NCBI GenBank assembly: GCA_041621915.1 | Contig: JBFJZV010000003.1 | Span: 1-33,626 of the forward strand | DNA length: 33,626 nucleotides | DNA from: Acidimicrobiia bacterium | GTDB taxonomy: Bacteria > Actinomycetota > Acidimicrobiia > Spongiisociales > JAOTWH01 | Direction of reading: 5' to 3' | In this document: positions 1 to 33,626 of the stretch, piece by piece | How positions within the stretch are numbered: position 1 is the stretch's first letter | How the letters are laid out: each line of letters begins with the position of its first letter | The notes under the pieces: model-generated | The model's input: the letters and a program-made list of their open reading frames with translations, nothing else | What the model was told of the DNA's origin: nothing | Database searches by the model: none | Translations under genes and position numbers: made by a program

Positions 1-37
1 CCTCGTTGCTGATCTCCCGCAACTCCAACGGCTTCAC
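1..37 (-). CDS. Probable IS630-family transposase, N-terminal 12 codons only (MKPLELREISNE...)
   Basis: GGAGG (47-43) lies 5 nt upstream of GTG at 37. The peptide resembles, from memory, N-termini of actinobacterial IS630 transposases (..RVREIxxxEG..). Too short to be certain. Confidence 0.55.
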   Translation of the reverse strand, partial: MKPLELREISNE

Positions 38-125
38 CAGCACCTCCCATGACGCTACGTCACAGGATGCGCGCTCACCGCGCGTTAGCCAAGGACCCCC
101 ACCAACCTTTCAAGTCGGGGCACTA
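1..125 (-). mobile_element. End of a probable IS630-family insertion sequence (continues beyond the window start)
   Basis: Minus strand reads C-TA-GTGCCCCGACTTGAAAGGTTGG, a TA/CTAG target followed by an IS-like terminus. Codon style changes abruptly at 125, the TIR-ATPase gene is cut off here, and a GGAGG RBS plus a new ORF start lie inside the segment. Confidence 0.65.
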
Positions 126-864
126 GCTCGGACTCGAGCAGGTCGGGGTCGGCGAGGTCGGAGAGAGGCACGAGCCAGGCGCCGTCGTCGTACTGGTGCA
201 CCAGGCTCAACGCCGTCTCCCGGGCCAGCCGCGACTTGCCCACCCCGCCGGGCCCGGTCACGGTCACGAGCCGGGCGCGGGTCAGCTCGCCTTCCAGCTC
301 CTCGATCTCGTCGTCCCGCCCGATGAACTCGGTCAGCTCCCGGACCACGTTGGTGCGGTCCCCCTCGCCGGCGGCGCGCTCGGCGCGAGCCAGCGCCTGC
401 TCCACGGCCCGCACCAGGCCTGGCACGTGGTCCTTGAAGGGCTTGTTGCGGTCGATCGTCGTCGCCTGGAAGCTCGACAGCTTCCGCAGGTCGGGTGGGA
501 GCGCGTCGGGCGACGGCAGCGGGGCACCGTTCACGAGAACCGGGAGGACGGTCGCTGCCGGGATCGCCGACGCCACCTCCCGCCGGACCCAGTCGTCCGG
601 CACGTGCAAGCGGAGGTTGCCCTCGGCATCGGTGGTCGACGCCCAGTCAGGGCCGATGACCGCCACCAACACGCCCGGGTTGGCGAGGAAGTCGCGAAGC
701 ACGTCTGCCCACGCCGCTCCGGCGCCGATGTCCTCGATGTCGAAGAACACCCGCTCCTCACCGAAGTGCTCGGCCAGGCACTCGTGGATCTGCTCGGCGA
801 ATGCCCGGCTGTCGTCGCGGCGATAGCTGATGAAGATGCCGAGCACCAGGTGTCCCCCTTCCAC
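85..864 (-). CDS. TIR-domain (TIR_2-type) protein fused to the start of a STAND/NB-ARC-like ATPase; truncated by the IS at 125 (probable pseudogene)
   Basis: TIR motifs IFISYRRDD, VFFDIEDI and DWVRREV (putative catalytic Glu). These are followed by FIGRDDEI...LVTVTGPGGVGKSRLA (Walker A), with no Walker B. The last 12 aa (VPRLERLVGVLG) are read from IS sequence. The real start may be GTG at 846 (purine-rich RBS upstream). Confidence 0.85.
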   Translation of the reverse strand: MEGGHLVLGIFISYRRDDSRAFAEQIHECLAEHFGEERVFFDIEDIGAGAAWADVLRDFLANPGVLVAVIGPDWASTTDAEGNLRLHVPDDWVRREVASAIPAATVLPVLVNGAPLPSPDALPPDLRKLSSFQATTIDRNKPFKDHVPGLVRAVEQALARAERAAGEGDRTNVVRELTEFIGRDDEIEELEGELTRARLVTVTGPGGVGKSRLARETALSLVHQYDDGAWLVPLSDLADPDLLESELVPRLERLVGVLG

Positions 865-931
865 GAAGCGCCTGTGGCGCCCACCTTACCGATAGGCCGG
901 TCGGATCGTCCGGTGCCGGCTGACCACGCGG

Positions 932-982
932 CGCGTCGGCGCGGTCCGAACACTCGCACCCCTTCCCCGCCGGCGGGGGAAG
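932..982 (+). repeat. REP-like palindromic repeat, copy A (may also terminate the ccm operon)
   Basis: 932-965 matches the reverse complement of 7702-7735 at 32 of 34 nt. The copy ends in the palindrome CTTCCCCGCCGGCGGGGGAAG, 13 nt past the ccmG stop. Confidence 0.8.
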
Positions 983-995
983 AAGGAACGGGACA

Positions 996-1607
996 CTATT
1001 GGTCCGGCGTCCCTTGGACGGGGCCGCTCTCCACCGACCCCACGTCGCCCCCTGCGAGGATCGTGTCGAGCGCGCCGAACAGCAGCCCGGCGTCGACGGG
1101 CCCGCGCACGTTGCCCACCACCGTCCCGTCCCGAGCCACGAAGAACGTCTCGGGCACACCGAACACGCCGAACTCGATGGCGGCCCGCGTCGTCTCGTCG
1201 ACGACATAGTCGTACCCGCGCCCCAGCTCGTCCAGGAACCCGCTCGCGTTGGAGCGGCTGTCCTGATAGCTGATCCCCACGAACCGCACCCCGGCGTCCC
1301 GGTACGCCTCCGCCGCCGCCACGAGCTGAGCGTGTTCGGTCCGGCACGGCAGGCACCAGGACGCCCAGAAGTTCACGACGACGATCTCGCCGTCGAGTTC
1401 GCCGAGGTTGAGCTCGCCGGGCTTCTCCAGGTAGGGGAGCGACACGTCGGGCACCGGGGCGCCGATGAGCGGCGACGACACCAGGTTCGGGTCGCTGCCG
1501 AAGCGCGACCACAGCACCACGCCGAGCACCACGACCGCCACGAAGAGGCTGCCGAGCACCCAGGGGATACGGCTGCGGCCGGTCGGGCCGGCGGCCTCCT
1601 CGGTCAC
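996..1607 (-). CDS. ccmG: Membrane-anchored thiol:disulfide oxidoreductase (CcmG/DsbE, TlpA family)
   Basis: N-terminal TM helix, VVVNFWASWCLPC active site and GVPETFF motif. GTG start overlaps the upstream stop (GTGA). Last gene of the ccm operon. Confidence 0.9.
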   Translation of the reverse strand: MTEEAAGPTGRSRIPWVLGSLFVAVVVLGVVLWSRFGSDPNLVSSPLIGAPVPDVSLPYLEKPGELNLGELDGEIVVVNFWASWCLPCRTEHAQLVAAAEAYRDAGVRFVGISYQDSRSNASGFLDELGRGYDYVVDETTRAAIEFGVFGVPETFFVARDGTVVGNVRGPVDAGLLFGALDTILAGGDVGSVESGPVQGTPDQ

Positions 1608-2812
1608 GACGCCGCCTCGCGCGCCTGCTCGAGCGTCTGGGCCACCATCTCCCGCTCGTCCCCCCGCAGGTCGGGGTTGTCGAGCAGCCGCTCCAGCAGC
1701 ACCACCGTCCCCGCAGGGTCGGCGCCAGTCTCGAGCTGCGCCAACGCCAGGAACCACAGTGCCTCGGGACGGTCGGGATCGGCGTCGAGGCTGCGTTCCA
1801 GGTAGCGGACCCCGAGGTCCGGTTCCCCACCGAGGTAGGTGATCCACCCGACGTAGGCCAGCGCCTCGGCGGTCGGTTGCTGCTCCAGCACCACCAGCAG
1901 ATGATCGAGCGCCTTGGAGAGCTCACCGTCGTCGAGGTAGCGGCGGGCCAGAGCCATCCGCATGCCCGTGACCTCGGGGTTGGCGGCGACGACCGCCTCC
2001 ATCTCGTCGTTGGTGACGGCCGCCAGGTCGCGCGGCGCGTCGTCGGCGGCGCCGGTGACGATGCCGCCGGTGGCGAACCCACCCTCGGGCCGCGGCTCCA
2101 GCGCCACGACCACCCCCGCCACCACGATCGCCGCGCCGGTCGCGAACGCCAGCGTCCCGACGACCATCCGCCGCCGCGACCGCCCCGCGGCCTCCGGCCG
2201 CAGCGCGAGCATCGCCGCCTCGGCCGCCGCGATGTCGGCTCGGTACCCCTCGGCCAGCCGCTCCCGGGTGGCCCCGTCGATCTCCCCGGCGGCGAGCTGG
2301 ACGTCGATGGCCGCGAGGTCGGCCCGTGCCACGGCAATCTGCTCCTGGAGCCGAACCCGTCGCGGGTCATCGGCGCCGACAACGGGCTGTCCGTCCTGGG
2401 TCGTCGGACTGCCGGAAGGGGAGCGCTGGCGACGCCGCGACCAGATCGCGCCGACGCCCACTGCGGCAGCGCCGACGGGCAGCGCGAAGAGCCAGACATT
2501 GAGGCCGCGGGGTGCGGGGTCGAGCAGCACCCACTCGCCGTATCGGGCGACGAAGAAGTCCTCGATCTCGGCGTCGGTCCTGCCGGCGGCGATCTGTTCG
2601 TCGATGACCGCTCGCAACGCCCGGCCGATGTCCGACGGCGCGTCGGCGATCGACTCGTTGGGGCAGGTGGGGCAGCGGAGCCGCCCGGCCAGGCTCTGGG
2701 CGCGATCGGCGTCGGACCCGCCGGAGCCGGTGATCAGCCCCCAACCGATCACCATGACCGCGGCGAGCGTCACGAGCGCGGCGGCGGCGCGCCGCAGCCG
2801 CTCAGCCGGCAC
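1604..2812 (-). CDS. ccmH: CcmH fused to a CcmI/CycH-like TM plus TPR region
   Basis: LRCPTC and FFVARYGEWVLLDP motifs, further TM helices, and C-terminal TPR-like repeats. Confidence 0.9.
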   Translation of the reverse strand: MPAERLRRAAAALVTLAAVMVIGWGLITGSGGSDADRAQSLAGRLRCPTCPNESIADAPSDIGRALRAVIDEQIAAGRTDAEIEDFFVARYGEWVLLDPAPRGLNVWLFALPVGAAAVGVGAIWSRRRQRSPSGSPTTQDGQPVVGADDPRRVRLQEQIAVARADLAAIDVQLAAGEIDGATRERLAEGYRADIAAAEAAMLALRPEAAGRSRRRMVVGTLAFATGAAIVVAGVVVALEPRPEGGFATGGIVTGAADDAPRDLAAVTNDEMEAVVAANPEVTGMRMALARRYLDDGELSKALDHLLVVLEQQPTAEALAYVGWITYLGGEPDLGVRYLERSLDADPDRPEALWFLALAQLETGADPAGTVVLLERLLDNPDLRGDEREMVAQTLEQAREAAS

Positions 2813-4769
2813 GGGCCGGCTCCGCCGCCGGCGCCTCCACGTCGCGTCGGCGTTTGCGCAGCACCAGCGGCACCGCGGCCCCGGCGGCGGTGAGCAGGCC
2901 GCCCGCCCACAGCAGCCACTGGAGGGGGTAGCGGAACAGGTCGAGGGTGATGTCGCCGCTCTCGATGCGCGTCAGGCTGATGTAGATGTCCTCCACGGGA
3001 CCGACCCGCACCGCCGGCGTCGGCACCGCCTGCACCTGGTTCGGGTAGTCGTTGAGGCGCGGCTCGAGGGTGGCGACGACGTCGCCGCCGCGGCGCAGCT
3101 CCACCGTGGCGCCGATGACGTCGCGGTGCCGCTCGGACCGGAAGAGCGGTGCTACGTAGGCGACTTCGTACCCGGCGAACTCCACCGACTCGCCTGGCGA
3201 GAGCGGCGCGTCGGTCACCCGGGTGGCGAAGGCGCCGCTCACCGTGATCGCCACCGCCACCAGCGCCACCCCGATGTGGGAGACCTGACCGCCCCAGTAG
3301 CCGGGATCGTTGCGCACCAGCCGGCCCGTGGCCGCCAGCAGGGACCCGTTGCGGGCGCGCGCGAGCGCCCACAGATGGCGCAGGATCGCAATGATCACCA
3401 GCGTCGCCAGGCCGACCACCAGCAGCACGTTCACATTGCGGGCGCCGGCGACCACCACGGCCGCGACGGCCACCAGGGCGGCCTGCACCGGCAGCCGCAA
3501 CCGTTCCCACAGCACCGGCCAGCGGGCGACCCGGTACGGCGTCACCGGCCCGATACCCATCGCCAGTAGCAGCGCGAAGCCGAGCGGGGTGGCGGCCCGA
3601 TCGAAGAACGGCCGGCCGACCGAGAGCTGGTCGCCGGTGAACGCCTCCACCACGATCGGCCACATCGTGCCGACCAGCACCACGAACGCGAAGAGCGCCA
3701 GCAGCAGGTTGTTGAGCAGGAACACCCCCTCGCGGCTGGCGAGAGAGTCGAGGCGCGGTGACGAAGCGACGAGCTGGGCCCGCATGGCGAACAGGGCGAA
3801 CGCGGCCACGGTGATCACGCCGAGGAAGGCCAGCAGTGCCGGGCCGACCGCCGACTGCGTGAAGCTGTGCACGGAGGCCACGACGCCGGATCGGGTGAGG
3901 AAGGTGCCGAGGATCGTCAGCGCGAATGTGGCGATCACCAGCGCCACGTTCCACGCCTGCAGCATGCCGCGACGCCGCTGCACCACCGACGAGTGGATGA
4001 ACGCCGTCGCCACCAGCCAGGGGATGAACGACGCGTTCTCCACCGGATCCCACGCCCAGTAGCCGCCCCAGCCGAGCACCGCGTACGACCACAGCGCCCC
4101 CAGCGTGATGCCGACGGTCAGGAACCCCCAGGCCAGCAGCGACCAGCGGCGGGTCACCTCCAGCCACGCCGAGCCGGGCCGCCGGCCCGCCAGCGCCGAC
4201 ATCGCGAACGCGAAGGGCACGGTGAACCCCACGAACCCGACATACAGCAGCGGGGGATGGACCGCCATCAGGATGTGGTTCTGGAGCAGTGGGTTGGGAC
4301 CTGCCCCGTCGGCCGGCGCCGGGTCGAGCGTCGCGAACGGGTTGGCAGCGGTCAGCATCAGCCCGAAGAAGAACAGCGCCACCGCGGCCATCACCACCAG
4401 CGCCAGTGGGGTGAGGCCGTCGCCGCGCCGGAACCGGTAGTACACCCAGAACGTGAAGCCGGCCAACACCAGCCCCCACAGCACGATCGAGCCCTCGAGC
4501 GCCGCCCACCCGGAGGCGATCGTGAACAGTGTCGGCGTGGCGCGGGCGTGGTTGCGGGCGACGTACTCGATGGAGAAGTCGTGGGTGAGGAGCCCGACCT
4601 CGAGGGCACCCATCGCCAGCACCGCTCCGCCCAGGAGCGCCCATACCGGGATGCGCAGCGCAGCCCGACCCAGCTCGGGCCGGCGGTGGACCCGCACCCC
4701 CTGCACCGCCAGCGCCGCAGCTCCCGCGAACGCGACCACGATGCCGGCGTAGCCGGCCAGCGCGATCAC
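2802..4769 (-). CDS. ccmF: Cytochrome c heme lyase CcmF
   Basis: WGGYWAWDPVEN (WWD domain), HPPLLY, and FLTRSGVVASVHSF. Start moved to GTG 4769, which overlaps the ccmE stop. Confidence 0.96.
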   Translation of the reverse strand: MIALAGYAGIVVAFAGAAALAVQGVRVHRRPELGRAALRIPVWALLGGAVLAMGALEVGLLTHDFSIEYVARNHARATPTLFTIASGWAALEGSIVLWGLVLAGFTFWVYYRFRRGDGLTPLALVVMAAVALFFFGLMLTAANPFATLDPAPADGAGPNPLLQNHILMAVHPPLLYVGFVGFTVPFAFAMSALAGRRPGSAWLEVTRRWSLLAWGFLTVGITLGALWSYAVLGWGGYWAWDPVENASFIPWLVATAFIHSSVVQRRRGMLQAWNVALVIATFALTILGTFLTRSGVVASVHSFTQSAVGPALLAFLGVITVAAFALFAMRAQLVASSPRLDSLASREGVFLLNNLLLALFAFVVLVGTMWPIVVEAFTGDQLSVGRPFFDRAATPLGFALLLAMGIGPVTPYRVARWPVLWERLRLPVQAALVAVAAVVVAGARNVNVLLVVGLATLVIIAILRHLWALARARNGSLLAATGRLVRNDPGYWGGQVSHIGVALVAVAITVSGAFATRVTDAPLSPGESVEFAGYEVAYVAPLFRSERHRDVIGATVELRRGGDVVATLEPRLNDYPNQVQAVPTPAVRVGPVEDIYISLTRIESGDITLDLFRYPLQWLLWAGGLLTAAGAAVPLVLRKRRRDVEAPAAEPARAG

Positions 4770-5176
4770 TCCGCGACCCCCTCGCCGGGCTTGTAGACCC
4801 CGCCCTCCTCGGTGCGGTACTGCTCGTCGTGCTTGATGAGCATCGTGTCGCTGCGGAACACCGCCCCGTCCCACCGGCCCTCGACGACCACCCCGATGCC
4901 CTCCTGGAAGAGCTGCGCGGGGCTGCCGCGGTGTACCACCGGCACCGCGGCGGTGCCGTCGCCGACCTCGAACGCCACCTGCGCCTCGTCCTGGGTGACG
5001 GTCCCCGGGACCACCTGGCCGCCGAGGCGCAGCCGGCCGTCGTCGGCGGGCTCGCCGGCCAACTCGGTGGGGGTCCGGAAGTACACGAGGCTGTCGCCCA
5101 GCGCTCCGAAGGTGAGGAAGCCGAAGATGACCACCAGCAGCCCGACCGCGGGGATCACGAACGCCCGGTACCGCAT
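4766..5176 (-). CDS. ccmE: Heme chaperone CcmE
   Basis: LRLGGQV, LFQEGIGVVVEG and the KHDEQY (HxxxY) heme-binding motif. Confidence 0.95.
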   Translation of the reverse strand: MRYRAFVIPAVGLLVVIFGFLTFGALGDSLVYFRTPTELAGEPADDGRLRLGGQVVPGTVTQDEAQVAFEVGDGTAAVPVVHRGSPAQLFQEGIGVVVEGRWDGAVFRSDTMLIKHDEQYRTEEGGVYKPGEGVAE

Positions 5177-5177
5177 G

Positions 5178-5300
5178 TCAGGCCAGCTCGTCGAGACGGC
5201 GGCGGGCTCGCCGGGTGCGGGCCGCCAGCGACCCCACGTATGCGGCCAGCATCCCGTACATCAGCCCGAAGCCGAGCGCGACCCAGCCCCACTCACTCAT
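5178..5300 (-). CDS. ccmD: CcmD-like small membrane protein (40 aa)
   Basis: MSEWGWVALGFGLMYGMLAAYVGSLAARTRRARRRLDELA: one TM helix and a basic tail, located between ccmC and ccmE. Confidence 0.8.
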   Translation of the reverse strand: MSEWGWVALGFGLMYGMLAAYVGSLAARTRRARRRLDELA

Positions 5301-6033
5301 CGTCGACACCCACCGGCAGCCGAGCGTCGAGGCGGGGGGCGGTGACCGCGTCTCCGGCGACCGCCCGGTCGTCGGCCGCCAGCAGCTCGTCGATCCGATC
5401 CTCGAGCTGGGAGAGCTGCATGCGGCGCCGCACCAGCACCACGTACGCGACGGTGAAGGCGACCACGGCCATCCACATCGCTGCCTGGAACGGCGGGTCC
5501 ATCTGCAGTGAGTCGGGGCGGATGACCGTGGCCGGCTGGTGCAGCGTCCGCCACCACACCACCGAAAAGTGGATGATCGGGATCTGCACGATGGCCAGGA
5601 TCCCGAACAGCGCCGCCCGCCGCGCCCGCACCACCTGGTCGGGGATGGCACGGCGCAGCGCCAGGTAGCCCAGGTACACGAAGAACAGCACGGCAGTGAG
5701 CACCAGCCGGGGATCCCACGTCCAGTACACGCCCCAGGTCGGCTTCGCCCACACCATGCCCATGACGATGGCTGCCCCCGTCATGAACACCCCGACCTCC
5801 GCCGACGCCCCGGCGAGCCGGTCCCACCGCAGCCGGCGGGTGATCAGATAGGCGGCGCTGCCCACGAGCGTCACGACGAAAGCGACGTACGCCAGCCAGA
5901 TCGAGGGCACGTGGACGAACAACATCCGCGCTACGTTGCCCTGGGTCTGCTCCGGTGGGACGAGCAGCGCGGCGCCCAGCGCCACGGCCAGGGTCCCGGC
6001 CGCCGTCAGCTCCCACAATCTCTGATTGGTCAT
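5293..6033 (-). CDS. ccmC: Heme exporter / cytochrome c assembly protein CcmC
   Basis: FVHVP, WAKPTWGVYWTWDPRL and SVVWWRTLHQ motifs. ATG 6033 overlaps the ccmB stop. Confidence 0.95.
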   Translation of the reverse strand: MTNQRLWELTAAGTLAVALGAALLVPPEQTQGNVARMLFVHVPSIWLAYVAFVVTLVGSAAYLITRRLRWDRLAGASAEVGVFMTGAAIVMGMVWAKPTWGVYWTWDPRLVLTAVLFFVYLGYLALRRAIPDQVVRARRAALFGILAIVQIPIIHFSVVWWRTLHQPATVIRPDSLQMDPPFQAAMWMAVVAFTVAYVVLVRRRMQLSQLEDRIDELLAADDRAVAGDAVTAPRLDARLPVGVDDE

Positions 6034-6701
6034 CGGGCGGCCTCCTCGAGCGGGCGGGCGCCGAGCACCCCGGCCACGGCCAGCGCCAGGTCGACGGCGG
6101 CCAACAGCAGGAGCCAGCCAAGGATACTTTCGCCGAGGCGCAAGCCTTCGAGGGCCTGGGTGGCGCCGAGCAGCAGCGGAACCGCCAGCGGCGCCACCAG
6201 CAGCGGCACCAGTGCCGGCCCGCTGTCCAGGGCCGCCACCAGCCGGCCGGCGACCGTTGCCAGCAGCGCGACGCCCGCCACCGTAAGCGGCAACACCAGG
6301 GCCATCCACCACCAACCCGCCAGGTCGGGGTCGTAGAGCGCAACCGCTACCGGGGCGAGCACCCCGGCATACAGGCCGAGCAGGGCGGTGTTGGCGAGGC
6401 CCTGGCCTGTGAACCTGGCGGCCGGGTCGATGCCGAGCAGGCCCAGCTGGTCGCGCTGGGACGGGGACTCCGCCGCGCTGCGGCGGAGCGCGACAAGGAT
6501 GCCGAACAGCAGCACCACCACCCAGTACATGCCCGGGCCGATGCGGGCGAGCAGCGGCCGGTCGGTGCCGATCGCCATGGGGATCAGCAGCAGCGCCACG
6601 CCGCCGAATGGCGCGGTCACCAACAACACCTCCCCGGACCGGATTTCGCCGACCAGGTCCCGGCCCGCCACCGCCAGCGCCTGCCGCCAGAAACCGGTCA
6701 T
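6030..6701 (-). CDS. ccmB: Heme exporter permease CcmB
   Basis: About six hydrophobic segments and an LVPLLVAPLAVPLLL motif. Lies between ccmA and ccmC with ATGA overlaps at both ends. Confidence 0.88.
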   Translation of the reverse strand: MTGFWRQALAVAGRDLVGEIRSGEVLLVTAPFGGVALLLIPMAIGTDRPLLARIGPGMYWVVVLLFGILVALRRSAAESPSQRDQLGLLGIDPAARFTGQGLANTALLGLYAGVLAPVAVALYDPDLAGWWWMALVLPLTVAGVALLATVAGRLVAALDSGPALVPLLVAPLAVPLLLGATQALEGLRLGESILGWLLLLAAVDLALAVAGVLGARPLEEAAR

Positions 6702-7348
6702 GCTGCGGCCGCCCACAGCTTGCCGCCGTCGAGGTCGTAGGCCCGGTCGACCAGGCCGCGCACCCGGGCGGGATCGTGGCTCACCAGCACGGCGGCGCCG
6801 CCGCGGGCCTGTGCCTGCTTGGCGAGCAGCGCCACGAGGTCGGCGGCGGCCGGGTCGAGCCCGGCGTGCGCCTCGTCGAGCAGCAACAGGTCGGGAGCGG
6901 TGAGCAGCACCCGGGCGAACTCGGCGCGCCGCTGCATGCCGTGGGAGCAGTGGTCGGCACGGCGGTGCCGGGCCCGGCCCAGCCCCACCTGGTCGAGCAC
7001 CTCGGCGACCCGCTCGGGGTCGTCGCCACGCACCCGTGCCACGAAGGCAGTGTTCTCGTGAAGGGTCAGCTCCGGGTAGAGCGACGGCTGGTGACCGACC
7101 AGCCCTATGCGGGGCCGCACCGCGAAGCGGTCCGGCTCGGCGAGGTCGGCCCCCAGGACGGTCCCGTTACCGGCCGACGGCGCCAGCAGGGTCGCCAGCA
7201 CCCGCAGCAGCGTCGACTTGCCGGACCCATTGGCGCCGTGGAGGCCGATCGCCTCGCCGGCTGCCACGACGAGGTCGAGGTCGCGCAGCACCGGCGTGTC
7301 GCCGAGGCGCACGCCCACGCCGCGCAGCTCGACGACGGGGGAAGTCAC
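6698..7348 (-). CDS. ccmA: Heme exporter ABC ATPase CcmA
   Basis: Walker A GANGSGKST, signature-like CSHGMQRR, Walker B LLLLDE and the H-switch VSHD. First gene of the ccm operon. Confidence 0.92.
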   Translation of the reverse strand: MTSPVVELRGVGVRLGDTPVLRDLDLVVAAGEAIGLHGANGSGKSTLLRVLATLLAPSAGNGTVLGADLAEPDRFAVRPRIGLVGHQPSLYPELTLHENTAFVARVRGDDPERVAEVLDQVGLGRARHRRADHCSHGMQRRAEFARVLLTAPDLLLLDEAHAGLDPAAADLVALLAKQAQARGGAAVLVSHDPARVRGLVDRAYDLDGGKLWAAAA

Positions 7349-7355
7349 GCCTCCG

Positions 7356-7361
7356 AGTGTA
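7356..7361 (-). promoter_or_regulatory. Putative -10 box (TACACT) of a leaderless ccmA transcript
   Basis: TANNNT lies 7 nt upstream of the GTG start, the typical geometry of an actinobacterial leaderless promoter. Confidence 0.55.
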
Positions 7362-7383
7362 CGGCGGGGCGGTTGGCAGGGGA

Positions 7384-7407
7384 CGGACCGGGAGACCCCC
7401 CGGTCCG
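7384..7407 (-). terminator. GC-rich hairpin downstream of the small secreted peptide gene
   Basis: Perfect 9-bp stem CGGACCGGG/CCCGGTCCG with a 6-nt loop, 20 nt after the stop at 7428. No U-tract. Confidence 0.55.
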
Positions 7408-7427
7408 CCTCGCGCCTCAGTGCCGGT

Positions 7428-7616
7428 TCAGCAGTTCGATGGGTCCGAGGTCACCGGGGTGTTGATGGTCCTGGTGAAGCCGGCGCCATCGTCCAACGAG
7501 AACGTGATCGTGGAAGGACGCCCGCAGTTCGCGCGTGCCGGGTCGGCAGCGGCGGGCACTGCGCCCAGCGCTGCAAGCAGCGTGAGCGCGGCGAGCGCGA
7601 GGAAGGTTCGTCGCAT
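7428..7616 (-). CDS. Small secreted protein (62 aa) with two cysteines, function unknown
   Basis: GGAAAGG RBS, signal peptide MRRTFLALAALTLLAALGAVPAAA, and mature part DPARANCGRPSTITFSLDDGAGFTRTINTPVTSDPSNC. A hairpin follows the stop. Confidence 0.7.
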   Translation of the reverse strand: MRRTFLALAALTLLAALGAVPAAADPARANCGRPSTITFSLDDGAGFTRTINTPVTSDPSNC

Positions 7617-7659
7617 GAGCAACACCTTTCCCTTGGACCGCGCTGTCTCGCCCGCGATG

Positions 7660-7735
7660 CTTCCCCCGCGGGGGAAGTGTGCCGAGGCGGAGCCTCGGGG
7701 AGAAGGGGCGCGAGTGCTCGGACCGCGCCGACGCG
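7660..7735 (-). repeat. REP-like palindromic repeat, copy B
   Basis: 34-nt core shared with 932-965, hairpin CCGAGGC-TCC-GCCTCGG, and the perfect 18-bp palindrome CTTCCCCCGCGGGGGAAG (7660-7677). Confidence 0.8.
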
Positions 7736-7802
7736 GCTTCCCAGCAGGCTGCGCTTGGCGAAACGCGGCATCCGGTCGTGGGTCGCACCCCCGAACATCT
7801 CG

Positions 7803-7856
7803 GCCCCCTCGTCTCGGCCCTGCGGGCCGAGACACTCCCCGGCGCGGCGGGGGGAG
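7803..7856 (+). repeat. REP-like palindromic repeat, copy C (inverted relative to B)
   Basis: CCCCCTC-[GTCTCGGCCC TGC GGGCCGAGAC]-ACTCCCC...GGGGAG, the same two-hairpin architecture as copies B and D. Confidence 0.7.
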
Positions 7857-7956
7857 AACGCGCATCGATCCAGCCGATAGCCGCGGATCCGGGGCGGACC
7901 GGGGACCGCAGATGTGCCTCCTGCCGGAACCCATGGCCCGGGAAGGCATCGCCGGC

Positions 7957-8946
7957 CTACTCGACCTCGGGCACCTCGTCGACCAGCCGCTCGCTGACGT
8001 AGTCGCCGGATGGCACGAAGCGGTAGTGCTCGAAGTCTTTGCGGAACTCGATGTTGACAGCCGCCCGCCCGTCCCGGTTCTTCTCGACGGTGAACACCAT
8101 CTCCTGCTTGAAGGCTTCGGCCCGCACCGGGTCGTAGGCCCGGTGGGCCTTCGCCACCGCCGGGTACTTCTCGTTGAGCAGCACCACTACGTCGGCCTCG
8201 TAGGCGAGCGCCGCGGAGCCCCGCAGGTGATGGAGCCGCAACCTTCGCGAATCGAGGCCCGCCTGATCGCCGGCCGCCACCGCCACCACCAGCGCCCCCC
8301 AGGTGAGGGCGATCTCCTTGAGCCCCTCGGCGACTGCGGTGACGCGCTGCTCCTCGTCGACGCCCGGGGCCGGGACCTTCTGGAGGTAGTCGACGAACAG
8401 CACCACTGGTCCGTTCGCCGGCGCCGCCACCATCTGCTCCAGCGCGACCAGGTCGGTGGACGTGCCCGAGGCGCGGACCAGCCACAGCTGGTTGGAGTAG
8501 GCGCTCACCTGCTCCCGCGCTGCGCCGAGCAGGTCGTCCTCGGCGACGGCGTCCTCCAGCGTCGCCCGCCCGGCGCTGACCTCGCGGAGCAGCCCCCGGA
8601 TGCGGCCCGAGGGCGACCCGTCGCCGGTGGGGATCAGCTCCCCGGCCTCCGCCAGCAGCAGCCGCGACACAAGCGACGCCTCGTCGTGCTCGTAGCACGC
8701 GTAGACGACGGTGGCCCCGCGGCGGGCGAGGTGGCGAGCCCACTGGAGCGTGAGGATGGTCTTCCCCGACCCGGGCAGCCCGCCGACGAGCGCCATGTCG
8801 CCGGTGCGCAGCCCGCCCTCCAGCACCCGGTCGAGCGGGTCGAACCCGGTCGGGAGCGTGGCCCAGTGCCGCCCGGTCCCAGCGTCGAGGCGTTGCAGCA
8901 CGCTGTCGAGGCTGTGTGCGGCGGCGGTCTCGGCGGTGATGGTCAT
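7957..8946 (-). CDS. DnaB-like (SF4, RecA-fold) helicase, C-terminal domain only
   Basis: PTGFDPLDRVLEGGL; H1 GGLPGSGKT; H1a YACYEH; H2 LFVDYLQ; H3 GLKEIA; H4 LRGSAALAYEADVV; KNRDG arginine finger. No DnaB N-terminal domain. Starts 13 nt after tadC with an AAGGAG RBS. Confidence 0.88.
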   Translation of the reverse strand: MTITAETAAAHSLDSVLQRLDAGTGRHWATLPTGFDPLDRVLEGGLRTGDMALVGGLPGSGKTILTLQWARHLARRGATVVYACYEHDEASLVSRLLLAEAGELIPTGDGSPSGRIRGLLREVSAGRATLEDAVAEDDLLGAAREQVSAYSNQLWLVRASGTSTDLVALEQMVAAPANGPVVLFVDYLQKVPAPGVDEEQRVTAVAEGLKEIALTWGALVVAVAAGDQAGLDSRRLRLHHLRGSAALAYEADVVVLLNEKYPAVAKAHRAYDPVRAEAFKQEMVFTVEKNRDGRAAVNIEFRKDFEHYRFVPSGDYVSERLVDEVPEVE

Positions 8947-8959
8947 GTGGTCGTCTCCT

Positions 8960-9862
8960 TCACGAGAGAGCTCGCCAGATCCGGATCGCAGCCGGTCCGA
9001 GCAGCACGATGAACAGGCTCGGGAAGATGCAGGACACCAACGGAAAGATGATCTTCACGGGCACTTTCAGCGCCCGCTCCTCGGCGCGGACGCGGCGCTT
9101 GTCCCGCAGCTCGGCTGACTGCACCCGCAACACCTGGGCGATCGGGAGGCCGTAGCCCTCCGCCTGGATCACCGCGAAGATGAACGTCCTCAGGTCGGGC
9201 ACCTCGGTGCGTTCGGCCAGGTTGCGCAGCGCCTCCTGGCGGCTGGCGCCGAGCTGCATCTCCTGGAGGGCGCGCATCAACTCGACGGCAAACGGTCCCC
9301 GCCCGGTGTGCGCGGCGCGGGCGATCGCGGCTTCGAAGGCGAGGCCCGCCTCCACCGCGATGGTGACCTGGTCGAGAGTGTCGGCCAGGGCCACCTCGAT
9401 CGCCGTCTGGCGCTCCTTGGCGCGCCCCCCGAGGATGAGGTCGGGCACGAAGTAGGCGCCGGCCGTCAGCGCCAGCGTCGTCAGCAGGAAGCTGAGACCG
9501 CGGTCGGCGCGCAGCGTCGACAGTGCTCCGAGCACGCCGCCGACCGCCACCATCGCCTTGACGGCGAGCACCCGCTCCAGCGGCCACGACCTCTCGGCGC
9601 CGGCCAGGGTGATCTTGCGCTCCAGCGTCGCTACCCACCCGGCCGGGGTGAAGCGGCGCATGCGGCGGGCGAGCGCCGCGCTGGCCGGCCGGAGGACGCG
9701 GTCGAGAGCGGAACGCTCGAGATCGACGCTCCGCAGGTCGGTGAAGGCGTCGCCGACCGAGGTGGCGGCCGCGGCGGCCCGGCCGGCCCACCACGACGCG
9801 ACCGCGAGCGGGATGGCCACCGCGATCGCGGCGGCAGCGACGATGACAGGGATGGGGAGCAT
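8960..9862 (-). CDS. tadC: Tad pilus platform protein TadC (T2SS F family)
   Basis: LADTLDQVTIAVEAGLAFE, LRVQSAELR and AEERALKVPVKIIFPL motifs; operon context. Confidence 0.93.
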   Translation of the reverse strand: MLPIPVIVAAAAIAVAIPLAVASWWAGRAAAAATSVGDAFTDLRSVDLERSALDRVLRPASAALARRMRRFTPAGWVATLERKITLAGAERSWPLERVLAVKAMVAVGGVLGALSTLRADRGLSFLLTTLALTAGAYFVPDLILGGRAKERQTAIEVALADTLDQVTIAVEAGLAFEAAIARAAHTGRGPFAVELMRALQEMQLGASRQEALRNLAERTEVPDLRTFIFAVIQAEGYGLPIAQVLRVQSAELRDKRRVRAEERALKVPVKIIFPLVSCIFPSLFIVLLGPAAIRIWRALS

Positions 9863-9874
9863 GTGGTGACCTCC

Positions 9875-11824
9875 TCAGAACCGTGGCTGGACGATCTTGC
9901 GCATCCACAAGCTGCCGACGACCATCAGGCCGGCGCCACCGCCGATCATGAAGCGGCCGACGACCGACCCGGTCAGCTCGGCCATGTAACCGGGGTTGGT
10001 GAACGAGATGGCGGTGCCGACGACCAGCGGCAGCCCGATCAGGATGAAGGCCGACAGCCGGCCCTCGGCGCTGAGGGCCTTGATGCGGCGGCGGATGCTC
10101 GCGCGGTCGCGGATCGTGGTGGAGACGATGTCGAGGATCTCCGACAGGTCGCCGCCCACTTGGCGATGGATCTCGATGGCCTCCACCACCCAGCGGAAGT
10201 CGTCGCTGTCCACCCGGTCGGCCAGCGCTCCGAGGGCGTCGCCGAGGTCCCGGCCGAGCTGGGTCTCCACGAGCAGCCGTGAGAACTCCTCCGACGTCGG
10301 CGGGAGCGCCTCCGACGCCGCCGCCTCGATCGCCTGCAACAGGCCGTAGCCGGCCCGGATGCTGCCGGCGATCAACTGGAGCGTGTCCCCGAGCTGCATG
10401 GCGAATGCGTCGCGACGGCGCTTGGCGCGCCACCCCAGCCACAACCGGGGCGCCGCGAACGACGCGGCCGCCAGGCCGAGGCCGAGCAGCGGGCCGCCGA
10501 CGTACGTGCCGGCGGCGAGCAGCCCGATGGCGCCGGCCGCCGCCACAAGCACGAACTCGCCAGGCCGGAGCCGGACTCCTGCCTGCTCGAGGCGGGCGTT
10601 GAGCGACTTGGCCCGCTCGTTGCGCTCCAGGGTCCTTTCGGCGAGGAGCGTGGCGGCGTTGGTGATGCCGCTCAGCACGCCGGTGCGCTCGTCGGACTGG
10701 CGGCGGCGGCGCAGGCGGCGGGCGGACTTGGCGACTTCGTCGCGTGATCCCTGTGCCAGCATCAGCAACCCCAGGAATGCCAGGAACACCAGCCCGGCGC
10801 CCACGGCCAGCGCCTCGGGCGTAGCGAGCGGCCCCGGGGCGGCCCGGGTGGTGGTGGGAGGGGCGGCCGGCAGGGTGGTGACCGGCGCCGCTGTGGTGGG
10901 CGGCGCCGGAGGAGGCGTCGTCGCGGCCGGGAACGCTGCCGGCGGCGGGGGCGCCGGGAGTCGGAGGTTCCCGACCGCGACGACGTCCACCCCGAGCCCC
11001 TCGGTGATCACCGACAGGTCGGTGAGGCCGTGGGCGGCGGAGGTGTAGGTGAGGCGGTACTGGTTGGACAGATCGGAGGCGATCGACGTGAAGATCGCGC
11101 CGAGGGCACCGGCGTCGCCGGCCTCCACCACCGTGCCCTCCGCCGCGGCGGCCAGCCGGTCGAGCGCGGCGAAGTCGGCCTCGGGACTGGCCAGCTGCAC
11201 GACGTACAGGCCGACGTCGGCTCCGAGGACGGCGACGATCGCCTCCTCGAGCGAGGCGCTGCTGACCGTGTCCCCCCCGTCGGACAGCAGCACGACCCAG
11301 GCGCGGCTCGTTTCCTCCGGGAACGCCCCGGATGCGGCGCTGAGCGCGTCGTAGAGGGCGGTCTCACCGCCCGCCTCCAGGCTCCCGACGGCGGCCAGCA
11401 CGGTGGCGGTGTCCGTGGTGAAGTCGGCGTGCAGCGCCGGCGAGCTGCCGAAGCCCAGCACCGCGATCTCCACCCCGGCGGGCAGCGCTTCGACGAAGCT
11501 GCGGGCGGCGTCCTGGGCGGCCACCAGCGGCTCGCCCTTCATCGACCCGGACGTGTCCAGCGCCAGTACCACCTGCAGCGACTCGGCAGTCAGCTTCTCA
11601 AGAGTGGCCGAGATCGGCTCGCCATCCCCCTCGACGACCGAGAACCCCTGCACCGGCCCACCGCCACGAACGGTGACGGACATCTCCACGACGGGATACG
11701 CCGACGTCTCCGCGGAATCGATACGCAGCTCGGCTTCTTGAGCGGCGGCCGGGATGGTCGCGAGCAGGAGTGCCAGGGCGACCACCGCCGACGCCGCCAG
11801 GCGTTGGCGGTTTGAGCGATTCAT
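9875..11824 (-). CDS. tadB: TadB platform protein with N-terminal signal peptide, VWA domain and Pro/Thr-rich linker
   Basis: VWA MIDAS DTSGSM...TALYDA...LLSDG. C-terminal T2SSF domain with [17 protein letters not shown] and LSAEGRLSA. Confidence 0.92.
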
Positions 11825-13215
11825 GGTGCGAACCCGGCCGCAGCCAGCGAGGGAGCACCGAAGACGCCCGCAGGGATGTTGATGCCGAGGTCCTTGAGGT
11901 GTTCGCTGAACGCCGGGCGGATGCCGGTGGGGCGAACATGGCCGCGGAACCGGCCGTCCTCGTCGAGCCCCGCCGAGAAGTCGAACTCGAAGATGTCCTG
12001 GAGCGTGACCACCTGGCCCTCCATCCCCACCACTTCGGAGATGTGGGTGATGCGGCGACTGCCGTCCCGAAGGCGGCCGAGCTGGATGATCACGTCGAGC
12101 GCAGACGAGATCTGCTCGCGGATCGCCCGCACCGGCAGCTCCACCCCGGCCATGAGCACCATCGTCTCCAGCCGGGAGATCGCGTCGCGGGGGCTGTTGG
12201 CGTGCACGGTGGACAGCGAGCCCTCGTGGCCGGTGTTCATCGCCTGGAGCATGTCGAGAGCCTCGGCGCCGCGGACCTCACCGACGACGATGCGGTCGGG
12301 GCGCATCCGCAGGGCGTTGCGCACCAGGTCGCGGATGCGGACCTCGCCCTTGCCTTCGATGTTCGGCGGGCGGCTCTCCAGGCGTACCACGTGCTTCTGG
12401 TGAAGCTGCAGCTCGACCGCGTCCTCGATGGTGACGATGCGCTGGTCCTCGGGGATGAACGACGACAGCACGTTGAGCAGCGTCGTCTTGCCCGAGCCGG
12501 TGCCGCCGCTGATGAGGGCGTTCAGGCGGCCCTCCACGCACGCCTGGAGCAGGTCGGCCACCTCACTCGACATCGTGCCCATCGCCACCAGGTCGTCCAC
12601 CTGGTAGGGGTCCTTGGAGAACAGGCGGATCGTGAGGACCGGGCCATCGACGGCGAGCGGCGGGATCACCGCGTTCACCCGCGAGCCGTCCGGGAGGCGG
12701 GCGTCCACCATCGGCGAAGACTCGTCGATGCGGCGCCCCACCTGGGAGACGATCCGCTCGATGACGCGCCGCAGGTGGGCGCGGCTCTGGAAGCGGTCCT
12801 CGGTCTCGTGGAGGCGGCCGTTGCGCTCCACGAAGATCGACTCCTCCGCGTTGACCATGATCTCGGTGACGCCGGGATCGTCGAGGTACTTCTGGATCGG
12901 CCCGTAGCCGAGGACGTCGTCCCGCACCTCGGCCACGAGCTGGTCCCGCTGGGCGACGGTGAGGGGGGCGCCTTCTCCGTCCAGGGCGGTGCCCAGCTCT
13001 TCCATGACGAAGGCCTGGAGCTGCTCCTCGGTGAGCGACGAGTCGTAGAGCCGGCCGCCGAGGCGGGCGAACAGCGCTGCCTGGGCGCGCTGCTTGACGC
13101 CCGCGAGCGGATCGGTGTTGGCCGGGGCGGGCAACGGCGCCGCGGGGGACGCGGCCGCCGGCCGGGTGTGCTCCGGAGTGGCCCCGGTGGCCTTGAGGCG
13201 GTCGCTGAGCTTCAT
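11821..13215 (-). CDS. cpaF: Tad pilus assembly ATPase CpaF/TadA
   Basis: [32 protein letters not shown] and [19 protein letters not shown] 13215 has a GGAGG RBS and overlaps the upstream stop. Confidence 0.96.
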
Positions 13216-14405
13216 CGTTCCCTCCTGAGGTTGAAGAGGCCGCCGGAACGGGCCGGGGCCTGGATCTCGGCGAAGCGGCCCACCACCTCCATCAATCGGC
13301 GGGTGGCTTCGGAGCGGGGCGCCGCCGTCAGCAGCGGCGTTCCCTGGTTCATGGACAGCGGCATGCTGCGGGTGCTGGGCAGCTCGACGTCGACGGGCCG
13401 GCCCACGATGCGCTCCACGTCGGCCGGGTCGAGGCCGACGTCGCTGTCGGCCCGGTTGAGCACGATGTGGCGGCTGGCCTCCGTCATGTCGAGCCGGTCG
13501 AGGGCTTCGAGCACCTTGCGCATGCCGCGGGCGCCGGCCACGGCCATGTCGCACACCAGCACGATGTCAGTCGACAGCTCCAGCGCGCCGAGGGTGTGCT
13601 CGGTGAGGCCGGCGGACGTGTCGACCACGACGAACGAGAACTCGCTGGCCAGCAGGTCGATCACCCGCCGGGCGCGGCTCTCGGCCACCTCCTCCCCTGC
13701 GGCGGGGGAGTCGGGAGCGGCCAGGACGAAGAGGCCGCTGTCGTGGCGGGTGAGGAACACCTTGAGGGTGGCCAGGTCGAGCCCGGCGCTGCGCGTGGCG
13801 TCGGCGATGGTGTGGCGGGTCTCTAGGCCCAGTGCAGTGGGCACGTCGCCGAACTGCAGGTCGAGGTCGACGAGCACCGCAGCGCCCGGACGGGTCTGGG
13901 CCAGTCCCACGCTGAGGTTCGTGGCCACTGCGGTCTTCCCCGCGCCGCCCTTGGGGGCCAGCACGGTGATGACCCGCCCGCGCCGCCCCGACGGTGCGCC
14001 GGGAGCGTCGGGCGTTCCCACCCGGCTGGCCCGGTGAAGGGCGCGGTCGATGATGCGGCGCACCTCGTGGTCCGGCATGTCGGCGGCGATCACGTCGCGC
14101 ACCCCCGACTGCAGGGCCCGCCGCCACAGCTCTGGCGACGGCTCGGCCGCCACCAGCACCGTGATATCGGGCGCCTCCCGATCGACGAGGCCCGCCAGGT
14201 ACAGCGCTTCGTCCAAGGGCAGGTCGGGGCCGAGCACCACCACGGCGGGGCGGTCGGTGGTCAGGTCGAGCAGCGCGCCGTCGGCGTCGGCGACCAACGC
14301 GGCGTCCTGCCAGCGGCGCAGGTCGCCGTTGAGGGAGCCACCGAAGGCGCGCCGCACCCGCTGCTCGAAGGCGAGGCTGCCGGTGGCGAGGACGATGCGG
14401 CTCAT
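13212..14405 (-). CDS. cpaE: CpaE/TadZ (receiver-like domain plus MinD/ParA-type ATPase)
   Basis: Deviant Walker A PKGGAGKT, LVDLDLQFGDV and FVVVDT, with a degenerate N-terminal receiver domain. Confidence 0.9.
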   Translation of the reverse strand: MSRIVLATGSLAFEQRVRRAFGGSLNGDLRRWQDAALVADADGALLDLTTDRPAVVVLGPDLPLDEALYLAGLVDREAPDITVLVAAEPSPELWRRALQSGVRDVIAADMPDHEVRRIIDRALHRASRVGTPDAPGAPSGRRGRVITVLAPKGGAGKTAVATNLSVGLAQTRPGAAVLVDLDLQFGDVPTALGLETRHTIADATRSAGLDLATLKVFLTRHDSGLFVLAAPDSPAAGEEVAESRARRVIDLLASEFSFVVVDTSAGLTEHTLGALELSTDIVLVCDMAVAGARGMRKVLEALDRLDMTEASRHIVLNRADSDVGLDPADVERIVGRPVDVELPSTRSMPLSMNQGTPLLTAAPRSEATRRLMEVVGRFAEIQAPARSGGLFNLRRER

Positions 14406-15241
14406 CGGTAGATCGTCCCCCGGGTCTGGATCGCCGTGCCGCTCTCGTCGGCCGAGTCGGGCTCGGCGGCCAGCCACACGGTGCCGTGCTCCGCCGCGAA
14501 GACGACCTTCTCGGCGTCGGGGGCGGTCACCGCCAGCGTCACCAGCAGGTTGCCGGTGGGCGCCAGCTCGAGGTTGCTCTGCTCGACGTCGGGGGTGGCG
14601 GTCTCGGCGGGCAGCCGCTCGATTTGGACGTTGGTGACCAGCACCTTGTGCAGCACGACGTGGGTCGAGTTCGGGGTGCGGAGCTGCTTGGCAGGCTGCG
14701 ACGGCTCGTCAGGGGGCGTCTCCAGCACGATCTCCACCGGCTGGTCCTCGGGCGCCCCGCCCGGCTCCGCCGCGTTGACGTCGAAGGGCTCGAAGGAGGC
14801 GAGCACCCCGACGGTGCTGCCGGGTCGCAGCCGTCCGCCGACCGCCCGCTCGGGCGACAGCGAGACCGTCACCTGCAGCAGCCCGTCGGGAACCTCGATC
14901 TTGGCCTCGGTCTCGAGATCGTTGACCGAGACGAAGCGGGCGGCCAGCAGCTGCTCGCCCGCGGCGAGGTCGACGGCCGCGACCCCGTCGCCGAGATCGG
15001 CCAGGTCGGCCACCGCGCCGTCGGCACGAACCTTGGCGGGCACCAGGGTCGTCTTGACCAGGTCGCCGAGGTCGGCGGCAGCCGTACCGCGGTCGACGTG
15101 CTCGGCGACGATCAGCACGGGCACCACCTCCTCCCCGGCGGCGGCGCGTTGATCGGCGCCGTTGACGTATGCGAGCAGGACGAACGTCCCCGCGGCGGCG
15201 AGCGCCACCGAGGCTATCAATCCCAGGACCCTCCGACTCAT
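14402..15241 (-). CDS. cpaB: Flp pilus assembly protein CpaB/RcpC
   Basis: N-terminal TM helix, SAF-like region, AVGGRLRPGSTVGV, and LVTLAVTAPDAEKVVFA. Confidence 0.9.
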   Translation of the reverse strand: MSRRVLGLIASVALAAAGTFVLLAYVNGADQRAAAGEEVVPVLIVAEHVDRGTAAADLGDLVKTTLVPAKVRADGAVADLADLGDGVAAVDLAAGEQLLAARFVSVNDLETEAKIEVPDGLLQVTVSLSPERAVGGRLRPGSTVGVLASFEPFDVNAAEPGGAPEDQPVEIVLETPPDEPSQPAKQLRTPNSTHVVLHKVLVTNVQIERLPAETATPDVEQSNLELAPTGNLLVTLAVTAPDAEKVVFAAEHGTVWLAAEPDSADESGTAIQTRGTIYR

Positions 15242-15278
15242 GTGTCCTTCTCCTTCTTGGTGTGTGGTTGTTAGGTGG

Positions 15279-16259
15279 TCATCCCGTGAGCTTCACGATG
15301 ACGATCCCCCGGTCCTCCCCGCCGATGTCGCCCATCGAGACCGTCGTGTTGGTGAAGTAGCCGGCAATGCAGCGGTCCGAGCCGCTACAGGGCGGCGCAC
15401 CCGACGCGGGCTGCTTGTACCCCCCGCCGAAGTTGAATCCCGTGATGTAGAGCGCCCCGAAGCCCGCCACCCTGTACGTGGCGTTGCTACCCGTGTCGTC
15501 GATGTCGTCGAAGAACGGGATGGGCACCGCGGTGTGCATCAGCGACTCGATGTCGGGTGGATCGCAGTCGCTGGGCGGCGACGCCCCGGGGTCGATGCTG
15601 ACCCATTTGCCGACGGTGACGGAAGCACTGCAGTCGCCGGCCGTCCCGAGCCACCCGAACCCGCCCGGCATGTCCTGCCCCGACGGCGACGAGTGGCAGC
15701 TCTCCGCCTTGCCGTGGAAGAAGATGACGGACTCGGGGCCCGAGAACGGCGGGCCAGGCTGAACGCTCGGCGCGAACTTGGCCCACTCGCAGTCCGAGAA
15801 GATCAGCGGCAGCGTGCGCGGCAGCCCGCTCGGGTATCCCCAAGCGGCGCTGGCGGTGGCACCCACGGTGGCGCCGTCGAACCCGAGGACGCCAGCGAAA
15901 TAGGAGGGAAGCAGGGTGTCGCCGCTGGCGGCGTCGATGGTGCTGACCTCCACGGTCACGGTCTGGCCGAGCACGTCGAGGGTCACGTCGTCGACGGCGG
16001 CCGCGCCGTCGTGAGCGTTGGCGTCGGCGTAGCCGTCGGCGGTGCCCTCTGCGGTCACGGGGTTGCAGACCACCGCGTCGCCCTCTGCGCATGCCTGGGC
16101 GATCCCCAGCGCGGCCGCGTCGGCCCCGCTCTGTAGCTCACGGCGCTCGGCGTAGAGCGCCCCGACGTCGACGGCGAACGCCACCATGCCGATGAGCACA
16201 GTCCCGGCGATCGCCACTGTGACGGCAGCCATCCCTCGGTCGTCGGTCAGCCGCCGCAT
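15279..16259 (-). CDS. tadG: TadG-like minor pilin with a Cys-rich C-terminal domain
   Basis: DDRG|MAAV prepilin-like N-terminus and the AVDVG...ELQSGADAAAL Tad motif. Confidence 0.85.
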   Translation of the reverse strand: MRRLTDDRGMAAVTVAIAGTVLIGMVAFAVDVGALYAERRELQSGADAAALGIAQACAEGDAVVCNPVTAEGTADGYADANAHDGAAAVDDVTLDVLGQTVTVEVSTIDAASGDTLLPSYFAGVLGFDGATVGATASAAWGYPSGLPRTLPLIFSDCEWAKFAPSVQPGPPFSGPESVIFFHGKAESCHSSPSGQDMPGGFGWLGTAGDCSASVTVGKWVSIDPGASPPSDCDPPDIESLMHTAVPIPFFDDIDDTGSNATYRVAGFGALYITGFNFGGGYKQPASGAPPCSGSDRCIAGYFTNTTVSMGDIGGEDRGIVIVKLTG

Positions 16260-16615
16260 CGCATCACCCCGGTTCCGGTGAGCGTGATGGTCTGGCTGCC
16301 GAGCAGCGGGATGTCGTAGGTGAACGGGTACGAGAGGCTCAACGTGGCGTCGTAGCCGGCGGTGCACGACGACGCCATCACGGTGAGGTCGGTGGGGTCG
16401 ATCGAGGTGGCGGCGTTGACGGCCTTGGTCGAGGCCGCCGAAGGATCTTGCGTGATGGCCAGCTCCCTCACCCCTTCGCGAGCGGCGTGGGTGAGCGTGA
16501 CCTGGGCGTTGTAGGCCCGCCCGAACTCGACCACGCCGAACACCAGCAGCACCAGAATCGGCAGCACCAGCGCCGATTCCACGAGTGTGGCCCCGCGCTC
16601 TCGTGGGCGGGTCAT
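16247..16615 (-). CDS. tadE: TadE-like pseudopilin
   Basis: RERG|ATLVESALVLP and the VEFG...LTHAAREGVR motif. Confidence 0.9.
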   Translation of the reverse strand: MTRPRERGATLVESALVLPILVLLVFGVVEFGRAYNAQVTLTHAAREGVRELAITQDPSAASTKAVNAATSIDPTDLTVMASSCTAGYDATLSLSYPFTYDIPLLGSQTITLTGTGVMRCGG

Positions 16616-16887
16616 GCCAGGGCATCCAGCAGGGCGGGGTTGTCGACGAGGTCGGTGACGCTGATCCCGAACGCGGTGACGGCCAGCAGCGCGACCAGGG
16701 CCACCAGGGCGACCATCAGGCCGTACTCGACCATGGTGGCGCCGGCGTCGGAGAGCGCGCCCGCGCTCGCCGAGTCCCCGAGCGCAGCGAGGGGGAGGGG
16801 GACGGTTTCGGGTGCGTTGCGCGCGGAAGCCGCCACCGCCCTCGTGGCGGCCCGTGAGGGCTGGGTGACGGCTTCCACGTGCTCCAT
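16612..16887 (-). CDS. flp: Flp family type IVb pilin 2 (unusually long leader; start uncertain)
   Basis: Flp motif G|ATMVEYGLMVALVALVALLAV. The stop overlaps the tadE start. Confidence 0.82.
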   Translation of the reverse strand: MEHVEAVTQPSRAATRAVAASARNAPETVPLPLAALGDSASAGALSDAGATMVEYGLMVALVALVALLAVTAFGISVTDLVDNPALLDALA

Positions 16888-16890
16888 CGG

Positions 16891-17067
16891 TCAGGCGATG
16901 GCGCCGGCGATCTCGTTGAACTTGCCGGACACGTTCACGCCGAGGGCGGTGACGGCCAGCAGCGCGACCACCGCGACGAGCGCGACCATCAGGCCGTACT
17001 CGACCATCGTGGCCCCGTCGTCCCGGCGCAGCCGGGTGGCCAGGTAGTTGGCGTAGTGCAGCAACAT
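16891..17067 (-). CDS. flp: Flp family type IVb pilin 1 (likely the major pilin, 58 aa)
   Basis: AAGGAGAG RBS and RRDDG|ATMVEYGLMVALVAVVALLAVTALG. Confidence 0.93.
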   Translation of the reverse strand: MLLHYANYLATRLRRDDGATMVEYGLMVALVAVVALLAVTALGVNVSGKFNEIAGAIA

Positions 17068-17151
17068 CGAGTGTCTCTCCTTGCTCCGGGCCCGGCGTCT
17101 CCGGGCCACCTCCTGTGCCACATAGAGTGCCGGACCGACCACGCAGGGTCA

Positions 17152-17167
17152 TCCCCAAGATTGGGGA
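17152..17167. promoter_or_regulatory. 7-2-7 inverted repeat TCCCCAA-GA-TTGGGGA, candidate transcription-factor site between divergent genes
   Basis: Perfect 7-bp arms in the intergenic region between flp1 and the PQQ dehydrogenase gene. Confidence 0.55.
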
Positions 17168-17194
17168 AACGCGACAGCCGGTAACGTGCCGGCC

Positions 17195-19024
17195 GTGGTG
17201 AGACGCGTACTCGGTGGGATGGTGGTGCTCGGCGCGGTCGTGGTGGCGGTCTCCGCCGCCCTCCCGGCGCAGGCTGCCGCCCCCGAGACCGTCGGCGCAG
17301 TCGATCCGGCGACGGCGGCGTGGTCCCTGTCGGACGGCGGCACTGGCGTCGCCAGGTTCACCTACGGCAACCCCGGCGACCTGCCGTTCGTGGGCGACTG
17401 GGACTGCGACGGTGACGACACCCCAGGCCTCTACCGCCAGTCCGACGGGTTCGTGTACCTACGCAACAGCAACTCGATCGGGATCGCCGACATCGAGTTC
17501 TTCTTCGGCGATCCCGGCGACGTGCCGCTGGCCGGGGACTTCGACGGGGACGGCTGCGACACGGTGTCGCTCTATCGCCGCTCCGAGGGGCGCGTGTACA
17601 TCGTCAACCGGCTGGGCGACGGGCAGGGCGGGCTGGGCGCAGCCGAGTTCGCGTACACGTTCGGCAATCCCGGCGACGACCCCTTTGTCGGCGACTTCGA
17701 CGGCGACGGCGTCGACGAGGTCGGCCTGCGGCGGCGCAGCACCGGGCTCGCGTACTTGCGGCTGGTCCACCAGTTCGGCCGGGCCGACGTCGAGTTCACC
17801 TACGGGGACCCCGGCGATCTGGTGGTGGCCGGCGACTGGGACGGCGACGGCGGCGACACCGTCGGGCTGTTCCGCCCCTCGGCCGCCACGTTCTTCCTCA
17901 GCAACCGTAACGCTGCCGGCATCGCCGATCGGGTGGTGCCGTTCGGCACGGCCGGCATGCTGCCGGTCGCCGGGGACTTCGGTGCGCTCGCCACCACCAG
18001 CTCATTGGCGCTGCAGACCGTCGCCGACGACCTGGCTTCTCCGGTGTTCCTCGACGCCCCACCCGGCGATGCGCGGGTGTTCGTGGTGGAGCGCGGGGGG
18101 ACGATCCGGATCCTGGGCCGCCAAGCGCCGTTCCTCGACATCGCCGACCGCGTCAGCGTCGCCGGGGAAGGGGGCTTGCTGAGCATGGCCTTCCATCCCG
18201 GCTTCGGCGCGAACGGGCGCTTCTTCGTCTTCTACACGGACGACGCGGGCGACATCGTCGTCGCCGAGTTCGCAGCTGTCGGGGACACCGCCGACGCCGC
18301 CTCGGGGCGCGTGGTGCTGACCGTCGACGCGCCGGCCACCCATCACTACGGGGGGATGATCGCCTTCGGGCCCGACGAATTCCTGTGGATCGCCGTGGGC
18401 GACGGGCGGGAGCCGGACAGCGGCCAGGACCCGGGGGACCTGCTGGCCGGGCTGCTGCGCATCGACGTGGACGGCCCTGCGCTCTACGACGTGCCGCCCG
18501 GGAACCCGTTCGTCGGCGGCGGTGGCGCGGCCGAGGTGTGGGCGTACGGCTTGCGCAACCCGTGGCGGTTCGCGTTTGACGGCGGCCTCGTCTACGTCGC
18601 CGACGTGGGAGAGGACGGCTGGGAGGAGGTCGATGTCGCGGCGGCGTCGACCGGAGGCATCAACTACGGGTGGAGTGTCATGGAGGGCGACGAGTGCTTC
18701 GACCCGCCCACCGGCTGCAGCACGGCCGGGTTGCGCCGGCCGGTGCTGGTGTACGGGCGGGCGGACGGCTGTTCGATCATCGGCGGCTACGTCTACCGGG
18801 GCGCGGCGCTGCCTCAGCTCGCCGGCCACTACTTCTACGGCGACCTGTGCTCGGGCATCCTCCGCAGCTTCCGGCACTCGGGCGGCCAGGCCGTCGACCG
18901 GCGAGACTGGACGGCGGCGGTCGGCGGTGTGCCGGGCATCGTGTCGTTCGGGACGGACGGCTTCGGGGAGCTGTACGTCGTCCAGCTCGGGGGGCGGGTG
19001 TCCAAGCTCGTCCCCGGCGGCTGA
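17195..19024 (+). CDS. Secreted protein with FG-GAP/VCBS-like repeats and a PQQ-dependent sugar dehydrogenase (GSDH/sGDH-type beta-propeller)
   Basis: Signal peptide, repeated GDWDGDG/GDFDGDG units, then GEGGLLSMAFHP, HYGGMIAFGPD, AYGLRNPWRF and NYGW. TAACGT at 17182-17187 favours a leaderless GTG start at 17195 over 17186. Confidence 0.9.
   Translation: MVRRVLGGMVVLGAVVVAVSAALPAQAAAPETVGAVDPATAAWSLSDGGTGVARFTYGNPGDLPFVGDWDCDGDDTPGLYRQSDGFVYLRNSNSIGIADIEFFFGDPGDVPLAGDFDGDGCDTVSLYRRSEGRVYIVNRLGDGQGGLGAAEFAYTFGNPGDDPFVGDFDGDGVDEVGLRRRSTGLAYLRLVHQFGRADVEFTYGDPGDLVVAGDWDGDGGDTVGLFRPSAATFFLSNRNAAGIADRVVPFGTAGMLPVAGDFGALATTSSLALQTVADDLASPVFLDAPPGDARVFVVERGGTIRILGRQAPFLDIADRVSVAGEGGLLSMAFHPGFGANGRFFVFYTDDAGDIVVAEFAAVGDTADAASGRVVLTVDAPATHHYGGMIAFGPDEFLWIAVGDGREPDSGQDPGDLLAGLLRIDVDGPALYDVPPGNPFVGGGGAAEVWAYGLRNPWRFAFDGGLVYVADVGEDGWEEVDVAAASTGGINYGWSVMEGDECFDPPTGCSTAGLRRPVLVYGRADGCSIIGGYVYRGAALPQLAGHYFYGDLCSGILRSFRHSGGQAVDRRDWTAAVGGVPGIVSFGTDGFGELYVVQLGGRVSKLVPGG
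17363..17980 (+). repeat. About 4.5 intragenic FG-GAP-like repeats
   Basis: (Y/F)G(N/D)PGDxxxxGD(W/F)DxDGxD(T/E)xxLxR occurs four times, plus a partial fifth copy. Confidence 0.85.
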
Positions 19025-19044
19025 TCCGCCGGTACGCTGCGGAC

Positions 19045-19689
19045 ATGGCGATCCGGGAGCTGCCACCCGCCGAGCCGGTCCGCCTCGGCCGCCGGGTTTC
19101 GCCGCTGTGGATGGGGCTGGTGGTCGTGGTGGCACTGCTGGCGGGCGCCATCGGGTGGATGCTGCGCGACCTCGCCGACGGCGGTCCCGCCGACCACTCG
19201 GCGGTGGCGATCGGCCACGTCGACGACTTTCCGGTGGGAGCGCTGGTCGAGGTCATCGTCGACGCCGAGTTCTACGACCCGTACGGCGTCGAGGCTGAGA
19301 CCTCCGACGAGGGCGGGCCGGGGGCGAAGGCGTCCAGGCTGCTGGTGATCCGCCAGGAGGGCGGCCAGGTGGTCGCCATGTATGCGTCGAGCCGCTGGCT
19401 GGGATGCCGGGTCACGCCCGTCGACCGCGCCGGCGCGATCGACATGTTCACGACCGGGGTGCCCGACTGGTTCGTCGCCGGAATGCTCGACCCGTGCCAC
19501 GGTGGGCTCTACGCCCCGACGGGCGAGAAGATCCGCGGGCCGGGGGAGCGCGGGTTGGACCGGTTCCCCGTCGGGTACGCCTCCGACGGCACGGTGCTCG
19601 TCGATCTCACCCGTCCGTTGCGCACCGGGTCGTTGCCGCCGGGCGCCCCGCCGCCCGACATCCTGACCGGCGGCGCCGTCGTGTCGTGA
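19045..19689 (+). CDS. Membrane-anchored Rieske-fold protein with degenerate [2Fe-2S] motifs
   Basis: TM helix; box I SRWLGC (canonical CxHLGC); box II DPCHGGLY (canonical CPCHGS); GPGERGLDRF tail. TACGCT lies 6 nt before the ATG. Confidence 0.82.
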   Translation: MAIRELPPAEPVRLGRRVSPLWMGLVVVVALLAGAIGWMLRDLADGGPADHSAVAIGHVDDFPVGALVEVIVDAEFYDPYGVEAETSDEGGPGAKASRLLVIRQEGGQVVAMYASSRWLGCRVTPVDRAGAIDMFTTGVPDWFVAGMLDPCHGGLYAPTGEKIRGPGERGLDRFPVGYASDGTVLVDLTRPLRTGSLPPGAPPPDILTGGAVVS

Positions 19690-19696
19690 CCGACCG

Positions 19697-20401
19697 TTAA
19701 CGCAACCAACCCGACCGGCGCGCCATCGCCACCGCGGCGAGCTGCGACGTGGCGTTGAGCTTGACGAGGATGGCCCGGATCTGGGACCGCACGGTGTCGA
19801 TCGACACGTAGCTGCGCGCGGCGATCTCGGCGGCCCGCTGCCCGTTGGCCAGCGCCCGCAGCACCTCCCGCTCCCGGCGGGTCAGGCGTTCGAAGGGCTC
19901 GAGCCGGGTGCGCTCCTCGAGCTTCTTCATCCGCAGCTCGGTGAGCAGCGCGTGGCGCTCGTCGGCGGACATCGCGGTGCCTCGTTCGGCCACCGTCTCG
20001 ATAGCGGCCAGGACCTTCTCGAACGGCTCGCTCTTGCGGAGGATGCCCGCCGCGCCTGCCGCCAAGCACTCGGCGTGCGCGAGCCGGTCGCGGCTGCCGG
20101 TGAGGACCAGGACCGTGGCGCCGGCGTCGACGAGCGCCGGTATGAGGTCCTGCCCGTGCCCGAGCCGGCCGAGGTCGAGGTCGAGAAAGACGATGGTGGG
20201 AGAGAAGCGGGCGACCGCGGCCTGGACTGCGTCGGCGTCGGGGCCGCTGCACGCCTCCGCTTCGATTCCTTCGCCGTGCAGCGCCTCCACGAGGATCTGC
20301 CCGAGCAGCTCGTGGTCGTCCACCAGCAGCACCCGCTGACCAGCGGCGGGGCTGCCGGTCAGCGGCGGCGGGTCGGCGACGACGACCAGCTCAGGCAGCA
20401 C
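19697..20401 (-). CDS. NarL/LuxR-family response regulator
   Basis: VLLVDDH, phospho-Asp in IVFLD, conserved Thr and Lys, and the HTH LTRREREVL...IAARSYVSIDTVRSQ. Confidence 0.95.
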   Translation of the reverse strand: MLPELVVVADPPPLTGSPAAGQRVLLVDDHELLGQILVEALHGEGIEAEACSGPDADAVQAAVARFSPTIVFLDLDLGRLGHGQDLIPALVDAGATVLVLTGSRDRLAHAECLAAGAAGILRKSEPFEKVLAAIETVAERGTAMSADERHALLTELRMKKLEERTRLEPFERLTRREREVLRALANGQRAAEIAARSYVSIDTVRSQIRAILVKLNATSQLAAVAMARRSGWLR

Positions 20402-21314
20402 GGCACACTTCTGCGGTCGTGCGGGGAAGGGTCAGCTCGAACGCCGCTCCGGCCCCCGCCGAGGGCACTGTGGTGAGCGTGCCGCCCTGGGTCGCGGCGA
20501 GTCGGCGAGCGATGTAGAGGCCGAGCCCGGTGCCCGAGGCCGAACCTTTGACTCCTCGGTCGAAGATCTTGCCGGCGAGCGCCGCGTCGATGCCGGGGCC
20601 GCGGTCCGCCACGCGTACGACGGCGGTGCGGCCCCGGAGCTCGGTGGAAACCGTCACTGGCGCGCCGGGCGCGTGCCGGTGGGCATTGTCGAGCAGGTTC
20701 CGCACGATCTCGGCGACCACCTCGGGCGAGCCGTGGGCGGTGGTGGCCGGGTCGATGCCGGCGCGCACCTCCTGGCCGCGCAGCCGCGCGGCTTCGATGG
20801 CGGGCTGCAGCGGAAGCTCGAGCGAGAAGTCCGCCGGGCGGCGGCCCGCCGCGCCACCATCGAGGAGCCGGTGGAGCGACGCCACTTCGGCGCGGATGAC
20901 CTCGACCGCGGTGTCCCAGCTCAGATCGCCGTGGTCGCGCCGGCGGGCGGCCGCATACACGGCTAGCTCGATGGTCGATAGCGCCGAGCGGGCTTCATGG
21001 GCGCGCTCCTCCCACTCGGCCTCTGCCGCCTCCGACTGGCGCCGCCACCGGTGGGCCTCCCGGGCCCAGCGCAGGGCGGTCGCCGCCTGGTGCCGGGTGG
21101 AGCGCTCGAGGACGGCGGCGCCGCCCAGCAGCGCGAAGAGCAGCGTGAGCAACCGCAGCGTCCCCACCACCGTCGGTCGCAGATCGAGGTCCGGGCGTAG
21201 TGAGGCGCCCGCCACCTCTGCGGCGACGAACGCCGCGAGCGTCAGCGCCACTGCCAGCAGGAACCATTGGTCCCGCCAGGCCGCCGATCTACGTCGCGGC
21301 TCGCCGATGTCCAT
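20391..21314 (-). CDS. Sensor histidine kinase (two TM helices, HisKA-like plus HATPase_c)
   Basis: H-box AHEARSAL, N-box NLLDNA, DRGPGI, F-box IFDRG and GTGLGL. GGAGGAG RBS. Confidence 0.93.
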   Translation of the reverse strand: MDIGEPRRRSAAWRDQWFLLAVALTLAAFVAAEVAGASLRPDLDLRPTVVGTLRLLTLLFALLGGAAVLERSTRHQAATALRWAREAHRWRRQSEAAEAEWEERAHEARSALSTIELAVYAAARRRDHGDLSWDTAVEVIRAEVASLHRLLDGGAAGRRPADFSLELPLQPAIEAARLRGQEVRAGIDPATTAHGSPEVVAEIVRNLLDNAHRHAPGAPVTVSTELRGRTAVVRVADRGPGIDAALAGKIFDRGVKGSASGTGLGLYIARRLAATQGGTLTTVPSAGAGAAFELTLPRTTAEVCRAA

Positions 21315-21347
21315 CAGCTCCTCCCCGGGTGACTAGTCCCGTCGTGA

Positions 21348-22067
21348 TTACGTTCCGTAGTCAGGCTCCTGGAGTTTGTCGGATATCAGCGCTCGAAACT
21401 TGAATGCGATGGCGGCTGCCGCCAGCCCGGCGAGCACCCCGGCGGCGTACCAGGCGGGGAGCGACGTGCCCAGTGCGGGCCGGAGCGGCTCCGTGGCCAG
21501 CCGCACCGCCGCGGCCGCGGCGAGGGCGACGCCGCCGAGTACCCCCGGCGGCGGGAACCTGCGGCGGGCGACCAGCGCGGCGAACGCAGCGATCACGAAC
21601 AGCGCGGCCGCATATAGCTCGACCGGGTGGCGGGTGATGTCGCTGCCGGGCAGCGCATACGCCCACGGGAGGTCGGAGGGGGTGCCCAGGCAGGCGTCGC
21701 GGAACAGGCAGCCGGCGTGCCAGCCCGCCAGGCCCGCCAGCGCGGCTGCAGCCGCAGCATCGGCCAGGCGGGCCAGTTCGCGTCGGGCGAGGACGGCGAA
21801 CGCGGCGAGCGCGCCGATCGACGCCCATACCGTGTCGACGCCGCCCCGCACCACGAGGATGTCGCCAGGCCGGGTGAGCGGGTTGGTGCCGGCGAGGATC
21901 ATCGCCGCCAGCCGCCCCGCCACTAGGCCGGCCAGGGCTGCAGCGATCCCCGTGTCCCACACGTCGCGGCTGCAGTCGGCGGCGTTGCCCCGCCGCGCCT
22001 CCCACCGCACCACTCCATAGAACGCGATTGCAGCCACCAACGCAGCCCACAGCAGCGTGAACTCCAT
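21348..22067 (-). CDS. Divergent prolipoprotein diacylglyceryl transferase (Lgt)-family membrane protein
   Basis: Multi-TM protein with GRL, LAD, CLGTPSDLPWA and RHPVELY (Lgt RHPxQLY). HAGCL occupies the position of RxGN/C. Confidence 0.72.
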   Translation of the reverse strand: MEFTLLWAALVAAIAFYGVVRWEARRGNAADCSRDVWDTGIAAALAGLVAGRLAAMILAGTNPLTRPGDILVVRGGVDTVWASIGALAAFAVLARRELARLADAAAAAALAGLAGWHAGCLFRDACLGTPSDLPWAYALPGSDITRHPVELYAAALFVIAAFAALVARRRFPPPGVLGGVALAAAAAVRLATEPLRPALGTSLPAWYAAGVLAGLAAAAIAFKFRALISDKLQEPDYGT

Positions 22068-22636
22068 CAGCGGGCCAGCAGCTCGTCGATCTGCAACGCT
22101 AGCGTGCGCTCGTCGATGATCCCGTTGTGCGTCTCGACCAGCTCGCCGCCGGCGGCGAAGAAGAAGGTGATCGGCACCCCGCGCCCGCCGAGGTCGGCGG
22201 GCACCCGTGACGGGCGGTCGAAGTAGTGCTCGAAGCCCCCGAGCCCGTACTCGTCGATGAACTCACGGGCCGGGCCCTGGCTGTCCCGCACCGCCACCCC
22301 CACGAAGCGCACGTCGTCGCCGGCGTCGGCGTGGGCGGCCCGCAGCAGCGGCGCCTCGGACCGGCAAGGCGCGCACCACGATCCCCACACGTTCACGACG
22401 ACCGGCTGCTTGGACGCGGCGAGCAGCGCGCGCATCCCGACCGCGTCGATCTCCGGCAGGGCGCCAGCGGGGGCGGTGCCGGAGCCCGGGGAACACGCGG
22501 CCAGGAGGACGAGCAGGAGCGCGAAAGCTCTTCCTCCTCCGGCTGAGCGGGGGAGGTGGGCCGGCGCCGCAGGCGCCGGGTCGGAGGGGGCGGTTCCGGG
22601 CGCGCTCGCACTCGCCGCAGGGGGAGCACGGGTCAT
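22067..22636 (-). CDS. TlpA-family thiol:disulfide oxidoreductase lipoprotein
   Basis: Lipobox [18 protein letters not shown] and GVPITFF. ATG 22636 overlaps the hisIE stop (ATGA). Confidence 0.88.
22531..22591 (-). repeat. REP-like palindromic repeat, copy D, in frame inside the TlpA signal-peptide region
   Basis: CCCCCTCCGAC-[CCGGCGCC TGC GGCGCCGG]-CCCACCTCCCCCGCTCAGCCGGAGGAGGAA, the same architecture as B and C. Confidence 0.72.
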
Positions 22637-23232
22637 CGTGCACGCTCCGCGAGGACGCCGAGCACCTCGCGAGGGGCCAGGCCCTGTTCCGCCAGCAGCA
22701 CCAGCAGGTGGTAGATCAGGTCGGCGGCCTCCTCGGTCGTGCGCCGGGGGCCCTCGTCGCGGGCGGCCTCCACTACCTCGCCAGCCTCCTCGAGCACCTT
22801 GGCGCCCACCGCCTCGACACCGCCTGCCAGCAGGCGGGCGGTGTAGGAGCCTTCCGGTCGCTCGGCGGCGCGGGAGGCGATCGTTGCCCACAGCGCCTCC
22901 AGCGAGGCGAAGCCCTGCAAGAGTTCGTCGCCGAAGCACGACCGGCTGCCGGTGTGGCAGGCGGGGCCCGCCGGGCGGGCGGAGATCAGCAGCGCGTCGC
23001 CGTCGCAGTCGAGCCGCACGTCCACCAGCTCGAGCGTGTTGCCGCTCGTCGCGCCCTTGCGCCACAGCTCGTCGCGGGAGCGGCTCCAGAAGTGGACCTC
23101 GCCGGTGTCGAGCGTCGCCGCCAGCGCCTCCCGGTTCACGTAGGCAACCATCAGCACCTGCCCGGAGCCCTCGTCCTGGACGACCGCAGGCGCCAGGCCG
23201 TCCGGACCGTAGGACGGGTCGTCGGGCGTCAC
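22633..23232 (-). CDS. hisIE: Bifunctional phosphoribosyl-AMP cyclohydrolase / phosphoribosyl-ATP pyrophosphatase
   Basis: [42 protein letters not shown] and EAADLIYH. Confidence 0.96.
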
Positions 23233-24026
23233 GCCACATCCACCTGGCGCACGGGCAGCCCGGCCGCTGCCATGCCGGCTTTGAGGTCGGCGATGGAGAT
23301 CTCCGCGCGATGGAAGATCGACGCCGCCAGCACGGCGTCGGCGCCGCCTTCGGCGACCGCCGCCACGCAGTCGCCGATGGTCCCCGCGCCGCCCGAGGCG
23401 ATCACCGGCACCGTCACCGCGTCACCCGCGGCGCGCAGCAGCGCGGTGTCGTAGCCCGCCTTGGTGCCGTCCTGGTCCATCGAGGTGAGCAGGATCTCGC
23501 CGGCGCCCAGCGCCGTGCCCCGTCGCGCCCACTCGACGGCGTCGAGGCCGGTGGGGGTGCGGCCACCGTTGACCACGACTTCCCAGGTGGCTTGACCGCT
23601 GGCGCGAGTATCGCCGCCTGTGCCTCGGCAACGGGCATCGATCGCCAGCACGACGCACTGGCTACCGAACGCGGCGGCGCAGCGGGCGATGAGGTCGGGG
23701 TCTCGGACGGCCGCCGTGTTCAGCGAGACCTTGTCGGCGCCGGCGCGCAGCACGGCCCGCATGTCGTCGACGCTGCGGACGCCGCCGCCGACCGTCAGCG
23801 GCACGAACACGTTCTCGGCGGTGCGGTGGACCACGTCCAGCATCGTGCCGCGCCCCTCCGGGGAAGCGGAGATGTCGAGGAAGACGATCTCGTCGGCACC
23901 CTCGGCCGCATAGCGGGCGGCGAGCTCCACGGGGTCGCCTTCGTCGACGAGGTCGACGAACCGCACCCCCTTCACCACCCTCCCGGCGGACACGTCGAGG
24001 CACGGGATGATCCGCTTACGCAGCAC
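23229..24026 (-). CDS. hisF: Imidazole glycerol phosphate synthase cyclase subunit
   Basis: [31 protein letters not shown] and PVIASGGAG. Confidence 0.97.
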
Positions 24027-24636
24027 GGCGCGCCTCCCGGCACTCGGCGACGAAGTTGCCGAGCACCCGGAGCCCGGCGCCGGCGCTCCGCTCCGGATGG
24101 AATTGCACCCCATATCGGCGGCCGTCATGGACGGCCGCCGAGAAGACAGAGCCGTGCTCGGCCGTGCCGGTCACGATGGCCGGGTCCGTAGGGACGGGAG
24201 CGTACGAGTGCACGAAGTAGAAGGGCTCGCCGGACGAGATGCCCTCGAACAAGGGGTCGCGACGGAGCAGCGTGACGTCGTTCCAACCGATGTGGGGCAG
24301 GCGGGGAGCATCGCGGAGGCGCTCCACTCTTCCCGGCAGCAGCCCCAAGCACTCGGCGCCGTCCTCCTCGCTGGTCTCGAAGAACAGCTGGAGGCCTACG
24401 CAAATGCCCAGCAGCGGCCCATCCCACTCCCGCAGCGGCTCGACGAAGCCTGCGTCGCGGAGCCGCGCCATGGCGGCACCCGTCGAGCCGACTCCCGGTA
24501 GGACGATCCCGGCGGCGCCTTGCAGTTCGCCCGGGCCGGAGGCGACCGCCACATCGGCTCCAGCTCGGGTCAGGCCCTGGGCTATCGACACGAGGTTGCC
24601 GGCGCCGTGGTCGACGACGGCGATCGGGACGCTCAC
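24016..24636 (-). CDS. hisH: Imidazole glycerol phosphate synthase glutaminase subunit
   Basis: [25 protein letters not shown] and GVQFHPERS. Confidence 0.97.
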
Positions 24637-25217
24637 ACTGCGCCCTTGGTCGAAGCCACGCCCTCCCGACGCTTGTCGGGCGCCACGGCCGCCCGCAGCG
24701 CCCGGGCGAGCGCCTTGAAGGCTGCCTCGGCCACGTGGTGATCGTTGCGACCCGACGCTTGAAGGTGCAGCGTGATGCCCGCGGTGCGAGCGAGCGACTC
24801 GAGCGCATGGGGGATCATCTGCGTCGACAGTGCCCCGATCCGCTCGGCCCGGAGCTCCACGTCGATCTCGGCGTACGGCCGCCCGCCGACGTCGACCGCG
24901 CATCGGGCGAGCGCCTCGTCCATGGGCACGGCCGCGTCGCCGAAGCGGGCGATGCCGGACCTGTCGCCCAGCGCCTCTGCCAGCGCTTCGCCGAGCACGA
25001 GCGCGGTGTCCTCGATTGTGTGATGGTCATCGACCTCGGTGTCCCCGGTGGTGTCCACCGTGAGGTCGAACAGGGCGTGGTGGGCGACCGAGCCGAGGAG
25101 GTGGTCGAAGAACCCGACTCCGGTCTGCACCTGCGCCGTGCCGGTGCCATCCAGGTCGATCGTGATCCGCACCTCGGTCTCGGCGGTCTTGCGGTGCCGC
25201 TCGGCGCGACGGCTCAT
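24633..25217 (-). CDS. hisB: Imidazoleglycerol-phosphate dehydratase (monofunctional)
   Basis: RKTAET, TGVGFFDH, DDHHTIED, VPMDEAL, NDHHVAEAAFKA and STKG. Confidence 0.97.
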   Translation of the reverse strand: MSRRAERHRKTAETEVRITIDLDGTGTAQVQTGVGFFDHLLGSVAHHALFDLTVDTTGDTEVDDHHTIEDTALVLGEALAEALGDRSGIARFGDAAVPMDEALARCAVDVGGRPYAEIDVELRAERIGALSTQMIPHALESLARTAGITLHLQASGRNDHHVAEAAFKALARALRAAVAPDKRREGVASTKGAV

Positions 25218-26266
25218 GGCAGGTTCCTTTCGATGGCGTCCAGCAGGCGGTCGTGATCTGGTGGGGTGCGCACGGTGAACCGCAGGTAGCCGGTCAGCAT
25301 CCCGGCCTTGAAGCTGCGGACGACCAGTCCCTCGCCCATCAGCGCCCGCTCCAGATCGACGGCGTGCGGTCCCACCTCGCAGAGGAGGAAGTTCGTGTCG
25401 GAGGGCAGCACCCGGAAGCCGGCGCGGGCCAGCATCGCGCCTAGCCGGCTGCGCTCGGCGGTGATCGCGGCGACGTTGGCCTTGGCGATCTCCGGCTCGG
25501 CGAGCGCTCGGATGGCGAGCGCAGCCGACACCGCCGAGATGCTGCCCGGCGGGCGCAACGCCTCGAGGCGCGCGGTCAGTTCGGGCGAGGCGAGCGAGTA
25601 GCCGACCCGGATGGAGGCGAGCCCGAATGCCTTCGACATCGTGTGGAGCACCACCAGGTTCGGGTAGCGCTCCAGCCACGATGCCCAGCGGTCGCCGGTG
25701 AACTCGGCGTAGGCGGCGTCCAAGACGACGACCCCACTCGCCGCCGCGACGATCTCCTCGATGTCGGCGTCGGCGGCCCGCTGCCCGGTGGGGTTGTGGG
25801 GCTGGCAGAGGTACAGGAGGTGGCTGCGGACGGCGAGGTCGGCCAGGCCGGCGGCTGGGAGCGGGAAGTCGGGCGCCAGGCGGTCGACGGTCCGGAACTC
25901 GGCGGACTGCTGGGCGGCGGCAATGCGGTAGAGGGAGTACGCCGGGAGGTCGGCAGCCGCGACGCCGCCAGGGTCGAGCCATGCCTTGGAGGCGATGAGG
26001 ATGAGCTCGTCGGCGCCGGCGCCGACCATCACCTGCTGTGGCTCGACACCGGCGTAGGCGGCTGCGGCCTCCTTGAGGGGGCGGTAGTCGGCGGCGGGGT
26101 ATTCCGAGGCGCGGCGGGTTGCGGCGGCGGCTTCCTCCGCCACCCACGACGGTGCCTGTGGGGAGGTGTTGTGGTCGAAGCGGATCACCTCGTCCGGCGA
26201 GATGTCGGCGCGGGCTGCGATCTCGGCGGTGCCGGGCTGCCACTGGTATACGGGAAGCCCGGTCAT
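25214..26266 (-). CDS. hisC: Histidinol-phosphate aminotransferase
   Basis: GADELI, PHNPTG, LDAAYAEF and TMSKAFGLASIRVGY (PLP lysine). Confidence 0.95.
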   Translation of the reverse strand: MTGLPVYQWQPGTAEIAARADISPDEVIRFDHNTSPQAPSWVAEEAAAATRRASEYPAADYRPLKEAAAAYAGVEPQQVMVGAGADELILIASKAWLDPGGVAAADLPAYSLYRIAAAQQSAEFRTVDRLAPDFPLPAAGLADLAVRSHLLYLCQPHNPTGQRAADADIEEIVAAASGVVVLDAAYAEFTGDRWASWLERYPNLVVLHTMSKAFGLASIRVGYSLASPELTARLEALRPPGSISAVSAALAIRALAEPEIAKANVAAITAERSRLGAMLARAGFRVLPSDTNFLLCEVGPHAVDLERALMGEGLVVRSFKAGMLTGYLRFTVRTPPDHDRLLDAIERNLP

Positions 26267-27543
26267 GACGGCTCCTCTCGAAAGCGGACTTCGACGGCCA
26301 TCCGGTGGGCGGTGAGACCCTCGGCGGTAGCCAGCTCGCCGATCGTCGCCCGCAGTGCGGTGAGCCCCGCCTCGGTCAGCGTCTGCACCTGCCGCCACGA
26401 TCCGAAGTCCTCGACACCCAGCGGGCTCATCGCCGCGGCGGTGCCGCCGGTGGGGAGCACGTGGTTGGCGCCGCTTGCGTAGTCGCCCACCGGCTCGGGC
26501 GCCCAGCCGCCGACGAACACCGACCCGGCGGCGGTGAGGCGCTTGGCGTCGGTCTCCGGGTCGGCGGTGAGCAGGGTGACGTGCTCGGCGGCGTACTCGT
26601 CGGCGAAGGCAAGCGCGGCGTCGTGGTCGGGGGCGAGCACCAGCCACCCGTGGTCCTCCAGCGCCCGCTCCAGCACGTCCCGCCGCTCCAGCCCGGGGAG
26701 CAGGGCGTCGATCTCGACCGCGACGGCCTCGAGCAGGCCCGCGTCGGCGGTGACCAGCACGGCGGGGGAGTCGGGTCCATGCTCGGCCTGGCACAGGAGG
26801 TCGGCGGCGGCGTGGAGGGGGTCGGCCGAGCCGTCGGCGACCACCACCACCTCCGACGGGCCGGCCGGCATGTCGATGTCGACCTCGCCGAACACCGCCA
26901 GCTTGGCGGCCGTCACGTACTGGTTGCCCGGCCCGACGATCTTCTGCACTCGCCTCACCGTCTCGGTCCCATAGGCGAGTGCCGCGATGGCCTGCGCCCC
27001 GCCCATGGCCCACATCTCCCCGACGTCGAGCATGTGGGCGGCACCGAGCAGCGCCGGAGCCAGCACCCCGTCGGTGTCCGGGGCGGCCACGACGATGTCC
27101 TCCACCCCGGCGACTTGGGCGGGGATCACGGTCATCACCAGCGTCGACGGGTAGGCCGCCTTCCCGCCGGGCACGTACGCGCCGATCCGCCGCAGTGGCG
27201 CCCACCGCCGCTCGACGACGACCCCGGGCTCCACCTCCAAGCGCATGTCCTGCGGAGCCTGCGCCTCGTGAAACCGCCGGATGTTCCGCTCGGCGTGCGC
27301 CCGCGCACGCCGAAGCTCCTCCGAGAGCGAATCCCAAGCTTGGGCCATCTCCGCAGGATCGACCCTCCGAAGCCCACCCCCGTACCGCTCCGCAGCAGCG
27401 CGCACTGCTTCATCCCCACCCTCACGAACAGCTTCGACGATGGCTGAAGCCCGCGCACGGATGTCCGATTCGGGGACAGCCGACCGACGCAGGAGGTCGG
27501 CCCTCTCGGCTCGCCCGAGCGCAGCGAGGGTGAGACGCTTCAT
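26263..27543 (-). CDS. hisD: Histidinol dehydrogenase
   Basis: YVPGGKAAYPST, GGAQAIAALAYGT, GPGNQYV, IDMPAGPSE, QAEHG and GDYASGANHVLPT. Confidence 0.97.
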   Translation of the reverse strand: MKRLTLAALGRAERADLLRRSAVPESDIRARASAIVEAVREGGDEAVRAAAERYGGGLRRVDPAEMAQAWDSLSEELRRARAHAERNIRRFHEAQAPQDMRLEVEPGVVVERRWAPLRRIGAYVPGGKAAYPSTLVMTVIPAQVAGVEDIVVAAPDTDGVLAPALLGAAHMLDVGEMWAMGGAQAIAALAYGTETVRRVQKIVGPGNQYVTAAKLAVFGEVDIDMPAGPSEVVVVADGSADPLHAAADLLCQAEHGPDSPAVLVTADAGLLEAVAVEIDALLPGLERRDVLERALEDHGWLVLAPDHDAALAFADEYAAEHVTLLTADPETDAKRLTAAGSVFVGGWAPEPVGDYASGANHVLPTGGTAAAMSPLGVEDFGSWRQVQTLTEAGLTALRATIGELATAEGLTAHRMAVEVRFREEPS

Positions 27544-28403
27544 GGGATGAACTGCTCGATCGGGAGCACCAGGATGCCCGTGGCGCCCAGCGCGCGGAGC
27601 TCGGGCAAGATGCTCCACAGCCGGCTGGCGTCGACGACCGCTCGCACCGCGAGCAGGCCGTCGTCGGACAGGGGAACGATCGTCGGGTTCTCCAGGCCCG
27701 GGTCGAGGCCTTCCAACGCGCCGGCGGCCTCCGCCGGCACCTGCATGACGAGGTAGCGCTTGCGGCGGCCGGCGGCCACGGCCCGCAGCATCGTGGCGAC
27801 CGTGTGGATCTCGTGGTGGCGCCGCTCCAGCGCCTGGGGACCGGCGACCAGCACCGCCTGAGAGTCGAGCAGCGTCTCGATCTCCCGCAGCTCGTTCATC
27901 AGCAGCGTGCTTCCGCTGGACACCAGGTCCACGATGGCGTCGGCCAGCCCGAGCTTGGGCGCGACCTCCACCGAGCCGTGCAGGTGCACCAGCTCGATCG
28001 TGATGCCCTTGTCACGGAAGAAGCCCTCGACCACCCGCGGGTGGGAGGTGGCGATCCGCTGGCGGCGCAGGTCCTCGATCGACGTCACCGGGTCGTGGCG
28101 GGGTACGGCTACCGCCAGCCGGCACCGCCCGTAGCCGAGCTCCGCCAACACCTGGACATGCGCGTCGGCTTCGGCGACGAGGTCGGCGCCGCTGATGCCC
28201 AGCTCTGCGGTGCGGTCTGCGACCATCTCGGGGATGTCGTCGGTGCGGACGAACAGCAGGTCCATCTCCACGTTGCGCACCGGCACTGTGAGGGAGCGCG
28301 ACGTCAGCTCGAAGCTGAGCCCGGCGGCGCGGAGGAAATCGACGGTGGGCTCCTGCAGGCGTCCCTTGTTGGGGACTGCCAGGCGGAGGCGGCGCGCGGT
28401 CAC
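27540..28403 (-). CDS. hisG: ATP phosphoribosyltransferase, long form
   Basis: LAVPNKGRL, RTDDIP and GSVEVAPKLGLADAIVDLVSSGSTL, plus a C-terminal regulatory domain (ENPTI). Confidence 0.96.
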   Translation of the reverse strand: MTARRLRLAVPNKGRLQEPTVDFLRAAGLSFELTSRSLTVPVRNVEMDLLFVRTDDIPEMVADRTAELGISGADLVAEADAHVQVLAELGYGRCRLAVAVPRHDPVTSIEDLRRQRIATSHPRVVEGFFRDKGITIELVHLHGSVEVAPKLGLADAIVDLVSSGSTLLMNELREIETLLDSQAVLVAGPQALERRHHEIHTVATMLRAVAAGRRKRYLVMQVPAEAAGALEGLDPGLENPTIVPLSDDGLLAVRAVVDASRLWSILPELRALGATGILVLPIEQFIP

Positions 28404-28479
28404 GTGCCGGCCCTGGACGGGGTCGGAATGCAGCAGCGACGCTGGGAGGGCGGAAGTGGCACGGTGCGGGAGCCTCTGG

Positions 28480-28554
28480 TCAGCAGCGGCCGTGATGAAC
28501 CGCCGCGTGCGCGTGGCGCCGGGTGGGCCGCGGGAGCGTGGCGACGGTGTTCAT
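28480..28554 (-). promoter_or_regulatory. Candidate his operon leader peptide MNTVATLPRPTRRHAHAAVHHGRC (24 aa)
   Basis: Four His codons in the last 11 residues, directly upstream of hisG. TAACCT -10-like box at 28571-28566 and a C-rich spacer before hisG. Confidence 0.6.
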
Positions 28555-28568
28555 GCCTGCCATCGAGG

Positions 28569-30263
28569 TTAGTCGGCGGCCCGCCGCATCGACCAGTTCG
28601 CCACCAAGGTCCGCAGCCCGGCCAGCTCGCCGCTCAGCGGCCGATCCTCCAACAGCGGCGGGCTGACCTCCCGCACCGCTTCGTAGACCTGGCGCGTGCC
28701 TGCGCCGAGCCGGGCGGCGACGGAGACGCGGTCGCTCACGTGACCGGCGAACGCCTCGTCGTCGATCGAGCCAAGGGTCCGCCAGTCGACTGCTTGGGCG
28801 GCGACGAGCAGCTCCACGGCCAGAACGGCCTGGGCACGGCTGAGCATCGTCCGCAGCTTGCGGGCCGCAGTGGCCGACATCGACACGTGGTCCTCGATGT
28901 TGGCGGAGGTCGGGATGGAGTCGACCGAAGCCGGGTGTGCCAGCACCTTGTTCTCCGACACCAGTGCCGCGGCCGTGTAATGGGCCACCATCGCGCCCGA
29001 GTTGAGCCCGCCTTGGGGCGCCAGGTTGCGAGGCAGGCCCCCGTTGTGGTCGGGGTCGAGCAGCATCTGGGTTCGCCGTTCGGCGACGTTGGCCAGCTCG
29101 GCGACCGCGATGGCGGCCAGGTCGGCCGCCATCGCCACCGGCTGGCCGTGGAAGTTGCCGGCCGAGAACGCCCGCCGCGCCCCGCCGTCGTAACCAGCGG
29201 GCCAGTTGGCGGCGAACCCGAGGTCCCACGGGTCTTCGCCAGGGAAGAAGAGGGGGTTGTCGGTGGCGGCGTTGATCTCGATGCCCACGACCCGGCGGGC
29301 GTAGCCGAGGGCGTCGCGGCTGGCGCCGTGCACCTGTGGGGCGCAGCGGATCGAGTAGGGGTCCTGCACCTGGCCGCGGCTGTCGACGAGAGTGCTTCCC
29401 TCGACGAAGGAGCGGATGGTGGCGGCGCTGGCGACCTGTCCGGGATGGCCGCGAGCGTCCTGGGCCAGCGGGTCGAAGGCGCGAGCGGAGCCCGCCAGGC
29501 CCTCGAGCGTCAGTGCCGCAGCCGCGTCGGCGGCGTCGGCGAGCCGCTCCCCATCGTGGACGGCCAGCGCCAGCAGCGCAACCGAGACGGCGGTGCCGTT
29601 GATCAGGGCCAGGCCCTCTTTCGGCGCCAGCTCCGGTGGGTCGGCCCCGAGGTCGCCCGCCAGGCCGGCGGCGTCGCGCCACTCGGGGTGGCCGGCCACC
29701 GTGTAGCGGCCTTCGCCGATCAGCACCGCGAAGAGGTGGGCCAGCGGGGCGAGGTCGCCGCTGGCGCCCAGCGAGCCGTGCAGCGGGACCAGCGGCGCGA
29801 CGCCGCGGCCGATCATCGCCTGGAGCGTCTCTACCAGCACCGGGCGCACGCCGGAGTGGCCGCGCAGGAACGTGTTGAGCCGGATCACCAGCGCCGCCCG
29901 CACCACCTCGGCGGGGAGGTAGTTGCCCGGGTCGTCGAGGTCGGCGGTGTCGCCGATGCCCACACAGTGGCTCAGCAGCAGCCGCCGCTGCAGCTCGGCG
30001 AGGTCGTCGGGATCGAGGGGAACGTCCTTGAACGACCCGAACCCGGTCGTCACCCCGTACTCCAGGGCCGGGGCCCGGCCGGCAGCGCCGAACGACTCCC
30101 GGTACGCCGACAATGCCGCATCGACCTCGCGACGCCCTGCCATTACTCGCTCGACCGCCTCGGGCGTGATCTCCACTTGCCGGCTCGGGTCGCGCGCAAT
30201 GGCTACGAGGTCATCGACTGTCAGAGAGGTGCCGTCGAGGACGAGGGGGTTCCCGTCAGCCAC
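28569..30263 (-). CDS. hutH: Histidine ammonia-lyase (MIO-dependent aromatic amino acid lyase)
   Basis: YGVTTGFG, LLLSH (HAL-type selectivity pair), GSLGASGDLAPL (MIO-forming ASG), KEGLALINGT, QDPYSIRC, GNFHG and EDHVSM. Confidence 0.92.
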   Translation of the reverse strand: MADGNPLVLDGTSLTVDDLVAIARDPSRQVEITPEAVERVMAGRREVDAALSAYRESFGAAGRAPALEYGVTTGFGSFKDVPLDPDDLAELQRRLLLSHCVGIGDTADLDDPGNYLPAEVVRAALVIRLNTFLRGHSGVRPVLVETLQAMIGRGVAPLVPLHGSLGASGDLAPLAHLFAVLIGEGRYTVAGHPEWRDAAGLAGDLGADPPELAPKEGLALINGTAVSVALLALAVHDGERLADAADAAAALTLEGLAGSARAFDPLAQDARGHPGQVASAATIRSFVEGSTLVDSRGQVQDPYSIRCAPQVHGASRDALGYARRVVGIEINAATDNPLFFPGEDPWDLGFAANWPAGYDGGARRAFSAGNFHGQPVAMAADLAAIAVAELANVAERRTQMLLDPDHNGGLPRNLAPQGGLNSGAMVAHYTAAALVSENKVLAHPASVDSIPTSANIEDHVSMSATAARKLRTMLSRAQAVLAVELLVAAQAVDWRTLGSIDDEAFAGHVSDRVSVAARLGAGTRQVYEAVREVSPPLLEDRPLSGELAGLRTLVANWSMRRAAD

Positions 30264-31689
30264 GGCCCTGCTCGGCGAGGAGCTTCCTCACCTCGGCAAC
30301 GAGATCGGCCCGGGGCACTTCCCGCTGGCCGGGCCTGGCTGCGAGCCACTCCTCCCGATCGTCGACTTCGTCGGCGATCGCTTTGCCCGCCTCCATCTCC
30401 TTGAGGGTGACGACGCCGGACTCGTGCTCGTTGGAGCCGTACAGGATGCTGACCGGCACGCCGACCCGGTCGGCGTAGCGGAGCTGCTTGCCGAGCCCGC
30501 CTGCGTCGCCGAGGTAGTACTCGGCGTTGATGCCGGCTCGCCGCAACTCGTAGGTCATCGCCAGGTACTCGCCCTCCAGCGCCGGGTCGAGGCGGGTGAC
30601 CAGAACCTGCGACGTGGAGCGGCGCCCGCCGACCTTGCCGAGATGCACGAGAGCGGCCAGCAGCCGGTCAACGCCCAGCGACGCGCCGGTGGCCGGGATG
30701 TCCTCGCCGAGGAAGCGGCGGACGAGCTGGTCGTAGCGCCCGCCGCTGAACATCGACCCGAACTCGGGAGCATCGAGCAGCTCCATCTCGAACACCGGGC
30801 CCGTGTAGTAGGCGAGGCCGCGGGCGATGCTCGGGTCGAGGACCACCCGGTCGTCGCCGTAGCCGAGTGCGGTGAGGTGCCCGGAGATGCGGGCCAGCGC
30901 GTCGATCGGGCCGGCGGCGTGGTCCAGCCCGGAGAAGAGGTCGCGAAGCTGGTCGAGCACCGAGTCGCGGTCGTCGCCTCGGATGTCGAGGTACTGCCGG
31001 ATCTCGGCGACGGTGGCGGCTCCGAGGCCGAGGCCGTCGATGACGTCGCCCGACTCGTCCTTGTACCCGGTCGTCAGTTCGGCGGCCACCCGGTCCCAGC
31101 CGACCTTCTCGAGCTTGTCGAGCACGCGGAACACGTCGATGCCCTGTCCGGCGGGGATGGCGGCGTAGTCGAGCAGGAGGTCGAGCACGGCCCGGCTCGA
31201 CACGCGTACCTGGTAGCGGTCGACGCCGAGGCGGTCGAACGTGTCGCACATCCCGGTGATGATCTCGGTGTCGGCCACGTCGCTCTCGGTGCCGACGGAG
31301 TCGAGGTCGAACTGGGTGAACTCGCGGAAGCGGCCCTTGTCGGGCTTGTCGGCCCGCCACACCTGGGCAAGCTGGTAGCGGCGGAACGGGCGCGGCAGCT
31401 CCTGGTACTGGGCGACGAGGCGGGCGAGAGGCACCGTCAGGTCGAACCGGAGCCCGAGCTCGCCTTCGACCTTGCGGCTGGTCACCGTGAAGATCGACTG
31501 CTGCGCCTCCTGGCCGGCGGAGCCACTCAGCACGTCGAGGTACTCGATCGCCGGGGTGCTGATCGGGACGAAGCCGTACGACTCGTACACCGCCTTGGCG
31601 GCGCCGACGATGCGGTCCTGCTCGATCATCTCCTCGGGGAGCAAGTCGCGCAGGCCGCCAAGCAGGCGGGGGGTCACGAGATCAGACAT
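30256..31689 (-). CDS. hisS: Histidine--tRNA ligase (alphaproteobacterial/eukaryote-like type)
   Basis: LRFDLTVPLAR, motif 2 WRADKPDKGRFREFTQFD, ARGLAYYTG, GGRYD and SLGVDRL. The real start is ATG 31689; the longer ORF-track call runs through the tRNA. Confidence 0.96.
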   Translation of the reverse strand: MSDLVTPRLLGGLRDLLPEEMIEQDRIVGAAKAVYESYGFVPISTPAIEYLDVLSGSAGQEAQQSIFTVTSRKVEGELGLRFDLTVPLARLVAQYQELPRPFRRYQLAQVWRADKPDKGRFREFTQFDLDSVGTESDVADTEIITGMCDTFDRLGVDRYQVRVSSRAVLDLLLDYAAIPAGQGIDVFRVLDKLEKVGWDRVAAELTTGYKDESGDVIDGLGLGAATVAEIRQYLDIRGDDRDSVLDQLRDLFSGLDHAAGPIDALARISGHLTALGYGDDRVVLDPSIARGLAYYTGPVFEMELLDAPEFGSMFSGGRYDQLVRRFLGEDIPATGASLGVDRLLAALVHLGKVGGRRSTSQVLVTRLDPALEGEYLAMTYELRRAGINAEYYLGDAGGLGKQLRYADRVGVPVSILYGSNEHESGVVTLKEMEAGKAIADEVDDREEWLAARPGQREVPRADLVAEVRKLLAEQGRG

Positions 31690-31695
31690 GCGTCG

Positions 31696-31767
31696 TACCG
31701 AGGGGGAGAATCGAACTCCCATCTCTGGATCCACAATCCAGCGCTCTAGCCATTGAGCTACCCCGGC
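31696..31767 (-). tRNA. tRNA-His (GUG), no encoded G-1, discriminator A73, CCA not encoded
   Basis: Cloverleaf folded by hand: acceptor GCCGGGG/CCTCGGT+A, D-arm GCTC/GAGC, anticodon arm CTGGA-TTGTGGA-TCCAG, T-arm GGGAG-TTCGATT-CTCCC. Confidence 0.97.
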
Positions 31768-31777
31768 GCAGCGGTGC

Positions 31778-31783
31778 AGGATA
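31778..31783 (-). promoter_or_regulatory. Putative -10 box (TATCCT) for the tRNA-His-hisS-hutH unit
   Basis: TANNNT lies 10 nt upstream of tRNA position 1. No convincing -35 at canonical spacing. Confidence 0.5.
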
Positions 31784-31820
31784 ACGTGCGGCTCCTGCGG
31801 CAATAGGAGCGTACCGCCCC

Positions 31821-32564
31821 GTGCAAGTGATACCCGCGGTCGACGTGCTGGACGGGAGTGTGGTCCGGCTGCTGCGCGGCGATTTTGACGAGGTGACTCG
31901 GTACGGGCGCGACCCGGTCGCAGCAGTCCAGCGCTGGGTCGAGGAGGGCGCCGCACTGGTGCATGTCGTAGACCTGGACGGCGCCCGCGGCGGGGAGAGC
32001 GACGTGGCGCTGTGGCAGCGCCTGGGCGCGTCCGCGCTGCCGTTCCAGGTCGGCGGCGGCCTGCGGACCGTCGCCGCCGTCGAAGGCGCGGTCGCCGCCG
32101 GTGCGGCACGGATAGTCGTCGGCACCGCGGCGGTCTGGGACCCGGGGCTGCTCGCAGAGATGGTCGCCGCAGTCGGCGCGGCGCCGGTCGTGGCCGCAGT
32201 CGACGTGCGCGGTGGGCTGGCCGCCGGCGCCGGCTGGCGAGACCAGGGGCGGCCGCTCGAAGAGGTGCTGGCGGGAGTCGGGGGCGCCGGGGTGGGCCGC
32301 CTGCTCGTCACCGCCATCTCCCAGGACGGGACGATGGAGGGACCCGATCTCGGGCTGCTCGCCCGGGTACGGGCGCTTGCGCCCGAGTCGGCGCTCATCG
32401 CGTCCGGCGGGGTGGGGACGCTTGCGCATTTGCGCAGCCTGGCCGCTTCCGGCCTCGCGGAGGCGGCGATCGTGGGCCGGGCCCTCTACGAGGGGGCGTT
32501 CAGCCTGGCGGAGGCGCAAGCCGCCCTGCGTACAGGGCCACCGCCACCGCAGTCGCCAGGTTGA
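31821..32564 (+). CDS. hisA: HisA/PriA-family ProFAR isomerase
   Basis: QVIPAVDVLDGSVVRL, HVVDLDGA, QVGGGLRT, TAISQDGTMEGPD, IASGGV and IVGRALY. Confidence 0.95.
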   Translation: MQVIPAVDVLDGSVVRLLRGDFDEVTRYGRDPVAAVQRWVEEGAALVHVVDLDGARGGESDVALWQRLGASALPFQVGGGLRTVAAVEGAVAAGAARIVVGTAAVWDPGLLAEMVAAVGAAPVVAAVDVRGGLAAGAGWRDQGRPLEEVLAGVGGAGVGRLLVTAISQDGTMEGPDLGLLARVRALAPESALIASGGVGTLAHLRSLAASGLAEAAIVGRALYEGAFSLAEAQAALRTGPPPPQSPG

Positions 32565-33174
32565 GGCTCGACACGCCGGGGCGCATCGGGATCGCCACCA
32601 CCCGGTCGGCTCGGGCCATGAGCTCGCACGACAGGCCGCGCCGTTCCGACCCGAACGCCAGGACGGGGCGTTCGGGCAGCGCCGTCAACGGCTCGCCGGC
32701 GGGATCGAACGCCACGAGCGGCCGTCCGGACGCGGGCACCTCGTCGATCCTCGCCACCGGGACCGCGTAGTGGAGGCCGGCCGCGCCTCGCAGCGCGTTG
32801 GCGTGCCACGGGTCGAGGGTGCCCGAGGTGAGCACGGCGGCGGCGCCGGCAGCCGAGGCGACCCGGACCACCGCCCCCACGTTGCCGTGGCGGGTCGGGT
32901 GCTCGAGGAAGACCACCGGGTCAGGGCCCGCCACCGCGGCGGCGATGTCGACGGAAGGTGGGTCGGCCTCGGCGACCACTCCGCGCCCCTCGTCGTCACC
33001 GTCCTGGACGAGCTCGGCGAGCCGGTCCAAGAGGTCCGGGGCGAGGTCGGCGGCCAGGGCCAGCAGCGCGTCCCGGTCGCTGGTCGAGGCCGAGCGGATG
33101 GTCGCCCCGAACCGCAGCGCATGCTTCACGGCGTGGAACCCCTCGAGCCGGACCGTCAGGCGTCCCGCAGCCAT
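32500..33174 (-). CDS. TrmH/SpoU family RNA methyltransferase
   Basis: SPOUT motifs HGNVGAVVR, FGSERRGL and IPMRPGVSSLNLATA. Confidence 0.9.
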   Translation of the reverse strand: MAAGRLTVRLEGFHAVKHALRFGATIRSASTSDRDALLALAADLAPDLLDRLAELVQDGDDEGRGVVAEADPPSVDIAAAVAGPDPVVFLEHPTRHGNVGAVVRVASAAGAAAVLTSGTLDPWHANALRGAAGLHYAVPVARIDEVPASGRPLVAFDPAGEPLTALPERPVLAFGSERRGLSCELMARADRVVAIPMRPGVSSLNLATAVAVALYAGRLAPPPG

Positions 33175-33626
33175 AGCGCCAGAGGCGGGTTCGCCGACAC
33201 GGCCACACCGCCGGCGACCTCCTCGGTGAGCGCGAACCCGGCGATCTCGCCGCTCACCAAGAAGGGCGCAACCCGGGGCTCGGGCCCGAACACGCCCGCC
33301 GAGATCACCTCGTCGCCGACGATCGCCCAGAGCTGGTACGTCCGGTCGGCCCCGAGCGCAGGAAGATCGGCGTCGAGGTAGCCGACGCCGTCGGGCAGCA
33401 GCGTGATGCTGGCGGCCACCGGCTCGCCGTCGGGGGTGGCGAGCGGAAGCACCTCGGCACCGGGGGTAGTGACCGCCGTGGCGTAGGCGTCGTCGACCGA
33501 GGCCCGATCGGAACGGAGGGCGGTTGCCCCCACCACCGCCACCGCCGCGATCGCCGCCGCCGCCGCCAAACCGCCGAGCCACACGGCCGGGCGGGGGAGG
33601 CGGCGAATCCCGGTGGCGGGCACCAG
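33156..33626 (-). CDS. Anti-sigma factor (RskA-like), partial, N-terminus outside the window
   Basis: TM helix followed by LPAL..DRTYQLWAI...SAGVF...FALTEEVAGG, typical of RskA C-terminal domains. Confidence 0.82.
   Translation of the reverse strand: MVPATGIRRLPRPAVWLGGLAAAAAIAAVAVVGATALRSDRASVDDAYATAVTTPGAEVLPLATPDGEPVAASITLLPDGVGYLDADLPALGADRTYQLWAIVGDEVISAGVFGPEPRVAPFLVSGEIAGFALTEEVAGGVAVSANPPLALWLRDA

Follow-up and report, generated by a model that had tools for sequence, protein, structure and literature searches.

A DnaB-derived ATPase linked to Tad pilus operons of Actinomycetota and Chloroflexota: a possible accessory component of the pilus motor

The tad operon found in a 33,626-nucleotide stretch of DNA from an Acidimicrobiia bacterium (assembly GCA_041621915.1, contig JBFJZV010000003.1, positions 1-33,626; hereafter the window) ends in a gene for a 329-aa RecA-fold ATPase that resembles the C-terminal domain of the DnaB helicase. 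The linkage counts given below strongly support the conclusion that this protein and the Tad system belong together and that the adjacency is not due to chance. The protein falls in a discrete family whose members, from Actinomycetota and Chloroflexota, form about 297 clusters at 50% identity. As the family recurs inside the Tad pilus clusters of two phyla, it probably represents a pilus-machine component not described before, and a full-text search of the published literature found no account of it. The preferred reading, to which we assign a probability of roughly 40%, is that the protein would be dedicated to one subtype of the Tad/Flp pili that lack a secretin and would serve, like the archaeal KaiC-like ArlH, as an accessory ring ATPase of the motor.

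The operon lies on the minus strand in the order flp, flp, tadE-like, tadG, cpaB, cpaE, cpaF, VWA-tadB, tadC and the ATPase gene, with intergenic gaps of 3, -4, -13, 37, -4, -4, -4, 12 and 13 nt, respectively. A Pfam scan bore out this gene content, which the earlier note had claimed, with the tadE-like gene resting on its N-terminal motif only. The first Flp pilin (16891-17067, 58 aa) matched PF04964 with 44.4 bits (cut-off 32.2) and includes the processing motif G/ATMVEY. The same motif is present in the second (16612-16887, a 91-aa ORF), which scored 30.5 bits, below the cut-off of 32.2. If the first ATG is the start, the second pilin has a long leader. The product of 16247-16615 was called as a TadE-like minor pilin or pseudopilin from its hydrophobic N-terminal pilin-like motif alone; it matched no Pfam family at E≤0.01, and a homologue occupies the same position at a further locus (L005). 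Next are genes for a TadG-like protein (15279-16259; PF13400, 37.1 bits), CpaB/RcpC (14402-15241; PF16976, 43.6 bits; TIGR03177, 57.1 bits, below the cut-off of 71), a CpaE/TadZ-type ParA/MinD-like ATPase (13212-14405; P-loop matches to AAA_31, ParA and CbiA) and the CpaF/TadA secretion ATPase (11821-13215; T2SSE, 234.8 bits; best NCBIfam model TIGR03819, 356.6 bits, under the cut-off of 373.15). These are followed by genes for the TadB platform protein with an N-terminal VWA domain (9875-11824; VWA_2 at residues 85-183 and T2SSF at residues 482-605) and the TadC platform protein (8960-9862; T2SSF, 65.1 bits). Pfam matches over cut-off for flp1, T2SSE and two T2SSF domains, together with the ParA-type CpaE and RcpC, identify the operon as one for a Tad/Flp pilus. 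Neither a prepilin peptidase TadV nor a secretin RcpA/CpaC was seen among the operon genes in the Pfam scan of those genes.

The ATPase gene (7957-8946, minus strand) is separated from tadC by 13 nt (8947-8959) that hold only a ribosome-binding site, as the earlier note had described; AGGAG is located 8 nt before the ATG. A G+C-rich 11-pair hairpin without a U tract (7810-7834, minus strand), found 122 nt after the ATPase stop codon in both the MFE and centroid folds, may mark the end of the operon. The region of the hairpin as a whole folds no better than shuffled sequences (z 0.01), and a scan for consensus terminators at the operon end found none.

The ATPase matched PF03796 (DnaB_C) with 78.7 bits (cut-off 27). 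In an alignment with four canonical DnaB proteins of related genomes (alignment A7), it retains Walker A, the H1a glutamate E86, Walker B (D186-Y-x-Q), the H4 loop R242 and the K289/R291 finger, so that motifs H1, H1a, H2, H4 and the KxR finger are kept as the earlier note had stated. K62, E86, D186, K289, R291 and G293 align with DnaB motifs and are invariant across 25 family members. The same note was right on two absences. There is no match to the primase-binding N-terminal domain PF00772, with ~30 residues preceding the ATPase core, and the H3 sequence 'SQLNR' of DnaB is replaced by 'AAGDQ' here and by AADR in the family, the H3 glutamine being absent from all members aligned (alignments A1, A2 and A7). 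Relative to DnaB, there are inserts at residues 103-135, which is family-specific, and at about 259-270. The C-terminal 17 aa form a conserved acidic tail (ERLxDERxxxE-COOH).

An AF2 monomer model of the protein (pLDDT 75) was most similar to G40P (VIA, Z 25.6 over model residues 9-318) and Bst DnaB (Z 24.9), with DnaB and G40P structures ranging from 23 to 25.6, followed by T7 gp4 (21.6), RadA (21.1), KaiC (20.3) and Sso2452 (19.6). The structural alignments show that the linker helix preceding the RecA-type domain is retained, while residues 227-245 in the H4 loop region are modelled with low confidence and probably form a flexible loop. The motifs and fold together define a catalytically complete RecA-type ATPase domain with a DnaB-type fold. 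The protein descends from a DnaB-type (SF4) helicase, and the N-terminal collar/primase-binding domain was lost in most lineages of the family; distant members with PF00772 exist (P0156 and P0159). Like Bst DnaB, SPP1 G40P, T4 gp41 and T7 gp4, it includes the RecA-type C-terminal domain and the linker helix before it, but it lacks the collar/primase-binding domain, has H3 replaced and inserts and an acidic tail added, and is encoded in pilus operons rather than with replication genes. The branch between the family and canonical DnaB is very long, and TIGR00665 scored 61.4 bits (cut-off 385.25). The linkage of the family to tad strongly supports the earlier view that the protein is not the replicative helicase.

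The least biased sample for assessing linkage was 250 non-own genomes of the host class, in which family members were called at E≤1e-30 and CpaF-like proteins at E≤1e-80. The family was present in 15 of these genomes and a CpaF-like gene in 165, including all 15 family carriers. Enrichment of homologues near tad, the absence of which had been set beforehand as refuting the link, was found: of the 17 non-own family matches, 15 are encoded 2-4 kb downstream of a CpaF match, sharing its contig and strand, and the other two, one near a contig start and one broken, are too incomplete to judge. As 150 of the 165 CpaF-positive genomes have no ATPase gene, the ATPase is no general requirement of Tad motors. 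Contigs were also surveyed for the best 80 of 398 loci. Among these, tadB/tadC is directly upstream on the same strand in 43, tad genes are nearby in another arrangement in eight, no tad match was found despite at least 1 kb of upstream flank in 21, and the flank is too short to judge in eight. In the tree, copies away from tad are nested within tad-linked clades, and the genomes of such copies have CpaF elsewhere in five of five cases.

The Tad link is kept across four gene orders, some of which place the ATPase gene within the operon. In Actinomycetota, the ATPase gene follows tadC and is usually the last gene. In 13 rows of one clade, it is located between cpaF and a NERD or TadE-like gene, and in four Chloroflexota loci, between tadC and a gene for a prepilin peptidase (peptidase A24). 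In the fourth order, the ATPase gene precedes X500 and is convergent on tad; X500 is a membrane protein also encoded in ATPase-less operons, where its gene comes after tadC (hhalign, 99.8%). The host genome itself includes two paralogous tad operons, each ending in an ATPase copy, with the two ATPases 54% and the two CpaF proteins 69% identical. Of the separate full-length dnaB proposed earlier as a check, only a DnaB N-terminal domain was seen, at the extreme end of contig C60. The other strong PF03796 match in the genome, on contig C108, was rejected as dnaB because it is the second tad-linked paralogue.

In the proposed mechanism, the ATPase would form a DnaB-like ring that docks at the cytoplasmic side of the pilus motor, on either the CpaF hexamer or the TadB/TadC platform, and ATP binding or hydrolysis by the ring would gate or bias pilus assembly versus retraction. 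Candidate docking elements are the acidic tail and the insert at residues 103-135. A parallel may be drawn with the KaiC-like ArlH, which is found with ArlI and ArlJ in the archaellum, and with other KaiC-family ATPases of archaeal type IV pilus operons. In these systems too, a second RecA-superfamily ring-type ATPase is present beside a VirB11/ArlI/CpaF-type ATPase and a TadC/ArlJ-type platform. ArlH is described, in the portion of the source available, as a KaiC homologue that regulates ArlI (PMC12488501). According to the available part of a further report, archaeal type IV pilus operons repeatedly include KaiC-family ATPases and vWA proteins, with KaiC proteins proposed as regulators (PMC4858521). 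vWA proteins accompany both systems, the VWA domain here being fused to TadB. The likeness is one of context and not of descent, as the proteins are not of the same family: structural Z scores for the KaiC-type proteins (19.6-20.3) are below those for DnaB, the FlaH model NF004723 scored 17.8 bits (cut-off 194) and archaeal KaiC models at most 37.6 bits (cut-offs about 248). Given the descent from DnaB, any ArlH-like role would be convergent.

The accessory-motor reading is consistent with the genomic linkage, the four gene orders, the copy in each paralogous operon, the intact motor motifs, the archaeal precedent and the VWA-TadB fusion. Against it, fold and sequence are nearer to true helicases than to KaiC/ArlH-like proteins, and the DnaB DNA-binding-loop arginines R235 and R242 are conserved (alignment A7), which a pure motor regulator would not obviously need. 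In addition, most CpaF-positive genomes do without the gene, and the subclade that keeps the DnaB N-terminal domain adjoins a ComF-like gene rather than tad.

Some of these observations would suit a nucleic-acid motor, and a ring-shaped ssDNA translocase coupling the Tad pilus to DNA uptake or export is a possible, if tentative, alternative. In uptake, it might stand in for ComFA at the ComEC channel or for RadA/ComM afterwards; in export or conjugation-like transfer, it might act as a coupling protein. Its DnaB ancestry and DnaB-type fold with linker helix favour this reading. So does the strong conservation within the family of the H4 loop 'LRGS' and of the basic RRLRLHH before it, segments whose equivalent residues are reported to contact ssDNA in the Bst DnaB-ssDNA structure. 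However, the H3 glutamine, which couples ATP to DNA in SF4 helicases, is replaced in every aligned member, and neither a DNA-binding accessory domain nor a fusion of at least 673 aa was found in the family, although this is weak evidence. Phages commonly encode DnaB_C-only proteins of about this length (Atlas), which is a lead only. RadA/Sms likewise combines a DnaB-type ring fold with the lack of the DnaB N-terminal domain, but the zinc-finger and Lon-like domains of RadA are missing here, DnaB_C being the only domain found, and TIGR00416 scored 35.4 bits (cut-off 403) over residues 31-87 only. The earlier note's statement that RadA promotes recombination of transforming DNA was found in print, in the accessible part of the source, as was the DnaB-type RecA fold of this ring helicase (PMC5512693).

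Gene neighbourhoods are similarly divided on a role in DNA transfer. The PF00772-bearing members are encoded directly after a ComF-like gene in five of nine loci, recalling the comFA-comFC pairing, but ComFA is an SF2 DEAD-box protein with a fold unrelated to that of the 329-aa ATPase. The ComF-like protein has DZR_2 and Pribosyltran domains, and its best NCBIfam models, GntX and comF, were both below cut-off. This adjacency is confined to one clade, with 4-5 related loci that have an upstream SAM_HAT gene in common as well, and may be a single event. A NERD-domain protein follows the ATPase in seven loci, but its nuclease motif is not conserved in these seven, and a phage-type integrase directly precedes the ATPase in six soil-metagenome loci. 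The TIGR03819 model nearest to CpaF, which it matches below cut-off as given above, is named 'TadA family conjugal transfer-associated ATPase'. It forms part of an actinobacterial 'helicase/secretion neighbourhood' (TIGR03815-TIGR03819) that also combines Tad-like loci of Actinomycetota with a helicase-family gene; CpaE matched TIGR03815 with 59.0 bits, below the cut-off of 154.45, and the helicase of that neighbourhood is presumably a DEAH-box SF2 protein and not a DnaB derivative.

The statement that Micrococcus luteus requires its tad genes for transformation was likewise found in print (PMC4322843), but its tad clusters lack such a gene, and the words 'helicase' and 'DnaB' do not occur in the available part of that paper. 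Of the competence genes named in the earlier note, ComEC was present in 10 of 10 carrier genomes but is far from the ATPase locus and near-universal anyway, and neither dprA nor a clear comF was found in the host genome, the assembly of which is 74.6% complete. The rarity of the ATPase among CpaF-positive genomes counts against this role as well. Tentatively, monoderm Actinomycetota and Chloroflexota may possess a self-contained apparatus for DNA uptake or transfer, made up of the DnaB-derived ssDNA pump, the Tad pilus and, in some lineages, a ComF-like or NERD-domain partner, with the ring in the position that ComFA occupies in Firmicutes or a coupling protein in conjugation. Where the earlier note left a choice between an ssDNA translocase or branch-migration motor for uptake and a regulatory or retraction ATPase of the pilus, the latter is at least as likely.

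A signalling role, in which the protein would be a KaiC-like autokinase or switch acting on tad expression via the neighbouring histidine kinase and LuxR-type response regulator rather than on the motor itself, is unlikely. The genes for this pair are located at 19697-21314, 2.6 kb upstream of flp, and LuxR-type regulators are found near the ATPase gene in nine loci. In two of the tad-unlinked loci (L050 and L058), the ATPase gene directly follows such a pair, with the L050 regulator 42% identical to that in the window, and the proposal of KaiC-family proteins as regulators of archaeal pili, cited above, is a precedent. However, LuxR-type pairs are common and 42% identity is no proof of orthology. 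A translocating ring's arginine finger and catalytic glutamate do not vary in the family, neither a KaiB-like nor any other output partner was seen, and the match to PF06745 (KaiC; 36.8 bits) is limited to the Walker A region, residues 32-94.

We regard it as more improbable still that the protein is a stand-alone RecA-fold ATPase, for example for repair, held at the end of the tad operon through inherited synteny. The last position of the gene in most Actinomycetota operons would fit, as would the 21 surveyed loci and 25 of 141 tree rows with no tad gene within the available flank, where the neighbours are varied and unrelated. Against this stand linkage in two phyla and four gene orders, the copies in both operons of the host genome, the spacer holding only a ribosome-binding site, and the absence of any copy from a CpaF-less genome (15/15 and 5/5 CpaF-positive). 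Least probable of all is a replication or mobilisation helicase of an integrated element carrying the tad genes, for although the tyrosine recombinase upstream in six loci, an IS110 transposase adjoining one ATPase-less tad operon and the DnaB-type helicases of genomic islands (a weak match of 41.4 bits to 'SPI-7-type island replicative DNA helicase', cut-off 655) point that way, the window has housekeeping surroundings (ccm genes, his genes and hisS) with no integrase or primase and an even G+C content (0.69-0.77), PADLOC defence models gave only a P-loop-level match (mad8, 20.2 bits), and no replication partner genes are among the recurrent neighbours of the ATPase.

Tad pili are described, in the available part of the source, as having a single ATPase, CpaF, that powers both extension and retraction (PMC11300603). 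If the accessory-motor reading is true, the conservation of a second, helicase-derived ring ATPase in Tad operons across two monoderm phyla would imply a different mode of working or control for an entire subtype of the machine, and bacteria would have recruited, independently, a counterpart of the ArlH/KaiC-type partner ATPases of archaea. If the protein is instead a nucleic-acid mover, it would be the first case of a DNA motor gene in a Tad operon and would provide a handle on Tad-dependent transformation, or another transfer route, in high-G+C Gram-positives. On either reading, the family, with its 297 or so clusters at 50% identity, is a defined and testable target.

The tad operon of the window, as predicted from gene packing, comprises ten minus-strand genes running from 17067 down to 7957, with intergenic gaps, in operon order, of 3, -4, -13, 37, -4, -4, -4, 12 and 13 nt. 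Pfam matches identified a TadG-like protein, CpaB, a ParA/MinD-type CpaE, the CpaF ATPase, a TadB with an N-terminal VWA domain, TadC and two flp pilins, the latter at 44.4 bits and at 30.5 bits, just below the cut-off of 32.2, with G/ATMVEY present in both. The tadE-like gene is without a Pfam match and was assigned by its N-terminal motif alone. The last gene (7957-8946, minus strand) encodes the 329-aa ATPase, for which PF03796 is the sole full-length match (78.7 bits). Its start lies 13 nt after the tadC stop, with AGGAG inside the spacer, and a consensus scan of 7300-9100 returned 0 promoters and 0 terminators. The 9 sequencing runs listed as containing the sequence, from 4 studies, are all of DNA, with no RNA run among them. 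The second flp ORF (16612-16887, minus strand) has, from its first ATG, a 49-residue leader before G/ATMVEY as compared with 18 residues in the first, and its start is uncertain. In the VWA-TadB protein (9875-11824, minus strand), a signal-peptide-like N-terminal segment, the VWA domain and a proline-rich linker are fused to TadB.

The association of the ATPase family with tad genes was assessed in the least biased sample available, 250 genomes spread evenly over the class and excluding that of the window. The family was found in 15 of these and a CpaF-like gene in 165, a tally that takes in G197 and G228, both of which carry an unpublished flag. CpaF is present in every one of the 15 family carriers. 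As judged by coordinates, 15 of 17 family copies lie 2-4 kb downstream of a CpaF match that shares their contig and strand; the remaining two could not be judged. The CpaFs linked to the ATPase are those nearest the CpaF of the window (63-72% identity), which points to one subtype of Tad system. Among the best 80 of 398 genome loci, tadB/C is directly upstream in 43 and tad genes are otherwise arranged in 8, while 21 show no tad match although their upstream flank is 1 kb or longer, and 8 have a flank too short to judge. A different arrangement, with cpaF directly upstream of the ATPase gene, was seen among the 75 metagenome loci found with full-length forms as query; it accounts for 13 rows, which form a single clade with 99% support. 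Copies unlinked to tad are nested within linked clades, and CpaF is present elsewhere in their genomes (5/5). The enrichment near tad genes on which the earlier note had made its proposal depend was thus borne out, and the counts, together with the persistence of the linkage through rearrangements, place it far beyond chance, though the genomes are related and no formal p-value is attached.

A second tad operon is present in the same genome, on contig C108 (4114-11381, minus strand), where cpaB, cpaE, cpaF, VWA-tadB and tadC are followed by an ATPase with only the DnaB C-terminal domain. The gene order is the same as in the window; the contig breaks off within cpaB or shortly upstream of it, which leaves the pilin genes out of view. 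Identity between the two operons is 54% for the ATPases and 69% for the CpaFs. The VWA-TadB fusion recurs in this second operon, and likewise at many linked loci and in operons of the class that have no ATPase gene. As the last gene of the second tad operon, the C108 ATPase, which gives the only other strong PF03796 match in the genome, was rejected as a candidate for dnaB. A DnaB N-terminal domain is encoded at the extreme end of contig C60, indicating that a true dnaB exists and is cut by the assembly. The separate full-length dnaB that had been anticipated is therefore there in so far as this contig-end piece represents it, and the other PF03796 match is a tad paralogue. Canonical dnaB genes in two related genomes, at loci L175 (G001:C98) and L179 (G065:C115), have open frames of 885 and 943 aa that cover the whole DnaB model, and their length suggests intein insertions.

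A word-indexed search with a limit of E≤0.001 recovered more than 1,196 proteins, about 330 aa in length. In an exhaustive profile search, 297 cluster representatives were recovered at E≤1e-30 as against 21,077 at E≤1e-10, which indicates a discrete family, separate from generic DnaB. The hosts among the best 80 of 398 genome loci, all from uncultured organisms, are Acidimicrobiia, other Actinomycetota, Nitriliruptorales and Chloroflexota (Anaerolineae, Thermomicrobiales, Limnocylindria). The representative search also recovered N-terminally extended members of 402-524 aa. Two family representatives, P0156 and P0159, have the DnaB N-terminal domain plus every family signature, the C-terminal tail included, and score no higher than 108-148 bits with the curated DnaB model. 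No fused forms of at least 673 aa were found at E≤1e-20, which is weak evidence. In trees rooted on canonical DnaB, the deep branches are without resolution and the full-length clade is not basal with support; hence, single and repeated loss of the N-terminal domain are both compatible with the data. Database labels for the proteins are confined to 'DnaB-like helicase C-terminal domain-containing protein' and the incorrect 'replicative DNA helicase'.

The DnaB N-terminal domain is absent from the 329-aa protein, which reaches 61.4 bits with the curated DnaB model, where the cut-off is 385. An AlphaFold2 monomer model (pLDDT 75, pTM 0.78, from an alignment of 25 sequences) was compared with known structures using Foldseek and VIA-align. 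The VIA Z scores were 25.6 for the ATPase domain of SPP1 G40P, 24.9 for Bst DnaB, 21.6 for T7 gp4, 21.1 for RadA, 20.3 for KaiC and 19.6 for the archaeal KaiC-like Sso2452. The match to DnaB begins at the linker helix (model residues 9-318 on G40P 153-436). As the printed alignments to solved DnaB chains are RecA concatemers, the motif map was taken from an alignment of the ATPase with four canonical DnaBs of related genomes. Walker A, the H1a glutamate, Walker B (D-Y-x-Q), D252 and the K-x-R finger are kept in the family, as are R235 and R242 of the DnaB 'KRP...LRES' loop, and 'AADR' stands where DnaB has 'SQLNR'. This alignment confirms the earlier description of a helicase core that keeps its catalytic motifs and lacks the H3 glutamine. 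Further differences from DnaB are two inserts (residues 103-135 and about 259-270) and a conserved acidic 17-residue C-terminal tail with a nearly invariant glutamate at its end. The protein departs from defining features tested for the replicative DnaB equivalog, for KaiC/ArlH and for RadA, and membership of each was rejected. The ATPase is a DnaB-derived family of its own, a description of which was not found by a full-text literature search with subscription journals and supplementary files outside its scope.

The reading favoured here, with a probability of roughly 0.4, is that the ATPase would form an accessory ring of the Tad pilus motor, comparable to ArlH. Its gene is packed with, or lies inside, operons whose remaining products are all parts of the pilus machine, which counts for this role, and the complete ATPase site, including the trans-acting finger, points to an oligomeric ring. 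Archaeal type IV filament systems are the proposed source of the Tad system. In Archaea, operons for such filaments repeatedly carry, besides genes for vWA proteins, one for a second ATPase of the RecA superfamily that belongs to the KaiC family (PMC4858521), and ArlH is the studied case of such a partner ATPase (PMC12488501). The window has a VWA domain as well, fused to TadB. A complex prediction for CpaF (residues 40-464) and the ATPase scored 0.00 against a mark of 0.32, which speaks neither for nor against binding.

Recurrent neighbours were identified by unsupervised clustering of a filtered ORF set within 4.5 kb at 134 loci. TadB/C (51 loci) and CpaF (50) were the most frequent, followed by X500, a polytopic membrane protein encoded directly downstream (19), and a large protein without known family encoded on the other strand (12). 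Next came LuxR-type regulators at 9 loci, a membrane protein with a NERD domain immediately downstream at 7 and, upstream, a tyrosine recombinase at 6. TadE-like genes downstream and ComF-like genes upstream were each seen at 5 loci, and a prepilin peptidase downstream at 4. X500 (L130:2873-4372, L012:9007-10422 and 17 more) has about 450-510 aa and no Pfam family. In five tad operons of the class that lack the ATPase, the gene next after tadC encodes a homologue (L181:3564-4913 and four more; hhalign probability 99.8%), so X500 is itself a tad gene. The Atlas lead is to GT-C-type glycosyltransferases (0.92), and a role as a so far unnamed Tad accessory, perhaps one that glycosylates pilin, is possible. 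In soil-metagenome loci L129, L130, L134, L143, L148 and L160, the recombinase, of phage type, is encoded next upstream of the ATPase gene and shares its strand.

Other neighbours bear on the possibility that the ATPase is a nucleic-acid motor, such as an ssDNA translocase, which is considered somewhat less probable than the accessory ring and is the strongest of the alternatives. The protein is nearest to true helicases, and the DnaB DNA-loop arginines, whose equivalents in Bst DnaB reportedly contact ssDNA, are kept within a very conserved basic stretch, RRLRLHHLRGS, in a part of the model with low confidence (residues 227-245). Members with the DnaB N-terminal domain (about 500 aa) directly follow a ComF-like gene at five of the nine loci of the full-length subclade (L097:4954-5715, L101:6992-7765, L096, L099 and L149). 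This gene encodes a double zinc ribbon and a phosphoribosyltransferase, and is preceded by a SAM hydroxide adenosyltransferase gene. However, the five loci form one clade with further common synteny, and the adjacency may be one event. The NERD neighbour of the cpaF-ATPase arrangement (L115:9113-11074 and six more; about 620 aa, N-terminal NERD, C-terminal membrane segments) is rejected as an active nuclease, as the 7 sequences vary at the D...(D/E)xK positions. Also against this reading, the ATPase gene is absent from 150 of 165 CpaF-positive class genomes, that of the window excluded. Of the competence genes, ComEC was found in 10/10 carriers, but is unlinked and near-universal, and hence uninformative. 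In the window's genome, a ComEC-like match lies on contig C70, DprA was not found and ComF gave weak PRT-like matches only; at 74.6% completeness these blanks carry little weight.

The window is contig C3 of a source assembly of 3.08 Mb in 271 contigs (74.6% complete), and its G+C content is 69-77% throughout. The operon is flanked by housekeeping genes, with cytochrome c maturation genes downstream and a two-component pair and histidine-biosynthesis genes upstream. This pair, a histidine kinase and LuxR-type response regulator (19697-21314, minus strand), lies 2.6 kb upstream of flp on the operon strand. A similar pair directly precedes the tad-unlinked ATPase gene at loci L050 and L058, and the L050 regulator is 42% identical to that of the window. 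Divergent from flp, 17186-19024 (plus strand) encodes a 612-aa secreted protein with repeated 'GDxDGDG' segments and a beta-propeller of the glucose/sorbosone dehydrogenase type (PF07995). Some 340 nt downstream from the ATPase gene, a small ORF (7428-7616, minus strand) encodes 62 aa with a signal-peptide-like start, two cysteines and no family match. The ORF at 85-864 (minus strand) joins a TIR domain to the beginning of a STAND-type ATPase (AAA_16); this architecture resembles those of defence or signalling proteins, and the domain annotation is partial. A signalling ATPase working via the adjacent two-component system is improbable, and an unrelated neighbour of the tad genes, set beside the linkage found across the class, is more improbable again. 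Least credible of all is a mobile-element helicase: the window has no integrase, and defence-system models on the ATPase returned just a weak mad8 match. The finding itself is a Tad system with a second, helicase-derived ATPase.

Follow-up and report, generated by a model that had tools for sequence, protein, structure and literature searches.

A linked tRNA-His and histidyl-tRNA synthetase pair without an encoded G-1, probably acquired horizontally, in an Acidimicrobiia genome

The window, a stretch of 33,626 nucleotides from contig JBFJZV010000003.1 (GenBank assembly GCA_041621915.1), belongs to a 3.08-Mb metagenome-assembled genome (MAG) of an Acidimicrobiia bacterium (G000), which is 74.6% complete with an estimated contamination of 2.4%. 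It carries a 3.2-kb block of three genes, encoding a tRNA-His, a histidyl-tRNA synthetase (HisRS) and a histidine ammonia-lyase (HAL), located between native hisG and hisA (Table 1). An earlier note on this DNA had taken the host to be an actinobacterium, and the best named matches of its RpoB are indeed proteins designated "Acidimicrobiia bacterium" (84 to 86% identity). An independent assembly from the same genus (G001; 71% complete) has the gene order tRNA-hisS-HAL-hisG.

Table 1. Features of the tRNA-His/hisS/HAL block and its borders in the window
Feature	Coordinates	Strand	Basis
Native hisG (long form), opening the resident his operon	27540..28403	-	PF01634 + PF08029, NCBIfam
hisG-hisA span holding the inserted tRNA-His/hisS/HAL block	28404..31820	.	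tblastx synteny with L209, L210
Histidine ammonia-lyase gene, hutH-type, 564 aa, third gene of the block	28569..30263	-	PF00221, TIGR01225
hisS, 477-aa HisRS of the no-G-1 type	30256..31689	-	Pfam, NCBIfam, alignment, trees
Spacer CGACGC, 6 bases, from A73 to the hisS ATG	31690..31695	-	sequence
tRNA-His(GUG) without encoded G-1	31696..31767	-	ARAGORN, Rfam RF00005, sequence read
Position -1 of tRNA-His, C (G in canonical bacterial genes)	31768	-	sequence read
Native hisA-like gene, divergent from the cassette, other insertion border	31821..32564	+	PF00977

ARAGORN identified a tRNA-His(GUG) gene on the minus strand at 31695 to 31767, and the Rfam tRNA model RF00005 scored 71 bits over the tRNA (gathering score, 29). 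Together with a reading of the minus strand, these predictions confirmed the C at -1, the first pair G1:U72 (31767 and 31697) and the discriminator A73 (31696) that had been claimed for this gene. The acceptor stem reads G1:U72, C2:G71, C3:G70, G4:C69, G5:U68, G6:C67 and G7:C66, and a G-1:C73 pair was found in no register of the acceptor end as read from the sequence. CCA is not encoded, A73 being followed by C-G-A. The D-loop, AATGGCTA, has 8 bases, with C and U between G19 and A21; by inferred numbering, C and U follow G19 as in a tRNA with U20a, yet there is one base fewer before G18. The spacer between the tRNA and hisS is so short that neither a distinct leader nor a Shine-Dalgarno site would fit.

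The hisS product is a full HisRS, with a class IIa catalytic core (PF13393; E = 1e-45, 156.7 bits, cut-off 25) and an anticodon-binding domain (PF03129; E = 1e-11, 45.3 bits, cut-off 21), both above the curated cut-offs, and it scores 331.1 bits against TIGR00442 (cut-off, 286.75). Ten aligned homologues start at the same place as the ATG at 31689. The motifs quoted for the enzyme in the earlier note, RFDLTVPLAR, WRADKPDKGRFREF and DREEWLAARPGQ, are all present in the 477-aa open reading frame. In an alignment that took in E. coli, canonical Acidimicrobiia, alphaproteobacterial and Thermoanaerobaculia HisRS, the motif-2 loop is DKPDKGR, with Asp117 where the canonical enzyme has Gln, in agreement with the claimed absence of the PQ glutamine; the corresponding loops are ERPQKGR in E. 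coli, EKPGPGR in the alphaproteobacteria and DKPGPGR in two of three Thermoanaerobaculia. The same alignment revealed two inserts, in the insertion domain (approximately residues 207 to 222) and in the anticodon-binding domain (approximately residues 437 to 458), that this HisRS has in common only with the alphaproteobacterial enzymes. The latter, of about 19 to 22 residues (…DEVDDREEWLAARPGQREVPR), aligns with the insert of the Rhodobacterales, Rhizobiales, Caulobacterales and Hyphomonadaceae (RRCH), an alphaproteobacterial clade described previously (PMC3937112), and is absent from the 11 other aligned HisRS. The resemblance of DREEWLAARPGQ to that clade holds, but this stretch interrupts the anticodon-binding domain and is not the C-terminal extension it had been called. 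Among solved structures, human cytoplasmic HisRS (167 bits) is a closer match to the enzyme by sequence than E. coli HisRS is (81 bits).

The start of the HAL gene and the end of hisS have 8 bases in common. Its product matches PF00221 (E = 1.8e-169) and TIGR01225 (550.9 bits; cut-off, 539.15) and is the sole HAL in G000. The translation contains GASGD, in which Ala-Ser-Gly is presumably the triad that forms the MIO cofactor.

To place the enzyme, a maximum-likelihood (ML) tree of 34 HisRS rows was constructed, with support given as ultrafast bootstrap/SH-aLRT. The enzyme falls in a clade of 19 no-G-1 HisRS that includes four RRCH enzymes (100/99; SH-aLRT of 99 in two quick trees), far from the canonical Acidimicrobiia HisRS, which fall with E. 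coli; this separation had been anticipated. The clade divides into subclade A, consisting of RRCH, G259 and G595 (100/100), and subclade B, in which the enzyme lies with Acidobacteriota (100/96), and within the latter it groups with G001 and seven Thermoanaerobaculia (100/98). Its description as "alphaproteobacterial-type" is thus correct in that it groups with the no-G-1 enzymes, but its nearest relatives are Thermoanaerobaculia and it lies in the sister subclade, outside the alphaproteobacterial subclade A itself. The branching between the genus and Thermoanaerobaculia is a three-way split, with a long branch (0.32) leading to the genus. Sequence identity is highest with HisRS of Thermoanaerobaculia (Acidobacteriota; 63 to 67%), compared with 40 to 44% for alphaproteobacteria and a local identity of 24 to 36% for the canonical HisRS of relatives, and no close donor sharing more than 68% identity was found. 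At least three HisRS types exist in Acidimicrobiia, and among 301 genomes of the class only G000 has a HisRS more than 45% identical to the one studied.

The comparison set comprised 80 Thermoanaerobaculia loci (L045 to L124), on whose tRNA-His/hisS/HAL arrangement no publication was found. A tRNA-His gene lies directly upstream of hisS in 70 of the 80, bearing out the suggestion that tRNA and synthetase are kept together as a cassette, and as the same type of tRNA precedes the same type of HisRS in these loci and in G001, their adjacency is not due to chance. The cassette extends beyond the pair originally proposed to include the HAL gene, a homologue of which (50 to 62% identity) immediately follows hisS in 73 of the 80 loci and in G001. 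All 70 linked tRNA-His genes have G1 and U72, with A73 in 64 and G73 in six, and position -1 is unconstrained (T in 46, G in 16, C in four and A in four). In these loci the gap between the CCA end and hisS ranges from 6 to 139 nt, with a median of 49.5 nt and one outlier at 1617 nt. Of 44 distinct Thermoanaerobaculia tRNA-His sequences, 29 have a 9-base D-loop ending in GGTTA, which in 23 is exactly AGTTGGTTA.

In relatives lacking the block, hisG and hisA are adjacent, with an intergenic span of approximately 450 nt in G003 and 390 nt in G008. The hisG gene of G000 is collinear with, and 57 to 63% identical to, that of G003, G006, G008 and G012, and heads a resident operon (hisG, hisD, hisB and hisF, to about position 23229) that is now downstream of the cassette. 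On the other border, the hisA-like gene scores 188 bits against TIGR00007, below the cut-off of 228.95, and has 65 to 71% identical counterparts, in pieces, beside hisG in G003 and G008. Logan contigs span the hisG-HAL (three studies), HAL-hisS (two studies) and tRNA-hisA (one study) junctions with no differences. The GC3 of the cassette (0.90 to 0.94) does not set it apart from its flanks (0.85 to 0.93), so the transfer is old or the donor was of similar composition.

A search for a second, canonical tRNA-His or a second HisRS gave no match in either G000 (74.6% complete) or G001 (71%); the tRNA-His of the cassette is the only one among 50 tRNAs predicted by ARAGORN in G000, and its HisRS is the only HisRS-like sequence in that assembly. 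The ancestral loci of both genes lie on intact, syntenic contigs of the assembly, yet each is vacant. On contig C181 of G000, Leu-Lys and Pro-Gly-Arg tRNAs are followed by the trigger factor gene, and the spacer after tRNA-Arg measures 98 nt, compared with 168 nt including tRNA-His in G004; this slot was read in G000 only, as the tRNA cluster is not assembled in G001. On contig C28, the MBL and MgsA genes are 87 nt apart, where G002, G004 and G005 carry hisS-aspS (approximately 3 kb), and the same junction without hisS-aspS is found in G001. Across 41 genomes of the order, BLAST identified canonical tRNA-His in 36, including G002, G004, G005 and G007 of the same family, and not in G000, G001, G003, G006 and G020; all 16 of the canonical genes read in relatives have G-1 and C73. 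The cassette also occurs, in an alphaproteobacteria-like version, in a second Acidimicrobiia lineage, G259 (99% complete, one contig), which has one HisRS, of the no-G-1 type, with a linked no-G-1 tRNA. With the block inside a native his operon and the native tRNA-His and hisS loci empty, the suggested horizontal acquisition was supported.

The canonical bacterial system, in which the G-1:C73 tRNA-His keeps G-1 through RNase P processing and is charged by a HisRS of the E. coli/T. thermophilus type (PDB 1KMM and 4RDX; PMC4357726), shares the class IIa enzyme family (PF13393 and PF03129) and the anticodon with the pair described here, but its identity elements are opposite, and the HisRS studied scores only 81 to 96 bits against the PDB entries. 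This is the system displaced by the cassette in this genus. The G-1-less pair of Caulobacter crescentus has been characterized by Yuan et al. in 2011, and passages of that paper give an experimental identity set of anticodon, U72, A73 and U20a and note the insert in the anticodon-binding domain (PMC3064791). RRCH tRNA-His likewise have no encoded G-1, a G1:U72 pair and A73 (A73 and G1:U72 also being found in Sinorhizobium and Methylobacterium), and their extra base after G19/N20 may also have a counterpart here; their HisRS lack the motif-2 Gln that reads G-1:C73 and have both inserts. They differ from the present pair in the low identity and sister position of their HisRS, in the replacement of that Gln by Gly (PMC3937112) rather than Asp, in an insert, TFEILDEKGRKRQ, that is absent here, and in a D-loop of 9 rather than 8 bases. 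Here the host is an actinobacterium and the tRNA abuts hisS, with HAL next, whereas in none of four RRCH loci was a tRNA present within 2.5 kb of hisS. Thermoanaerobaculia share the gene order and the acceptor-end features of the tRNA, but their tRNA-His encode CCA and mostly have the longer D-loop, and a short HisG and HisZ are encoded about 10 kb downstream, whereas the G000 block heads a long-form hisG operon. Histidine identity without G-1 or Thg1 is also described, in excerpts of PMC4338351 and PMC3561963, for the protists Acanthamoeba castellanii and Trypanosoma brucei; those systems are eukaryotic and cytoplasmic, arose from Thg1 loss and involve no linked gene cassette.

Taken together, these results make it very probable that this organism relies for histidine on the linked pair alone and that the pair was gained horizontally as a cassette. 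We give a probability of roughly 80% to the full reading, in which the only histidine decoding pair is independent of G-1 and came in a block from a Thermoanaerobaculia-like acidobacterium, the native pair being deleted subsequently.

That the block is an acidobacterial cassette misjoined or misbinned into the MAG is extremely improbable: all the nearest relatives of its HisRS and HAL come from Acidobacteriota and some contamination is estimated, but on the same contig hisG, hisD, hisF and hisA are collinear with and 57 to 77% identical to those of Acidimicrobiia relatives, G001 has the same order, contigs from other studies cross all three junctions, and the HisRS is only 63 to 68% identical to any acidobacterial HisRS. 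There is somewhat more, though still little, to be said for an extra, auxiliary copy of the pair, regulating the his operon or serving a specialized product, with the canonical pair in the unassembled quarter of the genome. The incompleteness of both assemblies and the location within a histidine biosynthesis operon would fit such a role, as would the existence of HisRS paralogues with nontranslational roles (HisZ, for example near hisS in Thermoanaerobaculia) and of additional hisS copies on Streptomyces plasmids. Against it, the two native slots are assembled and empty, the hisS-aspS slot in G001 also, neither assembly has a canonical match, the nearly complete G259 lives with one such HisRS and its linked tRNA, and the enzyme retains a full anticodon-binding domain and a score above the hisS equivalog cut-off.

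Vertical inheritance from an old Acidimicrobiia lineage, or convergent loss of G-1, would agree with the absence of a foreign compositional signature, the long branch to the genus and the variety of HisRS types in the class. We consider it very unlikely, given that members of the same family have canonical tRNA-His, three of them with hisS-aspS at the locus empty in G000, that the HisRS nests with Thermoanaerobaculia, which share the tRNA-hisS-HAL order, and that hisG and hisA adjoin without the block in relatives. A further alternative is that G-1 is added after transcription by a Thg1-like 3'-5' polymerase and identity still depends on it; in eukaryotes, Thg1 places G-1 opposite a discriminator that is likewise A73 (PMC6191723), and the likeness to human cytoplasmic HisRS points the same way. 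The Thg1-like gene search suggested earlier gave no PF04446 match in G000 (74.6% complete), G001, G259, G318, G319 or G321, whereas a Methanosarcina control was positive; moreover, the motif-2 Gln is missing from the HisRS, which has the same anticodon-domain insert as the Caulobacter-type enzyme, whose charging was not improved by an added G-1 (PMC3064791), and position -1 varies freely across the 70 linked genes. The chance of this route is accordingly very slight.

Under the preferred reading of transfer and replacement, the 3.2-kb block would have passed from a Thermoanaerobaculia-like acidobacterium to an ancestor of the genus, where it entered the hisG-hisA interval at the front of the his operon, after which the native G-1:C73 tRNA-His gene and the hisS-aspS operon would have been deleted. 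The sequences themselves document the anatomy of the genes, their phylogeny, the insertion, both deletions and the taxonomic range, and the ends of the mature tRNA, co-transcription and the mode of recognition are predictions. The tRNA and hisS are predicted to share one transcript. As pairing of C-1 with A73 is impossible, RNase P would be expected to cut at +1 and leave a 7-bp acceptor stem, and a 3' cut after A73 would free the tRNA for CCA addition and yield a nearly leaderless hisS mRNA. The HisRS may then read the GUG anticodon, through its anticodon-domain insert, together with U72 and A73 and not G-1:C73, as in the Caulobacter enzyme; charging without G-1 is suggested by analogy with that relative, which is only 40 to 44% identical. 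More tentatively, and at somewhat less than even odds in our view, the linked tRNA-His/hisS(/HAL) block may be a self-sufficient, horizontally mobile "identity cassette" that is able to persist beside a G-1-dependent pair, since neither system acts on the other, and then to displace it. The near-universal G-1 rule would then have been overwritten several times in unrelated phyla (lineages of Acidobacteriota, this Acidimicrobiia genus and, separately, G259), and the alphaproteobacterial case would itself go back to such a transfer and not be the unique origin of the trait.

G-1 of tRNA-His is among the most conserved identity marks of tRNAs. Excerpts of a 2023 review of tRNA identity name only some alphaproteobacteria as bacterial exceptions (PMC9976931), work on alphaproteobacterial phylogeny has treated loss of G-1 as a synapomorphy that arose a single time (PMC3937112), and no earlier report of a bacterial tRNA-His without G-1 outside that class was found. 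The loci described here place the same rule change in Acidobacteriota and Actinomycetota, where tRNA and enzyme move as one physical unit, and indicate that the entire histidine identity system of a cell can be exchanged. With an insertion site and two deletion scars that can still be read in the genome, this is a natural, datable example of the replacement of an essential tRNA/synthetase pair. The assumption that G-1 loss arose once is weakened. These loci also supply many further pairs as candidates for orthogonality in G-1-type hosts, a use to which an alphaproteobacterial pair has already been put in E. coli, according to excerpts of PMC11551756.

The base at position -1 of the tRNA-His gene (31768) is C, the first acceptor pair is G1:U72 and the discriminator is A73, so that the tRNA-His without G-1 described in an earlier note is borne out by the sequence; the gene does not encode CCA. 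An alternative acceptor register, with 31767 taken as G-1, was rejected, as it needs a C1·A72 mismatch and provides no G-1:C73 pair. The hisS ATG begins six bases past A73, and this start is supported by 10 aligned homologues that begin at the same residue. Beyond the histidine ammonia-lyase gene (HAL) that follows hisS lie a long-form hisG and then hisD, hisB and hisF, with a hisA-like gene placed divergently upstream of tRNA-His.

Features of the tRNA-His/hisS/HAL cassette
Feature	Coordinates	Strand	Basis or remark
tRNA-His(GUG)	31696-31767	minus	ARAGORN and Rfam
hisS, HisRS of 477 aa	31689-30256	minus	above curated cut-offs of PF13393, PF03129 and TIGR00442
HAL, hutH type	30263-28569	minus	TIGR01225 above cut-off; start overlaps hisS stop

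A scan of 27400-32100 returned no promoter-like and no terminator-like sites, and Rfam searches of 27000-33626 at E values up to 1 identified the tRNA-His only and no regulatory RNA such as a leader or T-box. ARAGORN also called a 98-base tRNA-Ile(GAT) at 33492-33589 (minus strand), inside long ORFs at 33156-33626; it was not recovered by the Rfam tRNA model at E values up to 1 and is probably a false positive. In a 536-aa ORF at 24633-26243 (minus strand), the IGPD (hisB) family match is confined to residues 374-516; over its N-terminal two thirds, the ORF probably overruns a different his gene in a frame of high GC.

Of 40 relatives in the order, the same-genus assembly G001 alone encodes this type of HisRS (83% identity); the match in G031 was 41%, and those in the others were local matches only, at 24 to 39%. 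The enzyme was aligned with 19 others, namely, those of E. coli, three canonical Acidimicrobiia (G-1:C73 tRNA-His with an E. coli-type HisRS), four alphaproteobacteria (Rhodobacter, Paracoccus, Sinorhizobium, and Methylobacterium), three Thermoanaerobaculia and G001, together with seven of other types. All motifs quoted in the earlier note were found in the window HisRS. The Gln of the E. coli motif-2 loop, ERPQKGR, is gone from the corresponding DKPDKGR, while the loop is EKPGPGR in alphaproteobacteria and DKPGPGR in two of the three Thermoanaerobaculia aligned. Two inserts link the window enzyme to the alphaproteobacterial ones and to no others of these types in the alignment: one of 12 to 16 residues, GYKDESGDVIDGLGL, and one in the anticodon-binding domain. 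The latter stretch had been described as a C-terminal extension; it is present, but the alignment places it inside the domain rather than at the C terminus. Yuan et al. proposed this insert as an anticodon reader (PMC3064791). No close solved structure was found in the PDB, where the best match scored 198 bits.

A careful maximum-likelihood tree was built from 34 of 48 usable sequences. A Streptomyces plasmid copy and Haladaptatus were left out as long branches, and G002, G018, G035, G039, G298 and seven Thermoanaerobaculia rows were left out as redundant; the G025 HisRS had been dropped before tree building because of a faulty ORF. The distinct HisRS clade that the earlier note had suspected was recovered with the window enzyme inside it, comprising 19 rows (ultrafast bootstrap/SH-aLRT support, 100/99) in two subclades. 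One holds the four alphaproteobacteria with G259, from another Acidimicrobiia lineage, and G595 (100/100), and the other holds the window's genus, Thermoanaerobaculia and other Acidobacteriota (100/96). The window's genus and Thermoanaerobaculia form a three-way split without resolved order (group support, 100/98). Canonical Acidimicrobiia HisRS group with E. coli on the opposite side of the tree, and quick trees of 38 and 44 rows concur.

The window's own assembly, G000 (3.08 Mb, 271 contigs, 72% G+C), is 74.6% complete and, at that completeness, has a single tRNA-His among 50 tRNAs and a single HisRS-like gene; a check for a second copy of either returned one of each only. Canonical tRNA-His was sought in relatives with a covariance model and by BLAST with a relative's canonical tRNA-His. 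Both replaced BLAST with the window's own tRNA-His, which had given tRNA-Asn at the two loci checked (L016 and L017); the covariance model was not specific for tRNA-His, with other tRNAs only at 12 of the 30 best loci. By BLAST, canonical tRNA-His was identified in 36 of the 41 genomes of the order and was not found in G000, G001, G003, G006 and G020. Two unpublished genomes, G011 and G022, were counted in the order tallies only, and no conclusion depends on either.

A conserved cluster, Leu-Lys/Pro-Gly-Arg-His, ends with the canonical tRNA-His (G-1, C73) in 16 relatives. Contig C181 of G000 carries the whole tRNA cluster and the downstream trigger-factor gene, with a 98-nt spacer past tRNA-Arg, compared with 168 nt including tRNA-His at the same slot in G004. 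Loss from this slot was seen in G000 only, as the Pro-Gly-Arg cluster is not contiguously assembled in G001. Around the canonical hisS of G004 the genes run MBL-fold gene, hisS, aspS, MgsA, and the syntenic position in G005 and G002 holds hisS next to an aspS-like gene. Contig C28 of G000 is collinear with this region, with MBL and MgsA 87 nt apart, and contig C8 of G001 aligns across the junction without a break (83% identity over 1,297 nt). Conversely, hisG and hisA are divergent neighbors in G003 (~450 nt apart) and G008 (~390 nt), whereas 3.4 kb separates them in G000, with the cassette in between. The cassette thus very probably replaced the native pair and was not added to it. A search for a Thg1-like gene, also proposed in the earlier note, found none in six cassette-bearing genomes.

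The native aspS was lost along with hisS from the ancestral locus in G000. The only AspRS gene of this assembly is on another contig (C73:6219-7994; L224:2717-4495, minus strand), and its product shares 43 to 50% identity with the hisS-linked AspRS of 18 relatives, 82% with that of G001, and 63 to 71% with proteins named 'Actinomycetota bacterium' and 'Iamia sp.' Location and sequence identities together suggest that a second synthetase was swapped for a different type.

G000 RpoB is 84 to 86% identical to proteins named 'Acidimicrobiia bacterium', and therefore the actinobacterial assignment of the host holds, as claimed previously. The his genes flanking the cassette on both sides are collinear with those of Acidimicrobiia relatives and 57 to 77% identical to them, and the order tRNA, hisS, HAL, hisG is repeated in G001, an independent assembly. 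In other studies, short contigs span the cassette junctions with no differences (hisG/HAL in three studies, HAL/hisS in two and tRNA/hisA in one). The contig is not foreign to its Acidimicrobiia host. Base composition did not mark the cassette block as foreign.

Across 301 genomes of the class Acidimicrobiia, G000 alone exceeded 45% identity to the window HisRS. G259, from another order (one contig, 4.6 Mb, 99% complete), encodes a single HisRS (L172, G259:C1:3915091-3919521) of the alphaproteobacteria-like subclade, with the motif EKPGPGR and the insert specific to the alphaproteobacterial no-G-1 group. Its tRNA-His lies 66 nt upstream of hisS and has C at -1, G1:U72 and A73; HAL is absent from this cassette. 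As the G259 enzyme belongs to that subclade, with its own linked tRNA-His and no HAL, the class acquired the cassette on at least two occasions and from separate sources. A third HisRS type (L004 of G031 and L173 to L176), present in 14 of the 301 genomes, is 36 to 44% identical to the window enzyme, lacks the anticodon-domain insert and groups with Embleya, Vescimonas, and Paraclostridium enzymes; in G031 it occurs alongside a canonical-looking tRNA-His (91% BLAST match).

The best 80 genome loci for the window HisRS (63 to 67% identity) were all titled Thermoanaerobaculia, Acidobacteriota or Holophagales. A tRNA-His was directly upstream of hisS on the same strand in 70 (median gap, 49.5 nt); two of the other 10 had <250 nt of upstream sequence. 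All 70 have G at position 1 and T at 72, with A (n = 64) or G (n = 6) at 73, and position -1 is mixed (T, 46; G, 16; C, 4; A, 4) and therefore unconstrained. A HAL homolog 50 to 62% identical to that of G000 immediately follows hisS in 73 of the 80 loci, and three of the remaining seven had <260 nt of downstream sequence. Searches with a tRNA-His model gave 35 matches, 29 in four large Thermoanaerobaculia genomes and six in G259. In the former, the hisS-linked tRNA was the top match (90 to 102 bits), and of the 29, all but five of which were examined, 20 are other tRNAs. The second HisRS-like match in one of these four genomes, G319, is hisZ, followed by a short hisG.

In a sample of 301 Acidobacteriota genomes, eight had a HisRS match of 63 to 67%, four of 50 to 53% and one of 44% reaching the insert region; 50 had a 35 to 42% match of another type, and 238 had none at an E value of ≤1e-50. 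Five divergent Acidobacteriota genomes included four with a linked tRNA-His (T at -1, G1, U72, and A73) and three with HAL. As a positive control, tRNA-His of Sinorhizobium and Methylobacterium has T at -1, G1:U72 and A73, with hisS far away; at all four alphaproteobacterial loci, the 2.5 kb around hisS was free of tRNA genes. In Rhodobacter sp. CZR27 (L160, NZ_CP023549.1) hisS directly adjoins hisZ-hisG, and in G319 (L208) hisZ-hisG is ~10 kb downstream of hisS; with the G000 cassette before hisG, three distinct layouts thus link hisS to hisG.

Gene anatomy, clade membership, linkage, the insertion and the two deletions are observed, and a working of the pair can be proposed. RNase P would cut at +1, since C-1 cannot pair with A73, as Caulobacter experiments (PMC3064791) and general knowledge of RNase P suggest. 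By analogy with what is described for Caulobacter in the same source, HisRS would read the anticodon, U72 and A73. The tRNA-His and hisS are probably cotranscribed, in which case a 3' cut freeing the tRNA would leave hisS with no more than six bases of leader. The hutH-type HAL, cotransferred with hisS and tRNA-His, now heads a histidine biosynthesis operon; it is the only HAL in G000, with urocanase encoded elsewhere (contig C159).

Full-text literature searches, which covered main texts outside subscription journals, returned no report from Acidobacteriota or Actinomycetota of a G-1-less tRNA-His or of such a HisRS; an earlier mention elsewhere is possible. A 2023 review gives alphaproteobacteria as the only bacterial exceptions (PMC9976931), and further cases are phage and alphaproteobacterial 8/4 tRNA-His (PMC5389517). 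The kind of system is therefore already known; the novelty lies in the phyla that host it, in a physical cassette that includes HAL, and in a native pair whose displacement is documented.

Follow-up and report, generated by a model that had tools for sequence, protein, structure and literature searches.

Biogenic-amine gene clusters place the gene of an enzyme that uses up a free amino acid next to the gene of the cognate aminoacyl-tRNA synthetase. Histidine decarboxylase (hdc) clusters of lactobacilli reportedly include hisS, and one such cluster is said in the title of its source to have been acquired horizontally (PMC5313534). The tyramine cluster of Enterococcus durans carries tyrS, according to the portion of the source consulted (PMC3315439). 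The cytosolic histidyl-tRNA synthetase (HisRS) of Arabidopsis (At3g02760) possesses an N-terminal domain of about 400 amino acids that resembles histidine ammonia-lyase (HAL) and is without the Ala-Ser-Gly (ASG) triad; in the excerpt of the source used here, the HAL-like domain of cytosolic HisRS is called plant-only (PMC7564348). A preliminary description of the DNA analysed here had named this lyase-like domain of plant HisRS correctly. A tRNA-His identity set without G-1 and with A73 and G1·U72 is described only for alpha-proteobacteria in the excerpt of a third source, according to which the alpha-proteobacterial delta-G-1 tRNA-His has a 9-nt D-loop with U20a, and the title of which calls the tRNA-His/HisRS pair of Caulobacter crescentus divergent and orthogonal (PMC3064791).

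The window, meaning the whole stretch of 33,626 nucleotides of an Acidimicrobiia genome that was analysed, contains genes for tRNA-His, HisRS and HAL between a divergently transcribed hisA and the other histidine biosynthesis genes:

31821-32564, plus strand: hisA, divergent (PF00977, TIGR00007)
31695-31767, minus strand: tRNA-His(GTG) (ARAGORN; Rfam RF00005, 71 bits; sequence)
30256-31689, minus strand: hisS, 477 amino acids (TIGR00442, 331.1 bits, cut-off 286.75; PF13393; PF03129)
30256-30263, minus strand: 8-nt overlap of hisS and hutH, GTGGCTGA (sequence)
28569-30263, minus strand: hutH, 564 amino acids (TIGR01225, 550.9 bits, cut-off 539.15; PF00221, full length)
28404-28568, minus strand: hutH-hisG spacer, 165 nt (sequence; promoter, terminator and RNA scans; fold z-score; alignment with locus L018 and relatives)
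27540-28403, minus strand: hisG, long form (PF01634 and PF08029; TIGR00070 and TIGR03455)
26263-27543, minus strand: hisD (Pfam)
25214-26266, minus strand: hisC (Pfam)
24633-25217, minus strand: hisB (Pfam)
24016-24636, minus strand: hisH (Pfam)
23229-24026, minus strand: hisF (Pfam)
22633-23232, minus strand: hisIE (Pfam)

Like the biogenic-amine clusters, this locus encodes a consumer of a free amino acid beside its cognate synthetase, but those clusters combine a decarboxylase and an antiporter with an additional copy of the synthetase, whereas the lyase of this locus accompanies the only synthetase found and its tRNA, with no transporter. The eight shared nucleotides hold both the GTG start codon of hutH (30263-30261) and the TGA stop codon of hisS (30258-30256), a geometry that is repeated in locus L018 and is the layout expected for translational coupling of the two genes. 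Six nucleotides separate the discriminator of tRNA-His from the downstream hisS ATG, and a gap of 53 nt separates the 5' end of the tRNA from hisA, which is likewise divergent in relatives. Neighbouring genes from hisG to hisIE, every one on the minus strand, share 4 to 11 nt where one ends and the next begins. Both the overlap of hutH with hisS and the gene order hisG-D-C-B-H-F-IE had been read correctly in the preliminary description, which missed the tRNA-His gene, the 165-nt spacer, and the hutU and hutI genes elsewhere in the genome. Scans of the spacer and locus identified no promoter, terminator, leader RNA or known RNA family, and an RNA family scan identified no T-box at the locus. 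The spacer RNA has a fold z-score of +1.57, and a small open reading frame running from 28563 or 28554 down to 28480 contains four histidine codons. The earlier concern that hutH and the his genes would form a futile cycle presupposes co-transcription across this spacer. Because HisG is of the long form, with a C-terminal regulatory domain (HisG_C, PF08029), it does not need a HisZ partner.

The source metagenome-assembled genome (MAG) is fragmented (271 contigs, 2.4% contamination) and the closest likeness of the cassette genes is to those of Planctomycetota, as might be expected if a foreign fragment had been joined to an Acidimicrobiia contig during assembly or binning. However, the order hisA<>tRNA-His-hisS-hutH-hisG is identical in another MAG from this genus (G001, locus L018); the hisG/spacer/hutH, hisS/hutH and tRNA/hisA junctions are all bridged by contigs with zero differences from the sequencing runs of different studies; and the G+C content of the cassette region (0.695-0.73) is close to that of its flanks (0.71-0.74). 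The probability of such an artefact is negligible.

Comparison with 28 relatives from the same family or order, outside the genus, indicates that the three genes are a foreign cassette, acquired horizontally by an ancestor of the genus. The hisS genes of 27 relatives score 391-442 bits against TIGR00442, versus 331 bits in both the window genome (G000) and G001, and the hutH genes of 25 relatives score 620-680 bits against TIGR01225, versus 548 and 523 bits in G000 and G001 in the same survey. The window proteins share 24-33% (HisS) and 40-46% (HutH) identity with those of relatives, and 47-73% for HisG, HisD and HisA. At 22 of the 28 hutH loci of relatives, hutU or hutI is found within 1.5 kb. 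Placement of the HutH of the window and L018 with that of relatives is rejected by an AU test (p 0.004), the group tested having been named after the tree was seen. The cassette is inserted in the control region between the divergent hisA and hisG, at the site of a TrpR-like gene in relatives: this gene (PF01371) lies directly upstream of hisG in all 11 hisG loci outside the genus, with divergent hisA beyond it in seven, and has no match in G000. Among the relatives examined, the tRNA-His-hisS-hutH cassette is confined to this genus. The preliminary description had offered a histidine homeostasis module, with synthesis, charging and overflow in one locus, but the position within the his cluster is an accident of a single insertion, in one genus, that replaced the TrpR-like gene, and such a design finds no support. 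A tblastn search of G000 with the canonical HutH and HisS of a relative returned the cassette genes only, and no native tRNA-His with G-1/C73 was found in the genus. The native tRNA-His, HisRS and hutH have probably been lost from the genus, both MAGs of which are 71-75% complete, and the cassette appears to supply its only tRNA-His, HisRS and HAL.

The tRNA-His of the cassette, the only one among 50 tRNAs in the assembly, has G1·U72 and A73; the genomic base at -1 is C, so that no G-1 is encoded, and CCA is not encoded either. All five cassettes with hisS preceding hutH (the window, L018, L022, L023 and G699) share G1·U72 and A73, and a G at -1 is not conserved among them. Both tRNA-His genes seen in relatives have the canonical G-1/C73, and Thg1 (PF04446) was not found in G000. 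As in the delta-G-1 pair of C. crescentus, a tRNA-His with no G-1, A73 and G1·U72 is encoded beside a divergent HisRS, but the hosts here are Acidimicrobiia and Planctomycetota; the D-loop is 8 nt long in the window and L018 (9 nt in L022 and L023) rather than 9 nt with U20a; and the excerpt of the source used here mentions no linkage to HutH in alpha-proteobacteria (PMC3064791). By analogy with that pair, orthogonality would let an incoming tRNA-His/HisRS pair live alongside the resident one before taking its place.

The hisS product has a PF13393 domain at residues 12-343 and an anticodon-binding domain (PF03129) at residues 361-449, and in a ranking against solved structures its match to human cytoplasmic HisRS spans the entire protein. 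Residues R120, Q126, D128, R290, Y294, Y295, G316-G317-R318-Y319-D320 (GGGRYD) and R342, which we take to be the histidine-binding and class II motif residues, are invariant in 13 aligned HisRS sequences. It may be the housekeeping copy: no other full hisS turned up in G000 or G001 (assemblies 74.6% and 71% complete, respectively). In HisZ-HisG(short) systems, as here, a HisRS-family gene adjoins hisG, and a HisZ-like gene comes after hutH in L022 and L023. HisZ was considered as an identity for the window protein and rejected: unlike HisZ, it carries an anticodon-binding domain and scores above the hisS cut-off, it reaches only 189.2 bits against TIGR00443 (cut-off 271.65), and its HisG neighbour is long.

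The hutH product appears to be an intact HAL of a HisRS-linked branch, as the preliminary description had judged from its motifs. It matches TIGR01225 over residues 7-562, by a small margin above the cut-off, and PF00221 with 564.8 bits. Y69 of the YGVTTGFG loop is presumably the catalytic tyrosine, and S98-H99 presumably the selectivity pair that denotes HAL rather than PAL or TAL. The Ala-Ser-Gly triad, from which the MIO electrophile would form, is present at residues 167-169 in GSLGASGDL. The positions that are invariant in an alignment of 18 HAL sequences include Y69, S98, H99, S168, G169, N222, Y303, R306 and E457.

No hutU, hutI or hutG lies in the window, as had been noticed earlier. 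The possibility, also raised earlier, that other hut genes are located elsewhere is borne out in part: the only urocanase match and the only full hutI match of the genome are both on contig C159, where hutU has no hutH upstream, whereas hutG and hutF were not found, leaving the Hut pathway incomplete as assembled. A single hutG-like match was tried as a hutG candidate and rejected as an agmatinase. Thus, although the window HutH fits the sequence definition of its family and the genome has hutU and hutI, as with a classical hut operon, hutH is clustered with neither of them, belongs to another HutH branch, and is without detected hutG or hutF. The HutU of the window genome is 70-88% identical to that of relatives, and both HutU and HutI look vertically inherited. 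With these two enzymes present and apparently native, the dedicated urocanate-producing route envisaged in the preliminary description is disfavoured.

The cassette hutH is the sole PF00221 gene in G000, and each of six genomes with a linked hutH (G000, G426, G427, G428, G699 and G554) has exactly one PF00221 gene, with one urocanase elsewhere. Because the active site is intact, no other HAL is present and hutU is encoded elsewhere in all six, HutH probably catalyses the first step of histidine catabolism and is made together with HisRS. It is very improbable that the linked HAL has a cellular role other than histidine degradation, acting instead on another imidazole, in the histidine-yielding direction, or on a product of HisRS (histidyl-adenylate or His-tRNA). 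The linked branch does stand apart from the HutH of hut operons and has its own insertions, and ergothionase is among the solved relatives (185.8 bits), but the window HutH exceeds the TIGR01225 equivalog cut-off and retains the S-H pair and all invariant HAL positions; the organism has a full his biosynthesis cluster and would not need a salvage route; the locus has no T-box; and the urocanase with no second HAL in all six genomes also opposes this idea. The equilibrium of the HAL reaction lies strongly towards urocanate.

The order tRNA-His-hisS-hutH was also found in three genomes of Planctomycetota, and the reverse order hutH-hisS in Planctomycetota, KSB1 and one contig of Peregrinibacteria (CPR). 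HisS adjoins HutH in nine of 80 loci, and in the three best-scoring of 30 Planctomycetota loci examined; these loci were drawn by pattern-seeded and best-hit sampling, so that the counts do not estimate how common the linkage is in any population. In L018, L022, L069 and L097, in which both gene orders are represented, the stop codon of the first gene and the start codon of the second lie in an overlap of 4 to 8 nt. All 11 linked HutH sequences fall within one group of 15 (support 94 with FastTree and 93 with IQ-TREE), which contains a subclade of 11 (support 98* and 95*); four of the 15 have no hisS nearby, one of them being part of an ordinary hutU-hutI-hutH operon. The HisRS tree places the window together with L018, L022, L023 and L218 (99*). 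The linked hisS is the sole full-length hisS in G426, G427 and G428. The adjacency does not simply follow this type of HisRS, a point raised for checking in the preliminary description: none of 25 other Actinomycetota loci with the same type has hutH within 1.5 kb. The preliminary description had also considered that the adjacency might be unique to this genome; among relatives it is indeed absent, from all 28 hisS loci and all 28 hutH loci, but it is conserved in the genus and recurs in other phyla.

We propose that the hisS-hutH link is old and under selection. A decidedly unlikely alternative is that the linkage has no function: hutH stood beside hisS in the donor and was carried along as an ordinary catabolic gene, and the native copy was lost by drift. 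Within Actinomycetota the cassette was found in this genus only, most sampled HutH genes adjoin hutU or hutI or stand alone, and ordinary catabolism through the hutU and hutI present would suffice. Yet the linkage has outlasted a divergence of the proteins that leaves Acidimicrobiia and Planctomycetota at about 46-50% identity. At least four phyla have it, either gene may come first, the stop codon of one gene overlaps the start of the other, every linked HutH belongs to one branch, and HAL and HisRS are fused in eukaryotes.

The combination of PF00221 with PF13393 in one protein accounts for 90 of 120 matches listed, including oomycetes, green algae and further sequences with an intact-looking HAL, and a MIO-like triad is present in 29 of these 90 fusions among the matches listed. 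HAL-HisRS fusions are therefore wider in distribution than the excerpt of the source used here states (PMC7564348). As in the plant protein, one locus of the window joins a PF00221 lyase module to a eukaryote-like HisRS, and the order HAL-then-HisRS is found in the bacterial loci L020, L069, L083 and L095. The genes of L069, L083 and L095 were considered as fusions and rejected, being separate open reading frames. The window differs from the plant protein in that hisS precedes hutH, in two overlapping reading frames of different phase that do not encode one polypeptide, and in that its HAL keeps the ASG triad and catalytic positions, which the plant domain is without according to the excerpted source (PMC7564348).

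A functional partnership of HisRS and HutH had been suggested in the preliminary description; the link itself stands, recurring in distant phyla, in both orders and in one HutH branch. A physical complex of the two proteins, which would make them a true Rosetta-stone pair, is unlikely; in it HAL would mainly bind histidine as a partner or scaffold of HisRS, gating or sensing the histidine supply, catabolism would be secondary, and the eukaryotic fusions would be the covalent form of the assembly. HAL-then-HisRS fusions are widespread among the matches listed; overlapping hutH and hisS codons in L069 and L097 mirror the domain order of the fusions; the HutH and HisRS trees group the cassettes alike; and the linked HutH branch has insertions that are absent from canonical HutH in the 18-sequence alignment. 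Plant and oomycete fusions have outlived the loss of the MIO triad, which speaks for a function of the contact other than catalysis, to the extent covered by the excerpted source (PMC7564348). Against this, the contact is hypothetical; the HisRS parts of all fusions lie within the eukaryotic HisRS clade, so that the fusions may be independent of the bacterial pairs; the fused HAL domains have no settled joining point in trees of bacterial HAL; the branch-specific insertions occur also in L021, an ordinary hut operon; and the bacterial HAL retains every catalytic residue as the sole HAL of a genome with hutU elsewhere, so that catalysis has been kept with or without contact.

The preferred reading, to which we give a probability of roughly 60%, is that tRNA-His-hisS-hutH is a horizontally acquired cassette that replaced the native copies, and that its HutH is a catabolic enzyme translationally coupled to hisS as a drain for surplus histidine. 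The ancestor of the genus would have acquired the three genes, which would have entered the hisA<>hisG control region in place of the TrpR-like gene and displaced the native tRNA-His, HisRS and hutH. Coupling of hutH to hisS, their co-expression being suggested by gene geometry, would tie production of the drain to that of the charger, both at a housekeeping level. The affinity for histidine is higher in HisRS, which would keep priority, and lower in HAL, which would remove surplus histidine only. Urocanate is the inducer of the Hut pathway. The urocanate made by HutH would pass to HutU and HutI, whose genes look vertically inherited and lie on a different contig, the rest of the pathway being regulated separately, and hisG may now be downstream of cassette transcription. 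Buffering of the histidine pool leaves the eukaryotic fusions unexplained, as well as the plant HAL domain without the triad described in the excerpted source, and these favour a structural or regulatory contact (PMC7564348).

The tRNA-His-hisS-hutH cassette of this genus echoes both a pairing in distant bacteria and a fusion protein of plants and protists. A broader and rather improbable proposal is that tRNA-His(delta-G-1)-HisRS-HAL constitutes a transferable and self-contained histidine-decoding module, whose tRNA/synthetase pair is orthogonal to the canonical G-1/C73 system, so that it could enter a genome, persist beside the resident system and later displace it, and in which HAL binds HisRS in a histidine-sensing complex conserved as far as the eukaryotic fusions. 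If this were true, the HisRS-HAL complex would have given rise to the cytosolic HisRS fusions known from plants, oomycetes and protists.

The cassette beside the histidine biosynthesis genes of this Acidimicrobiia bacterium consists of three genes:

31695-31767, minus strand: tRNA-His(GTG) with a G1·U72 pair and discriminator A73, directly upstream of the hutH-linked hisS
30256-31689, minus strand: hisS, encoding a histidyl-tRNA synthetase (HisRS) of 477 amino acids; 331.1 bits to TIGR00442 (cut-off 286.75), with PF13393 and the anticodon-binding domain PF03129
28569-30263, minus strand: hutH, encoding a histidine ammonia-lyase (HAL, HutH) of 564 amino acids; 550.9 bits to TIGR01225 (cut-off 539.15)

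The tRNA gene was overlooked in the preliminary description; its discriminator is 6 nt from the ATG of hisS, and from this spacing the two almost certainly share one transcript. The reported overlap of hisS and hutH was confirmed, the GTG start of hutH and the TGA stop of hisS having 8 nt in common. By sequence, both proteins of the overlapping coding regions are intact: HutH retains the motifs that had been claimed (the loop YGVTTGFG, the pair S98-H99 and the triad ASG), and Y69, S98, H99, S168, G169, N222, Y303, R306 and E457 are among its invariant positions in an 18-row alignment. A HisZ identity for the synthetase was rejected, since PF03129 is present and the match to TIGR00443 is 189.2 bits against a cut-off of 271.65. 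Beyond a 165-nt spacer follow hisG (long form), hisD, hisC, hisB, hisH, hisF and hisIE, as previously described, with 4 to 11 nt shared between start and stop codons from hisG to hisIE, and hisA lies upstream of the cassette in divergent orientation. hisIE is followed by a thioredoxin-like gene and lgt (21348-22636, minus strand), whose codons overlap or abut as in one operon. Scans for sigma-70 promoters and intrinsic terminators, the consensus of which may not suit this organism, found none in 27400-32700, and Rfam (E <= 0.1) found no T-box or leader RNA in 21000-33626, where tRNA-His was the sole match. Folding of the RNA between hutH and hisG is no more stable than that of shuffled sequence (z +1.57). 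ARAGORN called a 98-nt tRNA-Ile(GAT) at 33492-33589 (minus strand), which is probably false because the Rfam search at E <= 0.1 misses it.

Thirty genomes of the same genus, family and order were compared, and the conclusions are unchanged without the unpublished G011 and G022. Outside the genus, hisS was found at 391-442 bits in 27 relatives and hutH at 620-680 bits in 25. Identity to the relatives is 24-33% for HisS and 40-46% for HutH of the cassette, 70-88% for HutU, and 47-73% for HisG, HisD and HisA. The hutH loci of relatives have hutU or hutI within the 1.5-kb flank in 22 of 28 cases and hisS in none, and hutH is near none of their 28 hisS loci. The possibility raised in the preliminary description, that the adjacency is unique and without conservation in relatives, is borne out outside the genus (0 of 28 loci) but not more widely, the linkage being kept in other phyla and in G001, a second metagenome-assembled genome (MAG) of the same genus, 71% complete. 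Among relatives, only G001 has the order tRNA-His-hisS-hutH-hisG with divergent hisA; the products of its locus, L018, are 83% (HisS) and 68-72% (HutH) identical to those of the window.

Phylogenetic trees (FastTree or short IQ-TREE searches, no outgroup) placed all 11 linked HutH rows in one 15-row group, with support of 94 in FastTree (156 rows) and 93 in a short IQ-TREE search (43 rows). An 11-row subclade within this group had support of 98 and 95, and HutH of the window, L018 and the sampled genome G699 grouped together at 99. The other four rows of the 15-row group have no hisS nearby:

L021: hutH in the order hutU-hutI-hutH
L025 and L073: hutH after nadC and a biotin-ligase-family gene
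L019: hutH between a transporter and an alanine racemase

HutH proteins of the relatives form a separate clade (99), and placement of the window and L018 HutH inside it was rejected (AU test, p 0.004, the group having been named after the tree was seen). In the HisRS tree the window joins L018, L022, L023 and L218 (99), with HisRS of the relatives across the deepest branch; the groupings of HutH and HisRS therefore indicate that both genes share a history within the cassette. Each of the three junctions is bridged by zero-difference contigs from runs of different studies, and because these contigs and the second MAG agree, an assembly chimera is ruled out for practical purposes. The cassette is genuine, and it is foreign to the lineage.

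The only PF00221 gene and the only full hisS in the assembly (74.6% complete, 271 contigs, of which the window is C3) are those of the cassette, and tRNA-His is represented once among 50 tRNAs. A tblastn search of this 74.6%-complete MAG for canonical copies, made with the HutH and HisS of one relative, matched the cassette genes only. In a genus known from two incomplete MAGs (74.6% and 71%), the cassette probably replaced the native tRNA-His, HisRS and HutH. It also occupies, in both the window and L018, the place of another gene:

L251:2352-2669, minus strand: TrpR-like gene; at the corresponding position in L250 and L252-L260; absent from window 28404-28568

This 105-aa member of the Trp-repressor family (PF01371, 86.5 bits) is directly upstream of hisG in 11 of 11 loci outside the genus, with divergent hisA beyond it in seven of these, and in G003 its stop overlaps the hisG start. 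It is gone from the window and L018, and no match was found anywhere in the assembly of the window genome. It is therefore likely to have been a regulator of the his operon that was lost when the cassette arrived. A small open reading frame (ORF) in the hutH-hisG spacer (28480-28563, minus strand) has four histidines among 24-27 codons, and its counterpart in L018 has six among 26; it could encode a histidine leader peptide or be what remains of the TrpR-like gene that was lost.

Loci with the linkage in other phyla were sampled by pattern or best hit, a biased sample from which frequencies are not derivable. A HisRS gene stands beside hutH in nine of the 80 loci retrieved with the window HutH. 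Two planctomycetal loci, L022 and L023, have tRNA-His, hisS and hutH followed by a further gene, which overlaps hutH by 4 nt in L022:

L023:7740-8723 and L022:7725-8705, plus strand: HisZ-like gene with PF13393 only; 268.7 bits to TIGR00443, just below the cut-off

This order, tRNA-His-hisS-hutH-hisZ, once more brings hutH into contact with a gene of histidine biosynthesis. In L020 (KSB1), in L069, L083, L095 and L097 (Planctomycetota) and in L094 (titled Candidatus Peribacteria), hutH instead precedes hisS. Where hisS and hutH meet in L018, L022, L069 and L097, the stop codon of one overlaps the start of the other by 4 to 8 nt. HutH was detected at E <= 1e-60 in 164 of 301 sampled Planctomycetota, and among the best 30 of these 164 loci the three best-scoring adjoin hisS and six others adjoin hutU. 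Fusions of hutH and hisS hinted at by a crude ORF caller in L069, L083 and L097 were dismissed, since L069, L083 and L095 encode the two in separate ORFs. A conserved protein of about 700 amino acids without a Pfam match precedes hutH-hisS in three loci (L069:3014-5968, L083:2898-5810 and L095:3649-5802, plus strand). Within 5 kb, L094 (960-6088) holds two tRNA-His genes of canonical form along with hutH and a divergent hisS; its ORFs look fragmented under code 11, and another genetic code may therefore apply. No paper on bacterial hutH-hisS linkage was found in the literature searched; the nearest published analogy is offered by histidine decarboxylase clusters, which contain hisS, and by tyramine clusters, which contain tyrS.

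The window HisRS aligns over its full length with solved chains named 'Histidine--tRNA ligase, cytoplasmic' (E about 1e-47), and several other solved HisRS chains align with it only partially (E 1e-21 to 1e-26). Similar synthetases (E <= 1e-50) are present in 26 of 401 sampled Actinomycetota, the window genome included. The suggestion that hisS-hutH adjacency tracks this type of HisRS failed: in the 25 other actinomycetotal loci, neither hutH nor a tRNA was found within 1.5 kb. Since G186, of the same order, combines a window-type HisRS with a canonical tRNA-His, the type of HisRS alone predicts neither the type of tRNA nor the link to hutH.

Few rules of translation are as conserved as the identity of tRNA-His, given by G-1 and C73. 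The tRNA-His of the cassette has a G1·U72 pair, A73 and a genomic C at position -1, and tRNA-His genes with G1·U72 and A73 also stand directly upstream of hutH-linked hisS elsewhere:

L018:1331-1404, tRNA-His of the second MAG of the genus
L022:4105-4178 and L023:4051-4124, tRNA-His of the two planctomycetal loci
L261:1488-1564, tRNA-His of a further sampled locus

The base at -1 of tRNA-His upstream of hisS is C in L018, A in L022, G in L023 and T in G699; G-1 is therefore not encoded as a rule in the cassette tRNA-His. A search of relatives by BLAST with the cassette tRNA matched mostly tRNA-Asn and other tRNAs, and the only two relatives where tRNA-His was seen, G005 and G009, have the canonical form (G at -1, C73). 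No tRNA-His was found in the sampled genomes G427, G428 and G554, nor Thg1 in the window genome. PMC3064791 names only a group of alpha-proteobacteria as the bacterial exception, with A73, G1-U72 and no G-1 as the signature of the subgroup, and a HisRS that reads the anticodon, A73 and U72; its title terms the pair orthogonal. The cassette tRNA shares with that pair G1·U72, A73 and the lack of an encoded G-1, but its D-loop in the window is 8 nt where PMC3064791 describes 9, and this identity set, of the type lacking G-1, is found here in Acidimicrobiia and Planctomycetota rather than alpha-proteobacteria. Orthogonality would offer a simple route of replacement, in which an incoming pair works beside the resident pair until the latter is lost.

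The preliminary description had noted no hutU, hutI or hutG in the window and pointed to the rest of the genome. Contig C159 does carry hutU (927 bits to TIGR01228) and hutI (433 bits to TIGR01224), but hutG is not among the genes found, the sole candidate, an arginase-family gene on contig C36, being an agmatinase instead (TIGR01230, 198.1 bits against 174.3). Between hutU and hutI is an unrelated ORF of about 480 amino acids with only a weak cyclase-like match (L016, which is from C159, 4327-5775, plus strand). Neither hutG nor hutF occupies the usual place between hutU and hutI on C159, no remnant of a native hutH was found upstream of hutU there, and no udk synteny common to C159 and relatives was found. 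With hutU and hutI on C159 and PF00221 only in the cassette, the Hut pathway is therefore partly elsewhere, with no second HAL found to feed it. The sampled genomes G426, G427, G428, G699 and G554 each have the linked hutH as their single PF00221 gene and a single urocanase gene at another place, so that with the window genome a sole linked HAL and a separate urocanase are found in 6 of 6; in G426, G427 and G428 the linked hisS is also the sole full hisS.

HisRS would have the higher affinity for histidine and HAL the lower, with urocanate as the inducer of Hut. With a probability of about 0.6, HutH carries out the first step of histidine catabolism: it would be produced together with HisRS at a housekeeping level, would clear surplus histidine, and would hand urocanate to the HutU and HutI encoded elsewhere. 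Removal of surplus would explain why the linked HAL is the only one and urocanase lies elsewhere.

The lyase-like domain that the preliminary description mentioned in plant HisRS exists: PMC7564348 describes an N-terminal HAL-like domain of about 400 amino acids in the cytosolic enzyme, lacking the ASG triad and stated to be confined to plants. No other paper on a HAL-HisRS fusion was found in the literature searched. A search with one fusion protein gave PF00221 together with PF13393 in 90 of 120 matches listed, under names that include Klebsormidium, Riccia, Brassica and Nannochloris and the oomycetes Phytophthora, Lagenidium, Plasmopara and Peronospora; in contrast to the plant-only statement in PMC7564348, oomycete cytosolic HisRS also bears a degenerate HAL-like domain. 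The named plant and oomycete fusions lack the MIO-like triad, GNFH and the tyrosine loop. Among the 90 listed fusions, 29 keep a MIO-like triad (CSG, SSG, ASG or variants) and GNFH, and in 25 of them the tyrosine loop is kept as well. The motif-keeping proteins P0012-P0043 are about 950-1070 amino acids long (P0038 bears a EukProt transcript identifier), and because they keep the tyrosine loop, GNFH and CSG, SSG or ASG, they may combine both activities, HAL and HisRS, in one enzyme. In every fusion the HisRS part branches within the eukaryotic clade (100). Because the catabolic reading leaves unexplained both these eukaryotic fusions and the dead HAL domain kept by plants, a physical complex of HisRS and HAL, although improbable, is kept as its main rival; structure prediction with full-length HutH and HisRS residues 1-350, using separate alignments, gave a score of 0.00, which is evidence neither way.

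The one-step swap of the native system of a lineage, as it appears here, would be a natural example of orthogonal tRNA/synthetase exchange. The constant third member of the cassette, a HAL with a predicted intact active site, gives bacteria an equivalent of the unexplained HAL-like domain in plant HisRS, and makes that puzzle testable, through binding of HisRS to HAL and the effect of contact. If only the ordinary catabolic reading is true, the first Hut enzyme would still be separable from its pathway and wired to a housekeeping gene.
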